Source of the DNA: a virus | Lineage: Duplodnaviria > Caudoviricetes | Direction: 5' to 3' (one strand) | IMG/VR virus record: IMGVR_UViG_3300001242_000005 | Span: 1 to 58,811 of that record | Length of the DNA stretch: 58,811 nt | Shown here: positions 1 through 58,811 of the stretch, piece by piece | Numbering within the stretch: position 1 is the stretch's first letter | How the letters are laid out: each line of letters begins with the position of its first letter | Notes under the pieces: generated by a model | The model's input: the letters and a program-made list of their open reading frames with translations, nothing else | Database searches by the model: none | What the model was told of the DNA's origin: nothing | Made by a program: the position numbers and the translations under genes

Positions 1-101
1 CCCCGCCGGTTACAGCGACCAGGACGGAGGTACTTGGCTGGCTGGCTTTTGAAGTCGGCAAAACCGGGTCTTTATCCCTGGATCATCCGCTGGCGGATTG
101 C
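1..101. repeat. Terminal direct repeat, left copy (circular assembly overlap)
   Basis: Identical to 58711-58811. Confidence 0.97.
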
Positions 102-184
102 GGCATTGAACATGCCGACATTGGCTATATTGAAATCAGGGAAGTGTAACGACTGAGGCCCAAAAAATTAAGGAGTGAAGGAAA

Positions 185-733
185 ATGATTATCGGAATAT
201 CGGGAAAAGCAGGTTGTGGAAAATCGACACTCGCCGAGATGCTGACAAAAAATCTTGGCGAACAGTGGATCCGCATGTCGCTCGGCGACGAAGTGAAGAA
301 GGAAGCCGCTGAAATGTTCAATTTCCCCCTTTGGATGGCCTACGACAGCGAAGCGAAAAAATGCGTTGTCTACGTCAAGGATGTCGACCGGAAGATGACC
401 ATTCGGGAAATCCTGCAGTACTGGGGCACGGATGTGCGGCGAAAAGAAGACCCGGATTATTGGACCAAAAAACTCCATGAAAATGTCCCGGCAGATAAAC
501 ACGTCATTATCGACGACATTCGCTTCGTCTCCGAGGTGGAGTTTGTCAGAAATCTCGGCGGCAAGGTTTTTCGCCTGACTGCGTACAACGGATATGATCC
601 ACCGGCAGCTGGCGCCGATCATGTCAGCGAGACCGAGTTGGATGGCTATGATTCTTTCGATGCCGTTTTTACCCCGGCGTTCGGAGAGCTTGGGTGGGTG
701 GCAGCGGTAATGGTCGCAAAGAGTATCATTTGA
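185..733 (+). CDS. Deoxynucleoside monophosphate kinase (phage dNMP kinase)
   Basis: P-loop GKAGCGKST, REILQYWGTDVRR, IIDDIRF and HVSETELD motifs; AAGGAG/GAAGGA upstream. Confidence 0.85.
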   Translation: MIIGISGKAGCGKSTLAEMLTKNLGEQWIRMSLGDEVKKEAAEMFNFPLWMAYDSEAKKCVVYVKDVDRKMTIREILQYWGTDVRRKEDPDYWTKKLHENVPADKHVIIDDIRFVSEVEFVRNLGGKVFRLTAYNGYDPPAAGADHVSETELDGYDSFDAVFTPAFGELGWVAAVMVAKSII

Positions 734-800
734 TGAAAGCAGATTATTGGCGATAGGAAACTAGAAGCAATCATCTGAAAATTCAAAAATGGAGTAAGCC

Positions 801-1709
801 ATGAGTCATTTTAGTGTGTTGGTGATAGGAGAAAACATCGAGCAGCAACTTGCTCCTTACCATGAATTTGAATGCACAGGGTGTAACGATGAATACGTAC
901 AGGATATCGATGTCACTGAAGAGTCTATCGAGTGGGGAACAGATAAGGAGACTGGTGAATTCTCTCTTGAAGAGGCGCTTGGATACCACGGACTTGACGA
1001 CAAGATCGTTGCCGATATCTCCGAGGTAGATACAAACGAGGCTCACAAATATGGGTACGCCATTGTCAAGGGTGGCAAGTTAATCAAGGCTGTCAACCGT
1101 ACCAATCCCAATAAACAATGGGACTGGTGGGTGGTAGGTGGGCGGTGGGCAGGTTACTGGCGTATGAAGGAAGGGGCTACAGGAAAGTTAGGCGAACGTT
1201 CTTTCCTTGGTTCGAATGCTGACAAAGGTACTGCTGATTCTGCACTAAAAAAAGACATAGACTTCGAATACATGATGGAGGCGGCGGGGTTAAAAGCTGG
1301 CTTGGTCTGGGACAAAATTCGCGCGGTCGTCTCTGAAGATGATTTTTCCACATTTGCTTCATGGGAAAAGATACGAGAGGCTCATAAGGGAGACATTGAT
1401 GCAGCCAGAACAGCGTACGGCGAGCAGTCTGCGGTCAAGAAATTCAAAACAATTGAAAACGTAGGTTTTTTTGACAAGGTGGAAAGATATTGCCTGACTC
1501 GCGACGAGTTCGTTCAGTCCGCCAAGGATAAAGCCATCTCCACCTTTGCTGTCGTAAAAGATGGTCAGTGGTATCAGAAGGGAGAAATGGGCTGGTGGGG
1601 TTGTGTCAGTGACGAAAAAGCCGGGTACGACTGGTGCGCTGAGTTTGCAAGCCTGATCGAAGGATTGCCTGAGGATACTCTTTTAACTGTGGTTGACTGT
1701 CACATTTGA
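801..1709 (+). CDS. Conserved phage hypothetical protein
   Basis: 302-aa ORF with GGAG SD; MSHFSVLVIG, NPNKQWDWWVVGGRW and VVDCHI pattern resembles phage early proteins. Confidence 0.75.
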   Translation: MSHFSVLVIGENIEQQLAPYHEFECTGCNDEYVQDIDVTEESIEWGTDKETGEFSLEEALGYHGLDDKIVADISEVDTNEAHKYGYAIVKGGKLIKAVNRTNPNKQWDWWVVGGRWAGYWRMKEGATGKLGERSFLGSNADKGTADSALKKDIDFEYMMEAAGLKAGLVWDKIRAVVSEDDFSTFASWEKIREAHKGDIDAARTAYGEQSAVKKFKTIENVGFFDKVERYCLTRDEFVQSAKDKAISTFAVVKDGQWYQKGEMGWWGCVSDEKAGYDWCAEFASLIEGLPEDTLLTVVDCHI

Positions 1710-1733
1710 CACCTGTCGGGTGTAGAGTTTGAT

Positions 1734-1766
1734 GTTAGGCACTATGCCCGATTACGAAATACAATC
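1734..1766 (+). repeat. Dispersed gene-boundary repeat, copy 1
   Basis: GTTAGGC-N9-GATTACGAAATACAATC; related copies at 48426, 49141 and 49665. Confidence 0.7.
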
Positions 1767-1785
1767 TCAATAAGGAATTTGATAT

Positions 1786-2136
1786 ATGGAATCGGACAAG
1801 AAATTACTGGCAACTGCAGCGATGGCAATTGGCCACACGCTTTATCCAGAATGGGATTGCGCGATAAAAGGGATACTCCTTGGAGCTGGCAAGGATGGAG
1901 ATCCGCAGGTTGTATGGAACCCGCTCGATGACGATGGTGATGCCCTCCGCCTCCTCGTTGCCATGCCGAGTCTGTGGTCATTATCATTGAGATTTGGAGC
2001 CCCGACCATTGAAATGGCTGTTTTGTGGGGGATGGGGGATGGTGTAAAAGTCAGAAAATTTGCCAGTGAAGGCACGGATCGTGCGGCAGTCATGAGACGT
2101 GCGATTGTGGAAGCAGCCGCAAGATGTTGTAAATGA
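1786..2136 (+). CDS. Phage hypothetical protein
   Basis: TAAGGA SD; WNPLDDDGDALRL and RRAIVEAAA motifs; last gene of the rightward early/middle operon. Confidence 0.7.
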   Translation: MESDKKLLATAAMAIGHTLYPEWDCAIKGILLGAGKDGDPQVVWNPLDDDGDALRLLVAMPSLWSLSLRFGAPTIEMAVLWGMGDGVKVRKFASEGTDRAAVMRRAIVEAAARCCK

Positions 2137-2170
2137 TGCTGCAAACAGATAACAACAAGGAATTAAGCAG

Positions 2171-2206
2171 TTCCGTATAACACCACAAACGTGGTGTTAT
2201 ACGGAA
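2171..2206. repeat. Perfect 16-bp inverted repeat
   Basis: TTCCGTATAACACCAC-AAAC-GTGGTGTTATACGGAA. Confidence 0.9.
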
Positions 2207-2217
2207 TGAACAATCTC

Positions 2218-2249
2218 CCCGGCTTCAAAAAAAGGCCGGGATTTTCTTT
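2218..2249 (+). terminator. Intrinsic terminator ending the early/middle operon
   Basis: CCCGGC...GCCGGG stem followed by ATTTTCTTT. Confidence 0.6.
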
Positions 2250-2292
2250 GTCCCGTTTTTTATAAGCAGAATGATCTGCTCATAACAATTAG

Positions 2293-2488
2293 TCATTTCG
2301 CAATTTTCGCGCCACACTCACGGAGCAGATCGGCGGCCTGGATCTCATTCAACCGGGGGCTTGCCCAAAACCGAGCGGCGACATCCCAGGTGGCAATCCG
2401 ACCGACGAGCGGCAACACCTGGAGTTTCTCCGCCAACTCGCGGCGCAAGAAAATAAATGCTGCTGGCGAAAAAAAAATAAATAGACAT
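2293..2488 (-). pseudogene. Frameshifted small gene or remnant
   Basis: ATG at 2488; a T9 tract puts it one base out of frame with RRELAEKLQVLPLVGRIATWDVAARFW...KIAK*; total length 196 = 65x3+1. Confidence 0.35.
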
Positions 2489-2662
2489 CTTCCTGACTCG
2501 TTGCATCACGTTGCTGTCAGGCATAAATAGGCAACAAAATTAGAAAACGTTTCCTCACTAGGAGTAATGTCCGCTAGTGTCCACTGTTTCGCCATTTTTT
2601 GCGTTGGCACTTCCGAAAATGCCGCGAATGTTTCACTTGAAGCAATAATAACCAGTACAATA

Positions 2663-2691
2663 TTGCAAAATATGCAACACTGCGGTATTAT
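2663..2691 (+). promoter_or_regulatory. Sigma70-type promoter for a probably leaderless small gene
   Basis: TTGCAA-17-TATTAT; ATG follows 7 nt later at 2699. Confidence 0.65.
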
Positions 2692-2698
2692 CCAGGGC

Positions 2699-2932
2699 AT
2701 GAATAAGGCGATTAAAACCCTGCAAGACCTCATCCCCCTTATCCCTCTCATTCCAGGCTACACTGGCGACGAAGGCGAAATCGTCATAACTATTGGACAA
2801 CACAAAGGATCGGCAAGAACGATCGACATCACATTTTCAACCGTCGAAAAGCTCACTCTGCAAGGCGGATCTCTCCAGCGGATCAGTAAAAAAAAGATGA
2901 GCATTGCCAGTATTGCAAATATTGCAACGTAA
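2699..2932 (+). CDS. 77-aa protein, candidate late-operon regulator
   Basis: MNKAIKTLQDL...GEIVITIGQHKGSARTIDITF; no SD; start lies at the predicted transcription start. Confidence 0.55.
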   Translation: MNKAIKTLQDLIPLIPLIPGYTGDEGEIVITIGQHKGSARTIDITFSTVEKLTLQGGSLQRISKKKMSIASIANIAT

Positions 2933-2934
2933 TA

Positions 2935-2963
2935 TTGCAGTTATCGAAACAATGAGATATAAT
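2935..2963 (+). promoter_or_regulatory. Late operon 1 promoter
   Basis: TTGCAG-17-TATAAT, preceded by repeated TATTGCA motifs. Confidence 0.75.
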
Positions 2964-2980
2964 CACATTAATTTATAGGA

Positions 2981-3014
2981 TTCCTGACGACTCCCTGAGT
3001 GTTCCGGGACTCAC
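2981..3014 (+). promoter_or_regulatory. Conserved leader hairpin, copy 1
   Basis: TTCC-N4-GACTCCC-N5-GTTCC-GGGACTCAC; repeated at 34006-34040. Confidence 0.7.
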
Positions 3015-3019
3015 GTTAT

Positions 3020-3064
3020 AGGCTCCAGTTGTGCATCGCGCATGGCTGGAGCCTTTTTTATTTT
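3020..3064 (+). terminator. Leader terminator upstream of the small terminase
   Basis: AGGCTCCAG...CTGGAGCCT stem followed by a long T run. Confidence 0.85.
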
Positions 3065-3078
3065 CAAGGGTTTAACTG

Positions 3079-3714
3079 ATGGCTGGGAAGAAAAAACTGA
3101 TTGACTGGGAGCGCATAGAAAAACCATTTCGGGCTGGCCGGATAAGCGTTTTGCAGATCGCTGCCGAGTACGAAAATGATACCGGCGTATCGATTTCCCA
3201 CACCGCTATCAACAAACATTTTGCCAAACTTGGAATCAAGCGCGACCTCAGCGAGAAGGTCCAGGCAAAGGCCGATTCCATGGTTTCAGCGGCCATGGTT
3301 TCAGGGCGCGTTTCAACTGAAACCATGGCGACCGATGCCGAGATCATAAACGCCGAAGCATTGAGCGTCGCGAACATTCAATTTTCCCATCGGCTGGACA
3401 TTCCGAAAAAGCGCGAACTGGTCGCCAAGCTGTTCAGCGAGATTGAAGCGCAAACCGATAACGCGGATTTTCTGGAGCAGGCCCGGCTTGCTTTGGGCCA
3501 GGGAGATTTGCCAGGTCTGGCAACAGCGCTGGAGAAAGCAACGTCTCTGCCGGCCAGGATCAAAGGTGTCTCCGATTTGGTCGGAGCGTATAAAACTTTG
3601 ATCAGTTTGGAGCGAGAGGCGTTTGGTATCACGGTAGGTGATAGTAAGCCGACAAAGGCAGCTGCTGGCGCACAGGAATTGTCCGAAGCGCTTATGGAGA
3701 TGATTAGATCGTGA
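3079..3714 (+). CDS. terS: Terminase small subunit
   Basis: N-terminal DWERIE..FRAG..S..QIA HTH, LEREAFGI motif, overlaps the large terminase. Confidence 0.75.
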   Translation: MAGKKKLIDWERIEKPFRAGRISVLQIAAEYENDTGVSISHTAINKHFAKLGIKRDLSEKVQAKADSMVSAAMVSGRVSTETMATDAEIINAEALSVANIQFSHRLDIPKKRELVAKLFSEIEAQTDNADFLEQARLALGQGDLPGLATALEKATSLPARIKGVSDLVGAYKTLISLEREAFGITVGDSKPTKAAAGAQELSEALMEMIRS

Positions 3715-5231
3715 CTACCAGGGAAGAGCGCAAAGCGATGTACTCGATCATCATCCAGGAGGCCAAGGCCCTTGGACCTGCTTTCCTGCGACAAGCGCTT
3801 CGGCAACTCGCTCTTAACGATCTCTTCTTTTTATTGGTGTATGTCTGCAAACGTAGCGATATCGACCGCGATTTTCTGTTCGACCGATGCCGAGAGGTTA
3901 ATGCGTCTCCCGATGGCATGCTCGACCTGTGGGCCAGGGAGCATTATAAATCCACAATCATCACGTTCGGGTTGACAATCCAGGACATCCTCCACAACCC
4001 AGAATTAACTGTCGGGATTTTTTCTCACACGAAACCAATAGCCAGGGCATTTCTCAGGCAGATAAAGTACGAGCTCGAAAACAACGACAGGCTCAAAGAC
4101 CTGTTCCCCGAGGTCTTGTATCAAAATCCTCGCCAAGAATCTAGCAACTGGTCTGAGGACAAGGGCATAACGGTAATCCGTAAAACCAACCCCAAGGAGG
4201 CCACTATCGAGGCCCATGGCCTGGTAGATGGACAACCAACAAGTAAGCATTTTGGTCTGCTTATATACGATGATGTTGTCACCAGAGAGTCGGTAACGTC
4301 GCCCGAGATGATTAATAAAACCACCGAAGCCTGGGAATTATCCCTCAACCTCGGATCCCACGGGGGGCGGGTTCGGTATATCGGTACTCGCTATCATTTC
4401 AACGATACCTGGGGCAAAATCATTTCTCGGAAAACGGCCGTAGCCCGAATCCATCCGGCAACTGATGACGGTAAACCAGAAGGCAAGCCGGTATTTCTCA
4501 CGAAGGAAGAACTGGTCAAAAAGCGTCGAGACATGGGTAGTTATGTGTTCGCATGCCAAATGTTACAAGACCCCAAAGCTGACGAGGCTCAAGGATTTAA
4601 ACAAGAGTGGCTTAGGTTTTGGGAGCCGGCGAATTGGCAAGAGATGAATAGATATATAGTCGTTGACCCTGCGAATGCTAAACGAAAAATGAACGACTAC
4701 ACATCTATGTGGGTCTTTGGCCTGGGCCGAGATAAAAAATACTACATCATTGACCTGATCCGTGACCGCCTCAACCTCACCGAGAGAACCAAGGCACTAT
4801 TCGACTTACATGAAATGTACGAACCAATCGGGGTTGGGTACGAGCATTACGGCATGCAGGCTGATATCCAGCACATAGAGTTTGTTCAAAATATCAAAAA
4901 TTACAGGTTTGATGTAACGCCACTTGGCGGGCAGATACCTAAAAACGACAGGATACGAGGGCTCATACCTCTTTTCGAGGAGGGCCGTATTTATATTCCA
5001 AAATCGTTGGTGAAGGTTACACTCGAATCGCGGGCCACTGACCTGATCGAAAAGTTTATAAATGATGAGTTTGTACCATTTCCGGTGTCAGCACATGATG
5101 ACATGCTCGATTGCATGGCGAGAATTCTTCATCCGGATTTGATGGTTGAGTTTCCTAAAGAGCAGAAGTCCCCAAAAATCCCATTATGGAAACAACGAAT
5201 TCGACAGGCTCAATCCTCACAGGCGGCATAA
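3711..5231 (+). CDS. terL: Terminase large subunit
   Basis: AREHYKST Walker A-like, LLIYDDVV Walker B, IGTRY, VVDPA and HDDMLD nuclease motifs. Confidence 0.93.
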   Translation: MTTREERKAMYSIIIQEAKALGPAFLRQALRQLALNDLFFLLVYVCKRSDIDRDFLFDRCREVNASPDGMLDLWAREHYKSTIITFGLTIQDILHNPELTVGIFSHTKPIARAFLRQIKYELENNDRLKDLFPEVLYQNPRQESSNWSEDKGITVIRKTNPKEATIEAHGLVDGQPTSKHFGLLIYDDVVTRESVTSPEMINKTTEAWELSLNLGSHGGRVRYIGTRYHFNDTWGKIISRKTAVARIHPATDDGKPEGKPVFLTKEELVKKRRDMGSYVFACQMLQDPKADEAQGFKQEWLRFWEPANWQEMNRYIVVDPANAKRKMNDYTSMWVFGLGRDKKYYIIDLIRDRLNLTERTKALFDLHEMYEPIGVGYEHYGMQADIQHIEFVQNIKNYRFDVTPLGGQIPKNDRIRGLIPLFEEGRIYIPKSLVKVTLESRATDLIEKFINDEFVPFPVSAHDDMLDCMARILHPDLMVEFPKEQKSPKIPLWKQRIRQAQSSQAA

Positions 5232-7340
5232 ATGGCAGACGATAATAAAACCACTGCAGCTGAGAATTGGGCCAGATACGATTACGGGGTTAGCCGCGGT
5301 CACCGGGAATATACCGAGACGGCAAAACTCCTTGAGGGGATGTATCTCGGGGGCGGGTATGACGGCAACGGGCGGCTGAAAGGTGGCGGGCAATGGACAC
5401 AGGCCGATTTGGATATTTTGAACGAAGAACGGCGCCCGGCCTACGAGTTCAACGAGATCAAACCGGCGCTCGATGCGGCTTTTGGCTACCAGATCAGCAA
5501 CCGGATGGATATTTCATTCAGACCGCGCTCGGGAGATGCGACGAAGGAAGCCGCCGAGGTCAGATCGAAAGTCGCGATGCAGATTGCCGACAACAACAAG
5601 TTGCCCTGGCTGGAAACCGATCTATTCAGCGACGGGCTTATCCAGCAGCGGGGTTATTACGATATCCGGATGTCGTTTGACGATTCGGTCGACGGAGAGG
5701 TCAAGATCCGCACAATTGATCCGCTCGACGGGATGCCCGACCCTGATGCACGGAGCTACGATCCGAATGAGTGGGGTGATTGGATCGAGACCCGCCTTCT
5801 CTCCCTGGATGATATTGAGCAGGATTACGGGATGGCAGCCCGCAGGATTGCCGAAACCGAAGCGCTTGGCACCGCCGATGAAACCAGATGGGGTGACGAT
5901 GGCGACGGAGAGTTGCGAAACACATTCGGGACCGAGGATCGATTCGATTCCTCTTTCGTCGTGGCCAAGGTCAAGAAACTTAGGGTGATCGATCGGCAGC
6001 ACTGGATCAGGAAAGTATCGGATGTTGCGATTCATCCGGGTGGAGATATCAGGCCGCTCTCCGGAGATGAGACACCGGAGCAACGGGCCGAGATGCTATC
6101 CAAGGGTGTGCTCATCACCAAGAGGAGAATCAAGCGGGTACGCTGGACCGTGACAACCATAGACGCCGTTCTCCATGACGACTGGAGCCCATACGACAGG
6201 TTGACGGTTGTGCCGTTCTTCCCGTATTTCCGGCGCGGCAAGAGTCGGGGAATGGTCGATAATGCGGTTGGTCCTCAATTGGCCCTGAATAAGAGCGCGA
6301 GCCAGACCGTCCATATCATCAACACCACGGCCAATAGCGGATGGCAGCTCGAAGAAGGCCAGCTCACCAACATGAGCACGACCGATTTGGGCGCATGGGG
6401 AGCAAAAACCGGTCTGGTTATTGAGCGCAAAAAAGGGACGGAACCACTCGAAAAGATCAACGCAAACCCGATGCCGCAGGGAATGGCAGAGCTTGTCACA
6501 CTCAGTTCCAAGATCCTGCAGGACGTAACTATCCCGGATGCAATGCGCGGAGTGGCGAACTTCGAGGAGTCAGGGGTTGCGGCCCAGAGCAGGCAGCACG
6601 CCAGTCAGCAGATACTTGCCGTTCCGCTCGACAACCTGGCCCGGACCAGGCACATGCTGGCAGGCTGGATCAATTACGCAATCAGCAAATACTATACGGC
6701 GGAACGGGTATTCAAGATTACCAAACAGAATCCTTTCACGGGCAAGGAAGAGCAGGAGGATTTGGTGATTAATGAGTTCGACCCGGGGACTGGCCAGTAT
6801 CTCAACGACATGACAGCCGGTGAATATGATGTAGTGGTTGCCGAGCAACCAATGCAGATCACGTTCGACAACAGCCAGTTTGAGCAAATCAGCAGTATGC
6901 GGAAAGACATGGGTGTCGCGATTCCTGACGCGGTGGTCATTAAGCATTCGAATTTGAGCGATAAGCACGAAATTATTACCGCCATGGAAGGTGCAGGGCA
7001 GCCACAACAACCGGTTGACCCGACTCTTGAGGCAAAGGCCCGGCTGATTGATGCACAGATCAGGAAGACCGACGCGGAAGCGATCAACAAGACTATTGAG
7101 GGGATGTTCTCGGGTTCAGAGACTGCGCAAAATATTGCGATGACTCCGCAGCTTGCGCCAGTAATGGATCAAATCCTCAAGAGTTCCGGGTGGGTTGATA
7201 AGGACGGCCCGCCGCTGGTCGACAACTCAGCGATTCAACCAATCCCTGAGAATCCGGGACCGGAAAACACGAATCCTTTGACGCCGACCAATCCGAGTGT
7301 GGGAATGAATGCCGGGATTGAAGGCGGGGATATTGTATGA
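5232..7340 (+). CDS. Portal protein (P22/N4-like podoviral type)
   Basis: 702 aa after terL; GQW..AD...L....RP...FNEI, PDPDA..YD..W and VPFFPYFRRG motifs. Confidence 0.88.
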   Translation: MADDNKTTAAENWARYDYGVSRGHREYTETAKLLEGMYLGGGYDGNGRLKGGGQWTQADLDILNEERRPAYEFNEIKPALDAAFGYQISNRMDISFRPRSGDATKEAAEVRSKVAMQIADNNKLPWLETDLFSDGLIQQRGYYDIRMSFDDSVDGEVKIRTIDPLDGMPDPDARSYDPNEWGDWIETRLLSLDDIEQDYGMAARRIAETEALGTADETRWGDDGDGELRNTFGTEDRFDSSFVVAKVKKLRVIDRQHWIRKVSDVAIHPGGDIRPLSGDETPEQRAEMLSKGVLITKRRIKRVRWTVTTIDAVLHDDWSPYDRLTVVPFFPYFRRGKSRGMVDNAVGPQLALNKSASQTVHIINTTANSGWQLEEGQLTNMSTTDLGAWGAKTGLVIERKKGTEPLEKINANPMPQGMAELVTLSSKILQDVTIPDAMRGVANFEESGVAAQSRQHASQQILAVPLDNLARTRHMLAGWINYAISKYYTAERVFKITKQNPFTGKEEQEDLVINEFDPGTGQYLNDMTAGEYDVVVAEQPMQITFDNSQFEQISSMRKDMGVAIPDAVVIKHSNLSDKHEIITAMEGAGQPQQPVDPTLEAKARLIDAQIRKTDAEAINKTIEGMFSGSETAQNIAMTPQLAPVMDQILKSSGWVDKDGPPLVDNSAIQPIPENPGPENTNPLTPTNPSVGMNAGIEGGDIV

Positions 7341-7510
7341 GCGACTGGTTCAAGGACGAAATGGAAGCTTTCATCATCCAGTGCATACACGATGGGCTCA
7401 CTGACGAGCAGATCGAGGAGGGTGTGAATATCGCCATGGCAGATCATGCCACCAGGTATCCATGCGTTGCTGAATGGACGGGAAGCCGGTACGAGATGGT
7501 GGGCGCGTGA
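7337..7510 (+). CDS. 57-aa hypothetical protein
   Basis: MSDWFKDEMEAF...MVGA*; ATGA and GTGA overlaps with both neighbours (below the ORF track cutoff). Confidence 0.55.
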   Translation: MSDWFKDEMEAFIIQCIHDGLTDEQIEEGVNIAMADHATRYPCVAEWTGSRYEMVGA

Positions 7511-7890
7511 AACAGAAGATCGTCGGCTCATATTATTTCGGTCCGGACCAGGTGGAAGTAGTTTTGCGCGAAGGAATTGGCGCAGAATATTATCACTTCC
7601 CCGAAAAAGGAAAAATCCCAAGGATAAAGATAGGGGCAGACTATGAAACGTTCGAAGGTCTACTTGAGGCTATTTTGCATGAAACCATAGAGTTTGCAAT
7701 AGACAGATACGGGTGCAGTTTTAAAGGCTCACGTATCCAGACAACTGAGCAGACACAATATCTGTTTGTCTTCAACCATACGGAGTTTTCAGAGATCAAC
7801 GCAAGATCGGCAGAGTTTCTTTCATTGTCCTTGAGTGACATCAAAAAGGCGTGGAAGAAGTGGAACAAAAAACAACAAGGAAACAAATAG
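7507..7890 (+). CDS. Hypothetical protein with a zincin-like HE motif
   Basis: GTG start overlapping the upstream stop; LLEAILHETIE. Confidence 0.6.
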   Translation: MKQKIVGSYYFGPDQVEVVLREGIGAEYYHFPEKGKIPRIKIGADYETFEGLLEAILHETIEFAIDRYGCSFKGSRIQTTEQTQYLFVFNHTEFSEINARSAEFLSLSLSDIKKAWKKWNKKQQGNK

Positions 7891-8856
7891 ATGCCAGACA
7901 TTAAAGACGAATTTAAGGACGAGTTCGAGGAATATATCGAACCTGTGGACGAAAAGATCCTGCGCGGCGATACCACGGATGACGATCAGGGCGACAACGA
8001 CGATGACGACGAAGCCTTGAGTGAGGTGGAAAAACTGCAGGCTGACACCGCTGCGGGGAAAGACCTCGAGGCCGATGCAGGAACCGCAGGCCAGGACGAT
8101 GGCAAGCAGCAGGCCGAGGCCAAGAAAGAAGAACGCTCTCAACATATCCCCCGCGAACGATTCGATGAGGTGAACACCAAGTTGAAAGAGGAGCGAGCGG
8201 CCAGGGAATCACTGGAAGCACGGCTTGCTGCTCTCGAAAAGCCATTTGTCCAGCCGGACGACGAAACGAGCCAAGGGGCCGGCGCCGCCAAGCCGGTCGA
8301 CCTGAAATCCATGCTCAAGGAGTACAACGCCGCCATCATGGACGGCGATGAAGATTTGGCCCTGGCTCTGGCTGAGACGATTGAAAACGAACGGTATCGC
8401 CGGGCGGAAGAGGCGGCGGAGAGGAAAACCGATGCCCGCCTTTCCGAGCGCGAGCAACAGAAAACGGTACAAGAGGCCCAGGCGACATTCACCAGGACTG
8501 TTGCCAGTATCATCTCTCAGTATCCGCAACTGGACGCCACCGCCGAAGGTCGCGACCAGGAGGCAATTGACGAGGTGGTTGAGTGGCGGGATTTCTATTA
8601 TGCCAAGAGCGGCGATCTGAGCGATGCGCTCACCAAGGCCGTCGGCAAGGTTATGAAAGGATTCACGCCGCCGGCAGCGCGAGAAGACAAGCGGAAAGCC
8701 GAGCAGGCCCGGATCAACGCCGACACCGCGAACCGTCAGCCGCCGCCGCTTTCCGGCACCGGCAACCGGTCGATGGATGTCAAGCCGAGGGTGCCGGACG
8801 CTCAAGACGAGTATGAAAAACTTCCCGAAAAAGAGCGGGAAAAACTGTTGAAGTAG
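7891..8856 (+). CDS. Scaffolding protein
   Basis: Acidic N-terminus, IPRERFDEVN motif, coiled coil, position before the capsid gene. Confidence 0.75.
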   Translation: MPDIKDEFKDEFEEYIEPVDEKILRGDTTDDDQGDNDDDDEALSEVEKLQADTAAGKDLEADAGTAGQDDGKQQAEAKKEERSQHIPRERFDEVNTKLKEERAARESLEARLAALEKPFVQPDDETSQGAGAAKPVDLKSMLKEYNAAIMDGDEDLALALAETIENERYRRAEEAAERKTDARLSEREQQKTVQEAQATFTRTVASIISQYPQLDATAEGRDQEAIDEVVEWRDFYYAKSGDLSDALTKAVGKVMKGFTPPAAREDKRKAEQARINADTANRQPPPLSGTGNRSMDVKPRVPDAQDEYEKLPEKEREKLLK

Positions 8857-8880
8857 GTCAAGACCCAAAAAGCAAGCAGC

Positions 8881-8995
8881 ACCTCGCCAATGGAAGAGGC
8901 GGTAAACCTTCCCGGACCCTTGGAACCGTATTCCATGATTCAGCCTGGTAAAGAGGCGGCAATCTTTATCCCGGTTGGCTCCCGAAGAAGCCAAA
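8881..8995 (+). promoter_or_regulatory. Structured 5' leader of the capsid gene
   Basis: Twin hairpins GGAAG-AGGCGGTAAAC-CTTCC and TAAAG-AGGCGGCAAT-CTTTA, plus TTGGCT..AGCCAA. Confidence 0.45.
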
Positions 8996-9034
8996 AACGA
9001 AGTTCTATTTTTGCAACCTTTAAGGAGTAATATC

Positions 9035-10150
9035 ATGGGATACACTGCTCTCGGAGCCATGCAGCCCGAGCAAAAAAAAGCATGGGTTAAGGAAAGTATT
9101 CGAGTTTTCAGGGAGAATTTCTTCTTTGAAAAAATGATGGGCAAGGGCGACAACTCTATCATTCAGTCCGTGAAAGAGTTGAAGCGCACCGAAAAAGGCG
9201 ACCGTGCCGGTATCGGTCTGGTTCAGGATATGCGCGGTACCGGTATCGTCGGCGACAATGATATCGATGGTCGTCGGGAAAGCCTGGAGTCTGATTGGGT
9301 GGAGATCCACACCGACCAGCTGCGGAACGGCACCACCTCGAAAGGCCGGGTCGATGATCAGCAGTCTGTTTTTGACTTCCGCACCGAGGCCCGCGACAAA
9401 CTGGCCAGATGGAGAGCCCAGCGCCAGGAGGAGTTGTTGATCCTCACCGCTTCGGGCATCTCTTACGCTTACAACTGCGACGGGTCCGCTCGGACTGTCG
9501 GCGCCCAGGACCCGCTCACTGACCTTGAGTTTGCCGCCGATGTCTCCGCACCTTCCAGCGGACGGCACTTCAACTTTGATTCCGGCGCAATCGCGGCCGG
9601 CAATACTGCAACCATCGCCTCAACCTCTGTGCCGGTTTACGGTATGATCGTTGATCTGATGGCCGAGGCGAAGACCAAGGGCATCAAACCCCTGAAGATC
9701 GGCGGCAAAGATTACTACGAGTATCTGTGCCACCCGAAGACTTATGCGCGGCTCAAAAAGGATGACGACTTCCGTAACGCCATCATCAACGCCATGCCGC
9801 GGGAAGCCAAGAACCATCCGATTTTCGACGGCTCCACGGTGACCATGGACGGCCTGATCATCCACACCAACACCAACTGTTTCAATACTCTCGGTCTTGC
9901 TTCCGGCAGCCGCTGGGGATCGGATGGCACAATCCACGGCACCCGCTCTCTGTTGATGGGCTGCCAGGCTCTTGCCCATGCCGACCTGTGGGGAAGCGCC
10001 GACTGGTACGAGGGCAAAGAAGACGACGACGCGAAGAATGTTATCAGTATCGCCATGTATATCGGCATGCTGAAACCGAAGTTCATTTCCCGTCGTGACA
10101 GCGATACCGAGCAGGATTTCGGTATTATGGCAATCAATCTGGCCCTGTAA
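9035..10150 (+). CDS. Major capsid protein (N4-gp56/DUF4043-like)
   Basis: TAAGGAG SD; MGKGDNSIIQ...EL, DQLRNG, FR..ARDKLA.W, HP.F.G and DFGI motifs. Confidence 0.88.
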   Translation: MGYTALGAMQPEQKKAWVKESIRVFRENFFFEKMMGKGDNSIIQSVKELKRTEKGDRAGIGLVQDMRGTGIVGDNDIDGRRESLESDWVEIHTDQLRNGTTSKGRVDDQQSVFDFRTEARDKLARWRAQRQEELLILTASGISYAYNCDGSARTVGAQDPLTDLEFAADVSAPSSGRHFNFDSGAIAAGNTATIASTSVPVYGMIVDLMAEAKTKGIKPLKIGGKDYYEYLCHPKTYARLKKDDDFRNAIINAMPREAKNHPIFDGSTVTMDGLIIHTNTNCFNTLGLASGSRWGSDGTIHGTRSLLMGCQALAHADLWGSADWYEGKEDDDAKNVISIAMYIGMLKPKFISRRDSDTEQDFGIMAINLAL

Positions 10151-10219
10151 TAATCACGCCCCTTCGGGGGCAATATTTCGACCAACACCCGGTAAGGGTC
10201 AATTTCAAGGAGTATCACA

Positions 10220-10618
10220 ATGACTATCACCAAAGATTGCAACCGGCAAGACCTGAAAATTGCCTGGGTCGATATCAATATGTCCGACCTGGTCAGCGGA
10301 ACGGCATCTGCTGTTGTTATGGACATCCCGCCCAATGCCGTTATCTGGGGCGGTCAACTCATCACCACCGAGGCGTGGAACTCTACCACCTCCGATGTTC
10401 TTGACGTAGGAGACGCGACCAGCGCCACCCGGTATTTGACGGATGGCGATATCCGCGCACTGGCCGCCAGGGTCCCGCTTGTTCCGACCGGGTTTCTCTC
10501 GACCGGCGAGGGGCTTAAAGTGTTGTGGACCAGCGGCGGCGGCACTCCGACGACCGGTAAGGTCCGCCTGGAAGTTGCCTATTACATTCAAGGAAGGGCT
10601 GACTCTACTCTCGGATAA
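10220..10618 (+). CDS. Capsid decoration or cement protein
   Basis: AAGGAG SD; IPPNAVI.GG..TTEAWN...LDVGD...RY motif; follows the capsid gene. Confidence 0.65.
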   Translation: MTITKDCNRQDLKIAWVDINMSDLVSGTASAVVMDIPPNAVIWGGQLITTEAWNSTTSDVLDVGDATSATRYLTDGDIRALAARVPLVPTGFLSTGEGLKVLWTSGGGTPTTGKVRLEVAYYIQGRADSTLG

Positions 10619-10646
10619 TCGGCCAAGGTAACGAAGGATAACGCGA

Positions 10647-10680
10647 AATTCCCCTCCCTGTTTGTCGGAGGGGAATTTTT
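10647..10680 (+). terminator. Intrinsic terminator after the head genes
   Basis: AAATTCCCCTCC...GGAGGGGAATTTTT. Confidence 0.7.
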
Positions 10681-10691
10681 GAAACCAAAAA

Positions 10692-11066
10692 ATGAGGATT
10701 CTCAACATGCAATTGAAATCATCCACCGGGAAGCCTGTGCAAGTTGCCTTGCTTTCCAGCCACACAATCGTAGTGCCACCGGAAGGCTGCGAAGTGCCGA
10801 AAATGTTCCTGCAGGAAGCCTTTAAAATGGGATGCGTCCCGATTGAGGTCGATATCGAGGAAGTCAAGGACGACGGCGCACTGACCGGAGCCCGCAAGAT
10901 TTCCGTGATCGTTGAGACCATCAAAAAGATGCTGAACGATGGTTGCAAACTGTCCGGAACCGGTCTCCCGAATCTGAAGGAAGTGAGCGCGGCCACTGGT
11001 TTTCATGTGACGAAAATCGAGGTCGCCGAGGCATGGAATATTATTGAGGCTGAGACGAAAGAATAA
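10692..11066 (+). CDS. Hypothetical virion-module protein
   Basis: ORF in operon; stop overlaps the next start. Confidence 0.6.
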   Translation: MRILNMQLKSSTGKPVQVALLSSHTIVVPPEGCEVPKMFLQEAFKMGCVPIEVDIEEVKDDGALTGARKISVIVETIKKMLNDGCKLSGTGLPNLKEVSAATGFHVTKIEVAEAWNIIEAETKE

Positions 11067-11710
11067 TGGCGACGGCCGAGGCTCTCATATCAGGCGTTAT
11101 CGGGATGGTTGGCAACAACCCGAACACAACATCGACTGTCGTTCTCCCTCTACTGAATGAGGGGTTGAGGATGATTACAGGCAGGCTGCTGTTGCCGGCC
11201 CTGGAGGCGAGCGCGGCCGTCAACACGACGCTATCCGCCAACATGTCGGCGCTTCCTGGTAATTATCAGCATGGGTTGTTTGCTGCTCAGGACGGGACGA
11301 GAAAACTGAGTGTCAAGAACTCCAAGGCGCAGATGATCGATGCTTTTGGCGATCTTACGCAGACCGGGGATGTTTCCGCCGTTGCAGTCGCCGAGTCAAA
11401 GCTCATGTACCTGCCAATTCCTGCGGCGGTAACAGCTCTGACTATCCATTATTATCGTCTCCCCGCTGTGCTGGTGGCCCTGGCTTCACCGGAAGGGTTT
11501 TCTCCGCAGACTGTTTATTATGGAGAGTTGGCAATGATGCATCATGCCGCTGCAAGGGTATGGGACGATGTTGAGGTTGGCGAAGATGGCGATAAAGTCA
11601 ACACACTCCACCATGAAAAGCAGCGCGAGGCCATGATAGAGCAAATCAGGCTGATTACCAAAGAGGGTGTTTCGCGGCCGAGTCCTCCTATCGTGAGTTG
11701 CTCATGGTAA
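11066..11710 (+). CDS. Head-tail adaptor-like protein
   Basis: LNEG, ALP.NY and YLPIP...LTIHYYRLP motifs; position. Confidence 0.6.
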   Translation: MATAEALISGVIGMVGNNPNTTSTVVLPLLNEGLRMITGRLLLPALEASAAVNTTLSANMSALPGNYQHGLFAAQDGTRKLSVKNSKAQMIDAFGDLTQTGDVSAVAVAESKLMYLPIPAAVTALTIHYYRLPAVLVALASPEGFSPQTVYYGELAMMHHAAARVWDDVEVGEDGDKVNTLHHEKQREAMIEQIRLITKEGVSRPSPPIVSCSW

Positions 11711-12624
11711 CGACCGCCATCATCAAAGGATCAGCAGGCTTAAACACCGAATCCGACCAGGCACGGACGTATTACGACAAGAATCCATCGCCGTATACCG
11801 GCAATCTCGGGCTGTCGTTCTTTTCCGCCTGCATGAATATCGATATCGACGACAAGATGAGGGTTTCACGGCGCAAAGGGATGATTAAGCGGGTGCCGGA
11901 AAACGCTCATTCTCTCCATGTGATCGATACTCAACACCTGCTGTTCGGTGCGGACGATGGGCTTTTCCTGCTTCTGGCTGGTTTCACCGGCTATTCTTTG
12001 ATAGCAAATGTCACCCCTGGTCGGGTTTCTGCTGTCACGGTCGATGGGGTTACTCGCTGGACCAATGGCGTGCAGAGAGGCAAGATCGTCGATGGCGTAA
12101 ATTACCCATGGGTAAAGGGCAATGTCATCTCCGATAATCTCACGCGGATCTTTTATGATCCGCCGGTTGGCAAATATTTGGCATACCACAACGCGCAAAT
12201 CCTCATAGGAGCCGGAAAAACAATCTGGAAATCCTGGCCGTACGGCCCGGATGTCTTTGCGCTTGACGACTACTATTCCCTTGAAAGTGACGTTTCAATG
12301 GTTCGTCCAGTGGGTGGCGGAATCTACATCGCCGATTCGGATCGGACGTTTTTTGTCAGTGGCGACGACTGGAAACCGGTTGATGACCATCCGGCCCTCG
12401 CATACGCCAGCACCGAAGCTGTAGGCACCATGATCGAAGGAAAATTTACGTCAGGCGGGAAAACACAGGTCGCGTTCTGGTTGACGAATGAAGGCGTGAT
12501 GTACGGCGATGCCACCGGCAATGTCTTGAATATCACGGAAGAAAGAATCGATTTACTCGGGCCATATTCGGAAGGGGCGATCCTTGTTGATGGCTCAACA
12601 CTCATAGCAAATTTCATCAAATAA
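11704..12624 (+). CDS. Tail tube or nozzle-like structural protein
   Basis: GLN...NIDIDD....RRKG N-terminus, beta-rich; position. Confidence 0.55.
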   Translation: MVTTAIIKGSAGLNTESDQARTYYDKNPSPYTGNLGLSFFSACMNIDIDDKMRVSRRKGMIKRVPENAHSLHVIDTQHLLFGADDGLFLLLAGFTGYSLIANVTPGRVSAVTVDGVTRWTNGVQRGKIVDGVNYPWVKGNVISDNLTRIFYDPPVGKYLAYHNAQILIGAGKTIWKSWPYGPDVFALDDYYSLESDVSMVRPVGGGIYIADSDRTFFVSGDDWKPVDDHPALAYASTEAVGTMIEGKFTSGGKTQVAFWLTNEGVMYGDATGNVLNITEERIDLLGPYSEGAILVDGSTLIANFIK

Positions 12625-12635
12625 GAGGCGCAACC

Positions 12636-13367
12636 ATGTTTAGATTCAGCACCGGATTACGGGATCTCGAGAATGGCCTTGCAAGGGCCACTGTCCATTT
12701 CCTCTATGTCGCGAACACAATCAGTTTCGATAACGCCACATCACAGATTCGCGATTCAGCAAGTCAGTTTTTGGCGAAGGGCGCCCTGATTGGGGATAAG
12801 GTCTATGGTTCAGGGACGGCGAACAACAACACGACATTCACTATCACCGATGCGACCGCTGGCGTGCTGACCGTCACTCCTGCGCCGACGACCGAAGCAG
12901 CTGGAACTATTTTCGGCTTGGCAGCGGCAACAGGTGGGAGCCGCCGCGATATCATGCGGAACGGTGTGCTTTATGAATACACCGGGCAGCAGCCGACATT
13001 GGCCGATAATGCGGTCGGCTCTGTAACGCTTCTTCGCAAATGGACCAAGGGCGGATTGGAGTTTGTTCCTGGCGCCGCGGCGAACGGCATCAACCTTGGT
13101 ATATCTTCCGGCGGCATTCTCGCAAAAGACACTTCGGAGATATGGATGGCCACCGGGCTCGCCAACGGAACATCGGGATGGATGCGATATTGTGGAAACG
13201 CAGCCGACGATGGACTCCTATCAACGACTCTCCCGCGGATCGACATGTCGTGTGGAAATTCTTCCAGCAGCGCCGACGCGAAAATGGGAACAACTGAGGT
13301 CGTGTTAGGTGATGTCTATTTCATGAACAATCTGCGGATCACATTCTCGTATCAGTATGGTGTCTAA
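12636..13367 (+). CDS. Tail-associated structural protein
   Basis: MFRFSTGLR, Y.G.QP..AD, GT.GW.R and RID motifs; Thr/Ala/Gly-rich. Confidence 0.6.
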   Translation: MFRFSTGLRDLENGLARATVHFLYVANTISFDNATSQIRDSASQFLAKGALIGDKVYGSGTANNNTTFTITDATAGVLTVTPAPTTEAAGTIFGLAAATGGSRRDIMRNGVLYEYTGQQPTLADNAVGSVTLLRKWTKGGLEFVPGAAANGINLGISSGGILAKDTSEIWMATGLANGTSGWMRYCGNAADDGLLSTTLPRIDMSCGNSSSSADAKMGTTEVVLGDVYFMNNLRITFSYQYGV

Positions 13368-13790
13368 ATGGGATCCTGGAAGGTTTACGCTTCGGCCATC
13401 CCGAAACTTAGCGACCTGATAACAGACTCGCTCAAGTGTGCTATTTTCACGGATGCCTACGTTCCGGCTATCACTGACGACAGTTACACGGCGCTTTCCG
13501 GCGAACTGGCGAACGGCAACGGCTATGCGACAGGCGGCGTTACTCTCGCCGGGGTGACCTTCACCGAGACGGCAGGAGTGTGGAAACTTGCATGCACCAA
13601 TTTCACGGCCGTAACCGCTTCAGGTGCGGATCTCACCTGTCGGAGCCTGGTTGTCTATAACGATACGGATGCTGGGAAACAACTCGTCGCCATGCGGTAT
13701 TTGAATGACGCCGTGAATGTGGTTATCCCGGACGGCACACCGCTTGATATTCAGAATCCCAATGGAATTTTTGTCACTGGAGGCTGGTAA
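13368..13790 (+). CDS. Minor tail or fibre protein
   Basis: GELANGNGYATGG.TL motif; NPNGIF C-terminus. Confidence 0.55.
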   Translation: MGSWKVYASAIPKLSDLITDSLKCAIFTDAYVPAITDDSYTALSGELANGNGYATGGVTLAGVTFTETAGVWKLACTNFTAVTASGADLTCRSLVVYNDTDAGKQLVAMRYLNDAVNVVIPDGTPLDIQNPNGIFVTGGW

Positions 13791-14458
13791 TGGCAAACAT
13801 AGAATATGCGGCCATCGATCTTATTGGCGGCACCGATGGTGCTATAGATAAGCTCGATGGCGTTGGCCTTGCAGACAAAGACTTTATCATAACCGCCGTC
13901 AAAGGTAACAAGGCTTTTTGCCATGTGCTTAACGCTACCTCTGGAGAATCGGAATCATCTCCTGAGAAAATTGCACCCGATACCAATCCAGGAACAAAGG
14001 TATGGGAGGAGGTCAGGTTCAACGGCGCACACCGGTCCCTGATCGTTCTCGGCTCGGATGCGGTCAACAACAATGCAGTTGCGAACACCCTGCAAGACGC
14101 AACCGGGCTGAGCTTCCCCATTAAGGCCGGGGTTGCGTATCGGTTTCACTTTCATCTCTGTGTGACATCGGCTTCGACCTCAACCGGTGCAAGGTATGTT
14201 CTGAGTGGTCCAGCGGCGCCAACTGCTTTTGCAGTATCGTACAGCCATCCGACGGCGGCCACCACTGCGACGATGGCAAACTCTGTTGACTACACCACTC
14301 CAGCATCTGCGGCAACGTCATCTCTATTAACCAATATCGTCTTGATTGACGGCTTTATAGTGCCAAGTGTCGATGGCACAATTCAGTTGCAGTTTGCCAG
14401 CGAGACAGCGAACGTTGCAATCACTATCAAGGCTGGCAGTACAATTGAGGTCTGGTAA
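13790..14458 (+). CDS. Tail fibre-like protein
   Basis: LIGGTDGAID.LDG N-terminus; GTIQLQFA..TA...TIKAGS C-terminal beta domain. Confidence 0.55.
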   Translation: MANIEYAAIDLIGGTDGAIDKLDGVGLADKDFIITAVKGNKAFCHVLNATSGESESSPEKIAPDTNPGTKVWEEVRFNGAHRSLIVLGSDAVNNNAVANTLQDATGLSFPIKAGVAYRFHFHLCVTSASTSTGARYVLSGPAAPTAFAVSYSHPTAATTATMANSVDYTTPASAATSSLLTNIVLIDGFIVPSVDGTIQLQFASETANVAITIKAGSTIEVW

Positions 14459-15135
14459 TGTCGATCGACGTTCTCTTCCTGGATAGCGACGTATCTTTTG
14501 TCGATACTGATGTAAGTTTCATCAAGTCGGCAACCTACACCGTCACAGGGCCGCTTGTTTCGGAGTGCGGGGTTGTGACGTTCTCGAATACAGGGGCCAC
14601 GGAAGAAACATACGAATCGGTCAATGTTGATGGAATAGCCCCAGCCATGACCGGCGATGCGGTCCATTACATCACGATAGACATAGCCGGGCTGTCTCCG
14701 GAACCACAAGGAGACGCTGAACTCGGGGTCGAGGTATCGGTTGAAGGATTTTCCCCGGTCATTACCGGGTCGGTCGACCTTGCGTTTGAGATTACCGGGA
14801 AGTCTCCGGCGATGATCGGGGAGTGCTATGTTGAGCAGATCATCTATGTAGATGTCGAAGGGACCGCCCCGGCAATAACCGGAGTTGTCGACCTTGCGTT
14901 TGACATTTCAGGAATTGCCCCGGCGATGACCGGCGATATCGTTCTTGAGAATTTCGACAATATTGTTGTCTCTGGATTTTCCCCGGCGATGACCGGTGAG
15001 GCGTTTATTGATGGCGGCAACGAGGTTGATGTGTGGGGATATTCCCCGGCCATCTCTGGAGAGTGTTTTATCTCTCCGACAGCATCGACCGACTTCACGG
15101 CAACCAGCGATGAAGTGATAAGGCATAGACGATGA
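14458..15135 (+). CDS. Acidic repeat protein (fibre-like)
   Basis: About 8 copies of Gx(A/S)P(A/V)(M/I)(T/S/I)G; DNA repeat CCCGGCGATGACCGG. Confidence 0.65.
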   Translation: MSIDVLFLDSDVSFVDTDVSFIKSATYTVTGPLVSECGVVTFSNTGATEETYESVNVDGIAPAMTGDAVHYITIDIAGLSPEPQGDAELGVEVSVEGFSPVITGSVDLAFEITGKSPAMIGECYVEQIIYVDVEGTAPAITGVVDLAFDISGIAPAMTGDIVLENFDNIVVSGFSPAMTGEAFIDGGNEVDVWGYSPAISGECFISPTASTDFTATSDEVIRHRR

Positions 15136-15623
15136 CGACAATCAAGATCAACCTCAGAAACGCGGCCATCACCCAGCACAGCAACGGTTTCACATCATAC
15201 GCCGCCTGGAACGGCCTGCAAATTGGAGCAGGTCCTGACGGCGTGTTTGTTCTCAATTACGGCCAGAAGGATATTTACACCACGACCAGCGACGAACGAA
15301 ACATTTCCGCGTGGTTCGAATTACCAAATACTCAGATGGGCAGCGATAAAGTTAAGCAGGGCCGAAGGCTCTACGTAGGAGGAGAATTCAATGGCTCGAT
15401 GACGGTCAAGGCGACCACGTCCGGGGAGACTGCGGTTGAAAATATTTACAATATAACTCCGCGAAATACGAATTACGTCCAACATACGATTCAGGTGCCG
15501 ATGGATCATACACAGAAAGGAGAATATTGGGGATTCACGGTTGCGAACGTTGCCGGTTCTGATTTCTCCCTCGATTTCATTGACGGAATATTTATCAACT
15601 GTGCGAGGCGGTTAGGCTTATGA
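15132..15623 (+). CDS. Tail structural protein
   Basis: ATGA-coupled; F.SYA, GAGPDGV.L, KGEYWGF and G.DF.LD motifs. Confidence 0.6.
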   Translation: MTTIKINLRNAAITQHSNGFTSYAAWNGLQIGAGPDGVFVLNYGQKDIYTTTSDERNISAWFELPNTQMGSDKVKQGRRLYVGGEFNGSMTVKATTSGETAVENIYNITPRNTNYVQHTIQVPMDHTQKGEYWGFTVANVAGSDFSLDFIDGIFINCARRLGL

Positions 15624-17176
15624 GTAATAAATTCTTCGTGCATCAGGGTACGCAGTATAAATACTCTGGCAATGAAGGATTGGCTCACTCTCATTTTCAC
15701 GAAGTCCGCAACCATTTGCTAGGGATAAAGCGAACGAACGTCAATAACCTGCCGATTGTTTATGGTACGAAACGATTTGATGATGGAACTGTTGCGCAGT
15801 ATCAGCTTATTCATGGCCGGGAAATTGTGAATGTGGTTGCGCCGATAATTCCTGTAATGATCGTAGAAGAAAATGTAGCTCGTACGATTATTGAAGAGAT
15901 TGAGCAGATTGTCCCTGTTTTCAGAAGTACTGATAATAATTACTGGGTTGCTTGCCTCTCCGGGACTTTCGAGCCTGAATATTATTTATTTAACAATATT
16001 TATGACATACCTACAACAGCTTTTGATGACAATATAGAAACTGATATTGATAAGCAACTTATCTCTATTGGTGAAGACCCTATAGAAGGAGAGTATTTAC
16101 CAGAGTTGTATTTCATTGCACAAACAGGTGTCCGCCCAAGGCTCGGATGGTATGCACCAATATATAATTTCTATGACTCTTATACATACGACGGATTCAA
16201 TGGCGAAGGATATCTTGATTACGACTTCACCAGGACAGTAGTTGCGCCTGCCGCCCCCCCAACAGATCATCCATGGATATATTTAGACATAACGAGAACC
16301 GAAGATGTTTTTACAGACGACAGTACACTGATAAAAACAGGCATGATATGGAAAATATTTACAACTGTGACAAGCTCAAGTGCATCTCTCGATCATTATG
16401 TATGGGGCAAAAAACTAGGTATTCAGCCAAGGGAAATAAGTTTATATACAACTGATACTGAATCTTGGAGAGCGCTTGATTTATATGGAAATGTAAATGA
16501 AGAAACATATGCAACAACAACCATCTATGATTACACGATAACAACGGTCCAGACACTCCGTTGTGAGACCGAAAGTATCAATAATTTTTCATGTTGTTAC
16601 CTTGAATGGCGATTGAGTGAAACAGAATATTATACTAATCCTCCACCAGTGACGACTCCAGAGGAAGTGACATATACGAGGACATATAAACTCCAAGTTA
16701 ACAATTTGGTTTTTGATCTCCTGGCAGTTGAAGGCTGGCAATATGACCGTAGACCTGTTGGCAGTTATGACACATGGTGGGTTGACGAAGGACCAAAAGA
16801 ATCTATCTCATCTGAGGGTATGTTGCAGAATTATGGTGCGCCTGACGGAAGCCAGATGAAATATTACGGGCCGAACAGCATCGCGCCATCAACATGTTTG
16901 TTTTGTGGACGAGTAGATACGTCAGAGCCAGTGTTTGTTGACGGGTATTATTCTGGTGAAAACACGAAGGTTGAGTGCGTCAGGTTCGACTATCATTATG
17001 TTGGCCCAAATAAAATTGGTATAACAACGACTACATTCACTCCGAATAGCGCAACAGAGTTTAAGCATACTATACCTGGCATAAGAGATTCACAGGGTGA
17101 TTTAATAGAGTTTCGTGGAGAAGTATTCCTTGGGTTGATGAAATATGAAGTTGAAACAGTAATTGAGGATAGATAA
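15620..17176 (+). CDS. Putative tail or receptor-binding protein with an AT-rich body
   Basis: 518 aa, Tyr/Thr/Asp-rich, visibly lower GC than its neighbours. Confidence 0.6.
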   Translation: MSNKFFVHQGTQYKYSGNEGLAHSHFHEVRNHLLGIKRTNVNNLPIVYGTKRFDDGTVAQYQLIHGREIVNVVAPIIPVMIVEENVARTIIEEIEQIVPVFRSTDNNYWVACLSGTFEPEYYLFNNIYDIPTTAFDDNIETDIDKQLISIGEDPIEGEYLPELYFIAQTGVRPRLGWYAPIYNFYDSYTYDGFNGEGYLDYDFTRTVVAPAAPPTDHPWIYLDITRTEDVFTDDSTLIKTGMIWKIFTTVTSSSASLDHYVWGKKLGIQPREISLYTTDTESWRALDLYGNVNEETYATTTIYDYTITTVQTLRCETESINNFSCCYLEWRLSETEYYTNPPPVTTPEEVTYTRTYKLQVNNLVFDLLAVEGWQYDRRPVGSYDTWWVDEGPKESISSEGMLQNYGAPDGSQMKYYGPNSIAPSTCLFCGRVDTSEPVFVDGYYSGENTKVECVRFDYHYVGPNKIGITTTTFTPNSATEFKHTIPGIRDSQGDLIEFRGEVFLGLMKYEVETVIEDR

Positions 17177-18484
17177 ATGACAACACCAATATTTTCAGGT
17201 GGTGGGGTAGGCGGGGCGATTGACAAGGCAAGCGAACTTGTCAACGATAAATTCGAGCAGTCGCAAGGATATGCCGATACTGCTTTTAATGTAGCTCTCA
17301 ACAATCTCGATCAAGTTGGCAATTACGGTATCGACTTCGACTGGGATGCACCGGACCCAATACCGTCTGGAAACTTTGGATTGTCTGGGTTGAATCCAGT
17401 TGTGCCGACTGAGCCGACCATAAATCAAGTTTCTGTCGATGTGGCAACCTTCACGGAAGATGTTCCAACCATGAAGGAACTGACCTATACCGATCTCACT
17501 CCGCCGCCACTCAATTTCAACTGGCAACCAGGGACGCACAACGAAGATCTGCAACGCCCTTTAAAGGCCAAGATCATTGACGGAATCCTGAACGGTGGCA
17601 CTGGCATCTTGCCAGAAGTTGAACAGGCCATCTATGACCGCGATGTTCTCCGGGTGAACCTGGACGCACAGAATGAAGAATTGCTTGCCTTGAGCGACAT
17701 GTCGAGCCGTGGGGCGAGAATCCCACAAGGCGCACTCATTGCCAGGGTGGACGCAGCGAGACTGAAAAACGGCATGAGGCGCGATGATGCAAGTCGGGAT
17801 GTAATGATTCAGTCAACCAACCTGGCTGATTCTTATGGTCGTTTTATCATCGAGAAAGGCATTGCCCTTGAAAATGAGTTGATTAACCTCTTTGGCGGAA
17901 TCGAAGGGCGAAGGCTGGACGCTTCAAAATTCACAGTCTCCAACTTGATCGAAGAGTTCAGGATTCGTGTTGAAGGTGGAACGGCAAGGCTGAACGCTGA
18001 CACTGAGTGGAATAAACAGTTGATGTCGGTTTTCCATGAGCGAATCGAACTGTTCAAGGCTCAGTTGCAGGCGAACGAAACCGACGCAGAGGTGCAAGCC
18101 AAGATCGAAGGGCTGAAATTAGCAATCTTTGACGGAAATGTGAAGAAATTCACCGCTATCGTCGATGCCATAGCCGAAGCATACAAGTCCGATGTATCCC
18201 GCGACGTAGCCAACTCGGAAATCAGTTTGCGGCACGGCGACATGCTTGCAAGAATCGCCACTGCACAGGCAGAAATCAACGGGGAACTGATCAAGGCAAG
18301 AAGCCTTGTTGCGGCACAACTTGCTTCCGCTGCTCTTGGAAGTGTTTCTGCTGGCGCAAATGTCGGGTTCTCTGGGAGTTCCGGGGAATCTAACAGTGCA
18401 AGTGATAATTACAGTACACAGGTAAGCGATTCAAGAAGTACGACAACAAGCACTACAACCCGCAACTGTTGCAATGGTGAATAA
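17177..18484 (+). CDS. Internal virion or ejection-like protein
   Basis: GGTGI.PEVEQAIYDR, SRG...PQG, helical body, Ser/Gly-rich tail. Confidence 0.6.
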   Translation: MTTPIFSGGGVGGAIDKASELVNDKFEQSQGYADTAFNVALNNLDQVGNYGIDFDWDAPDPIPSGNFGLSGLNPVVPTEPTINQVSVDVATFTEDVPTMKELTYTDLTPPPLNFNWQPGTHNEDLQRPLKAKIIDGILNGGTGILPEVEQAIYDRDVLRVNLDAQNEELLALSDMSSRGARIPQGALIARVDAARLKNGMRRDDASRDVMIQSTNLADSYGRFIIEKGIALENELINLFGGIEGRRLDASKFTVSNLIEEFRIRVEGGTARLNADTEWNKQLMSVFHERIELFKAQLQANETDAEVQAKIEGLKLAIFDGNVKKFTAIVDAIAEAYKSDVSRDVANSEISLRHGDMLARIATAQAEINGELIKARSLVAAQLASAALGSVSAGANVGFSGSSGESNSASDNYSTQVSDSRSTTTSTTTRNCCNGE

Positions 18485-18485
18485 T

Positions 18486-20261
18486 ATGGTGAAACTGACC
18501 GACGAAGAGAAGAAAAAAAAAGATGAGGCTGGTAAACTCGGGATTCCTAGTGCTGCTGGAGTGGTTGCCGACACTGCAAATAATGCGGTTCGCGGGATAG
18601 ATTCATTCGTTGCCGACAAAATGAATGCTCTTGCCTCCCCTCAGAGCCACATGGAAACCACACCCAGACGGCTGGGACCGGAGATCAACACCAATGGTTT
18701 CGAAGCCGGCAACAAGGGCATTGGTGGTGGTGTTCTGAATCGTGCCGGAAATGCCCTGTCGTCTGTCGCGAATAGCGCCAGCGATATGGTCGGCGGGATT
18801 GACCGGGCGACAACCGGTGCCATGAACTCTCTTGCCGCGAAGGGCACAGCATCCAACCAATCACCAGCCGAGCCACCGCTTGGCGTAAAGTTTCCGCTGA
18901 ACCTGAACATTCCAGCAATTTCGAGCCCGGCAACAGACAGAAGGCGCAACTCGCAGGGAAGCAGGGACTACCAGGAGGGTAGGCGTCTTGCCGGGAGAGA
19001 TAACCCGGTAGGGGCTGATGTCACAGGGGACACGCTGGCGGGCGCTATCAACCAGCAGACGGGGATAGACCGGGCCCCCAGTGCAAGCCTCTCTCATACC
19101 CTTGGCCGGGCCGGGAAAGCGATGCTGCCGGCTGTAGTCGCCACAGGGGCGGCGGTGGACGATCTTATCGGGCTCCCGAAAAGGGCTTTTCAACGAGTGG
19201 GCGATGATATTTCAAGAGGTTTCAGCGGCGCTCCACCGAACACCGAAAGGTTCGTTGCCTTCCCTGCCGGCGAAGCTGTTGCATCTGGAAACATTGCAAG
19301 ACGGCTCGGACAACCGGCAGTCAGTCAGCCGGGGAGCGCTCTAGCCGCCACGGTCGACAACACTCTGGCCGGCACCACGTCAGCCAATACCATCAGCCAG
19401 CCTCCGTCCACTTCTCCCCCTACGCAATACAACCTTGTGGGTAAACCGACGAGAGGACCACTTACCGGCGATGCCGCAACCGACATCGCAGAGACAAGGG
19501 CTTTCCTCGCCGCTGATAATGAATGGCGGAAGTCACAGGGCGGAATGACTTCAAGCGAGTTCAATAGAACCCTTGCGTTCCCCGGCAAGGAAGGTGATGT
19601 TGTTGAGCCTCAACCACTCCCAGAAACAATGGAAGACAGGCCAAAGGGATTCACCCGCGAAGTGATTAACGGCAATCAAGTAAGCAGGATAAACCTGGGA
19701 GGCCAGGGCGGGCGGCAAATGGTTGATTTCGGCTCTCCGAATCTTTCGGGAGATCCGGTAAAAGACAAGGTGAGTATTGATGCGTTTACCGCGAAAGTTA
19801 ATGCATGGCGAGTGCTGAACGGATTAACCCCCCTTGATCAGGCCCAGGCAAACCACGCCAACGCCCAGGCGACAAATATCCCGGTTGCCGAGCAGAGGTT
19901 GGGGAGAACGGCGGGGATCGATGCGGAAGTGAAAGGGGTGGAGTTGGCACAGGCGAAGAAGAACCAGGCGCTGCTTGATCAATTGGATAATCCCGACCTG
20001 CCGGATGCTGACCGTACCCGCATAATGCAGAGGCTTGGTATGAAACGAGAAGATGAATACGATACCATCAAAGAATTTAACGAGCTAGGGGCTCAGACCG
20101 GTGAGCGCCTGTATAGTAAAAAAACCGGACTTGATGGACCCGGAGGCGGTCGACAACTCGCCACGCCCACAGCAGCGACCATAGCGAGAATGAAGAAGAA
20201 CAAGGGAAACCCTGCATATGAAGCAGAGTACAAAAAGCTGTTCGGCCCACTGCCTTATTAA
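18486..20261 (+). CDS. Low-complexity ejection-like protein
   Basis: About 590 aa, Ala/Gly/Pro-rich, directly before the giant gene; alternative start at 18474. Confidence 0.6.
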   Translation: MVKLTDEEKKKKDEAGKLGIPSAAGVVADTANNAVRGIDSFVADKMNALASPQSHMETTPRRLGPEINTNGFEAGNKGIGGGVLNRAGNALSSVANSASDMVGGIDRATTGAMNSLAAKGTASNQSPAEPPLGVKFPLNLNIPAISSPATDRRRNSQGSRDYQEGRRLAGRDNPVGADVTGDTLAGAINQQTGIDRAPSASLSHTLGRAGKAMLPAVVATGAAVDDLIGLPKRAFQRVGDDISRGFSGAPPNTERFVAFPAGEAVASGNIARRLGQPAVSQPGSALAATVDNTLAGTTSANTISQPPSTSPPTQYNLVGKPTRGPLTGDAATDIAETRAFLAADNEWRKSQGGMTSSEFNRTLAFPGKEGDVVEPQPLPETMEDRPKGFTREVINGNQVSRINLGGQGGRQMVDFGSPNLSGDPVKDKVSIDAFTAKVNAWRVLNGLTPLDQAQANHANAQATNIPVAEQRLGRTAGIDAEVKGVELAQAKKNQALLDQLDNPDLPDADRTRIMQRLGMKREDEYDTIKEFNELGAQTGERLYSKKTGLDGPGGGRQLATPTAATIARMKKNKGNPAYEAEYKKLFGPLPY

Positions 20262-20283
20262 TTATCTGTTCAGGCAAACATCA

Positions 20284-20312
20284 TTGCTCAAAACGCGATA
20301 ATTAAGTATTGT
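20284..20312 (+). promoter_or_regulatory. Possible internal promoter for the giant gene
   Basis: TTGCTC-17-TATTGT in an AT-rich gap. Confidence 0.4.
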
Positions 20313-20348
20313 TTGTTGATAAAAAATCAACACTGAGGGTTTAAAAAT

Positions 20349-23300
20349 ATGGCCGGATTGTTCGATGATACACAGGGCTCGCAAGGTAGCACCGGATTAT
20401 TTGATGACACGCAGGATGATACGCCTCGTGGTGGCTTCGTGCCGTCGGCCAAGAAAACTATCGGCCAGACAGTTAAGGGTATAGGTCAGGCTGCAGCCGA
20501 TTTCATCCCCGGCGTGTCGCAGGATAATGCGGTCAAGCGGTACGGGCAAGAGGTGATAGATGCCAACCCAACAGCCGTTAACTCTTTCAGTGACATCCCT
20601 GAAAATCCACTTAAAACCATCACAGAGGCAACTGGCAATGCCGCGCCTTCGATCCTTGGTATGGTGGGAGCCAAAGCGCTGGGAAGCGGTATTACCGCAG
20701 CTGCTCCATTCACCGGGCCAGCCGCGCCGGTTGTCGCCGGAATAGGGCAGGCCGTTTCCTGGCTTGGGCCAACGGCCGTTGCGGCTTTACCATCTTATGG
20801 TGGTATCCGCGACAAACAAGTGGAAAGCGATACCGTTGAGCCTGACTCTTTCAAAAATAAGGCTGTTGCCGCGCTTGGAGCAGCGACGGTTGGCTTTATC
20901 GAGCAGAAATTCGGCCCGCAAGATTGGGCGATGAGATTGTCCACCAAAGCCGGGCGCGATTCCGTTGCTAAGATGCTTGCCACAAAGACGCTGGGCGGAT
21001 CGGTTGCAAAAGGCATCGGGATAGGTGGTGCTGTTGAAGGTGGCGAAGAACTTGTCCAGAGTCCGGTCGAACAACTTGCTTCGTTTGAAAATCCTCTTAC
21101 CAGGGAGTCTCTGACTGATACAGCTTTCGGCGGAGTTATGGGTGCGGTCGGCGGCGGGGTTATTGGCGGTGGATTCGGCGGAGTAAATCATCTGGCCAAT
21201 CCCAAACAGTCGGCGGCGACCGATCCGGCTCAGTCGGGAATCGGCCAGCCTCCACCGGGCGCTCCTCAGCCACCTTCTCCAGGGACTTCTTCTGTCACCC
21301 CAATCACACCAGCCGATCCTGCCACCCCGACCGGACCAATCAGCAGAGCACTCGGAACAATTGCCGCGCCGACCACTACCATTCCGACTCAGCCGGGGAT
21401 CGATACGCCACCGGCCGCAGATCCGGCGCAAGTTTCTCAACGACTCGGCAATCCGATAATTCAGCAGACCGGTCCGGGGTCTCCAGATAACCGGCCGACA
21501 CCGGCAGGACCGACGGCGAGGCCAACATTCGACACCACTGCGCCGATTGGCGACAAGGTGAATCTCACCTACATCATTGCCGACTACGGCCCTGAAGTCG
21601 CAAGGGAGTTATCGGTGGCGAGGAAAGGCGGCACCCCGATATCGATTGATGATGCCGTGGCCGCAGTCGAGAGAAGGAAACAGCAGGGGCAACCAACAAC
21701 ACGGCAATTAGCAGAAACGCACGCCGAAACGCAAGAGTTTGATAAAGGTATCCCCCTCAACAGAACGTCATACCAAGAAATTAATGGCATAGGGTATTCA
21801 GAGTACACGAATCCTCAGACAGGTATTGTCGATGTTTATCTTTCCGCTTTCGGGGACAATGATTTTGTTGGATACATGCGAGTTTATGAGAATGGCAAAC
21901 CAACAAACAGATTCACGTCAAAACTTGAGAGACAGACGAGCAAGAAAGGCGTTACGAAAGAAATGCTTTCCAATATTGCGTCTATGCTCCCAGAAGGCCA
22001 CGAATACACTGAGAACGACACCATTTCCACGGATGGGCTTAGGCACTTTCAGAATCAGTTGCGGAATGGGTATGAAATCGTTCTTGACCAAAGCGGCAAG
22101 CCAAAAACATCAGCGGCGATACTCAGCGGTGCCAGCAGGAATAATGATCTTGGAATCGGGCAGACCGGAGACTTCACCAACCTTGAAGTAAAGACCGATG
22201 CCGATTTTACAAGAGCAAGCCAAGTTGTCGCCAAACTGATTGCCCCCTTTGGGCTCGACACAAGCGCAATCAGGAGAGTTGGCAACAACATCGAAGTACA
22301 GATGCCTGTCTTGAGAAGATCTGTAAAAAATACGCAGCAAGAAAATAAGCAGACACCAAGGCAAGAGGTGAGTCAAGAGCCGAAAAAAGAGATGACAACG
22401 GCAGAGAGCATCACCAAAGGAATGTCTGAGATAGCCGCAGGGATGGATTTAGGTTCAAGAGACCAGATGGCGGAATATATCAAGGCGGGCAAGATTGACA
22501 GGCTTACCTTTAGGAGGCCTGATTCAATTGCCGCAGCAAGGGCAAACCCCAGTTACAACCTCAAAGATAATAGCGATGGTTCTGTTACGGTCGTCGGGAT
22601 TAACAATTCAAACAATGAGTGGATCGGAGTTGCACCTCTTCGAGAACCCGTCGATATTAATGGGGCAGTCGGAAGGAATGAATCACAACCACTCGGAGTG
22701 GACCAGCAGCAACCACAGCAATTAGCCGACGAATCCCCAATCCCCACCACAGTCCAAATAATCGACCTCAAAGCCGAACATGGCCGCAAGGTAGGCAACG
22801 CCGTAGCGCAAGCCAGAGCGAACAAGGAAAGCATCTCTCTCCCGGAGGCGTATCGCCGGGCAGGCGTGGAGATACCGACGAACAACACCCCGAACGCCTC
22901 TGTCGCAAGCGCACCGCAGGGGGTTCCTTCTTCTCAGATCACTCCTGAACACCAAGCCCTTTCATCAATCCGGAACCCAAAATACACCACTCAGCCGACC
23001 GAAGAGCAGCGACCCATTTTCAGGGAGTTGGCGAAGAAAGGATTTGCCGCAAGCGAAGACGGGCTCACTTACTCGATCACCAAGAAAGGTGTGAGGCAGT
23101 TGAAGCGGTTGGGCGGTGCTGTTGTGGCTGGCAGCAATGAGCAAACAAACACCCAGACAAATACAGGGGGGAATTCCTTAGCAGTCAATACCGGCGCGGC
23201 TTCCGTGGCCGATAAAACTGGACAAATCGATGGACAAACAGGAGGTCCAATCAATGATAATCTTCAATCGAATACGGCTGAGATGGCCACTGCAGATAAT

Positions 23301-26300
23301 CAGCAAACCGGAAAGGGAATTTCTGGAGCGGCGGGTGGCGATATTGGAAAAAGAGGAAGCGGTGAATCAGGTCAGACGCAAACCGACGAAGTCGGCAGTG
23401 GCGGCGGCAATGGCGGGCGGGCAGGTATATTGCAGCAATACGATACCAGCGGGAACGGTGCTGACCGAAGAGGTAGTAAGCAAGGCGTGGCTGGAGATAG
23501 CGGAATCCCTGAAAAGGTCGGAAAACCTGGAGAGCAGTCGATTGAAGTGGATGGAGGACCAACTCAGATTCAAAAACCCGCCGATACTGATGGGCGAAAA
23601 CCGTTGCGAGAACCTGAGCCAAACAGTGTGCGAGAGCCTGGGCGAGAGTCGTTGGGAGAATCCGGCGCACAATTTCAGTTAAAAAATCAACCCGTAAATC
23701 GTCCGGCAGTCATCGACAACCCCGACTCGGTAGCGCACGGGCAGAAAGCCAACTTGGCGCCAAGTGAAGCCCAGAAGGAAAAAGGGAACTACCTCAAGTC
23801 CCATGTCAACCTGGACGGCCTTGAGGTCACCATCGAGAATCCGGCAGGCTCCACCAGATCAGGCACCGACAAGACCGGCAAAACATGGTCCGTGAAGATG
23901 GCCCACGACTACGGGTATATCAAGGGCTCGGTTGGCTACGACAAGGACCATGTCGATGTCTTCATGGTTCCCGGCTACCAGGGCGGCGGGGAAACGGCCT
24001 ACATCGTCAACCAGCACAACAAAGATGGCAAGTTCGATGAGCACAAGGTGGTGTTTGGCGCAAAGTCGGAAGCCGATGCCATGTCGATCTACAACGCCAA
24101 TTATGCAAAAGGCTGGACCGGTGGCAAGTCCGTTGCGGCTATGCCGATGGCTGAGTTCAAAGAATGGGTGAAGTCTGAGGGGCCGAAGAAAGGGGCGGTC
24201 AAACAATCAACCAAGGAGCAACCAAATGGCAACAGTATTTATCCCGATACCAAACAGAGCGGGCAGGCGGAAACTGGCAAAGTTGGCGAGGAGGCTAAGG
24301 CGCGTAATTTAAACGCCGATTTAAGCGCCGGCGCAAAGGAAGCTAAACCCGGGCCCAAGGCAGCCGAAAAACCTGGCGAAGTCACCTTTACTGTCAAGTC
24401 CCTGCAGACCGGAAAAGAAGAGGAGTTTACGGTCAAAGAGAATCCGGTTGCGGAATCGGCGCCGGCCAACTCGACACAGCCGGAAAGCGCACCATCGCAG
24501 ATAGCCGCAAAAGTACGTGAATACCTGGCAAGGGGTGAAAGGTTCTTTAGTCGCAGATTATTTGCATGGGCCGATGAAGCATATGGCGGGACGCAGGCCG
24601 AAGGCAAGTATACCCCGAAAGACGCTTATGATGCCCTTGAGCTTGGAATCAACCAATACCTTGCGGACGGCTTCACTTTCAAGAGCACCAACCCTGCCGA
24701 GCAGATTAAGGAACTTGAAGGCCTTCTCTTCATGGTTCCGACTCAGACCAAGCGGACCAAGGAGCAAGACGATTTCCAGCAATATTCGACGCCGCCGACA
24801 CTGGCCTTTGTCGCCGGGTGGGTTGCCAACCTCAAAAAGAACGACTCTTTCCTCGAGCCGTCGGCGGGGATCGGCGGGCTTGCTGTTTTTGCCAAAATCG
24901 CCGGGGCGAAGAGTGTAGCGGTCAACGAACTGAGTTCCAGGCGGCGTGATATCTTGAAAGAGATGGGCTTCGATCAGGTCTATGGTGAGAACGCCGAGCA
25001 GTTGAATAACGTCATGCCTGATTCCGTGAAGCCGACGGTCATTGTCATGAATCCCCCTTTCTCGTCAACAGGGGGGAGACTCAGCCGGAACAAAACCAAA
25101 TACGGGGCCGGTCATATCGAGCAGGCGCTGAAAAGATTGGAGCCTGGCGGGCGGCTGGTCGCGATTGTCGGCGAGGGCATGGCAGCTGACAAAACAACTT
25201 TCCGCACATGGTGGAAAGAGATTGAGAAGGAATACACCGTCCGGGCCAATGTCGGCATGAATGGCGAAGGATTCCGGAAATACGGCACCACATTCGACAA
25301 TCAGATCCTGGTGATTGACAAAACCGGACCGACGCGCGATACTATAGTTACCGGGAAGGTTGACACCTACACCGACCTGATACCACTACTTCAAGGGGTG
25401 AGAGATGCAAGAACCGCTACCGCTCAACAATCGACCGATCAACAGGCTGGCAAAGAAAAAGCTCCAGGAAGTGAAGCGGGAACCAAACCCGTCGAGACTG
25501 TATTGCCAACAACTCCTGCTGTGGGCAATGGACAGCGGGGCATTGCAAACGGAACCGGAGATAGAAGACAAGATCGGCCAGATGTCAAACTGGAAGCCGG
25601 AAACCTGGATGAACGAGGTAACGAACCTCAGTCAGGAGGAAGGGGTGCCGATATCGACAAGGGACAAGTCGCTGTCTCCGAAGGATCTGGCGTGGAAGCT
25701 GCTGGACCGGATCGAGAGTCTACACCGGATACGGACAAGTTAGAGACCTCCCGCAAAGAAAAGCAGCAATCGTCGGGCGATTCCATCTTCGAGGGATATC
25801 AGCCGACCGTTTCAATCAGGGGCGCAAAGCCTCATCCTGCTGATCTCGTTGAAAGTACGGCCATGGCAGCCGTCAAACTCCCGGACATCACCTATAGGCC
25901 ACGTATCCCCGTTTCGGCAGTCAAGGCCGGCAAGTTAAGCGATGTGCAGCTTGAGGCAATCACCGCAGCCGGCCAGGCACACCAAGACACCCTTCCGAAT
26001 GGCGAACAGCGCGGCTTTTTTATTGGCGACGGTACCGGAGTTGGCAAAGGCCGGGAGATTGCCGGAATACTATGGGACAACTGGAACCAAGGGCGCAAGA
26101 AATCAATCTGGGTGAGTAAAGATCGGACGCTTGCCAAAGACGCCAAGCGGGACATGTCCGGGATCGGCTGGGACGACAAGCTCCTCATTGAGCAGGGTTC
26201 GGTCAAGGCCGGCGAGTCCCTTCCGAAAAGAGACGGTGTGCTCTACACGGCATACTCCACCTTGGCGAGTGCGGCCAAGATCGGGCAGCTTTCCAGATTG

Positions 26301-29300
26301 CAATCCATCATCGATTGGGCCGGTCCCAACTTCGACGGCGTTATCGCCTTTGACGAGTCCCACAAGATGGGCAACGCCATCTCAATCAAAGAAGGTCGTT
26401 ATACCAAAAAACCGTCACAGATGGCCCTCGCCGCCCTGGATCTACAGAAGGCGCTACCCAAGGCCAAAGTGGTTTACGTGTCGGCGACCGGCGCCACCGA
26501 GGTCAGTAATCTGGCCTATGCCGAGCGGCTTGGTTTATGGGGGGCCGATACCGCCTTTGCAAATGCCTCAGCTTTTATTTCCCGCGTCTCCCAGGGCGGA
26601 ATTGCCGCGATGGAAGTCGTCGCAAGGGACATGAAGGCCATGGGCAGTTATCTTGCCAGGAAGCTCGCCTACAACGGCAAAAATGCGGCGTATCAGGTGA
26701 AGTACCGACGGCTGGAGCATGCTCTTTCAGGGCAACAGCGAGATATATACGACGAACTGGCCGGCGCATGGCAAACGGTTCTCGCCAACATTGATGACGC
26801 CCTGGCAATCACCGAGGCCGATTCCAATGGGCGCAGTCACGCATTGTCGGCTTTCTGGGGATCTCATCAGCGATTCTTCAACCAAGTACTCACGGCGATG
26901 CAAATGCCGTCTGTCATCACTTCCATCAAACAGGATGTAAAAGACGGCAAGGCGGTTGTCCTTCAGATCACCAATACCAACGAAGCAAGCACCAACCGGG
27001 CCTTGGCCAACACCGAGAACCTTGAAGACGTCGACATCACCCCCCGCGATCAGCTCATGCAGATGATCGAAAACTCCTTCCCCGTCCAGCAGTACGAACA
27101 ATATGAGGATGACGAGGGGAATATCAGGACCAGGCCAGTGGTTGACTCAAATGGCAATCCGGTCGTGAACCGTGAAGCCGTGGCGAAACGGGAGTCCTTG
27201 CTCAATAAACTCGGGAGTATCCGGGTACCGGACGCACCGCTTGACCAGATCCTCAATGTTTTCGGGGTTGGTGCCGTGGCTGAAGTAACCGGCCGGTCAA
27301 AGCGGGTCGTTACGGTCGATGACGGGACCGGACCGAAGAAGATCAGGCAAGGGTGGAGCAAGACGAAGGGTGTTGCCGACGCAGCCCAATTCATGGCCGA
27401 CAAGAAACAGATTCTCATCTTCTCCGAGGCGGGCGGAACCGGGGCAAGTTATCACGCCGACCTTGCGGCAATCAATCAGCGGCAGCGGAGCCATTACATC
27501 CTGCAGGCTGGATGGCGGGCCGATAGCGCCGTTCAAGGTCTTGGCCGCTCGCACCGATCGAACCAGGCGGTTGCTCCTGAGTATGTTCTGGTAACCACCG
27601 ACCTGAAGGGGCATAAGCGGTTCATATCGTCCATTGCCCGGAAACTGTCACAGCTCGGGGCACTCACCGAGGGAGAGCGCGGAGCTTCCTCTCAGGGGCT
27701 CTTTTCTGAGCGCGACAACCTTGAAAGCGAGTATGCAGCCGATGCGGTTGAGCAACTTATCCATCGTGTCCACCGCGGGCAGATCCCCGGCATGGACATC
27801 ACTATGCTTTCCCGCGAACTTGGTTTGCCGAACCTTGTTGACGAACATGGTCAACTGAACGCCACTCAAGTTCCGACCGTGCCGAGATTTTTGAACCGGA
27901 TCTTGAGCATGAAGATCGAGATGCAGGACAAGGTGTTCGACCTGTTCTCCACCTTGATGGACGCGAATGTGTCGAGGGCGGAAGAAAACGGCACCCTGGA
28001 CACCGGGCTTGAAACATTGAAGGCAAAGGGTATCAGGATTGTCGATAGTCAACCGGTCTACACGGATAAGCGATCCGGGGCGGTGACGGAGTATGTGCAA
28101 CTGGATGTCGATTACCCCGTCGATAAACTGGCCTACGACCCGCGACACAAGGTTGTCGTCAACAACCAGAGCGGCAAGCCATGGCAGCTTGTTTCGGAGA
28201 AAAGCACCACAACTGAGAGCGGTGACATTGTCGATGTCTTTGTTCTCAGGAATGGCCGGGGAAATCACAGAAACGTACTCAAGTCGGATTTCGGTGAGAA
28301 ATTCACAACCATAGCCAGCAACAAAGAAGCACGCGGGGCATGGGACAAGGCGCTCAAGGAATTACCGGAAACCGTTACTCAGCGTGAGCACCTGATCACC
28401 GGGGCATTGCTGCCGATATGGGATAAACTGAAAGGTCATCCCCGTATAGTGCGGGTGCAGGCCGGAAAGGAAACCATGCTCGGGCGGATTATTCCCGGCG
28501 AGAATATTTCCGAGGTCATGGCTTTGCTGGATGTCGAGGGCAAGGCGGTGGAGATGAGCCCGGAACAGGTGCAAGGCTCAGTGCTTGAGAACGGGCAGAC
28601 CATCACTCTTGACAATGGGTGGAAGATCCGGGCGAAGCGGGTTGCCGGCGAAAAGAGAATGGAGGTTGAGGGAGTCGGCTACGGAGATTACCGGGTCCTT
28701 GAAAACTACGGGGCTTTCACTGAACGAATCAATTACGTGACAAGGAACTTCATTCCTGTTGGCGAAGACGGAAATAGTGTTATTGAAAAAATTCTCGCCA
28801 ATCGCAAGATACTGACTGTGGTTGGTTCGCAGGGCGGTGCTACTCTCTATTCCAAAACCAACCAGCCATCCCCCTCGACATCCACCTTCATGGCCCAAGT
28901 CCAGTCGGAACTGAAAGCCTTCCTTGGTGCCGGCTACGACAACCTTGTGCAACGTGGCAAGTTGGAGATAGCTCGTAGCGCCGAAGAGCTCCCTGGCCCG
29001 ATGCGGAATGCTTTCCTGAAGATGGTCGCATGGCATGGCACCCGAAATGATGTCGATAAATTCAGCACTGAGAAGATCGGCACCGGCGAAGGGGCACAGG
29101 CTTACGGATACGGTTTGTATTTTGCTGGGTCGAGGGAGGTTGCCGAATGGTATAAAAAAATCCTTAATAATTATGACAAACTTAACGCATTAACTTACGA
29201 AGAAGACAGGTATCTTCCTGAGTTTATAACAGTTGAAATAATGAAATACGGTGAATACTCTGCCAGCAAATACCTCGACACCTATAAGAAATATTTACTC

Positions 29301-32300
29301 GACACTGACAGCCACTCTATTTCGATAAAACCAGAGAGGGTGAAAATAGTCAGCATCCTTGAAAAGCTTATAAAATCAGGAGATTATTCTTTCTCCAAGA
29401 AAGAGGGCAAACTCTACCAAGTAGAACTAGCCCCCGCCGAGGACGAATATTTACTCTGGGATAAACCGCTGAGCGAGCAGTCGGAGAGGGTTAAGGCGGC
29501 GGTAAAGACCGGTGCTGATAAATTTAAGGAGATTACAGACAGGGCAAATGCTCTCGAAGATACGGACGAAACGGTGCAAAAGTACCGGGACCTAATGGAT
29601 GAGAGAAAGAAATATGCCGGGTTTGCAGCAATCAACAGAAAACCAAAAGGGTATGACGGAAATTCTATCTACCACGCTGTATCTGACGGGGACAGATCAG
29701 GAGAGGCTGGCCGAATAGCTTCACAGACACTCCACTCCCTAGGTATAAGAGGAATCAAATACCTAGACGGATCATCCAGGTCATCCGGTGACGGCAATTA
29801 CAACTACGTCATATTCAATGACAGCGATATCGAGATCAAGGCAGTCTTCTCGAAGAAAGGCAAAGTCGTAGGTTCATATTTCCCGTACCAAAAGAAAATC
29901 GTCCTGTTTTCCGACGCGATGGCACCGGGCGATGCAAAACACGTATTCACCCATGAAGGCGGCCATGCGCTACTTTTTGAGGATAAAATCTTCCGGGCCC
30001 GCAAAACCAGAATCCTGAAGAACTTTGCCCGGCTCGCCCGCACCAGTCAAGCCGTGAAAGACGCATTCGCCAAAGTCCCGAAAGACACGGCAACCGGGTT
30101 GCGAGGTGAAGAGGCTATAATGTACTTCATCCAAGAGCCGAAGAACCACAACCATTCTATATTCCGGCGAGTAATATCGGCCGTCCGTGCCGCACTCTAC
30201 CGCATGGGATTGATGCAGGATATGAAGCTCAGCGAGTCCGATCTTGTGGCGCTATTCACTCAAGGGGTGAAGGCGTGGGCCAAGCGTGAGGTTGACCAGG
30301 ATTTGACGAAGGGCCGGGGGGTGAATGATATCCTGAATGAGTTTGGTGTCGGCCAGTTCGCGCAATCGGCAAAGATGCCCGTGAAGAGAGCGGCTCGGAA
30401 GATTCAGGGGATTGAGGCGTTTAAGAAGTGGTTTGAAGGGTCGGTCGTCACGGAGAATGGCAAGGTCGGCGGGGAGCCTTTGGTGGTTTACCATGGGACG
30501 ACTGAAAACTTTGACGCTTTTCAGACTGGGAATTCCGGAGCGTATTTCACCAACAAGCCAGAGGTCTCAAACGGGTACGCCGGCGGTGAAGGGAAATATT
30601 TTACTAAAAGCGCTGGTGTTGAATACAGAGGCAGAAATCTTGCCAGCGCGAAAGCCTTTCGTAAGCGGGCGATGGAACTTGAAGGCCATGACGGAATAAT
30701 CATCAAGGACCGGGGCCAGGTTATCGCATTTTCCCCGAATCAATTGAAGTCGGCCAGTGACAATACCGGAGCGTTCAGCCGGGATAATGATGATGTGCGG
30801 TATTCCGTATCGAGCAACCCAACGGCTCCGCTCTCCACCGAATCACTGGAAGAAGCGGCTAAAACGCTTGGATCATCGACCTATATCAAAAATAGCAAGG
30901 TCGATTCAACCTGGCTCGACCGCCTGCTCTCCACTCCGGAACATTACTTCAAGAAATTTGCAGCTGCCGGCAGGGTGCTGCAGGCGGCTCTTCTTCGCCG
31001 GGATATCCGCTTCGAGAACGAGCAGAAAATCCTTGGCGGCTTCGTGTCGTTCGTCCAGCAACTCAGGAAGGAAAACAAGGACGCCTACACCGAGGCCAAT
31101 GATTATCTGCTGGAGACAGACCAGGCGGCCGATGGTTTCCGGATCCGCTCCACCGATAATGACAGTTGGCAAGTTATCGCTCCAAAGTGGGCGGCGAAAG
31201 GCAACAGTACCGAGCTGGGAGAATTCACCGACGAGGCCGAGGCGATCAGGACCATGATCGAAGAAGAATCCCTTGCCCTGTCGATCAAAGGATATTCCAG
31301 GGAGGCCATAGAAGCCGTGAAGCAGGCCAGGGAGATGACCAACCGGGGCTTTGATGTCATGGCTGCAGACATGCGAAAGATCATCGCAGAGGCGAAAGAG
31401 AACGGCCTTCCTGATCCATTTATCGGCGACGGCAAACTTGATGAAGCCGGAAGGTATGGCGTGTATGCCGCAGGCAAGAAGAAACCGATAGCGCTCTTTG
31501 CTTCCGAGAAAGAGGCAAACGAGATGCTTGACCGGGCGGCACAGATGATCAGTTATGTGGTTACCAGCAAGAGCCGGGGAGAGAAGACCTTCATGAATGA
31601 ACTGAAGGCGAACAGGTGGGCAAAAGCGCACAGCGGGACCGTGAACGGGGTGAAGACATTCCAGAACCTCACGGTCAAGAAGCGCACCGACGCCGACTTG
31701 CGGCCCCTCACGGTTAAGCAGGCACTGGCGCAGATGGGCGACCTTCGCGGAATCTTCTTCCCTCGTATTCGTGAATCAGGCGAGTATGTGATGATTGCGA
31801 AGAAAGAAGGAGAAAACCCTATCCGCAAACACTTCGATATACCGACCTTTGACGACAAGAAGCCGACCCTGCAGAAATACCTGGGAATGGTCACGCCGAT
31901 GGGCCGAGAAATCAACAGGCTGAAGGCGAAAGGTTTTACGGTAACGTTCGAGAAAGACAAGTCGCCGGCAGAGGATGTCTTCGACGCGACCAACCTTATC
32001 ACTTCCCTTGACGCCATCCTACAGAGTTCGCTGACCACCATCGACCAGAACAACGAAACTGAGGTCCGGGCCGGCCAGCATATCAACCAGATTCTCACCA
32101 TGCAGGTTGCCGATATCTTCAAGAGTCGCGGTTATCTCTCCAGCAGGCTGAAACGGTTGGCCGGCGACGTGGTGTGGGAAGGCTACGAAGAGGACATGGG
32201 TAAGGCCCTTACCCAATACGGAAAGAACGTGGCGGCCGGCACCGCTAAACGTGACACCGCTCGGGCGATGGTCCTGGCTTTCTCCGGGCGTGATTATTCA

Positions 32301-33875
32301 TGGGCTGACTACAAGGCCGAGGTTGATAAGCCCGATTGGAAAGAATATCAGGAGATCATCGAGAAGCGCCGAATCGACGAGAAGCTGCAGAAGAACCTTT
32401 TCCGGGACGTACGGTCATTCATGATTGATATCTTGCGGAACGACGAGCAGGCAGACAGGATCATGGGCACCTTGAAGGGACTTGCTGTTATCAAGTATCT
32501 TGGCTTCCGGGTATCGAGCGCCGCGGTAAATATGACGAACATGGTCCAGGGCGTCCCGGGGACAATTGCGGGGTATACCGGCGAGTCGGTGGGTAAGTCG
32601 TTGCGGCGGGTAACCGGGGCGGCAGTGGCTTACGGCAAATACCGATCCGGCAAAGGCGACCTGTCGGAATCCGATCGAAACTTATTCCAGTTCATTTCGG
32701 CAAAAGGATGGGATGAGGCACAATTCAACCACGAAGCGGCAAGAGAATTGCGGTCAAAGTTGGGTGACACCTGGAACAAGTACATCGTGGGATGGGGGAT
32801 GCTGATGTTTGGTGCGGTTGAGAAGGCCAACCGGGCGATGACGCTCTTTGCTGCTTATAAGGCTGTGAAAGCCAAGGAGGCGACCGCCGAAGAATCGGTA
32901 ATCTGGGGGAAGGCCAAAGAGATCAGCGACAATGCCCATGGTGTCTATGGCAAAGAAACGCTTCCGGCCTGGGCAAGGGGAAAATTCAATCCCTTGCGGC
33001 TCACCTATACCTTCCAGAAATTCAGCCATAACTACATGATCAACGCACTCGATATCGGTTTCAACAAGAAGGAATACGGGGCGGCGGCATACCTGCTGCT
33101 GTCTCCCGCGGTTCTGGCCGGGTCCGGGGCGTCTCTCTTGGGACCGCTAGCGTTTGCCCTTGTGGGGGCGGTCCCTGGCGGCGGCGACGATCCGGAAGAA
33201 GAATTCTATGCATGGGCGGAAGAGATGTTCGGCGGCGGCTCTTTTGCTCGTCACGGGCTCTTTGGCGTGGCCGGGATTAATATCAAGGGATCCTTAGCAA
33301 TGCACCTGCCCATGCCGACCGATATTGCAAAGGCGACCGTGACGGACGCGCTCGGGCCTGTTGGTGGAATTTTCAGCGACATGGTGAAAGGAGTTAAACA
33401 TCTTTTTAAGGGCGAACTGGCGAAGGGTGTCGAGGGATTGCTTCCTACGGCATTCGGGAATGTGTCGAAGGCTCTCAGGGAATCAAGCGAGGGAATCACG
33501 ACGAGCAACTACGGCCAGGTATTCTATGGTGACGAGCCCTTGAAGGCAGACGCTACCGATGCATTCATCCGGTTTTTATCGTTCAACCCATCCAGGCTAT
33601 CCGGAATCAGAGAGATGCAGTGGAACGAAAAAGAGGTTGCGCAGAAATACCAAGAGAAAAAGTCAGAGATCTACTCGCAGATCAAGCGGAGCAGACTAAA
33701 AGGCGAAGGGATCACTCCGGAGATAATGAAAACCGTGAAGGACTACAACGATAAGGTTGCCGGGTCCGGCCGGCGCGATATTTCGCCGATCACTATGCGG
33801 GGAATAGTGACAATGCTGAAACGTAACTCGCGGCCCGGAAAAGTTGAGCGGGGAAGAATGGTTGCGGCGGAATAG
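20349..33875 (+). CDS. 4508-aa polyvalent (DarB-like) virion protein
   Basis: Gly-rich N-terminus; GNAT-like (~21780-22320); pyrophosphatase-like PSEAQK..GNY/DYGYI/DHVDVF (~23760-24190); N6-MTase QYSTP/LEPSAGIG/MNPPF (~24770-25330); strawberry-notch helicase GDGTGVGKG/FDESH/SATG/GRSHR (~25800-28050); LPD23-like WHGT..IGTGEGAQAYG.GLYF (~29030-29835); HEGGH metallopeptidase (~29952); ART-PolyVal FKKWF..PLVVYHGT (~30420-30805); PLxRFG-like C-terminal region. Confidence 0.9.
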   Translation: MAGLFDDTQGSQGSTGLFDDTQDDTPRGGFVPSAKKTIGQTVKGIGQAAADFIPGVSQDNAVKRYGQEVIDANPTAVNSFSDIPENPLKTITEATGNAAPSILGMVGAKALGSGITAAAPFTGPAAPVVAGIGQAVSWLGPTAVAALPSYGGIRDKQVESDTVEPDSFKNKAVAALGAATVGFIEQKFGPQDWAMRLSTKAGRDSVAKMLATKTLGGSVAKGIGIGGAVEGGEELVQSPVEQLASFENPLTRESLTDTAFGGVMGAVGGGVIGGGFGGVNHLANPKQSAATDPAQSGIGQPPPGAPQPPSPGTSSVTPITPADPATPTGPISRALGTIAAPTTTIPTQPGIDTPPAADPAQVSQRLGNPIIQQTGPGSPDNRPTPAGPTARPTFDTTAPIGDKVNLTYIIADYGPEVARELSVARKGGTPISIDDAVAAVERRKQQGQPTTRQLAETHAETQEFDKGIPLNRTSYQEINGIGYSEYTNPQTGIVDVYLSAFGDNDFVGYMRVYENGKPTNRFTSKLERQTSKKGVTKEMLSNIASMLPEGHEYTENDTISTDGLRHFQNQLRNGYEIVLDQSGKPKTSAAILSGASRNNDLGIGQTGDFTNLEVKTDADFTRASQVVAKLIAPFGLDTSAIRRVGNNIEVQMPVLRRSVKNTQQENKQTPRQEVSQEPKKEMTTAESITKGMSEIAAGMDLGSRDQMAEYIKAGKIDRLTFRRPDSIAAARANPSYNLKDNSDGSVTVVGINNSNNEWIGVAPLREPVDINGAVGRNESQPLGVDQQQPQQLADESPIPTTVQIIDLKAEHGRKVGNAVAQARANKESISLPEAYRRAGVEIPTNNTPNASVASAPQGVPSSQITPEHQALSSIRNPKYTTQPTEEQRPIFRELAKKGFAASEDGLTYSITKKGVRQLKRLGGAVVAGSNEQTNTQTNTGGNSLAVNTGAASVADKTGQIDGQTGGPINDNLQSNTAEMATADNQQTGKGISGAAGGDIGKRGSGESGQTQTDEVGSGGGNGGRAGILQQYDTSGNGADRRGSKQGVAGDSGIPEKVGKPGEQSIEVDGGPTQIQKPADTDGRKPLREPEPNSVREPGRESLGESGAQFQLKNQPVNRPAVIDNPDSVAHGQKANLAPSEAQKEKGNYLKSHVNLDGLEVTIENPAGSTRSGTDKTGKTWSVKMAHDYGYIKGSVGYDKDHVDVFMVPGYQGGGETAYIVNQHNKDGKFDEHKVVFGAKSEADAMSIYNANYAKGWTGGKSVAAMPMAEFKEWVKSEGPKKGAVKQSTKEQPNGNSIYPDTKQSGQAETGKVGEEAKARNLNADLSAGAKEAKPGPKAAEKPGEVTFTVKSLQTGKEEEFTVKENPVAESAPANSTQPESAPSQIAAKVREYLARGERFFSRRLFAWADEAYGGTQAEGKYTPKDAYDALELGINQYLADGFTFKSTNPAEQIKELEGLLFMVPTQTKRTKEQDDFQQYSTPPTLAFVAGWVANLKKNDSFLEPSAGIGGLAVFAKIAGAKSVAVNELSSRRRDILKEMGFDQVYGENAEQLNNVMPDSVKPTVIVMNPPFSSTGGRLSRNKTKYGAGHIEQALKRLEPGGRLVAIVGEGMAADKTTFRTWWKEIEKEYTVRANVGMNGEGFRKYGTTFDNQILVIDKTGPTRDTIVTGKVDTYTDLIPLLQGVRDARTATAQQSTDQQAGKEKAPGSEAGTKPVETVLPTTPAVGNGQRGIANGTGDRRQDRPDVKLEAGNLDERGNEPQSGGRGADIDKGQVAVSEGSGVEAAGPDRESTPDTDKLETSRKEKQQSSGDSIFEGYQPTVSIRGAKPHPADLVESTAMAAVKLPDITYRPRIPVSAVKAGKLSDVQLEAITAAGQAHQDTLPNGEQRGFFIGDGTGVGKGREIAGILWDNWNQGRKKSIWVSKDRTLAKDAKRDMSGIGWDDKLLIEQGSVKAGESLPKRDGVLYTAYSTLASAAKIGQLSRLQSIIDWAGPNFDGVIAFDESHKMGNAISIKEGRYTKKPSQMALAALDLQKALPKAKVVYVSATGATEVSNLAYAERLGLWGADTAFANASAFISRVSQGGIAAMEVVARDMKAMGSYLARKLAYNGKNAAYQVKYRRLEHALSGQQRDIYDELAGAWQTVLANIDDALAITEADSNGRSHALSAFWGSHQRFFNQVLTAMQMPSVITSIKQDVKDGKAVVLQITNTNEASTNRALANTENLEDVDITPRDQLMQMIENSFPVQQYEQYEDDEGNIRTRPVVDSNGNPVVNREAVAKRESLLNKLGSIRVPDAPLDQILNVFGVGAVAEVTGRSKRVVTVDDGTGPKKIRQGWSKTKGVADAAQFMADKKQILIFSEAGGTGASYHADLAAINQRQRSHYILQAGWRADSAVQGLGRSHRSNQAVAPEYVLVTTDLKGHKRFISSIARKLSQLGALTEGERGASSQGLFSERDNLESEYAADAVEQLIHRVHRGQIPGMDITMLSRELGLPNLVDEHGQLNATQVPTVPRFLNRILSMKIEMQDKVFDLFSTLMDANVSRAEENGTLDTGLETLKAKGIRIVDSQPVYTDKRSGAVTEYVQLDVDYPVDKLAYDPRHKVVVNNQSGKPWQLVSEKSTTTESGDIVDVFVLRNGRGNHRNVLKSDFGEKFTTIASNKEARGAWDKALKELPETVTQREHLITGALLPIWDKLKGHPRIVRVQAGKETMLGRIIPGENISEVMALLDVEGKAVEMSPEQVQGSVLENGQTITLDNGWKIRAKRVAGEKRMEVEGVGYGDYRVLENYGAFTERINYVTRNFIPVGEDGNSVIEKILANRKILTVVGSQGGATLYSKTNQPSPSTSTFMAQVQSELKAFLGAGYDNLVQRGKLEIARSAEELPGPMRNAFLKMVAWHGTRNDVDKFSTEKIGTGEGAQAYGYGLYFAGSREVAEWYKKILNNYDKLNALTYEEDRYLPEFITVEIMKYGEYSASKYLDTYKKYLLDTDSHSISIKPERVKIVSILEKLIKSGDYSFSKKEGKLYQVELAPAEDEYLLWDKPLSEQSERVKAAVKTGADKFKEITDRANALEDTDETVQKYRDLMDERKKYAGFAAINRKPKGYDGNSIYHAVSDGDRSGEAGRIASQTLHSLGIRGIKYLDGSSRSSGDGNYNYVIFNDSDIEIKAVFSKKGKVVGSYFPYQKKIVLFSDAMAPGDAKHVFTHEGGHALLFEDKIFRARKTRILKNFARLARTSQAVKDAFAKVPKDTATGLRGEEAIMYFIQEPKNHNHSIFRRVISAVRAALYRMGLMQDMKLSESDLVALFTQGVKAWAKREVDQDLTKGRGVNDILNEFGVGQFAQSAKMPVKRAARKIQGIEAFKKWFEGSVVTENGKVGGEPLVVYHGTTENFDAFQTGNSGAYFTNKPEVSNGYAGGEGKYFTKSAGVEYRGRNLASAKAFRKRAMELEGHDGIIIKDRGQVIAFSPNQLKSASDNTGAFSRDNDDVRYSVSSNPTAPLSTESLEEAAKTLGSSTYIKNSKVDSTWLDRLLSTPEHYFKKFAAAGRVLQAALLRRDIRFENEQKILGGFVSFVQQLRKENKDAYTEANDYLLETDQAADGFRIRSTDNDSWQVIAPKWAAKGNSTELGEFTDEAEAIRTMIEEESLALSIKGYSREAIEAVKQAREMTNRGFDVMAADMRKIIAEAKENGLPDPFIGDGKLDEAGRYGVYAAGKKKPIALFASEKEANEMLDRAAQMISYVVTSKSRGEKTFMNELKANRWAKAHSGTVNGVKTFQNLTVKKRTDADLRPLTVKQALAQMGDLRGIFFPRIRESGEYVMIAKKEGENPIRKHFDIPTFDDKKPTLQKYLGMVTPMGREINRLKAKGFTVTFEKDKSPAEDVFDATNLITSLDAILQSSLTTIDQNNETEVRAGQHINQILTMQVADIFKSRGYLSSRLKRLAGDVVWEGYEEDMGKALTQYGKNVAAGTAKRDTARAMVLAFSGRDYSWADYKAEVDKPDWKEYQEIIEKRRIDEKLQKNLFRDVRSFMIDILRNDEQADRIMGTLKGLAVIKYLGFRVSSAAVNMTNMVQGVPGTIAGYTGESVGKSLRRVTGAAVAYGKYRSGKGDLSESDRNLFQFISAKGWDEAQFNHEAARELRSKLGDTWNKYIVGWGMLMFGAVEKANRAMTLFAAYKAVKAKEATAEESVIWGKAKEISDNAHGVYGKETLPAWARGKFNPLRLTYTFQKFSHNYMINALDIGFNKKEYGAAAYLLLSPAVLAGSGASLLGPLAFALVGAVPGGGDDPEEEFYAWAEEMFGGGSFARHGLFGVAGINIKGSLAMHLPMPTDIAKATVTDALGPVGGIFSDMVKGVKHLFKGELAKGVEGLLPTAFGNVSKALRESSEGITTSNYGQVFYGDEPLKADATDAFIRFLSFNPSRLSGIREMQWNEKEVAQKYQEKKSEIYSQIKRSRLKGEGITPEIMKTVKDYNDKVAGSGRRDISPITMRGIVTMLKRNSRPGKVERGRMVAAE
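23254..23682 (+). CDS. Nested +1-frame ORF A (142 aa) in the giant gene
   Basis: AGGAGGT 7 nt upstream of ATG; MIIFNRIRLRWPLQIISKPEREFLERR. Confidence 0.5.
   Translation: MIIFNRIRLRWPLQIISKPEREFLERRVAILEKEEAVNQVRRKPTKSAVAAAMAGGQVYCSNTIPAGTVLTEEVVSKAWLEIAESLKRSENLESSRLKWMEDQLRFKNPPILMGENRCENLSQTVCESLGESRWENPAHNFS
24226..24312 (+). CDS. Nested +1-frame ORF B (28-aa basic peptide)
   Basis: AAGGAG SD; MATVFIPIPNRAGRRKLAKLARRLRRVI*. Confidence 0.45.
   Translation: MATVFIPIPNRAGRRKLAKLARRLRRVI
25405..25743 (+). CDS. Nested +1-frame ORF C (112 aa)
   Basis: AAGGGGTG SD; globular helical-looking sequence MQEPLPLNNRPINRLAKKKL...LAWKLLDRIE overlying a disordered linker of the giant protein. Confidence 0.6.
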   Translation: MQEPLPLNNRPINRLAKKKLQEVKREPNPSRLYCQQLLLWAMDSGALQTEPEIEDKIGQMSNWKPETWMNEVTNLSQEEGVPISTRDKSLSPKDLAWKLLDRIESLHRIRTS

Positions 33876-33913
33876 ATTTGTAAACAGTCCTATGCCATTT
33901 AATCAACAATCAT

Positions 33914-33942
33914 TTGCAGCATCGACGGAAAAATAGTATCAT
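33914..33942 (+). promoter_or_regulatory. Late operon 2 promoter
   Basis: TTGCAG-17-TATCAT; same -35 hexamer as at 2935. Confidence 0.65.
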
Positions 33943-34005
33943 AGCCTCATATTATATAGTTTCACTGTAAAGTTTCACGGTTCAAATGAACCAGTAAAAG
34001 ACAGC

Positions 34006-34040
34006 TTCCACCGGACTCCCAATATGTTCGCGGGACTCAC
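34006..34040 (+). promoter_or_regulatory. Conserved leader hairpin, copy 2
   Basis: TTCC-N4-GACTCCC-N5-GTTCGC-GGGACTCAC. Confidence 0.7.
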
Positions 34041-34048
34041 CGGAATCG

Positions 34049-34092
34049 GCCTGGCCTCTTCATCTCACGAAGACGCCAGGCTTTTTTATTTT
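34049..34092 (+). terminator. Leader terminator of late operon 2
   Basis: GCCTGGC.TCTTC...GAAGA.GCCAGGC followed by TTTTTTATTTT. Confidence 0.85.
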
Positions 34093-34104
34093 CAGGGGAA
34101 AATT

Positions 34105-34398
34105 ATGAATCGGATTCAAGAGACAAACGTGCAAGGCCTGTCGGGTGAACCGAAGGCGTCAGAGGTCTGCGCGGCCCTTGCCGACCTGGCAAATGTTATC
34201 GAGCGGTACGACAATATTGTTAAACGGTTGCACGACAGGCTGGATAGTGTTGTGGCCCCATCTGCACCGGCAGTAGAAGACTCGACAGGATCGAAATATT
34301 ACGAAACGAAATTGGCGCAACGAATCAATACCATAAGAGGCACAGCCAAAGATTTCGCCGACGACCTTGAGTCTCTTCTCGAGCGCATAGAATTATAA
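34105..34398 (+). CDS. Hypothetical helical protein
   Basis: AGGGG SD, ATG at 34105; ends LLERIEL. Confidence 0.65.
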   Translation: MNRIQETNVQGLSGEPKASEVCAALADLANVIERYDNIVKRLHDRLDSVVAPSAPAVEDSTGSKYYETKLAQRINTIRGTAKDFADDLESLLERIEL

Positions 34399-34552
34399 CA
34401 GTGAGGTACTTATCATGACGGCATCAACAGCATTTGTTTCGTCAGGCCAAATGGCGAGACGGCTACACACTTGCTCGGCATACCGGTTGGTTTGCTGCTT
34501 GATCTGAAACTACTATCAATATTTTGACTGACAATTTTTAAGCGTGCAAACC

Positions 34553-34735
34553 ATGAAAAACAGACCAGAAAAACCCGCCGAGAAAGAGTTCATAGTCTGG
34601 ATTCTCACAATCGCAATCCTGCTCGGCGGTCTGTGCTGGTATCACGCAGTGGACAAACGAGCAATCCTTGCCGACCATCTTCGAACACAGGCATACTATA
34701 CTGAAATGGCCGCTAAATTTCAGGCAAAACAATGA
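34553..34735 (+). CDS. Small single-TM protein
   Basis: FIVWILTIAILLGGLCWY hydrophobic stretch. Confidence 0.5.
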   Translation: MKNRPEKPAEKEFIVWILTIAILLGGLCWYHAVDKRAILADHLRTQAYYTEMAAKFQAKQ

Positions 34736-34743
34736 GGTGATAC

Positions 34744-35277
34744 ATGAAAAGACTTTTCCCCCTTCTTCTGGTCTTCGCACTGTCTGGATGCGCCGGACTG
34801 ACATCCGACCACTCAGCCGTCAACCAGATGATCTCCGAGCAAAACACCCAGCGATTCAAGGCATTCTCCGAAGGCATGGCTGGATGCGGCAACAATGCGG
34901 CCTGCCAGGTAGGTCTGGCAATGGGGTTTTCAGCCAACCTCGGGCAGCAGGCCTTGTTTAAGCCTGAAACGACTACTGACCTACTTCATGCCTTCCTTCC
35001 TTACGCCACCTTGGGGGTGGATGTGGCGAGGCTATGGCGCACGTCCTATTCTGGCGATGCCGCAGGATTTGTCATCACCGGAGACAATAACCAGATCAGT
35101 GGCGTAGCTAACAAACTGTCGGCGGATAACCAGAGCGGGGTAAATGCTTCATTCGAGGCAACTCCGAGCGTCGATCATTACGTTTATACGCAGGACAGGA
35201 CGACCGATAGTGCGAACGGAACAACTGATAATTCCTCGGAGCTTGCGCCTGAAGTCGAGGAGCCAGTGGTCGAATGA
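34744..35277 (+). CDS. Lipoprotein
   Basis: GAGGTG SD; signal peptide and lipobox MKRLFPLLLVFALSG|C. Confidence 0.75.
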   Translation: MKRLFPLLLVFALSGCAGLTSDHSAVNQMISEQNTQRFKAFSEGMAGCGNNAACQVGLAMGFSANLGQQALFKPETTTDLLHAFLPYATLGVDVARLWRTSYSGDAAGFVITGDNNQISGVANKLSADNQSGVNASFEATPSVDHYVYTQDRTTDSANGTTDNSSELAPEVEEPVVE

Positions 35278-35453
35278 TCTACCTCGTCCTGGCAGGTATA
35301 GCCATCTTCGGCGGCATATCCTACGCCGGTTGGCAACACGGATACTGGCAGTGTCAGGTTGAGCAATACCTGCTCGGCGGGTTGGCGGCTTGTTACCTGT
35401 TGGCCGTTCTGGTCGGGCGAATTTGCCGCAAGATTAAAGGAGTACGATCATGA
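35274..35453 (+). CDS. 59-aa two-TM protein
   Basis: MIYLVLAGIAIFGGISYAGW...; ATGA overlaps on both sides (not in the track). Confidence 0.55.
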   Translation: MIYLVLAGIAIFGGISYAGWQHGYWQCQVEQYLLGGLAACYLLAVLVGRICRKIKGVRS

Positions 35454-36406
35454 CAATTTTATGGTGCGGCGGTGAAGGCATAGATTTTTCTGGGTCACCG
35501 GTTGCAAGCACAAATACTGACTATAAAAGAAATGACTTTGCACGATGCTCTTTATATAAAGACGCCATATTCCCTAGCTACCCTTTTCCTGGTGGCGAAA
35601 TCACATCAGGATGGGTGTCTGGCAGGGTATGGACTCAGCCACTCACCTCATCAACATATAACTCAAATATTTTCGGCCTGACCGACAGTTCAGGAAAGGG
35701 ACTGTGGCTTAAAAAAGCATCAGGGTATCTTTCCTTGCTCCTTTATGACGGCACCACATGGGCGACACTCCAGACGAGCGCCAGCGTTTTATTTAATACC
35801 GGCAACATTGACAAACTTGATATACAATTAACTAGTTATGGTGCATCGGCAAATGTTAAAGTGTACTTCAACGATACGCTTGTTATTGATTATACCGGTG
35901 ATATCTCTATCTCAGGGGTTACAGGTTTTGCCTGTGTTGCTGGGTATGGGAAAAGTGGGGCGGCCGCTATATCTGAGTTAATAGCAGCAGACGAAGACAC
36001 CCGCTTGATGTCCCTTAAAACCCTGGCCCCTGTTGCCGCAGGAGATTCTTCAGAGTGGACAAATGACTACACCAGTATAGACGAAGTAACCAATTCAGAT
36101 GCAGACACAGTATTCACCGAAACAGCATCTCAGAACTTTCAATGCAACCTGACCGGAATGCCAATCGGTGACTATATCGTCAAAGCGGTAAAAGTCGCAG
36201 CAAGGATGACTGACGGCGTTGGCGGGATGGGAGTCAAGCAGGGGATCAAAACCAATTCAACTCTTGCCCTGAGCGATACCATCACCCTTGGTGGAGTCTG
36301 GGAAACGCACGAGCAGATGTACCAGAATAATCCGGTTACATCCAACCGTTTTACTCCGGCAGAAATAGAAGCACTCCAACTCGCATTTCAATCAGCGGCG
36401 GTGTAA
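35450..36406 (+). CDS. Lectin-like or beta-sandwich virion appendage protein
   Basis: AAGGAG SD; MTILWCGGE, DEDTR, NPVT...FT..EI.ALQ. Confidence 0.6.
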   Translation: MTILWCGGEGIDFSGSPVASTNTDYKRNDFARCSLYKDAIFPSYPFPGGEITSGWVSGRVWTQPLTSSTYNSNIFGLTDSSGKGLWLKKASGYLSLLLYDGTTWATLQTSASVLFNTGNIDKLDIQLTSYGASANVKVYFNDTLVIDYTGDISISGVTGFACVAGYGKSGAAAISELIAADEDTRLMSLKTLAPVAAGDSSEWTNDYTSIDEVTNSDADTVFTETASQNFQCNLTGMPIGDYIVKAVKVAARMTDGVGGMGVKQGIKTNSTLALSDTITLGGVWETHEQMYQNNPVTSNRFTPAEIEALQLAFQSAAV

Positions 36407-36409
36407 TTA

Positions 36410-37927
36410 ATGGGCAAGGCCGAAATATCAAAAGCTGTAGGATACGCTGTTTTATCTCCGTCGCTAGGGATAAACATAAGTAAGGCCGTCGCTTACGCTG
36501 TTCTTGGCCCGCCAGAAGAAGCCACCGAACTTACATCTACAGGTAGCGTAACTACAGTCGGGGTGCGAGGGGAGTCTACTGCACCGGAAGAAGCAACGCT
36601 GCTTAATGCAGAGGCGTCAGTTACTGGAATAGGAACGAAGTCAGTTTCAAATAGTGCTGACCTGTCGGCAACATCTGAAATTACCTCTCTCGGAACAAAG
36701 TCCGCTCAGTCTTCACCTGACCTATCAGCAACAGACACACTCACAACTGAAGGAGCAAAACAGGCATCATTATCACCAGTACTCACCTCAATCCCCTCTT
36801 GCACCACCTACGGCGCAAAGTCCGTACCAAGTTCGTCTGACCTGTCAGCGACCGCCGACCTGCAAACGGCAGGATCGAAGTCAGCTTCGTCTTTGGCTGA
36901 ACTTTCGGCGGTTGCAGATATTTACTCGGAAGGAACGGCAGAGGAGACGATACCTTCAGAAGCAGCAGTCCTTTCGGCAGTTGCCGGTATTACCTCTTTT
37001 GGCAGCAAGCAGGTAGAGTCACTGGCCGAAGCGTCCGCAACTGGAAGTGTTTACGCAGTCGGTACGAAGTCGGTAGCTTCGCTCGCAGATATATCAGTTA
37101 TCGGAGAGTTGTTTGCAGAAGGAACAAAGACTACCAGTCAAGCGGTAGACCTATCTGCCGAGGCAAACATTACATCTGAGGGACATAAGGAGACATCCGT
37201 CGTAGTCGATCTTTCCGCAAAAGCGGAAATTATCAGCGAAGGCGAGAAGCATGCGGAATCAGTCGCAGACCTATCAGCCACATCAAGCATTACTTCGTCG
37301 GGAACAAAGGAGGTCTCTACGATCTCCGGCCTGTCAGCAGCAAGCGAAATAACTGCCAGCGGCAGCAAGGAAGTTTCATCAAGCGCAGAACTTTCGGCAG
37401 TCGGAGAACTATTGGTTCTCGCGATCAAACAAACCTTAGTAGTTTGCGACCTTTCCGTAGAATCGGAAATTACCTCAGTCGGAACAAAGACAGCCTATGG
37501 TGTTGCAGTTCTTGAAGCAGTATCTTCGATCACCTCATCAGGCAAACCGAAAGCAGCACGAACTGTAATACTCGAAGCTCACGCAGCAGTTACCGCAGCA
37601 GTCACGAAAGTAGCAAGAGGTCCGCCTGCGCTTGAAGCGACAGGTGCCTCAGTTACATCAGGCACGAAGGGCGGTGTATCTGCCCCTGATCTTTCATCCA
37701 TCGCTGGTAGCGACGACTTCGGATCAAAGACAGTCTCAGGATACGCAATACTCGAAGCCACCGCGAATGATGTAACAACAAGCTATAATCCTATTATAAT
37801 AGAGGAGTTTAGTTACCCCTCGAAAGTAGTTAGGACATGGTCGGCGGATTCGAAAGTAACTAGATCGGTAAGTGATATTTCAGCAGTGACCAGAACATGG
37901 TCGGCAAACTCAAAATTAAGGAACTAA
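36410..37927 (+). CDS. Ser/Thr/Ala-rich repeat fibre-like protein
   Basis: About 20 copies of a ~21-aa unit of the form (A/V)DLSA.S.IT..G.K. Confidence 0.7.
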   Translation: MGKAEISKAVGYAVLSPSLGINISKAVAYAVLGPPEEATELTSTGSVTTVGVRGESTAPEEATLLNAEASVTGIGTKSVSNSADLSATSEITSLGTKSAQSSPDLSATDTLTTEGAKQASLSPVLTSIPSCTTYGAKSVPSSSDLSATADLQTAGSKSASSLAELSAVADIYSEGTAEETIPSEAAVLSAVAGITSFGSKQVESLAEASATGSVYAVGTKSVASLADISVIGELFAEGTKTTSQAVDLSAEANITSEGHKETSVVVDLSAKAEIISEGEKHAESVADLSATSSITSSGTKEVSTISGLSAASEITASGSKEVSSSAELSAVGELLVLAIKQTLVVCDLSVESEITSVGTKTAYGVAVLEAVSSITSSGKPKAARTVILEAHAAVTAAVTKVARGPPALEATGASVTSGTKGGVSAPDLSSIAGSDDFGSKTVSGYAILEATANDVTTSYNPIIIEEFSYPSKVVRTWSADSKVTRSVSDISAVTRTWSANSKLRN

Positions 37928-37931
37928 TAAA

Positions 37932-38300
37932 ATGGGCGTATTCGTAGCAGCAGCAAAAAACACGATGTTGGACGCACTCACGGTTGACCGGCTTTCTCTC
38001 CATTCAGGCGATCCAGGATCAGCGGGAACGGCAAACGAGATTTCAGGCGGTTCTCCTGCATATGCTCGCAAGGCATGTACGTATGACGCAGCAAGCGGCG
38101 GAGAGCGCCTCTTGAACGCTTCTGTGACCTTCGATGTTCCGGCGAGTGCCAGTGTCCAGTACGTAGGCAAATGGGACTACAACGGCGGCACAATGGTATT
38201 TCACGGTAGCGATCAGGTAACAACTGAAAGTTACGGGGCGCAAGGCTCATATATCGTCACCGGAACAACCTCGAAACTCTCCCTCACTGACCCGGCGTAA
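37932..38300 (+). CDS. Minor tail or fibre protein
   Basis: KNTMLDAL..LSLHSGDPG..GTANEISGGSPAYARK motif. Confidence 0.65.
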   Translation: MGVFVAAAKNTMLDALTVDRLSLHSGDPGSAGTANEISGGSPAYARKACTYDAASGGERLLNASVTFDVPASASVQYVGKWDYNGGTMVFHGSDQVTTESYGAQGSYIVTGTTSKLSLTDPA

Positions 38301-38310
38301 GGAGTAGGCT

Positions 38311-38616
38311 ATGATACGAAGTGGATTTTTTGCTGGACAAGTTGGTTGCCAGATTCGGCTCGATACACAGGACGACGCGGCTTATCTGGCAGCAGCCACA
38401 AAGCTCGAAATCCACTATCGTAGACCTACGTTCGTAACCGGGACATGGACAGCAACCCTTGACGGGACTGAGCTTGTCTACACGACAACTACAATTACTG
38501 ATCTTTCTGTTGCCGGCGAGTGGATTGTCCAGGCGTATCTTGAAGGACCTGGGTGGAAGACAGCAGGTGAGAAAGTCGTAATGCTGGTTGATGAACCGAT
38601 AAGGCCGATATCATGA
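38311..38616 (+). CDS. Ig-like (BppU-like) structural protein
   Basis: TAAGGAG SD; RP...GTW.A, Y.T...DL..AGEW..QAY. Confidence 0.55.
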   Translation: MIRSGFFAGQVGCQIRLDTQDDAAYLAAATKLEIHYRRPTFVTGTWTATLDGTELVYTTTTITDLSVAGEWIVQAYLEGPGWKTAGEKVVMLVDEPIRPIS

Positions 38617-38650
38617 TTGTAGACCCTGAACCAACTCAAGGGGCGAACGA

Positions 38651-38839
38651 ATGATTGAAATAACCACTCATCCACATATCGACGAAAACAACGTCCGGCT
38701 GCTCCGTGATGATGATTGTCCGGGCGTGTGTGTGAAGGGTGCCGAAACCCCGGACATCTGCCTCCATTACACGTTGCGATCTGCCGGAAACGGAAAAATG
38801 ATCGAACTGTGCAGTCGCGATGAAGAGTGCCAGGAATGA
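38651..38839 (+). CDS. Cys-rich small protein
   Basis: AAGGGG SD; 62 aa with 5 Cys. Confidence 0.5.
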   Translation: MIEITTHPHIDENNVRLLRDDDCPGVCVKGAETPDICLHYTLRSAGNGKMIELCSRDEECQE

Positions 38840-38963
38840 GGTTGACTACCCTGGGCGTGACCCTGAGGACAAAATCGACGCCGACCCGGTAAAGCCGAAA
38901 GTCGGAATATCAATCGATCTGGCGGCGGTATGGCGATGGATTAAGAGGAGGCTGAGGAAGTGA
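38820..38963 (+). CDS. 47-aa peptide with a basic amphipathic C-terminus
   Basis: MKSARNEVDYPG...IDLAAVWRWIKRRLRK*; GTGA overlap with the next gene. Confidence 0.45.
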   Translation: MKSARNEVDYPGRDPEDKIDADPVKPKVGISIDLAAVWRWIKRRLRK

Positions 38964-39193
38964 CGAAATTTCTTGTATTTGCAATTATCATAATCGCCGT
39001 CTGCTGTGGAATTCGCTTCGGTATAGAAATAACTGAGCAGGTAGAAATAAAGCGACACAACGCCAAGATGGAAGAGTTGCAAGAGAATCATTACAGAGTT
39101 CTCGAAGAGATAATGGCATCCGGTGTCAGCGGGAGGCAGAGCAATGCTTTGCCTGAAGGGTTTATGGAAAAGCGTAACGATGAGCCGATATGA
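38960..39193 (+). CDS. N-terminally anchored membrane protein
   Basis: GAGGAGG upstream; FLVFAIIIIAVCCGI TM. Confidence 0.6.
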   Translation: MTKFLVFAIIIIAVCCGIRFGIEITEQVEIKRHNAKMEELQENHYRVLEEIMASGVSGRQSNALPEGFMEKRNDEPI

Positions 39194-39432
39194 AAGACTT
39201 TTGCACCCTCTCCCCCGACCACCCGTTCGGCTACGATATATCGGCATGATGTGCTCGCCACGACGACGATTACGCAGAGCAACTCGGGACCAGGCTACAA
39301 GCCGACTTGAGACTGTTCCTGTGAATCCGTCGAGCAGCCAATCAGGAGATTGCGCAAAAATATTACGATGCGGTCAGGTTGTGCGGATGGCCGTTCTGGA
39401 TGAAGGCGAAATTTTGTAAGGAGCGAAAATGA
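39190..39432 (+). CDS. Phospholipase A2-like protein with two in-frame UGA codons (putative selenocysteines U20 and U45)
   Basis: MKDFCTLSPDHPFGYDISA[TGA]CARHDDDYAEQLGTRLQADLRLFL[TGA]IRRAANQEIAQKYYDAVRLCGWPFWMKAKFCKERK*; ATGA overlaps at both ends; intact H-D-x-x-Y, AD and YY.AVR..G motifs. Confidence 0.75.
39325..39374 (+). promoter_or_regulatory. SECIS-like hairpin after the second UGA
   Basis: CAATC-AGGA-GATTG stem-loop, loop starting 19 nt after the UGA with G at loop position 2; extendable lower stem CCGTCG/CGATGCGG. Confidence 0.55.
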
Positions 39433-39704
39433 TCGACAAACTACTGGTTAATCTCGGAGTAAAGTACCTCGCCGCCAAGATGGACGGCCACAAGACCTAT
39501 TTCGGCGGAATCGTCCTCATGCTCATCGGCGCATCGAAAATCATCACCGGGACAGTGGGTTTTATTGGCACGATGTTCCCGGACCTTGCCACTCCCATGG
39601 ACCCGCAGAATTGCCTTGACCTGCTACTTGCCGGCGGCGGGTCCTTCGGGACTGGTTTGGCTGTTTTTGGCATCGGCCACAAGATCGAAAAGCAGGGGGT
39701 GTGA
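39429..39704 (+). CDS. Holin-like membrane protein
   Basis: TAAGGAG SD; DGHKTY and GIGHKIEK motifs with hydrophobic helices; lysis cassette context. Confidence 0.6.
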   Translation: MIDKLLVNLGVKYLAAKMDGHKTYFGGIVLMLIGASKIITGTVGFIGTMFPDLATPMDPQNCLDLLLAGGGSFGTGLAVFGIGHKIEKQGV

Positions 39705-39976
39705 CGATGACCGGATCCGACCACCGAAAGCTAACCGATGATGATATCCAAGCATTTATCGTTGCACTCAACGAAAACGAGAGCCATTGCCGATTCAAAG
39801 GTATCGATCCGCAACGGCTTAACGCTTCTGTTGAGTTCACCGAGGCGATAATTTCAGCGATCAGCGACAGCAAAAAAACGGTTCGAAATGCATTGATAAA
39901 GCTCGCCATTTACGGAATTGTCGGTCTTGCTTTGCTCGGTGCCGGGATAAAAATCAAGGAGTCAGTGAAGCCATGA
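39701..39976 (+). CDS. C-terminal TM protein (holin or antiholin-like)
   Basis: LTDDDIQA, H.CRF and a C-terminal hydrophobic helix. Confidence 0.6.
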   Translation: MTMTGSDHRKLTDDDIQAFIVALNENESHCRFKGIDPQRLNASVEFTEAIISAISDSKKTVRNALIKLAIYGIVGLALLGAGIKIKESVKP

Positions 39977-39994
39977 GGTCAGTGAAGCCATGAG
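39961..39994. repeat. 17-bp tandem duplication
   Basis: GTCAGTGAAGCCATGAG x2. Confidence 0.9.
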
Positions 39995-40160
39995 CACAGT
40001 AGAACGAATCCAACAACTACTTGATTGTGCCGTTCGTGTCCCGCTCTACGATGCAACAGGCAAGATTATTGTGCCTGCAGGCGTGGATGCTGCTGTCGAG
40101 GCGAGGGCGTACCGGAAATGTCTGCAGATTGCGAAAGAGGAAGAGGAAAACGATGACTGA
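39990..40160 (+). CDS. 56-aa hypothetical protein
   Basis: MSTVERIQQLLD...EEENDD*; overlaps the endolysin start. Confidence 0.5.
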   Translation: MSTVERIQQLLDCAVRVPLYDATGKIIVPAGVDAAVEARAYRKCLQIAKEEEENDD

Positions 40161-40722
40161 TCGACACTTTGACATCGCTTTCAGGTTAACGATGCAGAAT
40201 GAGGGATTGGGTAAACTGACCAACGATTCGCGCGACCCGGGCGGTATGACTTATTCAGGGATTTCTCGCCGATACTGGCCGGAATGGGCCGGGTGGGTCA
40301 CGATTGACCAGTGCGAGCAACCATTCCCTCCTGATACCATAGATCATTTGACAGATCTCACGAAATCTTTTTACCGGGTGAATTTCTGGAACCGGATGCA
40401 GGGTGACGAATTCGCCGAAATCTCGCCGGCAATCGCTTACGAGGTATTTGACACCGCGGTAAATATGGACGTGACCCGGGCCGTCGAATTCCTGCAGACC
40501 GGTTACAATGTCGGGCGGGGAGAGTATGGCGCCGATCTGGAGGTTGACGGGCGACTCGGGCCGAAGACTTTGGAGGCGATCAGGAATTACATGGCCAGCA
40601 AGCCGGGCACCCCGGCCCTTAATGAAGAGATCCTGCTGAACTGCATGAATGGGGAGCAGTATATTTTCTACAAAGCGAACCCGAGGCGGAAGTACTTCAG
40701 GGGCTGGTTCAGGAGGGTGTAG
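40153..40722 (+). CDS. Endolysin, glycosyl hydrolase family 108 with a PG-binding region
   Basis: NEG..TNDSRDPGGMTYSGIS, FDTAVN, VDGRLGPKT and GWF.R motifs; GAGGA SD before ATG 40153. Confidence 0.88.
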   Translation: MTDRHFDIAFRLTMQNEGLGKLTNDSRDPGGMTYSGISRRYWPEWAGWVTIDQCEQPFPPDTIDHLTDLTKSFYRVNFWNRMQGDEFAEISPAIAYEVFDTAVNMDVTRAVEFLQTGYNVGRGEYGADLEVDGRLGPKTLEAIRNYMASKPGTPALNEEILLNCMNGEQYIFYKANPRRKYFRGWFRRV

Positions 40723-40726
40723 TATC

Positions 40727-40960
40727 ATGATCAACCACAAACCCGCGAAACTCACATACCACTGCTGTTGCTGCAATCGTGTCCGGGGTGTTGATGGTAA
40801 ATATTATGTGGTGCCGTACAATCACATTCCCGGTACAAAAGCGAGCCACGGATACTGTGGGCCCTGCCAAAACGAGATAATGAGTCGGCGCAGGGTGTCA
40901 GCTGATGGCGTGAGGGGAGCAAAAATGGTGCCGGAAAACTTCTCGCAAAAAGGTGTGTAG
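40727..40960 (+). CDS. Small zinc-ribbon protein
   Basis: AGGAGG SD; CCCC...SHGYCGPC. Confidence 0.6.
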   Translation: MINHKPAKLTYHCCCCNRVRGVDGKYYVVPYNHIPGTKASHGYCGPCQNEIMSRRRVSADGVRGAKMVPENFSQKGV

Positions 40961-41193
40961 AAATGTGTAGAAATGTGTTGTTTTTTTGACCCTTTCAAAC
41001 TGTTCTTTTTATCAATACTTTCAACTGGCTGGGGGACGAGGGCTCGAACCTCGATAAGCGGAGTCAGAGGTCGAATTGCGTCTCTGATTATTAATTATAT
41101 CAATATGTTGTGATAGCCTATTTCAGTGTAGAAAAAACGTTATGTCAAACTGTCCTTCAATTACAGATGGTTGTGTAAGATAATTTTCTACAC
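40955..41193. promoter_or_regulatory. Putative integrase arm-type sites flanking the att core
   Basis: GTGTAGAAA at 40955, 40965 and 41126, and inverted at 41185. Confidence 0.65.
41026..41069 (-). mobile_element. attP core: 3' half of tRNA-Gln(CTG)
   Basis: Minus strand CTCTGACTCCGCTTATCGAGGTTCGAGCCCTCGTCCCCCAGCCA gives anticodon loop, T-arm GGTTCGA, acceptor strand and CCA; 5' half absent; near the integrase. Confidence 0.9.
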
Positions 41194-41267
41194 ATTCGCT
41201 CGTTTTTATAGTAATGTTGGCCGATGAAGCCGTGTCTATCTGCACAACAAAAAGCGAGGATTAAATC

Positions 41268-41882
41268 ATGTCTGTAAGGCCGCATCCGTCTAAGTCAAAG
41301 AAAAATCCAGGCATGTGGTGGTTGGTAGATATCGGCAGAGGTCGCGAAAGGAGACAGATAGTTTTTAATGGGACTGAGAGCGGTGCTTGCGCCTACGAGA
41401 TCCAGATAAGGAGTGGTGCGACTGTTATCCCTGGCAAGAAAGAAAAAAATCTTGTTGTCGCCGCACTGCCACTAAAATCAGAAAATGGTCCTTTCGTCTA
41501 CTTCCTTCAACAAGGAAAGCTCGGTCCTATTAAGATAGGATTTACCGACCAGTCTCTCTATACAAGGGTCAGGGCGCTCCAAACAGCCAACCCAGAGAAA
41601 CTAAGGCTCATCGGTTATATAACTGGCGGAACTGAGCAAGATGAATATCACCTGCATGAAAAGTTTAAAACAACAAGGATTCACGGTGAATGGTTTTACC
41701 CATCAGCTGAATTGCTTGGTTTTATTAAAACAGTGTCACACTCACATGTTGCTCAAGAAATTATAAGGACCGTCATAAACCTTAGACAGTTACTGTCTGG
41801 AATAGATATGGAGAAATCAAACATGATCTTGAAACACCTGTTTGAGGGGAAAACGGCAGAAATTGAAGAGTTGCTTAGGTAA
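41268..41882 (+). CDS. Fusion of an integrase N-terminal-like domain and a GIY-YIG (T5orf172/MUG113-type) nuclease
   Basis: FVYF...IKIGFT...R..LQTANP..L...E..LH..F...RIHGEWF; first ~50 aa align with the N-terminus of the adjacent integrase. Confidence 0.8.
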   Translation: MSVRPHPSKSKKNPGMWWLVDIGRGRERRQIVFNGTESGACAYEIQIRSGATVIPGKKEKNLVVAALPLKSENGPFVYFLQQGKLGPIKIGFTDQSLYTRVRALQTANPEKLRLIGYITGGTEQDEYHLHEKFKTTRIHGEWFYPSAELLGFIKTVSHSHVAQEIIRTVINLRQLLSGIDMEKSNMILKHLFEGKTAEIEELLR

Positions 41883-41896
41883 ATCCACCCCTCCCG

Positions 41897-42955
41897 TCAC
41901 ACCCCCACCTTCTCTCGCATTGCGCGGGCTTCGTCGCCTACAAAATCCCGAGTGACATTGGTATAAATTTTGTTCGTCGTCTCGATGCTTGAATGACCAA
42001 GTATCCGCTGCAGGGCGTGGGGGTTCATCCCAGACTCGGCGGCCAGGGTCGCGAAGGTGTGGCGCAGGATGTGATGGTTCACTTTCCGGCCAATCTCCGA
42101 GAGAGTTGCAGCCCGCTTTAGCTCCTTCCAGATCGTCGTAAATGGGTGCGGCTCCTCTCCGTCTGCTCTTGATCTTGGGTTGACGGTCAGATACCCGCTG
42201 AACCGCTTTGACATTACCGGCTCAAGCTCGTTTTCAAACCGATCGCTCATAAACGGCACCATCCTTCTCTTGTTCCCCTTTCCCAGAACCGACAACACCC
42301 TCCTTGACTCGTCAATATCTTCAATGCGGAGTTTCAACGCTTCCTCCAAACGCAAGCCGTGATCAGCCATAAGCAGGAACAGCAACCGATATTCCGGCCT
42401 GATATGGGTGTAGAGAGCATTGAGTTGCCGGCGGGTAAGCGGCTTTGTTTCCTCTTCAGGGATGGTCCTTTTTTTCGGAAACTTGGGAATTTTCAGATTG
42501 AGCGCAGGACAATATCCATTTTGTTCGGCAAATCGCAACATTGACGAGAAATAATTGAGATGCTTGTTGATGGTTGTCGGGGTTAATCCTTTTTCTAAAA
42601 GATGAACTTTGAAGTCGTTAAATATCTGCGTGTTCAGGCTTAATGGATGATAGTTTCCAAGCAGGGGCACGATATAGAGGTCGATGCTGAAACGGATATC
42701 CCGAACGGTGCGCGGCGATGATTCGGTGGCATACCAGGCGAGAAATGGGAGAATGAGATCCTTCACCCGGGTGTTCGATGGAGAGATTGCCTTTTCGCCG
42801 CGGATGGCCTGCCTGAGATCACGTTCGATCTTGGCGGCGCTCTCGAAAGATCCCTGAAACGGGGTTTGGTCGCGACTCCCGGCCCGGCCTACATCGATTA
42901 GCCACCATATTTCGCCGGGCTTAGCCTTTTTGGGGTAATACCTGCGGACGCTCAT
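41897..42955 (-). CDS. int: Tyrosine integrase
   Basis: GLRLEEAL, GKGNK.R, HILRHTFAT, LGH and TNKIY catalytic motifs; likely start MSVRRY right after the repressor stop. Confidence 0.93.
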   Translation of the reverse strand: MSVRRYYPKKAKPGEIWWLIDVGRAGSRDQTPFQGSFESAAKIERDLRQAIRGEKAISPSNTRVKDLILPFLAWYATESSPRTVRDIRFSIDLYIVPLLGNYHPLSLNTQIFNDFKVHLLEKGLTPTTINKHLNYFSSMLRFAEQNGYCPALNLKIPKFPKKRTIPEEETKPLTRRQLNALYTHIRPEYRLLFLLMADHGLRLEEALKLRIEDIDESRRVLSVLGKGNKRRMVPFMSDRFENELEPVMSKRFSGYLTVNPRSRADGEEPHPFTTIWKELKRAATLSEIGRKVNHHILRHTFATLAAESGMNPHALQRILGHSSIETTNKIYTNVTRDFVGDEARAMREKVGV

Positions 42956-42956
42956 C

Positions 42957-43730
42957 TCAATGCTTACGGTTGAACGGTTCGGCCGTGGTGTCGGCCTCGG
43001 TGGCCAGAACAATTATATACTCACTGCCATCGATCCTGATCGGCTTGCAATCCAGTTTGTATCGCAAGTTGTCAATTATTTTGTAACCACTCGATGCGGT
43101 TGCTGTTGTTTTTGCAATATTCAGCGGACATATGTCAAGATTCGTACACGCATCACCTTCACAGTTGTCGCAGAATTTCTTTCCCTTAAGGATCTTCAGA
43201 GAACGGCTCTTGATGTTTTGCTCGACAACGATATCATCGTGAATCAGCATCGCCGATACCGGCATTTCGTTAAATGCCGTTTGCCAATAAACTCTCTCCT
43301 TTTCAATGTCCCGGCACTGGCCAACAAATGCCTGGATAGATGTGGATGCGATCGCAACTGCATTCAGGACGTCCATAGAACTGACCTTCGCTGGAAATGT
43401 TTTTTCTGGGGCCGGGAATGCCAAGGGAGAAACAAAACGCAGGTGAGGCGCGTGGCGTGCGTCGGACTGCTGCTGCTTTCTCGCCCCTATCAGTATCAAG
43501 TCGTCTTCGTACATTCCAAGCGCCTTGCATATCTTTCTCCGCCATTTTGCGGTGCAACCAGAGCGCCTATTAAGCACTCTGCTCAGATTAACATCGTTGA
43601 TGTTTGCTCGCTCAGCAATGTCTTTCTGAACCAAGTCTTTTTCCTCGATGACTGCCGACAACCCGGTAAGGAAAAAATCTAAATCTTCTTTTGTCATATC
43701 CATTAATTGCTCTTCGATGCTCTCATTCAT
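42957..43730 (-). CDS. CI-like repressor: XRE HTH plus a C-terminal Cys-rich PAS-like domain
   Basis: QKDIAERANINDVNLSRVLN HTH; WQTAFNEMPVSAMLI..N..GKKFCDNC....C.....CP; GGGAG SD; divergent from the Cro-like gene. Confidence 0.75.
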   Translation of the reverse strand: MNESIEEQLMDMTKEDLDFFLTGLSAVIEEKDLVQKDIAERANINDVNLSRVLNRRSGCTAKWRRKICKALGMYEDDLILIGARKQQQSDARHAPHLRFVSPLAFPAPEKTFPAKVSSMDVLNAVAIASTSIQAFVGQCRDIEKERVYWQTAFNEMPVSAMLIHDDIVVEQNIKSRSLKILKGKKFCDNCEGDACTNLDICPLNIAKTTATASSGYKIIDNLRYKLDCKPIRIDGSEYIIVLATEADTTAEPFNRKH

Positions 43731-43805
43731 TTCTGCTCTCCCGCTCAAAGGTTGAATATATCTGGATTTGTCAAAATGTAAAGAAACAAGTTAATGCTAA
43801 CGTCA

Positions 43806-43835
43806 ATACTACCATTAACTTTTTATTAGTGTCAA
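43806..43835 (-). promoter_or_regulatory. Leftward (repressor-integrase) promoter
   Basis: TTGACA-18-TAGTAT on the minus strand; GTTAATG motifs at 43790, 43813 (inverted) and 43903 are candidate operators. Confidence 0.55.
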
Positions 43836-43936
43836 ATAAATTTTTTCATGTGTCGAAATTTTCCGCAATAATAAATAAATAGCAACAAATGTTAGTAGTA
43901 AAGTTAATGTATACGCTAATTATGCAAATAAAAGTG

Positions 43937-43965
43937 TTGCGTCAACACTTGTGTTGCTGTAACAT
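43937..43965 (+). promoter_or_regulatory. Rightward early promoter
   Basis: TTGCGT-17-TAACAT overlapping the palindrome GTGTTG-CGT-CAACAC. Confidence 0.5.
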
Positions 43966-44031
43966 GGCCTCACATTAGCAAAACATGAGCGAGTGGAAAA
44001 ATTGACGAAATTAACACAGATAGGTGGATAA

Positions 44032-44271
44032 ATGGCAGGTGAGCAGAAAAGACATAAGATAACAAGTCAAGCTGCCTTAGCAAGACTTGTGCCATGCAAC
44101 CCTGTTACTCTAAGCAGGGGAAAAACGCAAAAAGGGTATCTTTCCGTAGAAAAATACGAAATTTTGGCGCAACTGACAAACATCAATAAGGATTTGTGGG
44201 CGTTTGGCTCACGGAAGAAATTAGCGGCAGAATTGAGGGCGTTTTTCAAAAGACAGAAATACGGCTATTGA
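44032..44271 (+). CDS. Cro-like HTH protein
   Basis: 79 aa, basic, SQAALARLVPCNPVTLSR HTH; first gene divergent from the repressor. Confidence 0.7.
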   Translation: MAGEQKRHKITSQAALARLVPCNPVTLSRGKTQKGYLSVEKYEILAQLTNINKDLWAFGSRKKLAAELRAFFKRQKYGY

Positions 44272-44296
44272 AAAGTTTAGATTAGCGAGGTGGGCA

Positions 44297-45052
44297 ATGA
44301 ATGAGCTTATTGTGGCAGGACCAGAAAATAAAAGAATGACCAGTTTGGAAATTTCCGAGCTGGTTGAAAAGCGGCATGACAACGTGAGGAGGACTATCGA
44401 AACCATCGCAAAGCGCGGCGTGATTGAATTACCTCAAACTGAGGAAATCCCCACAGCAACAAAACCGACATCTGTCTACCTCCTCGACAAGCGCTCCAGC
44501 CTGATCGTGGTCGCCCAGCTCTCCCCGGAATTCACCGCAAGGGTTATTGACCGGTGGCAGGAACTTGAATCACAGGCCAAGCAAATCATCCCCCAACTCC
44601 CCGACTTCACCAATCCGGCAATCGCCGCCAGGGCCTGGGCGGATGAGGTGGAGAAGAAACTGGAGCTTCAGCATGTCGTCACAGAACAGCAGGTCAAGAT
44701 CTCTGCCGACCGCCCAAAAGTAGAGTTCGCCACCGCCATTGAGGATTCACGGAAATCCATCAAGGTTGACGACTTTGCCAAACTCCTCAACAATGCCGGA
44801 GTGAAGATCGGCAGGAATCGAATGTTTGAGTGGCTCAGAGAGAAGCGATACTTGATGGCGAACAACAAACCATATCAGGCCTACATCGACAACAGGTGGT
44901 TCTCGGTGGTTGAGAAAACCCGTGAATCAGATAACGGTCCGGTCCCGTACATCCAGACAATGATCACGGGAAAGGGCCAGATTGCTCTTACCAGGAAGAT
45001 TGTTGAATATTTCAACCCGATCATCACAGTCGGCGCCGAAGCCAGAGCATAA
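44297..45052 (+). CDS. Antirepressor, Rha N-terminal plus KilAC/ANT domain
   Basis: MTSLEISELVEKRHDNV.R.IE, LPDFTNPA.AARAWA, PKVEF, IGRNRMFEWLR and ITGKGQ motifs. Confidence 0.9.
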   Translation: MNELIVAGPENKRMTSLEISELVEKRHDNVRRTIETIAKRGVIELPQTEEIPTATKPTSVYLLDKRSSLIVVAQLSPEFTARVIDRWQELESQAKQIIPQLPDFTNPAIAARAWADEVEKKLELQHVVTEQQVKISADRPKVEFATAIEDSRKSIKVDDFAKLLNNAGVKIGRNRMFEWLREKRYLMANNKPYQAYIDNRWFSVVEKTRESDNGPVPYIQTMITGKGQIALTRKIVEYFNPIITVGAEARA

Positions 45053-45056
45053 CCCC

Positions 45057-45263
45057 ATGACCGCCCAAAAAATAAACCAAGGCACCATCCTCCAGCAGAT
45101 CCTGGACCGCCTGATCGCAATTGAGAAACAGGTCGACCAGATTGCAAACCCCATGGCGTCAATCGCCCTGGAGGAGAAAACCGCGATACTCGGCAGGGCT
45201 ATAGTATCGGGCGACAAGCAGCGGATCAAAGCAGCAAAAAAACTCATCAGCGGAGGCAAATAA
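45057..45263 (+). CDS. Hypothetical protein
   Basis: Fits between its neighbours; TAATG overlap. Confidence 0.55.
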   Translation: MTAQKINQGTILQQILDRLIAIEKQVDQIANPMASIALEEKTAILGRAIVSGDKQRIKAAKKLISGGK

Positions 45264-45574
45264 TGAAGAAAAGAGATCTGACGAAATACTATTACGGCCA
45301 CATGAACCCGCAACCAACATTTTTGGACAAGCACGGCAAGAAGGTCGGCGCGGCAATCTGCGCCATGTCGGCAATATTCATGGTCGCGGTGATGATCCTC
45401 TCTTTATTCATGGTCGCGGTGATGATCCTCTCTTTCATGCTTATCGCTCCGACGGCGATTGAGGGGATGACCGATCATAGCTCACCAGACGGCAGATACG
45501 TTTTGCAAGGCCATGAACCTGTTAATGGATATGGAGGTGGAGTCGATGGCAAAGGAAGACTGGTTTGGAAATGA
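45263..45574 (+). CDS. Membrane protein with a duplicated TM segment
   Basis: GGAGG SD; FMVAVMILS twice. Confidence 0.6.
   Translation: MKKRDLTKYYYGHMNPQPTFLDKHGKKVGAAICAMSAIFMVAVMILSLFMVAVMILSFMLIAPTAIEGMTDHSSPDGRYVLQGHEPVNGYGGGVDGKGRLVWK
45375..45434. repeat. 30-bp perfect tandem duplication
   Basis: TATTCATGGTCGCGGTGATGATCCTCTCTT x2. Confidence 0.92.
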
Positions 45575-45743
45575 GGTCGAGGAGCAGGAAAAACCGCTCT
45601 CGAAAGTTGAAAAAGCAGTTTTGACGGTCGTTATATGCCTGGTGCTGGCCATATGCTGGATATTCAGCAAGTAGTCCGGGATTAAGTGAGGGAAAATCGG
45701 GAGAGCGGGCGGTTGCCGCCTGCAAGCCGAGGAGGGTGCGGCG

Positions 45744-46130
45744 ATGATGGAGCGGTGGAGAGGAGAGGAGAGGAGAGGAGAGGAAAAACCTACCAGGATC
45801 ATAATGCCGCCGCGGATTGTCAAACTCGGCAAGCGCGGGGCGGCGACAACCATGATTCTTACCTGCGACAATGGCGAGGAATACGGCATCCAGGAGCTGG
45901 CGAAGATTGTCGGCTTTGCCCACTCGCACGGGCTGTATCAGCGGCTGCGGTCGCACGGATGGGACAATGCCGACATCCTTAAACCGCCGAGTCGCAAGGG
46001 ATACAGGATCGACGGGGGTGGATCTGGAGCGTGTGCCGAAAAAGGCGAATTGAGCCGGTTGAGCAACCGGAGCAGATCGGAGAATTTGAAGAAGATCCCG
46101 GCTGCCGGGATCTGGGAGAGAAGGTTATGA
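45744..46130 (+). CDS. Hypothetical DNA-binding-like protein
   Basis: GAGGAGG SD; EEYGIQELAK...LYQRL...GW; (GGAGA)5 near the 5' end. Confidence 0.55.
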   Translation: MMERWRGEERRGEEKPTRIIMPPRIVKLGKRGAATTMILTCDNGEEYGIQELAKIVGFAHSHGLYQRLRSHGWDNADILKPPSRKGYRIDGGGSGACAEKGELSRLSNRSRSENLKKIPAAGIWERRL

Positions 46131-46264
46131 AGAAAGCGTATATGCGGGGTGAGTGGGCGTGAGAGTTGGCGGACACATCATATCGAACGGGAGAAAACCA
46201 GATTACGGCTGAGGCGAGCGCCCTCCTAGGGCGCGGACATAAATCAGCGGGATGGTATATCGGT

Positions 46265-46334
46265 GGCGTGATGGAGAGGGTTTTCTTTTATGGGTTGAAG
46301 GGTTCTCGGTGTCTTCCTCTCTATCACGCCTTTT
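46265..46334 (+). terminator. Long-loop hairpin with a T tail
   Basis: GGCGTGATGGAGAGG / CCTCTCTATCACGCC 15-bp stem followed by TTTT. Confidence 0.5.
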
Positions 46335-46728
46335 GAGCGGTTTTAATTTCGGCGGGAGAAAAAATGATTCGGCAGATTGCAAGCGGGGTGATTATCGCGC
46401 CGGTGATGATGCTGGGGATCTGGCTGTTTATGGTGCAGCTGGCCGAATATGGCTGGTGAATGTGAAAACAATCAACTTAAGGAGAGCATGATGAGCGCAG
46501 AAAAAGGAACGAGTTCAAACCTGGCAGGGCTTGAACTCGTAGAAAGCAAAGGTCTTGGGATAACCTTATGTCAGGTCGGTAATATAAACTCTTTTTGTCC
46601 TTTGTGCAAGATTCTTTTGGTCATTGTCCGGCAACAGCAGTGGACAAGGATCTCTCAGTCGTTTTCTCCACGTTTTACCGGGCAGCAGAAGCTGCTTGTT
46701 GCTCCTTGATTGAGGAGGGCAAACAGCT

Positions 46729-47652
46729 ATGACAAAGACGAGAGGACGCATACAGCGAGAAGGCACAATCAGATTTATCGATGCCGCTCTTTATATTACC
46801 GAAGATGGCCTTGCAGGGCTTTCTTGGGATGATCGTGAAAAATGGGAAAGGGATTTTAAGAAGCAGGTCTTTTCTCGAATCATCCAGCAGCTGAACCGCT
46901 TAGGGTGGACATGTATCGTACCGCCCGAGAAGGTTAAGCAGTACAGCCTCAATTTTGCGCGGTCGATGCGATACTGCGTCAAAGGTAATTTACAGGGCGA
47001 TTTACAAATAACCGGCAGATGCATCGAATTCAAGATGTTCCAGAGTGTGAATACACCGACCAGGCCTGACCATGGCGGCAGATACGAGAGCGATAAGGAA
47101 ATGGTGATGCCATACCTGATCAGGCTGGAGATGGAGCGAACCAGGCGGAGAATCAAAGACTATCTTTGTAATGTTTTCACTGGATATCGGTTTGATGCGC
47201 CCAAAAAAGAGAGAGGATTTGGAGGAATAACCGCCAGAGAGTGGGTGAAGCGTTCGACTGAAAGTTGCTGGCATTACGATAAGAACACCGGCCGGCGTCG
47301 TGGTGAAGAGAGTCCATACAACAACAGGAGCGCCGATGGACTTATTGTCGAACATGGCAAACGTGTCTGGTTTTCCGACTATAAGGGCAGGATCTGTACG
47401 GGAATTTCTCACTACAATATTAACAACATGTGGTGGGTTATTACCGGCAAGTATGGCCTGCGAAATCTCGCCAGCTTCGAAATATATGTCAAATTTCCCG
47501 GAAATATCAGGGTTAAGCGGAATCAGAAACAACGAGCGGCAAAGCTGAATAAACTTTTGAACGATGCCGTGTCGCAAATGAATTTTGAAAGGGCAATCGT
47601 ACTACGTAATCTGCTTCATCAGGATTCGGCAAAATTGGTAAGCACTAGATGA
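46729..47652 (+). CDS. Conserved phage hypothetical protein
   Basis: GAGGAGG SD; 307 aa; YNINNMWWV motif; UvrB/C-like C-terminal helix. Confidence 0.7.
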   Translation: MTKTRGRIQREGTIRFIDAALYITEDGLAGLSWDDREKWERDFKKQVFSRIIQQLNRLGWTCIVPPEKVKQYSLNFARSMRYCVKGNLQGDLQITGRCIEFKMFQSVNTPTRPDHGGRYESDKEMVMPYLIRLEMERTRRRIKDYLCNVFTGYRFDAPKKERGFGGITAREWVKRSTESCWHYDKNTGRRRGEESPYNNRSADGLIVEHGKRVWFSDYKGRICTGISHYNINNMWWVITGKYGLRNLASFEIYVKFPGNIRVKRNQKQRAAKLNKLLNDAVSQMNFERAIVLRNLLHQDSAKLVSTR

Positions 47653-47708
47653 AACTACTGTCAGTCAGCCGGCAGTAGTGAAAATGCAGCAAAACCGATA
47701 GGTGAAAT

Positions 47709-47894
47709 ATGAGAATTATAGCGATAGAGGAAAAGGACATTACCAGCCTTTTGGACAAACTGACGCTCACAGAATTTGAGATAAAAAACCGATACAAAAC
47801 AGAACATGCCGACCTTGCCAACACAATACACAGGGCCTTCCATTATGAATTGGTCAAGTTTTTCCAGAGCCAGGGCGCAGACTGCAAGAGGTAG
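47709..47894 (+). CDS. Hypothetical protein
   Basis: AGGTG SD; HRAFHYELV. Confidence 0.5.
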   Translation: MRIIAIEEKDITSLLDKLTLTEFEIKNRYKTEHADLANTIHRAFHYELVKFFQSQGADCKR

Positions 47895-47898
47895 AGCG

Positions 47899-48087
47899 AT
47901 GAAAATCCTATTGGTTGAAGAAGGGGATATCGATAAAGAAACGAATTGTTTAGCCAATGATATCGCCAAGAAATACCAATCAGGGGGATTCACCCATATC
48001 AGATTTGTCGGGCAACTCTGGGGTGTGCGGGTGAGCAATCTTTTAGGCCACAAGTTCATCTATCTTGATGATCCGGTAGAAGACTGA
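47899..48087 (+). CDS. Hypothetical protein
   Basis: GAGGT SD before MKILLVEEG. Confidence 0.5.
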   Translation: MKILLVEEGDIDKETNCLANDIAKKYQSGGFTHIRFVGQLWGVRVSNLLGHKFIYLDDPVED

Positions 48088-48140
48088 GCCGGTATTTGTA
48101 AACCGGGGGAATAATCCCCATAAAAACACAGGTGAATACC

Positions 48141-48383
48141 ATGAGAACGATGAGAGCAAAAATGAAGGTGTCCAGGGTTGAGTCTTTCGAGACTTACCAA
48201 AATCTGACATTCCGCGCTGTTTGCAAGAGCGATGGATATCCGGCGGACGGCAGCGACGAGAATAACAGCTTCGCCAAATGGACACCGACGGCAGCGCTAA
48301 ACATGACAGTGAACAATCCTGACCTTTTCGGAAAAATCAACGAAGGCGAGGAATATTACCTCGATTTCACCAAAGCTGAATAA
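48141..48383 (+). CDS. Conserved small phage protein
   Basis: MRAKMKV, ENNSFAKWTP, NP and GEEYYLDFT motifs. Confidence 0.7.
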   Translation: MRTMRAKMKVSRVESFETYQNLTFRAVCKSDGYPADGSDENNSFAKWTPTAALNMTVNNPDLFGKINEGEEYYLDFTKAE

Positions 48384-48425
48384 ATCTCAATCACTGCCAT
48401 AGCAGACTGTTTGCCCTACAATAAG

Positions 48426-48483
48426 GTCAGGCAGTCTGACAGACTTCGAAATACTATCGATTTTTTGAAAATTTAAAAATGGA
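48426..48483 (+). repeat. Dispersed gene-boundary repeat, copy 2
   Basis: GTCAGGC-N9-GACTTCGAAATACTATCGATTTTTTGAAAATTTAAAAATGGA. Confidence 0.85.
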
Positions 48484-48489
48484 ACGAAG

Positions 48490-48711
48490 ATGAATACCAT
48501 GCAAGCGCTGATCAATGCCGGCATTAACGCTTTTGGAGCGCAATTGTTGGCAGAGTCGTACTTGAAGAGCCCGCTGGCCGAGCAAGCTCTGCAGCGCGGC
48601 GAGCCTATGAAATTTTTTCTCCCAATCAATCGAAGCGATTGTCCTGGGTGGTCAGGGGTTGAAATTTTAATTTCAGCTGTCCCGGTACCGGACAAGATTG
48701 ACTGTACTTGA
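48490..48711 (+). CDS. Hypothetical protein
   Basis: Start immediately after repeat copy 2. Confidence 0.5.
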   Translation: MNTMQALINAGINAFGAQLLAESYLKSPLAEQALQRGEPMKFFLPINRSDCPGWSGVEILISAVPVPDKIDCT

Positions 48712-48961
48712 TATCGAAATATCAAAAGATGGTGACATGATGATAGGAAACCTGAACATCACCTGCAACTATTGCGGAAAGCCTCAGTGTGTTGTTGTGC
48801 CATATAATATCACCGACATGCATACGGCAGCAAAAAACTTCCTCGAGGCGGTTATCAGTCTCAACGAATCGCCTTTCGATCTACGGGCGGTTGATCAGTA
48901 TAACATGGCCAAGCAGCAATTCATTGATGTTTTTGGATTATCTACAAGCCAACAGGGGTGA
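48698..48961 (+). CDS. Hypothetical protein with CxxC
   Basis: Fills the gap in the operon; start uncertain. Confidence 0.4.
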   Translation: MTVLDIEISKDGDMMIGNLNITCNYCGKPQCVVVPYNITDMHTAAKNFLEAVISLNESPFDLRAVDQYNMAKQQFIDVFGLSTSQQG

Positions 48962-48965
48962 GTTT

Positions 48966-49145
48966 ATGGGCGATTTTTTCGTTATGCTTTACACGCAGAA
49001 CGGCAGTTTTGTCCCGATGATGGTCGATGATTACGACATCGCAAAATACAAGACAGAAGAAGAGGCAAGATTGGCGGCCACAGACAATCCGCTGGGCGAA
49101 GTATTCGGCTACGAAATTTTTGAAATAGGCGCGGGCTGGCGTTAG
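48966..49145 (+). CDS. Hypothetical protein
   Basis: GGGGTG SD; MGDFFVMLYTQNG...GYEIFEIG; its TAG stop lies within GTTAGGC. Confidence 0.6.
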   Translation: MGDFFVMLYTQNGSFVPMMVDDYDIAKYKTEEEARLAATDNPLGEVFGYEIFEIGAGWR

Positions 49146-49196
49146 GCGCCGTGACAGACTTCGAAATACTATCGATTTTGAAAATTTAAAAACGGA
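49141..49196 (+). repeat. Dispersed gene-boundary repeat, copy 3
   Basis: GTTAGGC-N9-GACTTCGAAATACTATCGATTTTGAAAATTTAAAAACGGA. Confidence 0.85.
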
Positions 49197-49312
49197 GCGG
49201 AAAATGAACGAATTTAACATCCACATGTCGATCATTACTTTGATAGGGATTGCGTTGATGATTTTGGTTTGGATATGAACAATTAAGAAATCCTTAACAG
49301 TTGGTAAGCCAT

Positions 49313-49636
49313 ATGGACGACTTGATTTTATGGGCCGATAAGGCAGCGCACCTGCTTGCGGCAATACTGCGCAATCAAGGCCATGATGAGATCGTTGCTG
49401 CAAGATCGTTAATCGACGAATGGGACGCGAAGTTTGAAAATATCACATGGGAGAAACTAAATGAGTTGGGAATTACCGAAACGCATAATTGGAGAGATGG
49501 TGCGAGCGATGAACACCACAGAGAACCAAAAAGCAGGGATCGCGGGGAGGACAGGGGCGGTAGTAGGAATAGGCAATGCCAACCAGTACGGCTCACGCCT
49601 CTGCAAAATACAGGACGACAACGGAGCCTGTTTTGA
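49313..49636 (+). CDS. Hypothetical protein
   Basis: MDDLILWADKAAHLL; 3' part overlaps an ORF at 49509-49682. Confidence 0.45.
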   Translation: MDDLILWADKAAHLLAAILRNQGHDEIVAARSLIDEWDAKFENITWEKLNELGITETHNWRDGASDEHHREPKSRDRGEDRGGSRNRQCQPVRLTPLQNTGRQRSLF

Positions 49637-49664
49637 GTGTCACGAACATAGTCTAGCCGGCAGT

Positions 49665-49697
49665 GTCAGGCGTGATGGTTGACTTCGAAATATATTG
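49665..49697 (+). repeat. Dispersed gene-boundary repeat, copy 4
   Basis: GTCAGGC-N9-GACTTCGAAATATATTG directly upstream of recombinase 2. Confidence 0.75.
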
Positions 49698-49723
49698 ATT
49701 GAAATAAGCAAAAAGGAAATACG

Positions 49724-50344
49724 GTGCGAGGATCACGCCCATTGACAGCCGAAGAGGCACAGCGATTGAAGCGTCTCTTTTCCGGCAAGATGGCGACCAG
49801 AAATCTGGCGCTGTTTCTCCTGGGGGCGAATACCGGGTTTCGGATTACCGAGCTGCTGTCGCTGCGGCTCGGTGATGTCCTCGAGGAGGACGGGCGGATC
49901 AAGAGTCGGATCACGGTGAGCAGGCGGTTTATGAAGGGAAAGCGGGCATCGCGCAACGTCTATCTCAACGAGTATGCCCGGAAGGGTTTGCGTCCATGGC
50001 TGGTGGTGCTGCGGGACCAGTCGGTTATTCACCGGGACGATTTTGTCTTTCGCAGTTACGGCATGGGCAATAAGGCAATCGGCAGAGTTCAGGCGTGGAA
50101 AGTGATGACCAAGGTCTACAAGTTGGCGGGTCTGACCGGAAAACTCGGCACTCATGCCATGCGCAAAACCTTTGCCAACAATGTGTATCAGAAGCTGTTG
50201 AAGCGGGTGGCGGCGGGCGAGGCTATCGATGCGTTTCGATCGACATCGAAGGCGCTCGGTCATAGCGATATAAAAAGCACCGATCAGTATTTGAGTTTTC
50301 TCACTGAAGACATCGACGAGACTATTGCCGGGGTAGGGGTATGA
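49724..50344 (+). CDS. Short tyrosine recombinase (catalytic domain only)
   Basis: NTGFRITELL, MKGK, THAMRKT, LGH and TDQYL; 206 aa. Confidence 0.9.
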   Translation: MRGSRPLTAEEAQRLKRLFSGKMATRNLALFLLGANTGFRITELLSLRLGDVLEEDGRIKSRITVSRRFMKGKRASRNVYLNEYARKGLRPWLVVLRDQSVIHRDDFVFRSYGMGNKAIGRVQAWKVMTKVYKLAGLTGKLGTHAMRKTFANNVYQKLLKRVAAGEAIDAFRSTSKALGHSDIKSTDQYLSFLTEDIDETIAGVGV

Positions 50345-50550
50345 AGGATGATCTTGCGGTCAGGCTGCTGACGATCGAGGACTTGACGGCCAGGTGGAGC
50401 ATGAGCCCCAAGACCTGCTATCGGATTGCGGCGCAGTATAAAGAAATCCTCGATCCGAAGAAGATCGGCAGGGAATACCGGTTTGAGCCGGAGAACGTCA
50501 AACGGTTTGAAGAGCAGATGCGGATGGTCACTGAAGACAAGGAGGCGTGA
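50341..50550 (+). CDS. Excisionase-like winged HTH protein
   Basis: LLTIEDLTARWSMSPKTCYR...KIGREYRF. Confidence 0.75.
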   Translation: MKDDLAVRLLTIEDLTARWSMSPKTCYRIAAQYKEILDPKKIGREYRFEPENVKRFEEQMRMVTEDKEA

Positions 50551-50551
50551 G

Positions 50552-50992
50552 ATGGAGTGTTCGTGTGTATATGTCAACCATGAGAGCAGTATTTTCGCGA
50601 TGTGGTCGGCGGATTTGGGATTTATCCCCGCCAAGCGCGTGGTCTATTGCGATGAGTGCGGGGCGGCAATCGCCCCGGGTGAGCTGCATGAAAAATACTG
50701 TGTGCAGTGGGAACATCACCAACATTTCTTGAGGCATGCTGGAGTTGAAGGGGAATACCGGTCGTATCGGACCTGTCCGGACTGCCACTCCATCCGCAAG
50801 GAATTCTTTTGCGATGGCTGGATATGGACCCAGATTATCGACGATCTGTGGGATCATATCGTCAGTATTGACGGCGAGCTGAGTGAAACGTGTCTCATCG
50901 AGCTGACGCCTGGTGGACGGGCAATGGTCTGCGATTTAATCGAGTATATGTGGCGGATGGATGAGGGAATACGAGAGGAGATCGGCGCATGA
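50552..50992 (+). CDS. Zinc-binding hypothetical protein
   Basis: AAGGAGG SD; CDECG..I.PGE and RTCPDC..IR..FFC. Confidence 0.65.
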   Translation: MECSCVYVNHESSIFAMWSADLGFIPAKRVVYCDECGAAIAPGELHEKYCVQWEHHQHFLRHAGVEGEYRSYRTCPDCHSIRKEFFCDGWIWTQIIDDLWDHIVSIDGELSETCLIELTPGGRAMVCDLIEYMWRMDEGIREEIGA

Positions 50993-51735
50993 AACGATAT
51001 TTCTGGACCAACAAAGAAAGCGCGGTTGTCGCCGAATATTATCCGGTCGGCGGGATGAAGGCCTGTCTGCCTCTTTTGCCGCGGCGGACGCAGAAGGGGA
51101 TCTATTGTCAGGCGCGTAAGCTGGGCCTGATGTTCGGCAACAACAAGCCGAGGCAGCGGAAGCGGTGGGCGACCACCGAACGGATAGACCGGATGATCAT
51201 CGACTGTTACCGGCAGTCGCCGGAGAAAGGCGCTTTAAAGAAGCTGGCGAAGACGATTGCCAGGCCCTACTGGTGGGTGAAGAGCAGGGCGCAGGCGCTG
51301 GGGGCGGCATCGGTGGCGCTGGCCGGAAACAAGGAACCGCAATGGTCGGAAGCCGAGTTGCTGCTGCTGCGGAAAAACTCCTGCAAGCATCCGCAGACCA
51401 TATCGAAAATATTCAGGGCACATGGTTTTAAGCGTTCTGCCACGGCAATTGTGGTGAAGCGCAAGCGGTTGAAATTCGACACCGTCGATATCGACGTGTT
51501 TACCGCCCGCCAGCTGGCCGAGGAGTTCGGCGTCGATCCGAAGGTTGTTACAGGCTGGATTCGCAAAGGATGGTTGAAGGCCGGGCGGATGGGTACGGCG
51601 CGGCGTAATCCGGATGAGGATGCGTACCGGATCAAGCGGAAGAGTGTGCGAAATTTTGTGGTGGAGAGCGTCGGGGTTATCGATATCCGTAAGGTCGACA
51701 AGGTGTGGTTTGTCGATCTGCTGGCCAATCCTTGA
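50989..51735 (+). CDS. Multi-HTH DNA-binding protein
   Basis: Repeated W(T/S)..E units plus a C-terminal TARQLAEEFGVD...V.GWI.KGWL HTH. Confidence 0.7.
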   Translation: MKRYFWTNKESAVVAEYYPVGGMKACLPLLPRRTQKGIYCQARKLGLMFGNNKPRQRKRWATTERIDRMIIDCYRQSPEKGALKKLAKTIARPYWWVKSRAQALGAASVALAGNKEPQWSEAELLLLRKNSCKHPQTISKIFRAHGFKRSATAIVVKRKRLKFDTVDIDVFTARQLAEEFGVDPKVVTGWIRKGWLKAGRMGTARRNPDEDAYRIKRKSVRNFVVESVGVIDIRKVDKVWFVDLLANP

Positions 51736-51752
51736 GGGTGAGGGGAGATATC

Positions 51753-52148
51753 ATGAGCGACGAGCGGCCGATCTTTGCCCGGTGGCGGTATCCATTTGCT
51801 GAAATAGAGGGCAAGAAAATATTGATTATCGAGTTTTTCGAAGCGCGGCACTGGCGGTTGCGGCAGGGGATGGATGTCTGGCCATCGCCGAAGGAGCGGG
51901 AAGACTGGGGCCGGCCGGGATGGTCGGAGATGTTTCGCTTGCGGATCAACGGCAGGTGGTTCGGGCCGCGAAAGTTGAGTTTCTTCACCATGGTTCAGGC
52001 GGCGCGGATCGTTGCGCGGATACTGGCTGACCGAAAGATCGAGGACCGGCACGTGCTGGAACTGGTCGAGGAGAGGGAAGCGTGGGCGTATATCGGCGGC
52101 GAAGGGGCGGTCTGGCAGGTTGGGCAAGTCGATAGCGGGATGAATTGA
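51753..52148 (+). CDS. Hypothetical protein
   Basis: GGGGAG SD before MSDERP; FRLRINGRW. Confidence 0.6.
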   Translation: MSDERPIFARWRYPFAEIEGKKILIIEFFEARHWRLRQGMDVWPSPKEREDWGRPGWSEMFRLRINGRWFGPRKLSFFTMVQAARIVARILADRKIEDRHVLELVEEREAWAYIGGEGAVWQVGQVDSGMN

Positions 52149-52348
52149 CCATGGCCTTTAAGATGGTCAAACCGAAAAAACTGGACGACGAGGTGGTGTG
52201 CAGGATGCAGGGAGAATTGTTTATGACGAAATCTTGGTGCAGGCAGGCGCAGTACAACGAGATATGCCACGGTTGCCCGGAGAATGAGGGGTTGGCGAAG
52301 AGCAGGTTTCAGTTGGAGAGGGATGGGGTGGATCACAATCATGGCTGA
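52145..52348 (+). CDS. Small Cys-containing protein
   Basis: Overlaps both neighbours; 4 Cys. Confidence 0.5.
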   Translation: MTMAFKMVKPKKLDDEVVCRMQGELFMTKSWCRQAQYNEICHGCPENEGLAKSRFQLERDGVDHNHG

Positions 52349-53261
52349 GAAATACCGTAAAGTAGATCCGAGGGTATGGAAGGATGAAAAATTTATCACT
52401 CTGTCGGAGAGGGATAAGCTCATTTTCATCTACTGCATCACCGCTCAAGTAAACCGGATCGGGATCTTTAATTTTTCGCCGGCGATGGCTGCGGAAGACG
52501 TTGGCGTAACTAATACCCAAACGTTTCGGGAACGTTTCGATAACGTCAAAAAACTCTTCGGTTGGGGGTATGATGAAACGTTCAGAGTGCTCTATATTCC
52601 CACCTGGTGGAAGTACAATTTGCCCGAGAACAGAAACGTGTTGCTGGGCAACTTGAAAGACCTTCACGAACTCCCGAACACTCCACTTTTATCTTTATTT
52701 TACAGCAACTTAAAATATCTTGGCGACCTTGCCGAAACGTTTAGCCAAACGTTAGCCGAACGTTACCGCAAACCCTCGCCAATACAGGAACAGGAACAGG
52801 AACAGGAACAGGAAGGTTATTGTCCGGAGCTGCGCGGCACCTCCGAACCGGCCGCCACGGATCAGCCTGTTGGCCATGATCAGGAAAAACCTGTGATGGT
52901 TTTTCCGCTCATCAAAAAAGACGGCGAGTTTGCAATTTTTCAGAAAGACATCGACGAATGGCAGGAGTCCTTCCCCGGGATCGATGTTGAAATCGATCTG
53001 AAGGTCTGCCGGCAGTGGTCGGTCGATAATCCGTCCAGGCGGAAAACCAGGAATGGCATCCGCAAGCATATCTCGGGGTGGCTGGCCAAGGAGCAGGACC
53101 GGAAGGGGAGAGAGTTGGGGAATGCGGTGAAACCTCCAAGCAACGGCAAGGCCAGGTGTGGAATGTGTTCGTACAACAGCCGGGGGAGAAAATGCCGGAA
53201 CCTTGGGAAGGAAGATTTCGATGTGAAAACGTGCGCAGCATTTGTGAGGGTTGATGCATGA
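52341..53261 (+). CDS. Replication initiator (replisome-organizer type)
   Basis: YRKVDPRVWKDEKF..LS N-terminus, QEQEQEQE linker, W...FPGIDV..W..NPSRRKT..GI.K.I.GWL C-terminal domain. Confidence 0.8.
   Translation: MAEKYRKVDPRVWKDEKFITLSERDKLIFIYCITAQVNRIGIFNFSPAMAAEDVGVTNTQTFRERFDNVKKLFGWGYDETFRVLYIPTWWKYNLPENRNVLLGNLKDLHELPNTPLLSLFYSNLKYLGDLAETFSQTLAERYRKPSPIQEQEQEQEQEGYCPELRGTSEPAATDQPVGHDQEKPVMVFPLIKKDGEFAIFQKDIDEWQESFPGIDVEIDLKVCRQWSVDNPSRRKTRNGIRKHISGWLAKEQDRKGRELGNAVKPPSNGKARCGMCSYNSRGRKCRNLGKEDFDVKTCAAFVRVDA
52731..52814. repeat. Iteron-like repeats, candidate replication origin
   Basis: GCCGAAACGTTTA, GCCAAACGTTA, GCCGAACGTTA then (CAGGAA)5; further AACGT repeats at 52519-52546. Confidence 0.55.
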
Positions 53262-53803
53262 AAACAATTTCGTGGAGTGAATTGGGAAAGGTTTTTGCCG
53301 GCAGGCCGGTAATGGCGGTCAGCCTTTGGCAGCCGTGGGCGAGTTTGATAATGACCGGGGCGAAGACGTTTGAGACGCGGTCATGGGCGACTGAGTATCG
53401 GGGGCCTTTGGTGATCTGCGCTGCAAAGGCTGGACTTCCAAAAGGAGAGTTGCGGGCGATACTGATGCACGATGCTTTCCGCCAGGCGCTTTCTCCGATA
53501 CTCGGTCTCGGATCCGAGTTGGGAGAATTTGAGTTTGCCGCGGCCGCAATGGGACTTCTTCCGCGTGGTATGGCGCTGGGATGTGTCGACGTGGTCGACT
53601 GCATCGGCACTGAGCGGCTTGGAGCAGATAGCGCTGCGGGTCGAATAGAGTCGATATTGCCGGAGATTTTGTTTGGCGATTTTTCTCCGGGAAGATTCGC
53701 CTGGAAATTGGAAAACGTCAGGCCGTTTGCCGAGCTGGTGCCGGTGAAAGGAAAACAAGGGTTTTTCAAAATTGATATCAATGCGGTGGGAGGTATTTCA
53801 TGA
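53258..53803 (+). CDS. ASCH domain protein
   Basis: SLWQPWASLI..GAK.FETRSW.T.YRGPL.I.A and P.KGKQGF. Confidence 0.9.
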   Translation: MKTISWSELGKVFAGRPVMAVSLWQPWASLIMTGAKTFETRSWATEYRGPLVICAAKAGLPKGELRAILMHDAFRQALSPILGLGSELGEFEFAAAAMGLLPRGMALGCVDVVDCIGTERLGADSAAGRIESILPEILFGDFSPGRFAWKLENVRPFAELVPVKGKQGFFKIDINAVGGIS

Positions 53804-54615
53804 AAGTTTTGTATCACGCGAATTGCAATGATGGGGCGGCTGCGGCGCTGGCGGTGTGGTTGAAGTATGGCGATAAAGGGGTTGAGTATATCCCGGTGCA
53901 GTATGGGCAGGAACCGCCGGAAGGATTGGATGGGGAAGAGGTTGTCATCGTCGATTTCAGCTACAAGCGGGATGTGTTGGTCGAGATGGCGAAAGTTGCC
54001 GAATGGCTGCTGGTGCTCGATCATCACAAAACGGCGGAATTGGAGTTGCAGGGCTTGTCAGGCGAAAATATCGAAGCATATTTCGACATGACGAAATCCG
54101 GCGCGGTGATGGCCTGGGAATATTTTCACGAATCGCCGGTACCGAAGCTGTTTCTGGTCATCCAGGACCGCGATTTGTGGAAATTCGAGTTCGGCCAATA
54201 CACGATGCATTGTCAAAAAGGGTTGCAGTTGCATCCGGAGTGGCGAACATGGATGACGCTGCAGCCAAACGAGTTGGCGAAAGAGGGAATGGCGGTCAAC
54301 TCCTACATGGAATTGCAGACGAAAAAGATGATCAAGGATGGTCCGGTGAAATGGGATGTTACCGGCGATATTGTGCCGGTTTACAACATGCCAGGATTCA
54401 TGCTTTCCGATTCACTGCATGCGGCCCTCGAACGGTATCCTGATGCACCGTTTGCGGTAGGATATTTCGATCTGGCTGGAGGGAGCAAGCGCGTGTATTC
54501 CCTGCGGTCAAGGGAAGGCGGGGTCGATGTCTCGGAGATTGCCAGGAAGCATGGTGGTGGAGGGCATGTTCATGCCGCCGGATTTTCGATGGATCTGCTG
54601 CCGGCATGGTTATGA
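53800..54615 (+). CDS. DHH/DHHA1 phosphoesterase
   Basis: YH..C.DG, VDFS, LDHHKT, DRDLW, YSLRS and GGGGH..AAGF. Confidence 0.9.
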   Translation: MKVLYHANCNDGAAAALAVWLKYGDKGVEYIPVQYGQEPPEGLDGEEVVIVDFSYKRDVLVEMAKVAEWLLVLDHHKTAELELQGLSGENIEAYFDMTKSGAVMAWEYFHESPVPKLFLVIQDRDLWKFEFGQYTMHCQKGLQLHPEWRTWMTLQPNELAKEGMAVNSYMELQTKKMIKDGPVKWDVTGDIVPVYNMPGFMLSDSLHAALERYPDAPFAVGYFDLAGGSKRVYSLRSREGGVDVSEIARKHGGGGHVHAAGFSMDLLPAWL

Positions 54616-54638
54616 ACGGCCGGGCGGAGAAGAGGGAG

Positions 54639-54758
54639 ATGCCATGCGCCGGTTGCGGCAAGCCGGCAGAGCCTGATGACGGGCTCTGCCGGGAGTGCGC
54701 GGAGATGTTGAACAGGCTGGCTTGTGTTTTTGAGGGGCGGGAGGAGGAAAGGCGATGA
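54639..54758 (+). CDS. 39-aa zinc-finger peptide
   Basis: MPCAGCG...LCREC; ATGA overlap with the methyltransferase. Confidence 0.45.
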   Translation: MPCAGCGKPAEPDDGLCRECAEMLNRLACVFEGREEERR

Positions 54759-56455
54759 CGAGAGCAATACCACGATTGCAGCCGGGGCTGTTCGACGAAC
54801 TGGCGGTAGATAATTTTGCGGGGGGAGGCGGGGCGAGCCTGGCGATGGAGTGGGGGCTTGGTCGGGCGGTCGATATCGCCATCAATCACGACGGAGAGGC
54901 GGTTGTAATGCATTCCGCCAATCATCCCTACGCCAGGCACTACCGGGAGGACGTGTGGAATATCGATCCCATTGCCGTGTGCAAGGGCCGTCCTGTCGGG
55001 CTGGCGTGGTTTTCTCCAGACTGCAAGCATCACAGTAAAGCCAAAGGTGGAAAGCCGGTAGCGCGAAATATTCGCGGGCTGGCCTGGGTGGTAGTGAGGT
55101 GGGCGGTAAAGGTGCGGCCGCGGGTGATCATGCTGGAAAACGTCGAAGAGTTTGCCGAGTGGGGGCCGCTGGTACCGGCCTGTGATGAGAAGGGTCGGAA
55201 AAAACTCGATGCGACCGGCAACGAGATCCTTATGCCGTGCAAGTACAACAAAGGCAAAACCTTTTACCTATGGGTATCCAGGCTGGAGCGGCTTGGATAT
55301 AAGGTCGACTGGCGGGAACTGAGGGCTTGTGACTACGGCGCCCCGACCATCCGGAAGCGACTGTTTCTGGTGGCCAGGTGCGACGGTATGCCGATTGTCT
55401 GGCCGGAACCGACACACGGCGATCCCCGGGGGGAAGGAGTGCGGAGCGGAAAGTTGCTGCCGTGGAGGACTGCTGCGGATTGCATCGACTGGAGTATTCC
55501 GTGTCCGTCGATCTTTGAGCGGAAAAAGCCGCTTGCCGATGCTACGCTGCGGCGGATTGCGAAGGGTGTCATGCGGTATGTGGTGAATTGTGCCGAGCCG
55601 TTTATTGTCACGTATTACGGCGATAAAGGCTGGAGTGGAGATTTTCGCGGGCAAGGGATGGACGATCCGCTGGCGACCCAGACCACTGAAAATCGGCATG
55701 CTTTGGTTGTGCCGGTATTCACCGAATGCGCAAATGCATCGTCTCCCCGTTGTATGGATGCAGGAGAACCGCTGCGGACCATATGCGCAAATCCGAAAGG
55801 AGGGCATCATGCCTTGGTTGAGGCGTTTCTTGCCAAACATTATGGTGGTGTCGTTGGTTCAGAGTTGGAAAAACCTATTGGTACTGTGACTTCAGTCGAC
55901 CATCACTCGCTTGTCACTGCGTCGGTGGTGCGGCAATTTGGGAAAAGCGTGGGGGCTGGGGTGGAAGATCTTGTTGGCACAGTGACTGCCGGCGGTGGCG
56001 GAAAAACAGTCCTGGTGACATCCAGCCTGGTCAAGCTGCGCGGCACCTGTAAGGACGGCCAGGCAGTTATTTCTCCAATGCCGACCGTAACCGCGACAGG
56101 TACACATATCGGAGAGGTCAGGGCATTTCTGCTGAAGTACTATGGCAGCGACCAGGCCCCGGAGATGCTGGAGCCCTTGCATACCGTTACGACCAAAGAC
56201 AGGTTTGGATTGGTGACGGTAAGAGGGGAGCAATACCAGATTGTCGATATAGGTCTGCGCATGCTGTCGCCGCGTGAGTTGTTCAGGGCTCAAGGTTTCC
56301 CGGATGAGTATATCATCGATCCGGTTGTAAACGGCAAGCCTTTGACAAAGACAGCGCAAGTAAGGATGTGCGGAAATTCTGTGTCGCCGTGGCCGGCGGC
56401 GGCACTGGTACGGGCGAATGTGAGATTGGCTTCCGGTGCGAGGTTGGTGGCGTGA
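54755..56455 (+). CDS. C5 cytosine DNA methyltransferase
   Basis: FAGGGG, SPDC, ENV, R.RLF, AQGFP and GNSV; long variable region with repeated P..T.T units. Confidence 0.92.
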   Translation: MTRAIPRLQPGLFDELAVDNFAGGGGASLAMEWGLGRAVDIAINHDGEAVVMHSANHPYARHYREDVWNIDPIAVCKGRPVGLAWFSPDCKHHSKAKGGKPVARNIRGLAWVVVRWAVKVRPRVIMLENVEEFAEWGPLVPACDEKGRKKLDATGNEILMPCKYNKGKTFYLWVSRLERLGYKVDWRELRACDYGAPTIRKRLFLVARCDGMPIVWPEPTHGDPRGEGVRSGKLLPWRTAADCIDWSIPCPSIFERKKPLADATLRRIAKGVMRYVVNCAEPFIVTYYGDKGWSGDFRGQGMDDPLATQTTENRHALVVPVFTECANASSPRCMDAGEPLRTICANPKGGHHALVEAFLAKHYGGVVGSELEKPIGTVTSVDHHSLVTASVVRQFGKSVGAGVEDLVGTVTAGGGGKTVLVTSSLVKLRGTCKDGQAVISPMPTVTATGTHIGEVRAFLLKYYGSDQAPEMLEPLHTVTTKDRFGLVTVRGEQYQIVDIGLRMLSPRELFRAQGFPDEYIIDPVVNGKPLTKTAQVRMCGNSVSPWPAAALVRANVRLASGARLVA

Positions 56456-57309
56456 TGGCAACGACAAAAATACATTGGGCGGATAAGGTTTGGAACCCGG
56501 TAACCGGCTGCAGCAAGGTTTCTTCCGGCTGCGAGAATTGTTATGCCGAGAAGATGAGTAAGCGGCTTGCAGGACGATATGGGTACCACAAAGATGAGCC
56601 GTTCAGGGTAACAGTACATCCGGATCGCCTAGGAGAGCCGGGGGAGTGGAAAAAGCCGCAACGGGTTTTTGTCTGCTCCATGGCCGATCTGTTCCATGAT
56701 GATGTGCCGATTGATTTTATCCTGCGGGTTTTTGGCAGGATGAATGCACTGAGACACCATACCTTTATGTTGTTGACCAAGAGACCGGAAAACGCGATGG
56801 AGTTTTGTTTTCATACTGGTTTGACGCCTTCAGGGTTTCCGTTTCCTGCTTGCTCTACTCCGAGCGGGGAAGTGTGGCCGGAAAATGTGTGGCTTGGGGT
56901 AACGGCTGAAAATCAGGAGATGGCTGATAAGCGGATTCCTGTTTTGTTGCAGATTCCTGTAACTGTTCGCTTTGTTTCGGTTGAGCCGATGCTTGGGTCG
57001 GTTGATCTCGAAAGGGTGCAATGGCCAGGAAAACATAAGGTTGATGTGCTACGCAGGGGTGCATGGAATATCCCTGGCGGGATGAGCGGATTTACCAACC
57101 ACAGTGATATGAATGGCATTGATTGGGTAATCTGCGGCGGTGAGTCTGGACAAAAAGCAAGACCTATGCACCTAGAGTGGGCCGAATCTCTTCGCGATCA
57201 ATGCAAAGCCGCTGGGGTTCCATTTTTTATGAAGCAGATGAGCGGAAAGATAAGGGCGGATCGGGATGCAATACCCGCTCATATCGATATTCAGCAGTTT
57301 CCAGGTTGA
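56455..57309 (+). CDS. DUF5131 (Gp37/Gp68, radical-SAM-like) protein
   Basis: WNPVTGCSKVS.GC.NCYA, SMADLFH, LTKRP, GGESG..ARPM and FFMKQ. Confidence 0.9.
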   Translation: MATTKIHWADKVWNPVTGCSKVSSGCENCYAEKMSKRLAGRYGYHKDEPFRVTVHPDRLGEPGEWKKPQRVFVCSMADLFHDDVPIDFILRVFGRMNALRHHTFMLLTKRPENAMEFCFHTGLTPSGFPFPACSTPSGEVWPENVWLGVTAENQEMADKRIPVLLQIPVTVRFVSVEPMLGSVDLERVQWPGKHKVDVLRRGAWNIPGGMSGFTNHSDMNGIDWVICGGESGQKARPMHLEWAESLRDQCKAAGVPFFMKQMSGKIRADRDAIPAHIDIQQFPG

Positions 57310-57312
57310 CGT

Positions 57313-57522
57313 ATGGGGAAAATATCTGTCGAAGATATCCCTCTTGAGGCGATAACCGCTGCTCGTGATGCTATGGCTGATGAGTATTTGTCGAAAAAAA
57401 TTGCACTCGAGCAATCATCTTTCGTTATCCGTCTGCACAAGAAAAGGATTACGGAAAGAATATTAAAAATTGGCCGGTATCTGTCCCAGCTGGACGATTG
57501 GATAAAGGAGATTAGAAGATGA
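57313..57522 (+). CDS. Hypothetical protein
   Basis: ATGA overlap with the next gene. Confidence 0.55.
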   Translation: MGKISVEDIPLEAITAARDAMADEYLSKKIALEQSSFVIRLHKKRITERILKIGRYLSQLDDWIKEIRR

Positions 57523-58373
57523 GCGCTACTATCAGTGTGGATTTAGGTGTTAAGTCATATATGGACTACCACCGAGCAAACTCACGGCCAAATACAATCC
57601 GTGGGTTCGAATATACCCTCAACAAATTTCGGGAACTGTTTTCTGGAAGTGATATCAACGATATTCCTGATGCCGACGTTGCGACTTTACTTGAAATGTT
57701 GACAGACGGCTTGAGCGCATCCACGAAAAGCAACCGCGCCGGGCAAATATCTGCTTTCTTTAATTTTGTGGCCGATACGTTCGAGCTGCAGCATCTGATC
57801 AACCCTTGTGCCAAAGGGATCATCAAAAAGCTTTACAAACAGCCACGGCATACCCCGCCTGAGTTGCTGGATAAAGAAATTGTGGATGAAATTATCTACC
57901 GAGCCCAGGGCAGGGACCGCCTCATGCTCGAACTCATGGGCAGGACGGCAATGCGCATTGGTGAGGTCCTCAATATTCGCCCGGTACATCTCAATATTGA
58001 GGTGAACACCATTTTGATTGAAGAACCGAAATCCGGTAGACAGGGTGAAGTTGTGTACCTGCCTCAGCGATTGATGCGCCGGGTCGATGATTTCGTTAAA
58101 GAGAACTCGATAGCCAGGAATGAGAAGATATTCGATTTGTCGTATAGCACCGCGTTCAGGATGGTTAAAAGTCGTGGTGAGGAGGTCGGTGTGAGGCTCC
58201 GCCCTCATGATCTCAGGCGCCATGCTGCAACCCAGGCGTCGAGGTCGGGCATGGCGCTCGAACTTGTGAGTAAAATTTTACTTCGGCATGCTGATATTGC
58301 GACTACCCAGCGATACCTCGGGAAAGTCTCGGTGGCTGAAGCGAGTAGGGCAATTGAGGATCTATTAGGATGA
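57519..58373 (+). CDS. Third tyrosine recombinase (Xer-like)
   Basis: MRIGEVL, PKSG, HDLRRH, LRH and TQRYL; SAM-like N-terminal domain. Confidence 0.9.
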   Translation: MSATISVDLGVKSYMDYHRANSRPNTIRGFEYTLNKFRELFSGSDINDIPDADVATLLEMLTDGLSASTKSNRAGQISAFFNFVADTFELQHLINPCAKGIIKKLYKQPRHTPPELLDKEIVDEIIYRAQGRDRLMLELMGRTAMRIGEVLNIRPVHLNIEVNTILIEEPKSGRQGEVVYLPQRLMRRVDDFVKENSIARNEKIFDLSYSTAFRMVKSRGEEVGVRLRPHDLRRHAATQASRSGMALELVSKILLRHADIATTQRYLGKVSVAEASRAIEDLLG

Positions 58374-58591
58374 GTATAAGCCAGGTGGCGATATTGATAT
58401 TTTCATCTTCTTCGATCTGGGCGATGGCTGGAATCAAGCATCGGCGTCTTGGGTTTGTCCTTGGGCTGTGCGGTCAACCATTTTGGCTGTACACAACGTA
58501 TGTTTCCGGGCAGTGGGGAATGTTTGTGGTGAGCTGCTGGTTCACGGTGAATCATGTCCGGGGGTTGGTTAATAATTGGCGGGTAGAGTGA
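58370..58591 (+). CDS. Small membrane protein
   Basis: GFVLGLCGQPFW...QWGMF. Confidence 0.65.
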   Translation: MSISQVAILIFSSSSIWAMAGIKHRRLGFVLGLCGQPFWLYTTYVSGQWGMFVVSCWFTVNHVRGLVNNWRVE

Positions 58592-58670
58592 GCAATTCGA
58601 ATATCACCGGGGTATCGGTCGACGATATCAAAATTCTGCGGGAAGCCGCATAGCGGCATGGGGGGGTGGC

Positions 58671-58811
58671 ATGGAAAAACGGAAATCGTATGTCGTGACA
58701 ATGAAAATAACCCCGCCGGTTACAGCGACCAGGACGGAGGTACTTGGCTGGCTGGCTTTTGAAGTCGGCAAAACCGGGTCTTTATCCCTGGATCATCCGC
58801 TGGCGGATTGC
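58671..58811 (+). CDS. 62-aa hypothetical protein spanning the circular join (stop at 147-149)
   Basis: MEKRKSYVVTMKITPP...GYIEIREV* reads without interruption across 58710/1. Confidence 0.6.
   Translation, partial: MEKRKSYVVTMKITPPVTATRTEVLGWLAFEVGKTGSLSLDHPLADC
58711..58811. repeat. Terminal direct repeat, right copy
   Basis: Identical to 1-101. Confidence 0.97.

Follow-up and report, generated by a model that had tools for sequence, protein, structure and literature searches.

A conserved hairpin motif beside a strong terminator heads both late operons of an uncultured temperate phage: a candidate antitermination element

Timing of late gene expression by read-through of a terminator is a textbook principle and, to our knowledge, very few molecular solutions for it are known: Q, N, put, and the plasmid system conAn. 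The boxB of nut is a short stem with a pentaloop, has a boxA next to it and works with an arginine-rich N protein. The put RNA acts in cis by binding the zinc-binding domain of the beta-prime subunit. In the BglG/SacY-RAT and ANTAR/NasR systems, read-through is decided by a leader hairpin to which a protein binds just before an intrinsic terminator; this hairpin shares sequence with the 5ʹ arm of the terminator, and the two folds are mutually exclusive. The put elements of phage HK022 are described in PMC9378689 as RNAs of ~70 nt with two stem-loops, which need no protein, act over 10 kb or more and belong to early operons. For plasmid pLS20, PMC8191782 describes conAn2 as a large RNA that antiterminates alone and ConAn1 as adding processivity, both being efficient only in cis, and PMC10325885 describes stems of 15 bp as making a terminator resistant to processive antitermination in the same system.

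Here we analyzed the two late-operon leaders of a virus record of 58,811 bp (IMGVR_UViG_3300001242_000005), the whole of which is called the window. The record is complete, with terminal repeats, and its ends are bridged by one metagenome contig. The sequencing runs containing it are DNA metagenomes from groundwater and soil, and where contigs from four of these DNA runs covered 2200-3700, they contained no variant letters. The phage is temperate, with genes for an integrase and a CI-like repressor. Its rightward early operon codes for Rha/ANT, a DnaD-like loader, a cytosine methylase and a dNMP kinase; besides the integrase, two more genes of the tyrosine recombinase family (49724-50344 and 57519-58373) are located there. 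In late operon 1, the small terminase subunit (TerS) is followed by the large terminase, portal, major head protein and other virion genes, with the gene of a giant polyvalent protein as the last. Late operon 2 continues from its first gene with a fibre-like protein and then a GH108 endolysin (40021-40722). No phage RNA polymerase was found in the gene scans, and the giant gene product was the polyvalent protein; therefore, the host polymerase and host-type terminators are the relevant machinery. The features are listed in Table 1.

Table 1. Coordinates of the leader elements, genes and repeats in the window and of the corresponding repeats in the second phage, G001.
Feature	Position	Strand	Details
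Integrase	41897-43012	-	from ORF family scans
CI-like repressor	42957-43748	-	from ORF family scans
Rightward early operon	~43.9 kb, across record end, to 2136	+	last gene 1786-2136
Early-operon end, two overlapping terminator-like hairpins	2218-2255	+	stems 2218-2240 and 2237-2255, each with T-rich tail
Small-gene promoter-like site	2663-2691	+	TTGCAA-17-TATTAT; ends 7 nt before ATG
Small gene, 77 aa	2699-2932	+	directly upstream of leader 1; start 2699 chosen by homology
TTGC-N7-GCAA palindromes, window	2663-2677, 2904-2918, 2913-2927		AT-rich spacers; first overlaps small-gene promoter
TTGC-N7-GCAA palindromes, G001	8506-8520, 8746-8760		same two relative places
Late promoter 1 (putative)	2935-2963	+	TTGCAG-17-TATAAT; -35 2935-2940, -10 2958-2963; inferred start ~2970
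Hairpin copy 1	2981-3018	+	UUCC flank; outer stem 2986-2989/3014-3017; internal loop AC/CUCA; inner stem 2992-2995/3006-3009; 10-nt apical loop; 54.9 bits
Intrinsic terminator T1	3020-3064	+	15-bp stem 3020-3054, 5-nt loop, T6-A-T4 tract
Late operon 1	3079-33875	+	~31 kb
Small terminase subunit (TerS)	3079-3714	+	first gene of late operon 1; from family scans
Polyvalent protein, 4508 aa	20349-33875	+	domains AAA_34 + Helicase_C_4 (Strawberry-notch type), InPase, ART-PolyVal
Late promoter 2 (putative)	33914-33942	+	TTGCAG-17-TATCAT; -35 33914-33919, -10 33937-33942; inferred start ~33949
Hairpin copy 2	34006-34044	+	outer stem 34011-34014/34040-34043; internal loop AC/CUCA; inner stem 34017-34020/34032-34035; 11-nt apical loop; 53.7 bits
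Intrinsic terminator T2	34048-34092	+	8+5-bp stem, one internal mismatch, T6-A-T4 tract
First gene of late operon 2, 97 aa	34105-34398	+	no family match

The initial annotation had described both late operons as starting with promoter hexamers, a shared motif, a terminator and a common tail, and both stretches agreed with this description. The order at each operon is promoter-like hexamers, hairpin, strong terminator and first late gene. In the two late promoters of the window, TTGCAG is followed by ATCGA. This -35 hexamer matches TTGACA at three of six positions, and a simple consensus scan omitted promoter 1 and listed promoter 2 only as TTTGCA-18-TATCAT with 9/12 matches. Judged from their hexamers, the late promoters are plausible sigma-70-like promoters, not strong ones by consensus. 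At the aligned places, the second phage that carries these leaders, G001, has TTGTTA-17-TATACT in leader 1 and TTGTCA-17-TATCAT in leader 2. The inferred lengths of the leader RNAs in the window are ~95 nt for leader 1 and ~145 nt for leader 2, and the leader folds compared with those of shuffled sequences gave z values of -4.1 to -4.6. Leader 2 (33934-33992) also contains three copies of a word like ATAGTATCAT at 33934, 33955 and 33970, the first of which includes the -10 hexamer, and a perfect palindrome, GGTTCA-AA-TGAACC, at 33979-33992. Leader 2 of G001 has one copy of the ATAGTATCAT-like word and no palindrome, which accounts for the difference in length.

T1 was rank 1 among the 30 terminator-like sites listed for 1-20000. 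T2, the stem of which has an internal mismatch, was found by folding and was omitted by the simple terminator scan. The only other clear terminator-like site on the plus strand in three scans was the early-operon end at 2218-2255, and no comparably strong terminator was seen in these scans within the 31 kb of operon 1. As had been annotated, the tail T6-A-T4-CA(A/G)GGG is common to both leaders and runs into the ribosome-binding site. The distance from the T-tract to the start codon, about 11-14 nt (14 at 3079 and 12 at 34105), holds the ribosome-binding site, and by inspection no promoter was found after T1 or T2 or embedded in the terminators, with no room for one before the start codons. 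With 12-14 nt between T-tract and start codon, the late genes are therefore reachable only through the terminators.

Both leaders contain the motif TTCC-N4-GACTCCC-N5-GTTC-N1-2-GGGACTCAC (2981-3014 and 34006-34040), which includes direct repeats of GACTC. Its 20-base core had exactly two matches in the 58.8-kb genome, both on the plus strand; in 100 dinucleotide-preserving shuffles the mean count was 0.00 and the largest count 0. No further strong copy of the hairpin motif or of its complement was found in the genome. The motif is real, occurs beyond chance and is conserved in a second phage.

These data can also be read without any switch. T1 and T2 would end the upstream units, namely the small gene and the 31-kb operon 1, and the promoters would make stable short RNAs in which the hairpin serves stability, processing or terminator efficiency; the late genes would then be expressed by a constant low leak or by another route. 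Each terminator does sit after an upstream gene (T1 begins 88 nt past the stop at 2932 and T2 173 nt past the stop at 33875), the leaders resemble small-RNA genes in their compactness, strong folding and conservation, and long stems suit insulating terminators as these are described in PMC10325885. This explanation, however, leaves the late genes without an expression route. The gap from each terminator to the start codon is too short to hold a promoter. Supply of terminase, head and lysis proteins by leak through the two strongest terminators is implausible, and the genome offers a small RNA no further strong copy or complement of the motif as a target. We consider this explanation unlikely.

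For relatives of the leaders, we searched phage records, IMG/VR, JGI metagenome contigs and one genome per prokaryote species. The element was detected in one other phage only, G001, together with its fragment G002 and the metagenome contig of G001. The window and G001 share ~11 detectable protein pairs, mostly with 20-43% identity, and most genes have no counterpart. Identity is 29% for TerS, 29% for the integrase and 43%, in parts, for the polyvalent protein, of which the G001 version has 3290 aa. Even so, the leader architecture recurs in this very diverged phage, both leaders being present as islands of conservation. Outside the giant gene, blastn gave only two matches. One (2750-3064, 75%) covers the small gene and leader 1, and the other (34030-34102, 90.5%, 74 nt) takes in the 3ʹ half of hairpin 2 and continues over T2 and the ribosome-binding site. 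Compared column by column, the leader 1 sequences of the two phages have 88% identity. Such islands at two separate loci in diverged phages indicate selection on the hairpin and terminator jointly.

Comparison of the four copies, two from each phage, gave a common structure of a 4-bp outer stem, an asymmetric internal loop and a 4-7-bp inner stem, with the terminator 3-4 nt further on. The outer stem is GACG/CGUU in both versions of copy 1, CCGG/CCGG in copy 2 of the window and CCAG/CUGG in copy 2 of G001. In the internal loop, 2 nt (AC or CC) are opposite to 4-5 nt (CUCA, CUCAC or CUUA). The inner stem UCCC/GGGA is extended to UCCUGCC/GGCAGGA in G001 copy 2 through complementary insertions, and UGUUC of the apical loop is present in three of the four copies and lost in the fourth. 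From the sequences, four features make up the shared core: UCC flank, outer stem, internal loop and inner-stem base. The pairing of GACUCCC with GGGACUC through a C-C mismatch, which had been proposed at first, is possible in three copies; it is impossible in G001 copy 2, where the G-C, A-U and C-C of its lower part are lost.

RNAalifold on a hand-made structural alignment returned the outer stem, internal loop and inner stem. In the alignment fitted by a covariance model, 92.5% of the cells pair and four of the eight pairs change on both sides, compared with 6-58% pairing when the 3ʹ partners were slid as a control; this alignment has five rows, one of them doubtful (an antisense match in G001), and leans towards the model. 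The covariation is based on four copies, two of them nearly identical, from two phage lineages, so that the statistics are thin. A model built from three copies detected the fourth only with filters off, at 10.5 bits. Single-sequence minimum-energy folds of three of the four copies prefer pairing of the upstream UCC(U) with GGGA, and such pairing may be an alternative conformation of the hairpin as predicted by folding. The covariance-model search that the initial annotation had proposed returned the known copies as its only strong matches, at 49-55 bits. The antisense match, located in the giant gene of G001 (L014 14213-14260 on the minus strand, equal to G001 34213-34260 on the minus strand; 16.7 bits, E 0.015-0.08), has flanks very like those of copy 2, but neither a promoter nor a terminator adjoins it and the window lacks a counterpart, and we regarded it as probably due to chance.

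The same comparison bears on a function at the level of DNA, in which the motif would be a packaging, replication or recombination signal recognized either as a duplex or as extruded DNA. Copy 1 directly precedes the small terminase gene and the motif has its GACTC direct repeats, as might suit such a signal. The second copy, however, heads the operon of fibre and lysis genes, both copies are on the sense strand between promoter and terminator, and the stems covary. Moreover, the motif is nearly the same in the two phages in spite of the divergence of TerS. A signal of this kind is highly improbable, and we infer that the element acts as RNA.

The position of the hairpin was informative as well. 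From the inferred start to the hairpin there are ~16 nt in leader 1, ~62 nt in leader 2 of the window and ~36 nt in leader 2 of G001, whereas 3-4 nt separate the hairpin from the terminator stem in each of the four leaders. With the first distance variable and the second fixed, the hairpin belongs functionally with the terminator, not with the promoter. In this it differs from Q binding elements and sigma-dependent pause sites, which are tied to promoters. Inspection of the leaders revealed no segment that could pair with an arm of T1 or of T2, and a simple attenuator with alternative folds is therefore unlikely. This also separates the leaders from the RAT and ANTAR/NasR systems, because the hairpin and terminator of the window do not overlap and no alternative pairing of the arms was found by inspection.

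Searches beyond G001 gave no further copy of the element. At the DNA level, both leader regions were compared with 50,697 phage records by megablast and blastn, with no match. TerS relatives in IMG/VR were found at six loci, and the leader was absent in all five that were inspected. The exact motif occurred in two IMG/VR records, both of them from the second phage. A looser pattern gave at least 103 stretches in IMG/VR, and among the 40 that folded best the element was found only in the two leaders of G001. With a tighter pattern, 79 stretches were obtained from metagenome contigs, four of which were true and came from the window's own contig and that of G001. The same tighter pattern in 32 million genome contigs gave 24 stretches from many phyla, which were judged from their titles to be chance matches. 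The L127 group was rejected as a relative, since it represents an unrelated gene resembling that of a small RNA: at the metagenome locus L127 3080-3300, as also in L149 and L194, a promoter close to consensus precedes a structured RNA (~170 nt) and a strong terminator, all between divergent genes, and only the loose pattern had matched it. The whole window had no match in Rfam at the gathering thresholds, and 9 kb around three leaders gave one match at E up to 5, which was unrelated and away from the leaders. The leader element belongs to no described RNA or protein family.

No Q-, N- or NusG-like gene had been recognized at first, and indeed none of these families was returned from Pfam and/or PHROG for 46 ORFs of the window; KOW families were likewise absent from the ORFs scanned, which separates the window from systems based on a NusG paralogue (RfaH/ops and LoaP) as far as the phage's own ORFs are concerned. 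A very diverged Q-like fold among the phage proteins is possible, and the fold searches gave no significant match of any kind. The element had been called an uncharacterized cis element. Its lack of an Rfam match agrees with that name, which may however be incomplete, because a conserved gene of 77 aa directly upstream is a candidate for a factor acting in trans.

The 77-aa protein is 69% identical in G001 and is the only intact protein with more than 60% identity between the two phages, compared with 29% for TerS just downstream. The other match above 60% is a remnant of a G001 gene: 49 codons at 2293-2439 on the minus strand are 63% identical to a 149-aa minus-strand gene that is whole in G001 (6897-7346). 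A 349-aa minus-strand ORF of G001 (7390-8439) has no counterpart in the window. In IMG/VR the small protein was found in G001/G002 only, and the family member P0009 was not found there. The small protein was also not found in the genome contigs, nor in the phage records by tblastn, and a protein atlas search gave no usable match. A profile search of 1.84 billion representatives returned seven further small members, all metagenomic and from contigs of 0.9-10 kb, and one spurious repeat protein. One source lists the homologue P0003 as a hypothetical protein on a ~60.6-kb contig of a metagenome-assembled genome named 'Geobacter sp.'; this is the only hint of a host, and it rests on binning.

In the family alignment, Pro-Gly, Gly, Arg and Leu positions are invariant, and a stretch close to the C-terminus is basic. 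The AlphaFold model of the 77-aa protein (pLDDT 77.6) consists of a helix, three long strands and a helix. Fold searches with this model returned nothing significant, with Foldseek E values of at least 0.3 and VIA Z scores of at most 4.7, and levivirus coat proteins and Pur-alpha/PC4-type chains, which appeared as weak matches (E 0.3-1.6 or Z ~3), were discarded. The protein belongs to no Pfam or PHROG family, and ten family members had no relevant Pfam match at E up to 10. A KOW identity, suggested by non-significant similarity of the family profile to archaeal eL14 (E 0.08), had no support from Pfam and was dropped.

The small gene has a promoter-like site of its own. In G001 the corresponding site is TTGCAT-17-TAAAAT, which ends 6 nt before the ATG, with no Shine-Dalgarno-like sequence (L013 8529-8543). 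Because the -10-like hexamer ends only 6-7 nt before the ATG, the mRNA of the small gene is probably leaderless in both phages. Palindromes of the form TTGC-N7-GCAA occur seven times in the window against 1.7 expected, and three of the seven are around the small gene. Those at 2904-2918 and 2913-2927 fall within the final codons of this gene and precede the inferred late start by ~50 and 59 bp. The palindromes may be an operator for some regulator or a by-product of the conserved I-A-N-x-A-T tail of the protein. They are not obviously CI sites, since the immunity region has different repeats, and they would equally fit a DNA-binding role of the 77-aa protein.

A DNA-binding role would be in line with loading of the type known for Q, in which DNA near the late promoters would be bound, at a sigma-dependent pause, by a Q analogue that then travels with the polymerase, and the hairpin would be only a pause or accessory signal; the 77-aa protein might be this analogue. 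The gene order is that of lambda Q and pRʹ-qut-tRʹ, where a gene of regulator size is directly upstream of the late promoter, and a strong intrinsic terminator closes a short leader ahead of the late genes for packaging, head, tail and lysis; a temperate lifestyle with an integrase and a CI-like repressor is a further likeness. In addition, both late promoters of the window have TTGCAG followed by ATCGA, the palindromes upstream of leader 1 are at the same relative place in G001, and very diverged Q21-like proteins exist, one of which is described in the BaGTA preprint (10.1101/2024.11.20.624540). A promoter-proximal pause element may be present, in that -10-like hexamers can be read near each inferred start, but these are conserved neither in place nor in sequence among the four leaders. 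Against such loading, the promoter-proximal sequence is not common to all four leaders. Both leader-2 promoters are without TTGC-N7-GCAA palindromes, the distance from promoter to element differs by tens of nucleotides, and the complementary insertions in the G001 copy point to a folded strand instead of a duplex site. The window differs from lambda also in having two late operons with one copy of the element each, a candidate protein of only 77 aa, no match to a Q family among the 46 ORFs and, as a weak negative, no Q protein in the fold searches; its conserved element adjoins the terminator as a hairpin, where lambda has a DNA site at the promoter. Loading of this type is very unlikely here.

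The lambda N/nut system offers another likeness, as a small and partly basic phage protein would read a hairpin in nascent RNA and suppress termination from two sites at the heads of two operons. The window element, however, is on late operons and abuts the terminator, while nut is on early operons. Unlike boxB, its hairpin is built of an outer and an inner stem separated by an asymmetric internal loop and capped by a loop of 10-20 nt, and neither an N family match (46 ORFs) nor an Rfam match was obtained.

The put elements suggest that RNA may act alone, in which case the hairpin would bind the polymerase that made it and render it resistant to terminators without any phage protein, and timing would be set at the promoters. 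The window has two related RNA elements downstream of promoters at the heads of long operons, as are putL and putR, which are described in PMC9378689 as antiterminating from nascent RNA. Its hairpin has irregularities in the internal loop as in put stems, and no known family of antiterminator proteins was found. On the other hand, read-through that occurs automatically would make the adjacent terminators idle, yet T1 and T2 are among the best-conserved DNA between the phages. Transcripts coming from upstream carry the hairpin as well, so that the terminators could not insulate either. Each leader has a single hairpin (33-53 nt) that is separated by 3-4 nt from a conserved terminator, and a conserved protein gene adjoins leader 1, compared with ~70 nt in two stem-loops for put in the description of PMC9378689; there is no Rfam match. 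Action by the RNA alone is quite unlikely.

The layout of conAn, as given in PMC8191782, is similar in that a small protein gene and then an RNA element are at the start of a very long operon bearing terminators. In the window, however, the second copy of the RNA is 31 kb away from the gene, and the protein would need to act in trans, against the restriction to cis of conAn. The conAn systems are from Gram-positive plasmids while the phage here is uncultured, and the two were compared by layout, with sequence compared only through the Pfam/PHROG scans.

We favor regulated read-through of the leader terminators by an RNA hairpin and a phage factor, and give about an even chance to this proposal, in which the two leaders would time late gene expression. 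As a general reading of these sequences, an antitermination element is reasonable. The host RNA polymerase would start at the sigma-70-like promoter, make a short leader and halt at the long-stemmed intrinsic terminator about 11-14 nt before the first late gene, and the late genes would be made only upon read-through of this terminator. Read-through would depend on the conserved hairpin 3-4 nt before the terminator stem, through its outer stem, asymmetric internal loop and inner-stem base. A factor made by the phage would bind the hairpin as it leaves the polymerase, and the complex would block folding or action of the next hairpin, that of the terminator. We infer that termination is efficient and read-through regulated; by analogy with the pLS20 terminators, T1 with its 15-bp stem may be hard to override.

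The likeliest factor would be the 77-aa protein, which may be expressed from its own promoter directly upstream of leader 1. It is the best candidate on account of the place of its gene, its basic tail and its conservation together with the site, although its action on the hairpin is proposed only tentatively. The complete scheme is somewhat more doubtful than that. It would be a two-part module in which a protein of ~75 aa, with a fold new among antiterminators and made from a leaderless transcript, binds a bulged hairpin and stops adjacent long-stemmed terminators from acting, and in which the gene, its site and a second, free-standing site travel jointly between otherwise unrelated phages. 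The switch so proposed works like a known kind, with an RNA site and a protein that are outside the described families.

Should the antitermination reading fail, the leaders would still be two clean examples of conserved promoter-proximal terminators. If it is true, a phage of a groundwater community would provide a further solution to the timing of late genes, in which an RNA site placed directly against the terminator is read by a tiny protein. The 77-aa gene, the 40-nt site and the terminator would form a compact and portable switch, which could be used to study how the emergence of one hairpin blocks the next at the RNA exit channel.

What the first reader, a model, noticed from the sequence alone, without database searches (positions are those of the whole stretch)
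39190..39432. Hidden phage selenoprotein candidate: a PLA2-like enzyme with two UGA codons at disulfide-partner cysteines, inside the lysis cassette
Seen: an 81-codon frame missed by the ORF track fills the gap exactly, with ATGA overlaps at 39190-39193 and 39429-39432. It is interrupted only by TGA at 39247 (residue 20) and 39322 (residue 45) and reads ...ISA-U-C-A-R-H-D-D-D-Y...QA-D-LRLFL-U-I...YYDAVRLCG. Established: secreted PLA2s have C44-C45-x-x-H48-D49-x-x-Y52 and D99, with C105 six residues after D99 and disulfide-bonded to C44. Here U20 maps to C44 and U45 to D+6, so both stops fall on the two partners of one bridge while the catalytic residues are intact. A bacterial-type SECIS-like hairpin (CAATC-AGGA-GATTG, loop 19 nt downstream) follows the second UGA; only a weaker stem (TGCTC 39252 / GAGCA 39277) follows the first. 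Inference: the phage uses host SelA/B/C/D (none is encoded here) to build a diselenide-bridged phospholipase with no signal peptide, which could stay folded in a reducing cytoplasm. I know of no such phage lysis-module selenoprotein, but I could not search for one.
Basis: partly seen in the sequence, partly recalled or inferred. Interest (0 to 1): 0.95.

Follow-up and report, generated by a model that had tools for sequence, protein, structure and literature searches.

The report
Phage selenoprotein candidate with PLA2 fold
A small phospholipase-A2-like gene of a groundwater phage carries two in-frame TGA codons exactly where its relatives have a bonded pair of cysteines, with RNA signals that point to selenocysteine insertion, which would make it a virus-of-bacteria selenoprotein that uses selenium as a structural cross-link.

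Summary
Frame 39190-39432 has 80 codons, TGA at codons 20 and 45, and ATGA overlaps at both ends.

It is a live gene, not a pseudogene or an error:
- Contigs from 4 runs of 3 studies are identical here.
- A 91%-identical relative differs by 26 synonymous and 7 non-synonymous codons.
- 16 distinct relatives carry in-frame TGA at columns 20, 21 or 45.

In 149 homologues, columns 20 and 45 are both Cys in 115 and both non-Cys in 28. None has Trp. TGA and TGY toggle at columns 20 and 21 between close relatives.

After UGA-45, all 15 UGA-45 sequences fold a hairpin in bacterial-SECIS geometry. It is much rarer in 64 Cys-45 controls.

The first UGA has no local SECIS in 7 of 10 sequences, the window included. 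Instead the inter-UGA segment folds into a long stem that abuts the SECIS hairpin. This fold is seen in 8 of 9 first-UGA+UGA-45 sequences, 0 of 6 Cys-Cys+UGA-45 sequences and 4 of 64 controls.

The protein belongs to the microbial PLA2 fold and to PHROG 6098, of unknown function.

Selenium insertion and a Sec-competent host remain untested.

The parts
39190..39432 (+). PLA2-like gene: 80 sense codons with two in-frame TGA, plus a TGA stop. Catalytic-type residues are H24, D25, Y28 and D39. Cys at 5 and 21.
   Evidence: Against L007 it shows 26 synonymous and 7 non-synonymous codon changes.
39247..39249 (+). In-frame UGA, codon 20. The column is Cys in 121 of 149 homologues and is coupled to column 45.
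   Evidence: TGA also stands at this column in L002, L004, L010, L017, L018, L020 and L022.
39322..39324 (+). In-frame UGA, codon 45. The column is Cys in 115 of 149 homologues.
   Evidence: TGA stands here in 15 distinct sequences. Database proteins P0018, P0065, P0118, P0147 and P0112 stop one residue before it.
39337..39355 (+). SECIS-like hairpin. 5' arm 39337-39343, loop AGGA 39344-39347, 3' arm 39348-39355 with C39353 bulged. It lies 19 nt after UGA-45.
   Evidence: 88% of cells paired; 4 of 7 pairs with compensatory change; 1 of 400 column shuffles reach its energy.
39252..39336 (+). Predicted long stem formed by the whole inter-UGA segment. The 5' strand 39252-39296 pairs with 39300-39336. 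Its base abuts the SECIS hairpin and starts 5 nt after UGA-20.
   Evidence: -38.4 kcal/mol, z -2.83; pair list. The shared-SECIS function is inferred.
38960..39193 (+). Upstream 77-aa gene with an N-terminal hydrophobic segment. Its TGA stop overlaps the start of the PLA2-like gene.
   Evidence: No confident family.
39429..39704 (+). Downstream 91-aa protein with two hydrophobic segments, holin-like by inspection only. It is conserved next to the PLA2-like gene in L002, L007, L008 and L010.
   Evidence: No Pfam or PHROG hit.
40021..40722 (+). Endolysin: Glyco_hydro_108 plus PG_binding_3.
   Evidence: E 1.5e-17 and 1.3e-08. (phrog_315 endolysin, E 3e-30).

Best explanation
This is a functional phage gene for an 80-residue protein of the microbial secreted-PLA2 fold.

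What the UGA codons encode. Its two in-frame UGA codons are most likely decoded as selenocysteine by the host's SelB/tRNA-Sec machinery. The two residues occupy the two positions of a family-specific bonded Cys pair (columns 20 and 45), so the product would carry a diselenide bridge between the two long antiparallel helices. The conserved C5-C21 pair stays a disulfide here. In relatives with TGA at column 21 it would become a selenylsulfide.

How the second UGA is read. UGA-45 is followed, 19 nt downstream, by a hairpin with bacterial-SECIS geometry and a G-G in the apical loop.

How the first UGA is read. UGA-20 has no SECIS of its own. Instead the 75-nt inter-UGA segment folds back on itself into a long stem. 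The base of that stem lies just 3' of UGA-20 and directly abuts the same hairpin. SelB bound there would sit at the ribosome's mRNA entrance first at UGA-20 and then, after the stem is unwound, at UGA-45.

Shown:
- The frame, and conservation of the stops.
- The Cys/TGA correspondence and the Cys-pair covariation.
- Purifying selection on the frame.
- A hairpin specific to TGA-45 forms.
- A long-range fold specific to first-UGA forms.
- The PLA2 fold.

Inferred:
- Sec as the inserted residue.
- Use of host machinery.
- The shared-SECIS mechanism.
- Phospholipase activity, and a role in envelope breakdown at lysis or entry.
For: Conservation of the stops. TGA at column 45 is present in 15 distinct sequences. 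TGA at columns 20 and/or 21 is present in 10. All 8 loci found by a pattern that required TGA only at column 20 also have TGA at column 45.

Toggling between close relatives:
- window TGA-TGT against L007 TGT-TGA;
- L022 TGA-TGT against L034 TGC-TGC;
- L002 TGA-TGC against L017 TGA-TGA.

Cys correspondence (149 homologues). Both Cys in 115; neither in 28; Cys-20 with another residue at 45 in 1; Cys-20 with the protein cut at column 45 in 5; Cys-45 alone in 0. No Trp at columns 20, 21 or 45. Column 21 is Cys in 147.

Selection. 26 synonymous against 7 non-synonymous codon differences to L007.

Not a sequencing error. Contigs of 4 runs from 3 studies are identical over both TGAs.

Not a reassigned code. 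TGA ends 33 of 62 crudely called genes, and a 4508-codon ORF has none in frame.

SECIS at UGA-45:
- 88% of cells paired, 4 of 7 pairs compensatory, slid controls 7-48%.
- Consensus energy -7.24 against a null of -0.51 +/- 0.95, reached by 1 of 400 shuffles.
- A strict hairpin in 13 of 15 TGA-45 forms against 19 of 64 TGY-45 forms; z -1.95 against -0.46, p 2e-5.
- By the published consensus criteria (PMC13188914, Fig. 2A legend, passages seen): 12 of 15 against 11 of 64.

Long-range fold. Expected A-B base pairs are 10.5-17.4 in 8 of 9 first-UGA+UGA-45 sequences. The ninth, L022, has its own local SECIS-like hairpin. The Cys-Cys+UGA-45 group (n=6) has mean 2.9 and maximum 7.9. The controls (n=64) have mean 2.2, with 8 or more in 4. 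The composition-corrected duplex z is -1.81 against 0.04, p 4.5e-5. The window's 114-nt fold is -38.4 kcal/mol, z -2.83.

Local hairpins where expected. L024, which has UGA at column 21 but Cys at 45, has its own hairpin with a GUU loop.

Fold and family. Family profile against PDB PLA2s 4AUP, 7YGK, 1FAZ and 8K1W gives E 8e-10 to 2e-8. The AlphaFold model has pLDDT 88.4. Foldseek's best match is 4AUP, TM 0.54-0.67. PHROG 6098 matches at E 9e-19.
Against: - No selenium or protein evidence exists.
- The host is unknown, so its Sec trait is untested.
- The window's own hairpin folds at -6.8 kcal/mol. That is 0.7 short of the -7.5 limit of the consensus model, and its single-sequence z-score is only -0.76.
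- No local SECIS follows UGA-20. Local structure there is not enriched; if anything it is depleted.
- Helix A was first picked out by RNAalifold on six of these sequences. As a single 8-pair helix it is matched by 6 of 100 column-shuffled alignments. On the 88 columns without the hairpin, the consensus energy is no better than null (148 of 400).
- The eight sequences with the long stem lie in one sub-clade of a poorly resolved 45-residue tree. Independent contrasts are therefore few: L003 nested without it, and L022 with a local hairpin instead.
- Five lineages have adjacent UGA-UGA. Such adjacency is not known to me for SelB-dependent decoding in bacteria (recalled).
- Pfam PF09056 scores 27.0 bits with Cys at the stops, below the 29.4-bit cut-off.
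Confidence: 0.7

Rival explanations
1. The UGAs are recoded by a SECIS-dependent route that inserts cysteine, or another residue, rather than selenocysteine. One example is a tRNA-Sec-like tRNA with Cys identity and a SelB-like factor. The product would then be an ordinary disulfide-bridged PLA2-like protein.
For: Every comparative signal fits Cys as well as Sec: Cys in homologues, the hairpin and TGA/TGY toggling. Such Cys-recoding systems have been reported in anaerobes (recalled: Mukai et al., Angew Chem 2016; not read here).
Against: If Cys were inserted, TGA would offer no advantage over TGY and would cost efficiency. Yet TGA persists at up to three columns in 16 distinct sequences. These systems are rare (recalled). 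No such tRNA is encoded in the window or the loci scanned.
Confidence: 0.1
2. The UGAs act mainly as attenuators. Most ribosomes stop at codon 20. A small fraction reads through by near-cognate tRNA (Trp, Cys or Arg), stimulated by downstream structure. This would keep a dangerous phospholipase at a very low level.
For: No canonical SECIS follows the first UGA. A stable stem begins 5 nt after it. Downstream structures are known to stimulate read-through in other systems (recalled).
Against: The stops fall only on Cys columns, three of them, including the near-invariant Cys-21 next to the catalytic His. They never fall elsewhere in the frame in the 16 distinct sequences. Trp occurs at none of these columns in 149 homologues. 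The hairpin after UGA-45 has the SECIS spacing and a G in the first two loop positions.
Confidence: 0.1
3. The phage or its host reads TGA as a sense codon throughout, as in code 4 (Trp) or code 25 (Gly). Code 25 is used by some candidate-phyla bacteria.
For: The window occurs in groundwater and soil metagenomes, where such bacteria are common (recalled). The Gly reading gives the highest Pfam score, 29.4 bits.
Against: TGA terminates 33 of 62 crudely called genes, including both neighbours. It is absent from a 4508-codon ORF. No other coherent TGA-containing frame was found. Gly or Trp at near-invariant Cys-21 in L007, L004 and L010 would break the family pattern.
Confidence: 0.03
4. The frame is a decaying pseudogene, or the stops are assembly errors.
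For: Gene callers did not call the frame here or in relatives. Database entries are truncated at column 45 and named hypothetical protein.
Against: 26 synonymous against 7 non-synonymous changes across both stops. The stops hold the same columns at 53-64% identity. Independent contigs are identical.
Confidence: 0.02

Closest known systems
Bacterial SelB/bSECIS-dependent selenoprotein genes (model: E. coli fdhF)
   Same: An in-frame UGA at a column that is Cys in homologues. A hairpin within the coding region shortly downstream, with a small apical loop bearing G followed by G or U. Spacing of 17-22 nt in the hairpins that my scan scored, inside the 16-37 nt range of the consensus model (PMC13188914, passages seen).
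   Different: Encoded by a phage. Two, and in relatives three, UGA codons in 80 codons, with adjacent UGA-UGA in five lineages. The first UGA has no local SECIS. The predicted role of Sec is structural cross-linking rather than a redox active site.
Single SECIS serving several UGA codons: metazoan SelL and archaeal VhuD
   Same: One SECIS would act on two UGA codons. Mariotti et al. 2016 (PMC4989117, passages seen) state that the SelL SECIS acts on two UGAs two codons apart. They also state that archaeal VhuD holds the record at 50 codons apart.
   Different: Those SECIS elements lie in untranslated regions and act at a distance by a different mechanism. Here a coding-region bacterial-type hairpin would be brought next to the first UGA, 25 codons upstream, by a long stem. 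I know of no bacterial precedent (recalled; searches found none).
Diselenide-containing selenoproteins: SelL, and Lokiarchaeota PrxL.1
   Same: Two Sec residues predicted to bond to each other. PMC4989117 says a diselenide had only one additional known case.
   Different: Those are UxxU redox motifs in thioredoxin-like folds. Here the two Sec are 25 residues apart and replace a structural inter-helix disulfide.
Microbial secreted PLA2 (PF09056; PDB 4AUP Tuber borchii, 1FAZ Streptomyces violaceoruber, 7YGK, 8K1W)
   Same: The C..PD...C..HD..Y...D signature, the helical fold and the profile match.
   Different: About 40 residues shorter, with no signal peptide. It has an extra Cys (or Sec) immediately before the conserved Cys, with a partner six residues after the conserved Asp, which those structures lack in the alignments. 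It is phage-borne.
PHROG 6098 (phage proteins of unknown function)
   Same: Full-length match at E 9.3e-19. Cys-only members occur in Ralstonia, Aeromonas, Aurantimonas and Mannheimia phages.
   Different: Those members have TGY at all three columns. The Mannheimia and Aurantimonas copies lie beside or overlap tail-fibre genes; the Aeromonas copy lies among hypothetical proteins.
Virus-encoded selenoproteins of eukaryotic viruses (poxvirus glutathione peroxidases)
   Same: A virus gene that relies on the host's Sec machinery. This is recalled; for PMC1802603 I saw only the search listing and abstract.
   Different: Those are captured host redox enzymes in animal viruses, with eukaryotic SECIS elements. 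This one is a phage gene with a bacterial-type SECIS and a non-redox fold.

Membership tests
Bacterial selenoprotein gene (SelB/bSECIS-dependent UGA recoding) | In-frame UGA aligned with Cys in homologues | tested here: met
   Cys in 121 of 149 homologues at column 20 and 115 of 149 at column 45. The two columns are coupled (115 both, 28 neither), and none has Trp.
Bacterial selenoprotein gene (SelB/bSECIS-dependent UGA recoding) | Coding conservation continues past the UGA | tested here: met
   26 synonymous against 7 non-synonymous codon changes, in all three segments; the conserved YYDAVRLxGW motif follows the stop.
Bacterial selenoprotein gene (SelB/bSECIS-dependent UGA recoding) | bSECIS geometry after UGA-45: 3-9 nt loop, stem of at least 4 bp, G in the first two loop positions, 16-37 nt spacing | tested here: met
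   loop AGGA, 5+2 bp stem, 19 nt spacing; the same design in 15 of 15 UGA-45 sequences. Criteria taken from PMC13188914.
Bacterial selenoprotein gene (SelB/bSECIS-dependent UGA recoding) | bSECIS energy of -7.5 kcal/mol or lower | tested here: not met
   The window and L007 score -6.8. The threshold is met in 12 of 15 UGA-45 sequences under my implementation, against 11 of 64 Cys-45 controls.
Bacterial selenoprotein gene (SelB/bSECIS-dependent UGA recoding) | A SECIS immediately downstream of every Sec-UGA, here UGA-20 | tested here: not met
   No local hit for the window or 6 others of 10. No consensus structure and no enrichment. A long-range fold to the second hairpin stands in its place.
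Bacterial selenoprotein gene (SelB/bSECIS-dependent UGA recoding) | Host encodes selA, selB, selC and selD | not testable with these tools
   The window is a complete virus record. The host is unknown. The phage and two complete relatives encode no selB, selD or tRNA-Sec.
Bacterial selenoprotein gene (SelB/bSECIS-dependent UGA recoding) | Selenium is in the protein | not testable with these tools
   Needs 75Se labelling or mass spectrometry.
Prokaryotic/fungal secreted PLA2 (Pfam PF09056) | Score above the Pfam gathering threshold | tested here: not met
   27.0 bits (Cys reading) and 28.5 (Trp) against a 29.4 cut-off; 29.4 with Gly. The family profile does match solved PLA2s at E 8e-10.
Prokaryotic/fungal secreted PLA2 (Pfam PF09056) | Catalytic His-Asp with conserved Tyr and distal Asp | tested here: met
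   H24 and D25 in 149 of 149, Y28 in 147, D39 in 145. All four are present in the window.
Prokaryotic/fungal secreted PLA2 (Pfam PF09056) | Fold | tested here: met
   pLDDT 88.4, four helices; best PDB matches are 4aup_A and 4aup_B, probability 1.00, TM 0.54-0.67, though with E 0.02-0.055.
Prokaryotic/fungal secreted PLA2 (Pfam PF09056) | Phospholipase activity | not testable with these tools
   Needs an enzyme assay.
   the only PLA2 family listed at E up to 10 is PF09056; the animal sPLA2 family is absent. The likeness of the Cys layout (a pair 16 residues apart, and a pair at Asp+6) is recalled, not tested.
Stop-codon-reassigned phage (TGA as a sense codon) | TGA in frame in many genes and rarely used as a stop | tested here: not met
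   TGA ends 33 of 62 genes, and only this frame is TGA-interrupted and coherent; a 4508-codon ORF is open under table 11.
Phage lysis cassette component | Conserved position among holin, endolysin or spanin genes | tested here: inconclusive
   A GH108 endolysin lies about 0.7 kb downstream here and 0.4 kb downstream in L002, and a Peptidase_M15_3 lies 1 kb downstream in L007. Small membrane proteins flank the gene. The gene also directly follows tail-fibre-like genes. In the Mannheimia and Aurantimonas phages the homologue lies beside or overlaps a tail-fibre gene.

The most novel reading that the evidence does not exclude
This is a family of phage-encoded selenoproteins in which selenium serves as a structural cross-link (diselenide or selenylsulfide) in a minimal PLA2 enzyme. 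A single bacterial-type SECIS hairpin serves two or three UGA codons up to 25 codons apart, because the intervening mRNA folds into a long stem that parks the hairpin beside the first UGA. Phage lysis or infectivity would then depend on the host's selenium status.
Probability: 0.4. Interest if true: 0.92.

Novelty: new variant of a known kind. Interest (0 to 1): 0.88.

Why it matters
If confirmed, this would be, as far as my searches show, the first selenoprotein encoded by a bacteriophage. It would also be a new selenoprotein family.

- The phrases 'phage-encoded selenoprotein' and 'phage selenoprotein' have zero occurrences in the library.
- No paper holds selenoprotein, selenocysteine, metagenom- and 'viral contigs' together.
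- A 2026 review of the prokaryotic selenoproteome has no occurrence of phage, virus, viral, phospholipase or diselenide.

Sec would be used here as a structural cross-link rather than at a redox active site. This bears on why organisms pay for Sec at all. A diselenide or selenylsulfide can form and persist where disulfides cannot, which would suit a cysteine-bridged enzyme made in the cytoplasm of an anaerobe (inference).

The RNA architecture offers a directly testable answer to how a coding-region bacterial SECIS could serve distant UGA codons.

On the practical side, gene callers truncate or miss these genes. Viral selenoproteomes are therefore probably under-counted.

Tried and rejected
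Searches that gave nothing useful:
- Word-index protein search: no candidate.
- blastn of 3 kb against cultured phages: no match.
- Rfam on 38900-39800 at E up to 10: only two chance snoRNA-like rows.
- Genome-contig scan: one locus, L005 in a Microbulbifer contig.
- Terminase tblastn against cultured phages: only 25-27% matches to unrelated hosts, so no host hint.
- No RNA holder was listed for the stretch, so expression could not be examined.

Local SECIS after the first UGA, rejected:
- no consensus structure;
- single-sequence z-scores of -0.21 to +0.88;
- no enrichment over controls.

Helix A as a stand-alone 8-pair helix is suggestive only: 6 of 100 shuffles match it. I therefore moved to the partition-function and duplex tests on sequences not used to define it.

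A weak tRNA-Sec model match in the L002 phage (22.8 bits against a 47-bit cut-off) has a GUA anticodon in the alignment. It is not a UGA-reading tRNA.

Other limits:
The pairing rests on covariation.
- One viral scan repeated the patterns and added nothing.
- Supplementary files of papers are closed. Lists of selenoprotein families in supplements of PMC13188914 and related papers could hold this family, and I could not see them.
Full report
THE OBSERVATION

The window is a complete 58,811-bp virus record with direct terminal repeats.

Frame 39190-39432 reads MKDFCTLSPDHPFGYDISA*CARHDDDYAEQLGTRLQADLRLFL*IRRAANQEIAQKYYDAVRLCGWPFWMKAKFCKERK*. The internal stops are TGA at 39247 and 39322.

The upstream ORF 38960-39193 ends in the TGA of ATGA 39190-39193. 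The downstream ORF 39429-39704 starts in ATGA 39429-39432. So TGA acts as a true stop three times within this short stretch.

In a crude gene set, TGA is the commonest stop (33 of 62 genes). This is the only coherent TGA-interrupted frame that fills an uncovered gap. A 4508-codon ORF is open under table 11. ARAGORN finds no tRNA in the window.

A REAL GENE, NOT AN ERROR OR A RELIC

A metagenome contig (L006) is identical across the gene. Logan contigs of four runs from three studies show no differing letter over both TGAs. Three of the runs cover both codons well inside a contig; the fourth reaches 39328. Some of these samples may be the source of the record. The runs are labelled groundwater and soil metagenomes.

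L007 is 91% identical in protein. It differs at 26 synonymous and 7 non-synonymous codons, and two of the seven are the U/C swaps. Synonymous changes occur before, between and after the stops.

THE STOPS SIT ON CYSTEINE COLUMNS

A full HMMER scan of 1.84 billion representatives gave 173 hits at E up to 0.001. They are small proteins of about 70-100 residues. I aligned 149 of the 150 listed, dropping the 1449-residue P0020.

| Column | Residues in 149 homologues |
|---|---|
| 20 | Cys 121; Ala/Ile/Val/Leu/Asn/Pro 28 |
| 21 | Cys 147; Ser 2 |
| 45 | Cys 115 |
| H24, D25 | invariant |
| Y28 | 147 |
| D39 | 145 |

Columns 20 and 45 are coupled:
- both Cys in 115;
- neither Cys in 28;
- Cys-45 without Cys-20 in 0;
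- Cys-20 with another residue at 45 in 1;
- Cys-20 with the protein ending exactly before column 45 in 5 (P0018, P0065, P0112, P0118, P0147).

No Trp occurs at any of the three columns. For P0018 the DNA (L003) shows that the 'end' is a TGA and that the conserved C-terminal half continues in frame. The sources name P0018 and P0065 'hypothetical protein'; P0118 carries no name.

MANY RELATIVES CARRY THE SAME STOPS

Protein-guided and DNA-pattern scans recovered 16 distinct TGA-bearing sequences (read).

| Sequence(s) | Column 20 | Column 21 | Column 45 |
|---|---|---|---|
| window (=L006), L002, L022 | TGA | TGY | TGA |
| L007 | TGT | TGA | TGA |
| L004 (=L008), L010 (=L011), L017, L018, L020 | TGA | TGA | TGA |
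| L003, L027, L028, L030, L034, L035 | TGY | TGY | TGA |
| L024 (=L025) | TGT | TGA | TGC |

The pattern required TGA only at column 20. All 8 loci it returned also have TGA at column 45.

Of the 11 loci, 6 are family members. The other 5 are chance matches: L026, L029, L033 and L036, which are near-identical to one another, and L031.

A control pattern with TGY at all three columns returned 77 loci. Of these, 74 pass a family HMM and 64 are distinct.

Close pairs differ only in which column holds TGA: window against L007, L022 against L034, L002 against L017. This is the classic Cys/Sec interchange pattern.

THE HAIRPIN AFTER UGA-45

In all 15 UGA-45 sequences a hairpin starts 14-19 nt after the U of the codon. 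The first two loop nucleotides include a G, mostly followed by G or U. The loops are AGGA, UGGA, AGUU, CGGGAU, CGUGA, GGC, AGGAAAUAG, GGU, AGUUCG, AGGCUG and GGAC.

On six sequences, 88% of cells pair and 4 of 7 pairs show compensatory change. Slid controls give 7-48%. The consensus energy is -7.24 kcal/mol against -0.51 +/- 0.95 for column shuffles, reached by 1 of 400.

The encoded peptides over the hairpin differ widely, so the conservation is at RNA level.

Against the 64 Cys-45 controls:
- a strict hairpin occurs in 13 of 15 against 19 of 64;
- mean energy is -9.4 against -5.6 kcal/mol (p 2e-4);
- z is -1.95 against -0.46 (p 2e-5).

The consensus bacterial SECIS model is quoted in a 2026 review (PMC13188914, Fig. 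2A legend, passages seen). It requires a 3-9 nt loop, a 4-16 bp stem, G in the first two loop positions, 16-37 nt spacing, and energy of -7.5 kcal/mol or lower. By these criteria 12 of 15 sequences pass against 11 of 64 controls.

The window itself meets the geometry but folds at -6.8 kcal/mol.

Between the window and L007, codons 49-62 carry no change at all, while 13 of the 23 codons 22-44 carry a synonymous change.

THE FIRST UGA

Across sequences there is no consensus local structure and no enrichment over controls. Only L007, L022 and L024 of the 10 first-UGA sequences have a local hairpin that meets the model. Controls give 6 of 64.

RNAalifold instead proposed a helix between 39264-39271 and 39324-39332. 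It has 42 of 48 cells paired and 4 of 8 pairs compensatory. Taken alone this is only suggestive: 6 of 100 shuffled alignments hold as good a helix, and the consensus energy without the hairpin is at null level.

I then tested it on sequences that had not defined it.

Fixed-register pairs are 8, 8, 7, 5, 8, 7, 7, 5 and 3 of 8 in first-UGA+UGA-45 sequences. Cys-Cys+UGA-45 sequences have a mean of 4.3. The 64 controls have a mean of 3.0 and none reaches 7 or more.

The composition-corrected duplex z is -1.81 for first-UGA+UGA-45, -0.44 for Cys-Cys+UGA-45 and 0.04 for controls. The p-values are 4.5e-5 and 0.009.

Partition-function expected pairs between the two regions:

| Group | n | Values | Count with 8 or more |
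|---|---|---|---|
| First UGA + UGA-45 | 9 | 17.4, 14.2, 10.5, 13.5, 11.6, 10.7, 12.7, 11.6, 2.8 | 8 |
| Cys-Cys + UGA-45 | 6 | mean 2.9, maximum 7.9 | 0 |
| Controls (all Cys) | 64 | mean 2.2 | 4 |

The p-values are 4e-6 and 8e-4.

The single exception, L022, has its own local hairpin, which its Cys-20 sibling L034 lacks. L024 has no UGA-45 and also has its own hairpin.

Full 114-nt folds show one long stem made of the whole inter-UGA segment, ending 0-4 nt before the SECIS hairpin:
- window -38.4 kcal/mol, z -2.83;
- L004 z -2.67;
- L010 z -4.42;
- L002 has the same closure but z +0.80;
- L003, which has no first UGA, has separate small hairpins.

In the window the stem pairs 39252-39296 with 39300-39336.

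Caveat: the eight sequences with this fold lie in one sub-clade of a poorly resolved tree built on 45 residues, so independent contrasts are few.

PROPOSED MECHANISM (INFERENCE)

With UGA-20 in the A site, the ribosome would melt the first 12-15 nt of the stem. The SECIS hairpin lies about 5 nt beyond the 3' strand of the stem's base, so it would sit at the mRNA entrance. That is about where it sits again, in linear sequence, when the ribosome reaches UGA-45 after unwinding the stem. One SelB-binding hairpin could thus serve both positions.

Adjacent UGA-UGA in five lineages would need two deliveries in succession. I know of no bacterial precedent (recalled), and this keeps the rivals alive.

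The phage, two complete relatives and two partial ones encode no selB or selD. No match reaches the tRNA-Sec cut-off in the four records that were searched. The machinery must therefore be the host's.

WHAT THE PROTEIN IS

- Pfam gives only PF09056, just under threshold.
- The family profile matches solved fungal and bacterial PLA2s over its whole length.
- The model is confident (pLDDT 88.4). Residue 20 is at the start of helix 18-30 and residue 45 is near the end of helix 35-49.
- Foldseek's best matches are the Tuber borchii PLA2 chains.
- PHROG 6098, of unknown function, matches at E 9e-19.

There is no N-terminal hydrophobic segment (read from the sequence).

From memory, the 16-residue spacing of C5-C21 and the Asp+6 position of residue 45 do mirror the 29-45 and 44-105 disulfides.

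GENOMIC CONTEXT

A GH108 endolysin lies about 0.7 kb downstream. In L002 the gene sits between a homologue of the two-segment membrane protein and a GH108 endolysin. In L007 a Peptidase_M15_3 lies about 1 kb downstream. In L008 and L010 lipobox proteins flank the gene.

In all of these the gene also follows large tail-fibre-like ORFs. In the Mannheimia phage the Cys-only homologue follows a tail-fibre gene, and in the Aurantimonas phage it overlaps one.

I therefore commit only to phospholipid hydrolysis at the cell envelope. Lysis is somewhat more likely than entry in this clade.

A cross-link that forms without an oxidising compartment would suit either role in an anaerobe's phage (inference).

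NOVELTY

Searches of the held library found no phage selenoprotein and no PLA2 in a phage lysis cassette (listings and abstracts only).

The 2026 review has no occurrence of phage, virus, viral, phospholipase or diselenide in its main text.

PMC4989117 (passages) records that diselenides, and single SECIS elements acting on several UGAs, are rare and known from eukaryotes and archaea.

VERDICT

| Claim | My estimate |
|---|---|
| The gene is real and recoded | about 0.9 |
| Selenocysteine is the inserted residue | about 0.7 |
| The shared-SECIS stem works as proposed | about 0.4-0.45 |

This is a new selenoprotein family in a new setting, with an unusual SECIS arrangement.

Noticed in passing
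window 20349-33875 (+): A single ORF of 4508 codons, about 23% of the genome, is open under table 11.
   Followed up: no
L012:1501-1583 (-), in the complete 64-kb phage that holds L002: A tRNA-like sequence scores 22.8 bits on the tRNA-Sec model (cut-off 47). Its alignment shows a GUA anticodon and a long extra arm, so it looks like a tRNA-Tyr. ARAGORN does not call it. The same phage has a tRNA-Pro(TGG) at L013:549-625.
   Followed up: partly
L024:6389-6448 (-), identical in L025: A distant family member has TGA only at column 21, the near-invariant Cys next to the catalytic His. Column 45 is Cys. Its own 7-8 bp hairpin with a small GUU-type loop lies about 21 nt downstream. It sits on a separate branch of the tree, so this is probably an independent Cys-to-TGA event.
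   Followed up: partly
L064 (Cys at all three columns), 48 nt after its column-45 codon: This Cys-45 member is nested among TGA-45 forms in the tree. It still has a 6-bp hairpin at the SECIS position, but its loop is UAAA, without a G. It may be a relic left after reversion to Cys.
   Followed up: no
L007:3001-3798 against window 39190-39976: DNA similarity between the two phages (78% over 801 nt) begins exactly at the start codon of the PLA2-like gene. Upstream sequence does not align, which marks a mosaic boundary.
   Followed up: no
L002:2732-3231 against window 39190-39704: Gene order is inverted between relatives. In L002 the two-segment membrane protein precedes the PLA2-like gene; in the window it follows it. 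Both junctions are ATGA overlaps.
   Followed up: no
JN255163.1 18245-18487 (L014), and AB967974.1 15512-15721: Cys-only family members in a P2-like Mannheimia phage and in Aurantimonas phage AmM-1 lie directly after, or overlapping, annotated tail-fibre genes. They are not in a lysis cassette.
   Followed up: partly
window 41268-41882 (+) and 41897-43012 (-): A MUG113 (T5orf172-like) domain protein lies next to a tyrosine integrase. A 300-bp gap at 40960-41267 could hold attP. This suggests a temperate phage whose host might be traced through the attachment site.
   Followed up: no
window 39264-39300, and the same region in relatives: The 47 nt after the first UGA fold less well locally than shuffles: mean z +0.95 in first-UGA sequences against +0.09 in controls. 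This fits a segment kept free for long-range pairing.
   Followed up: partly
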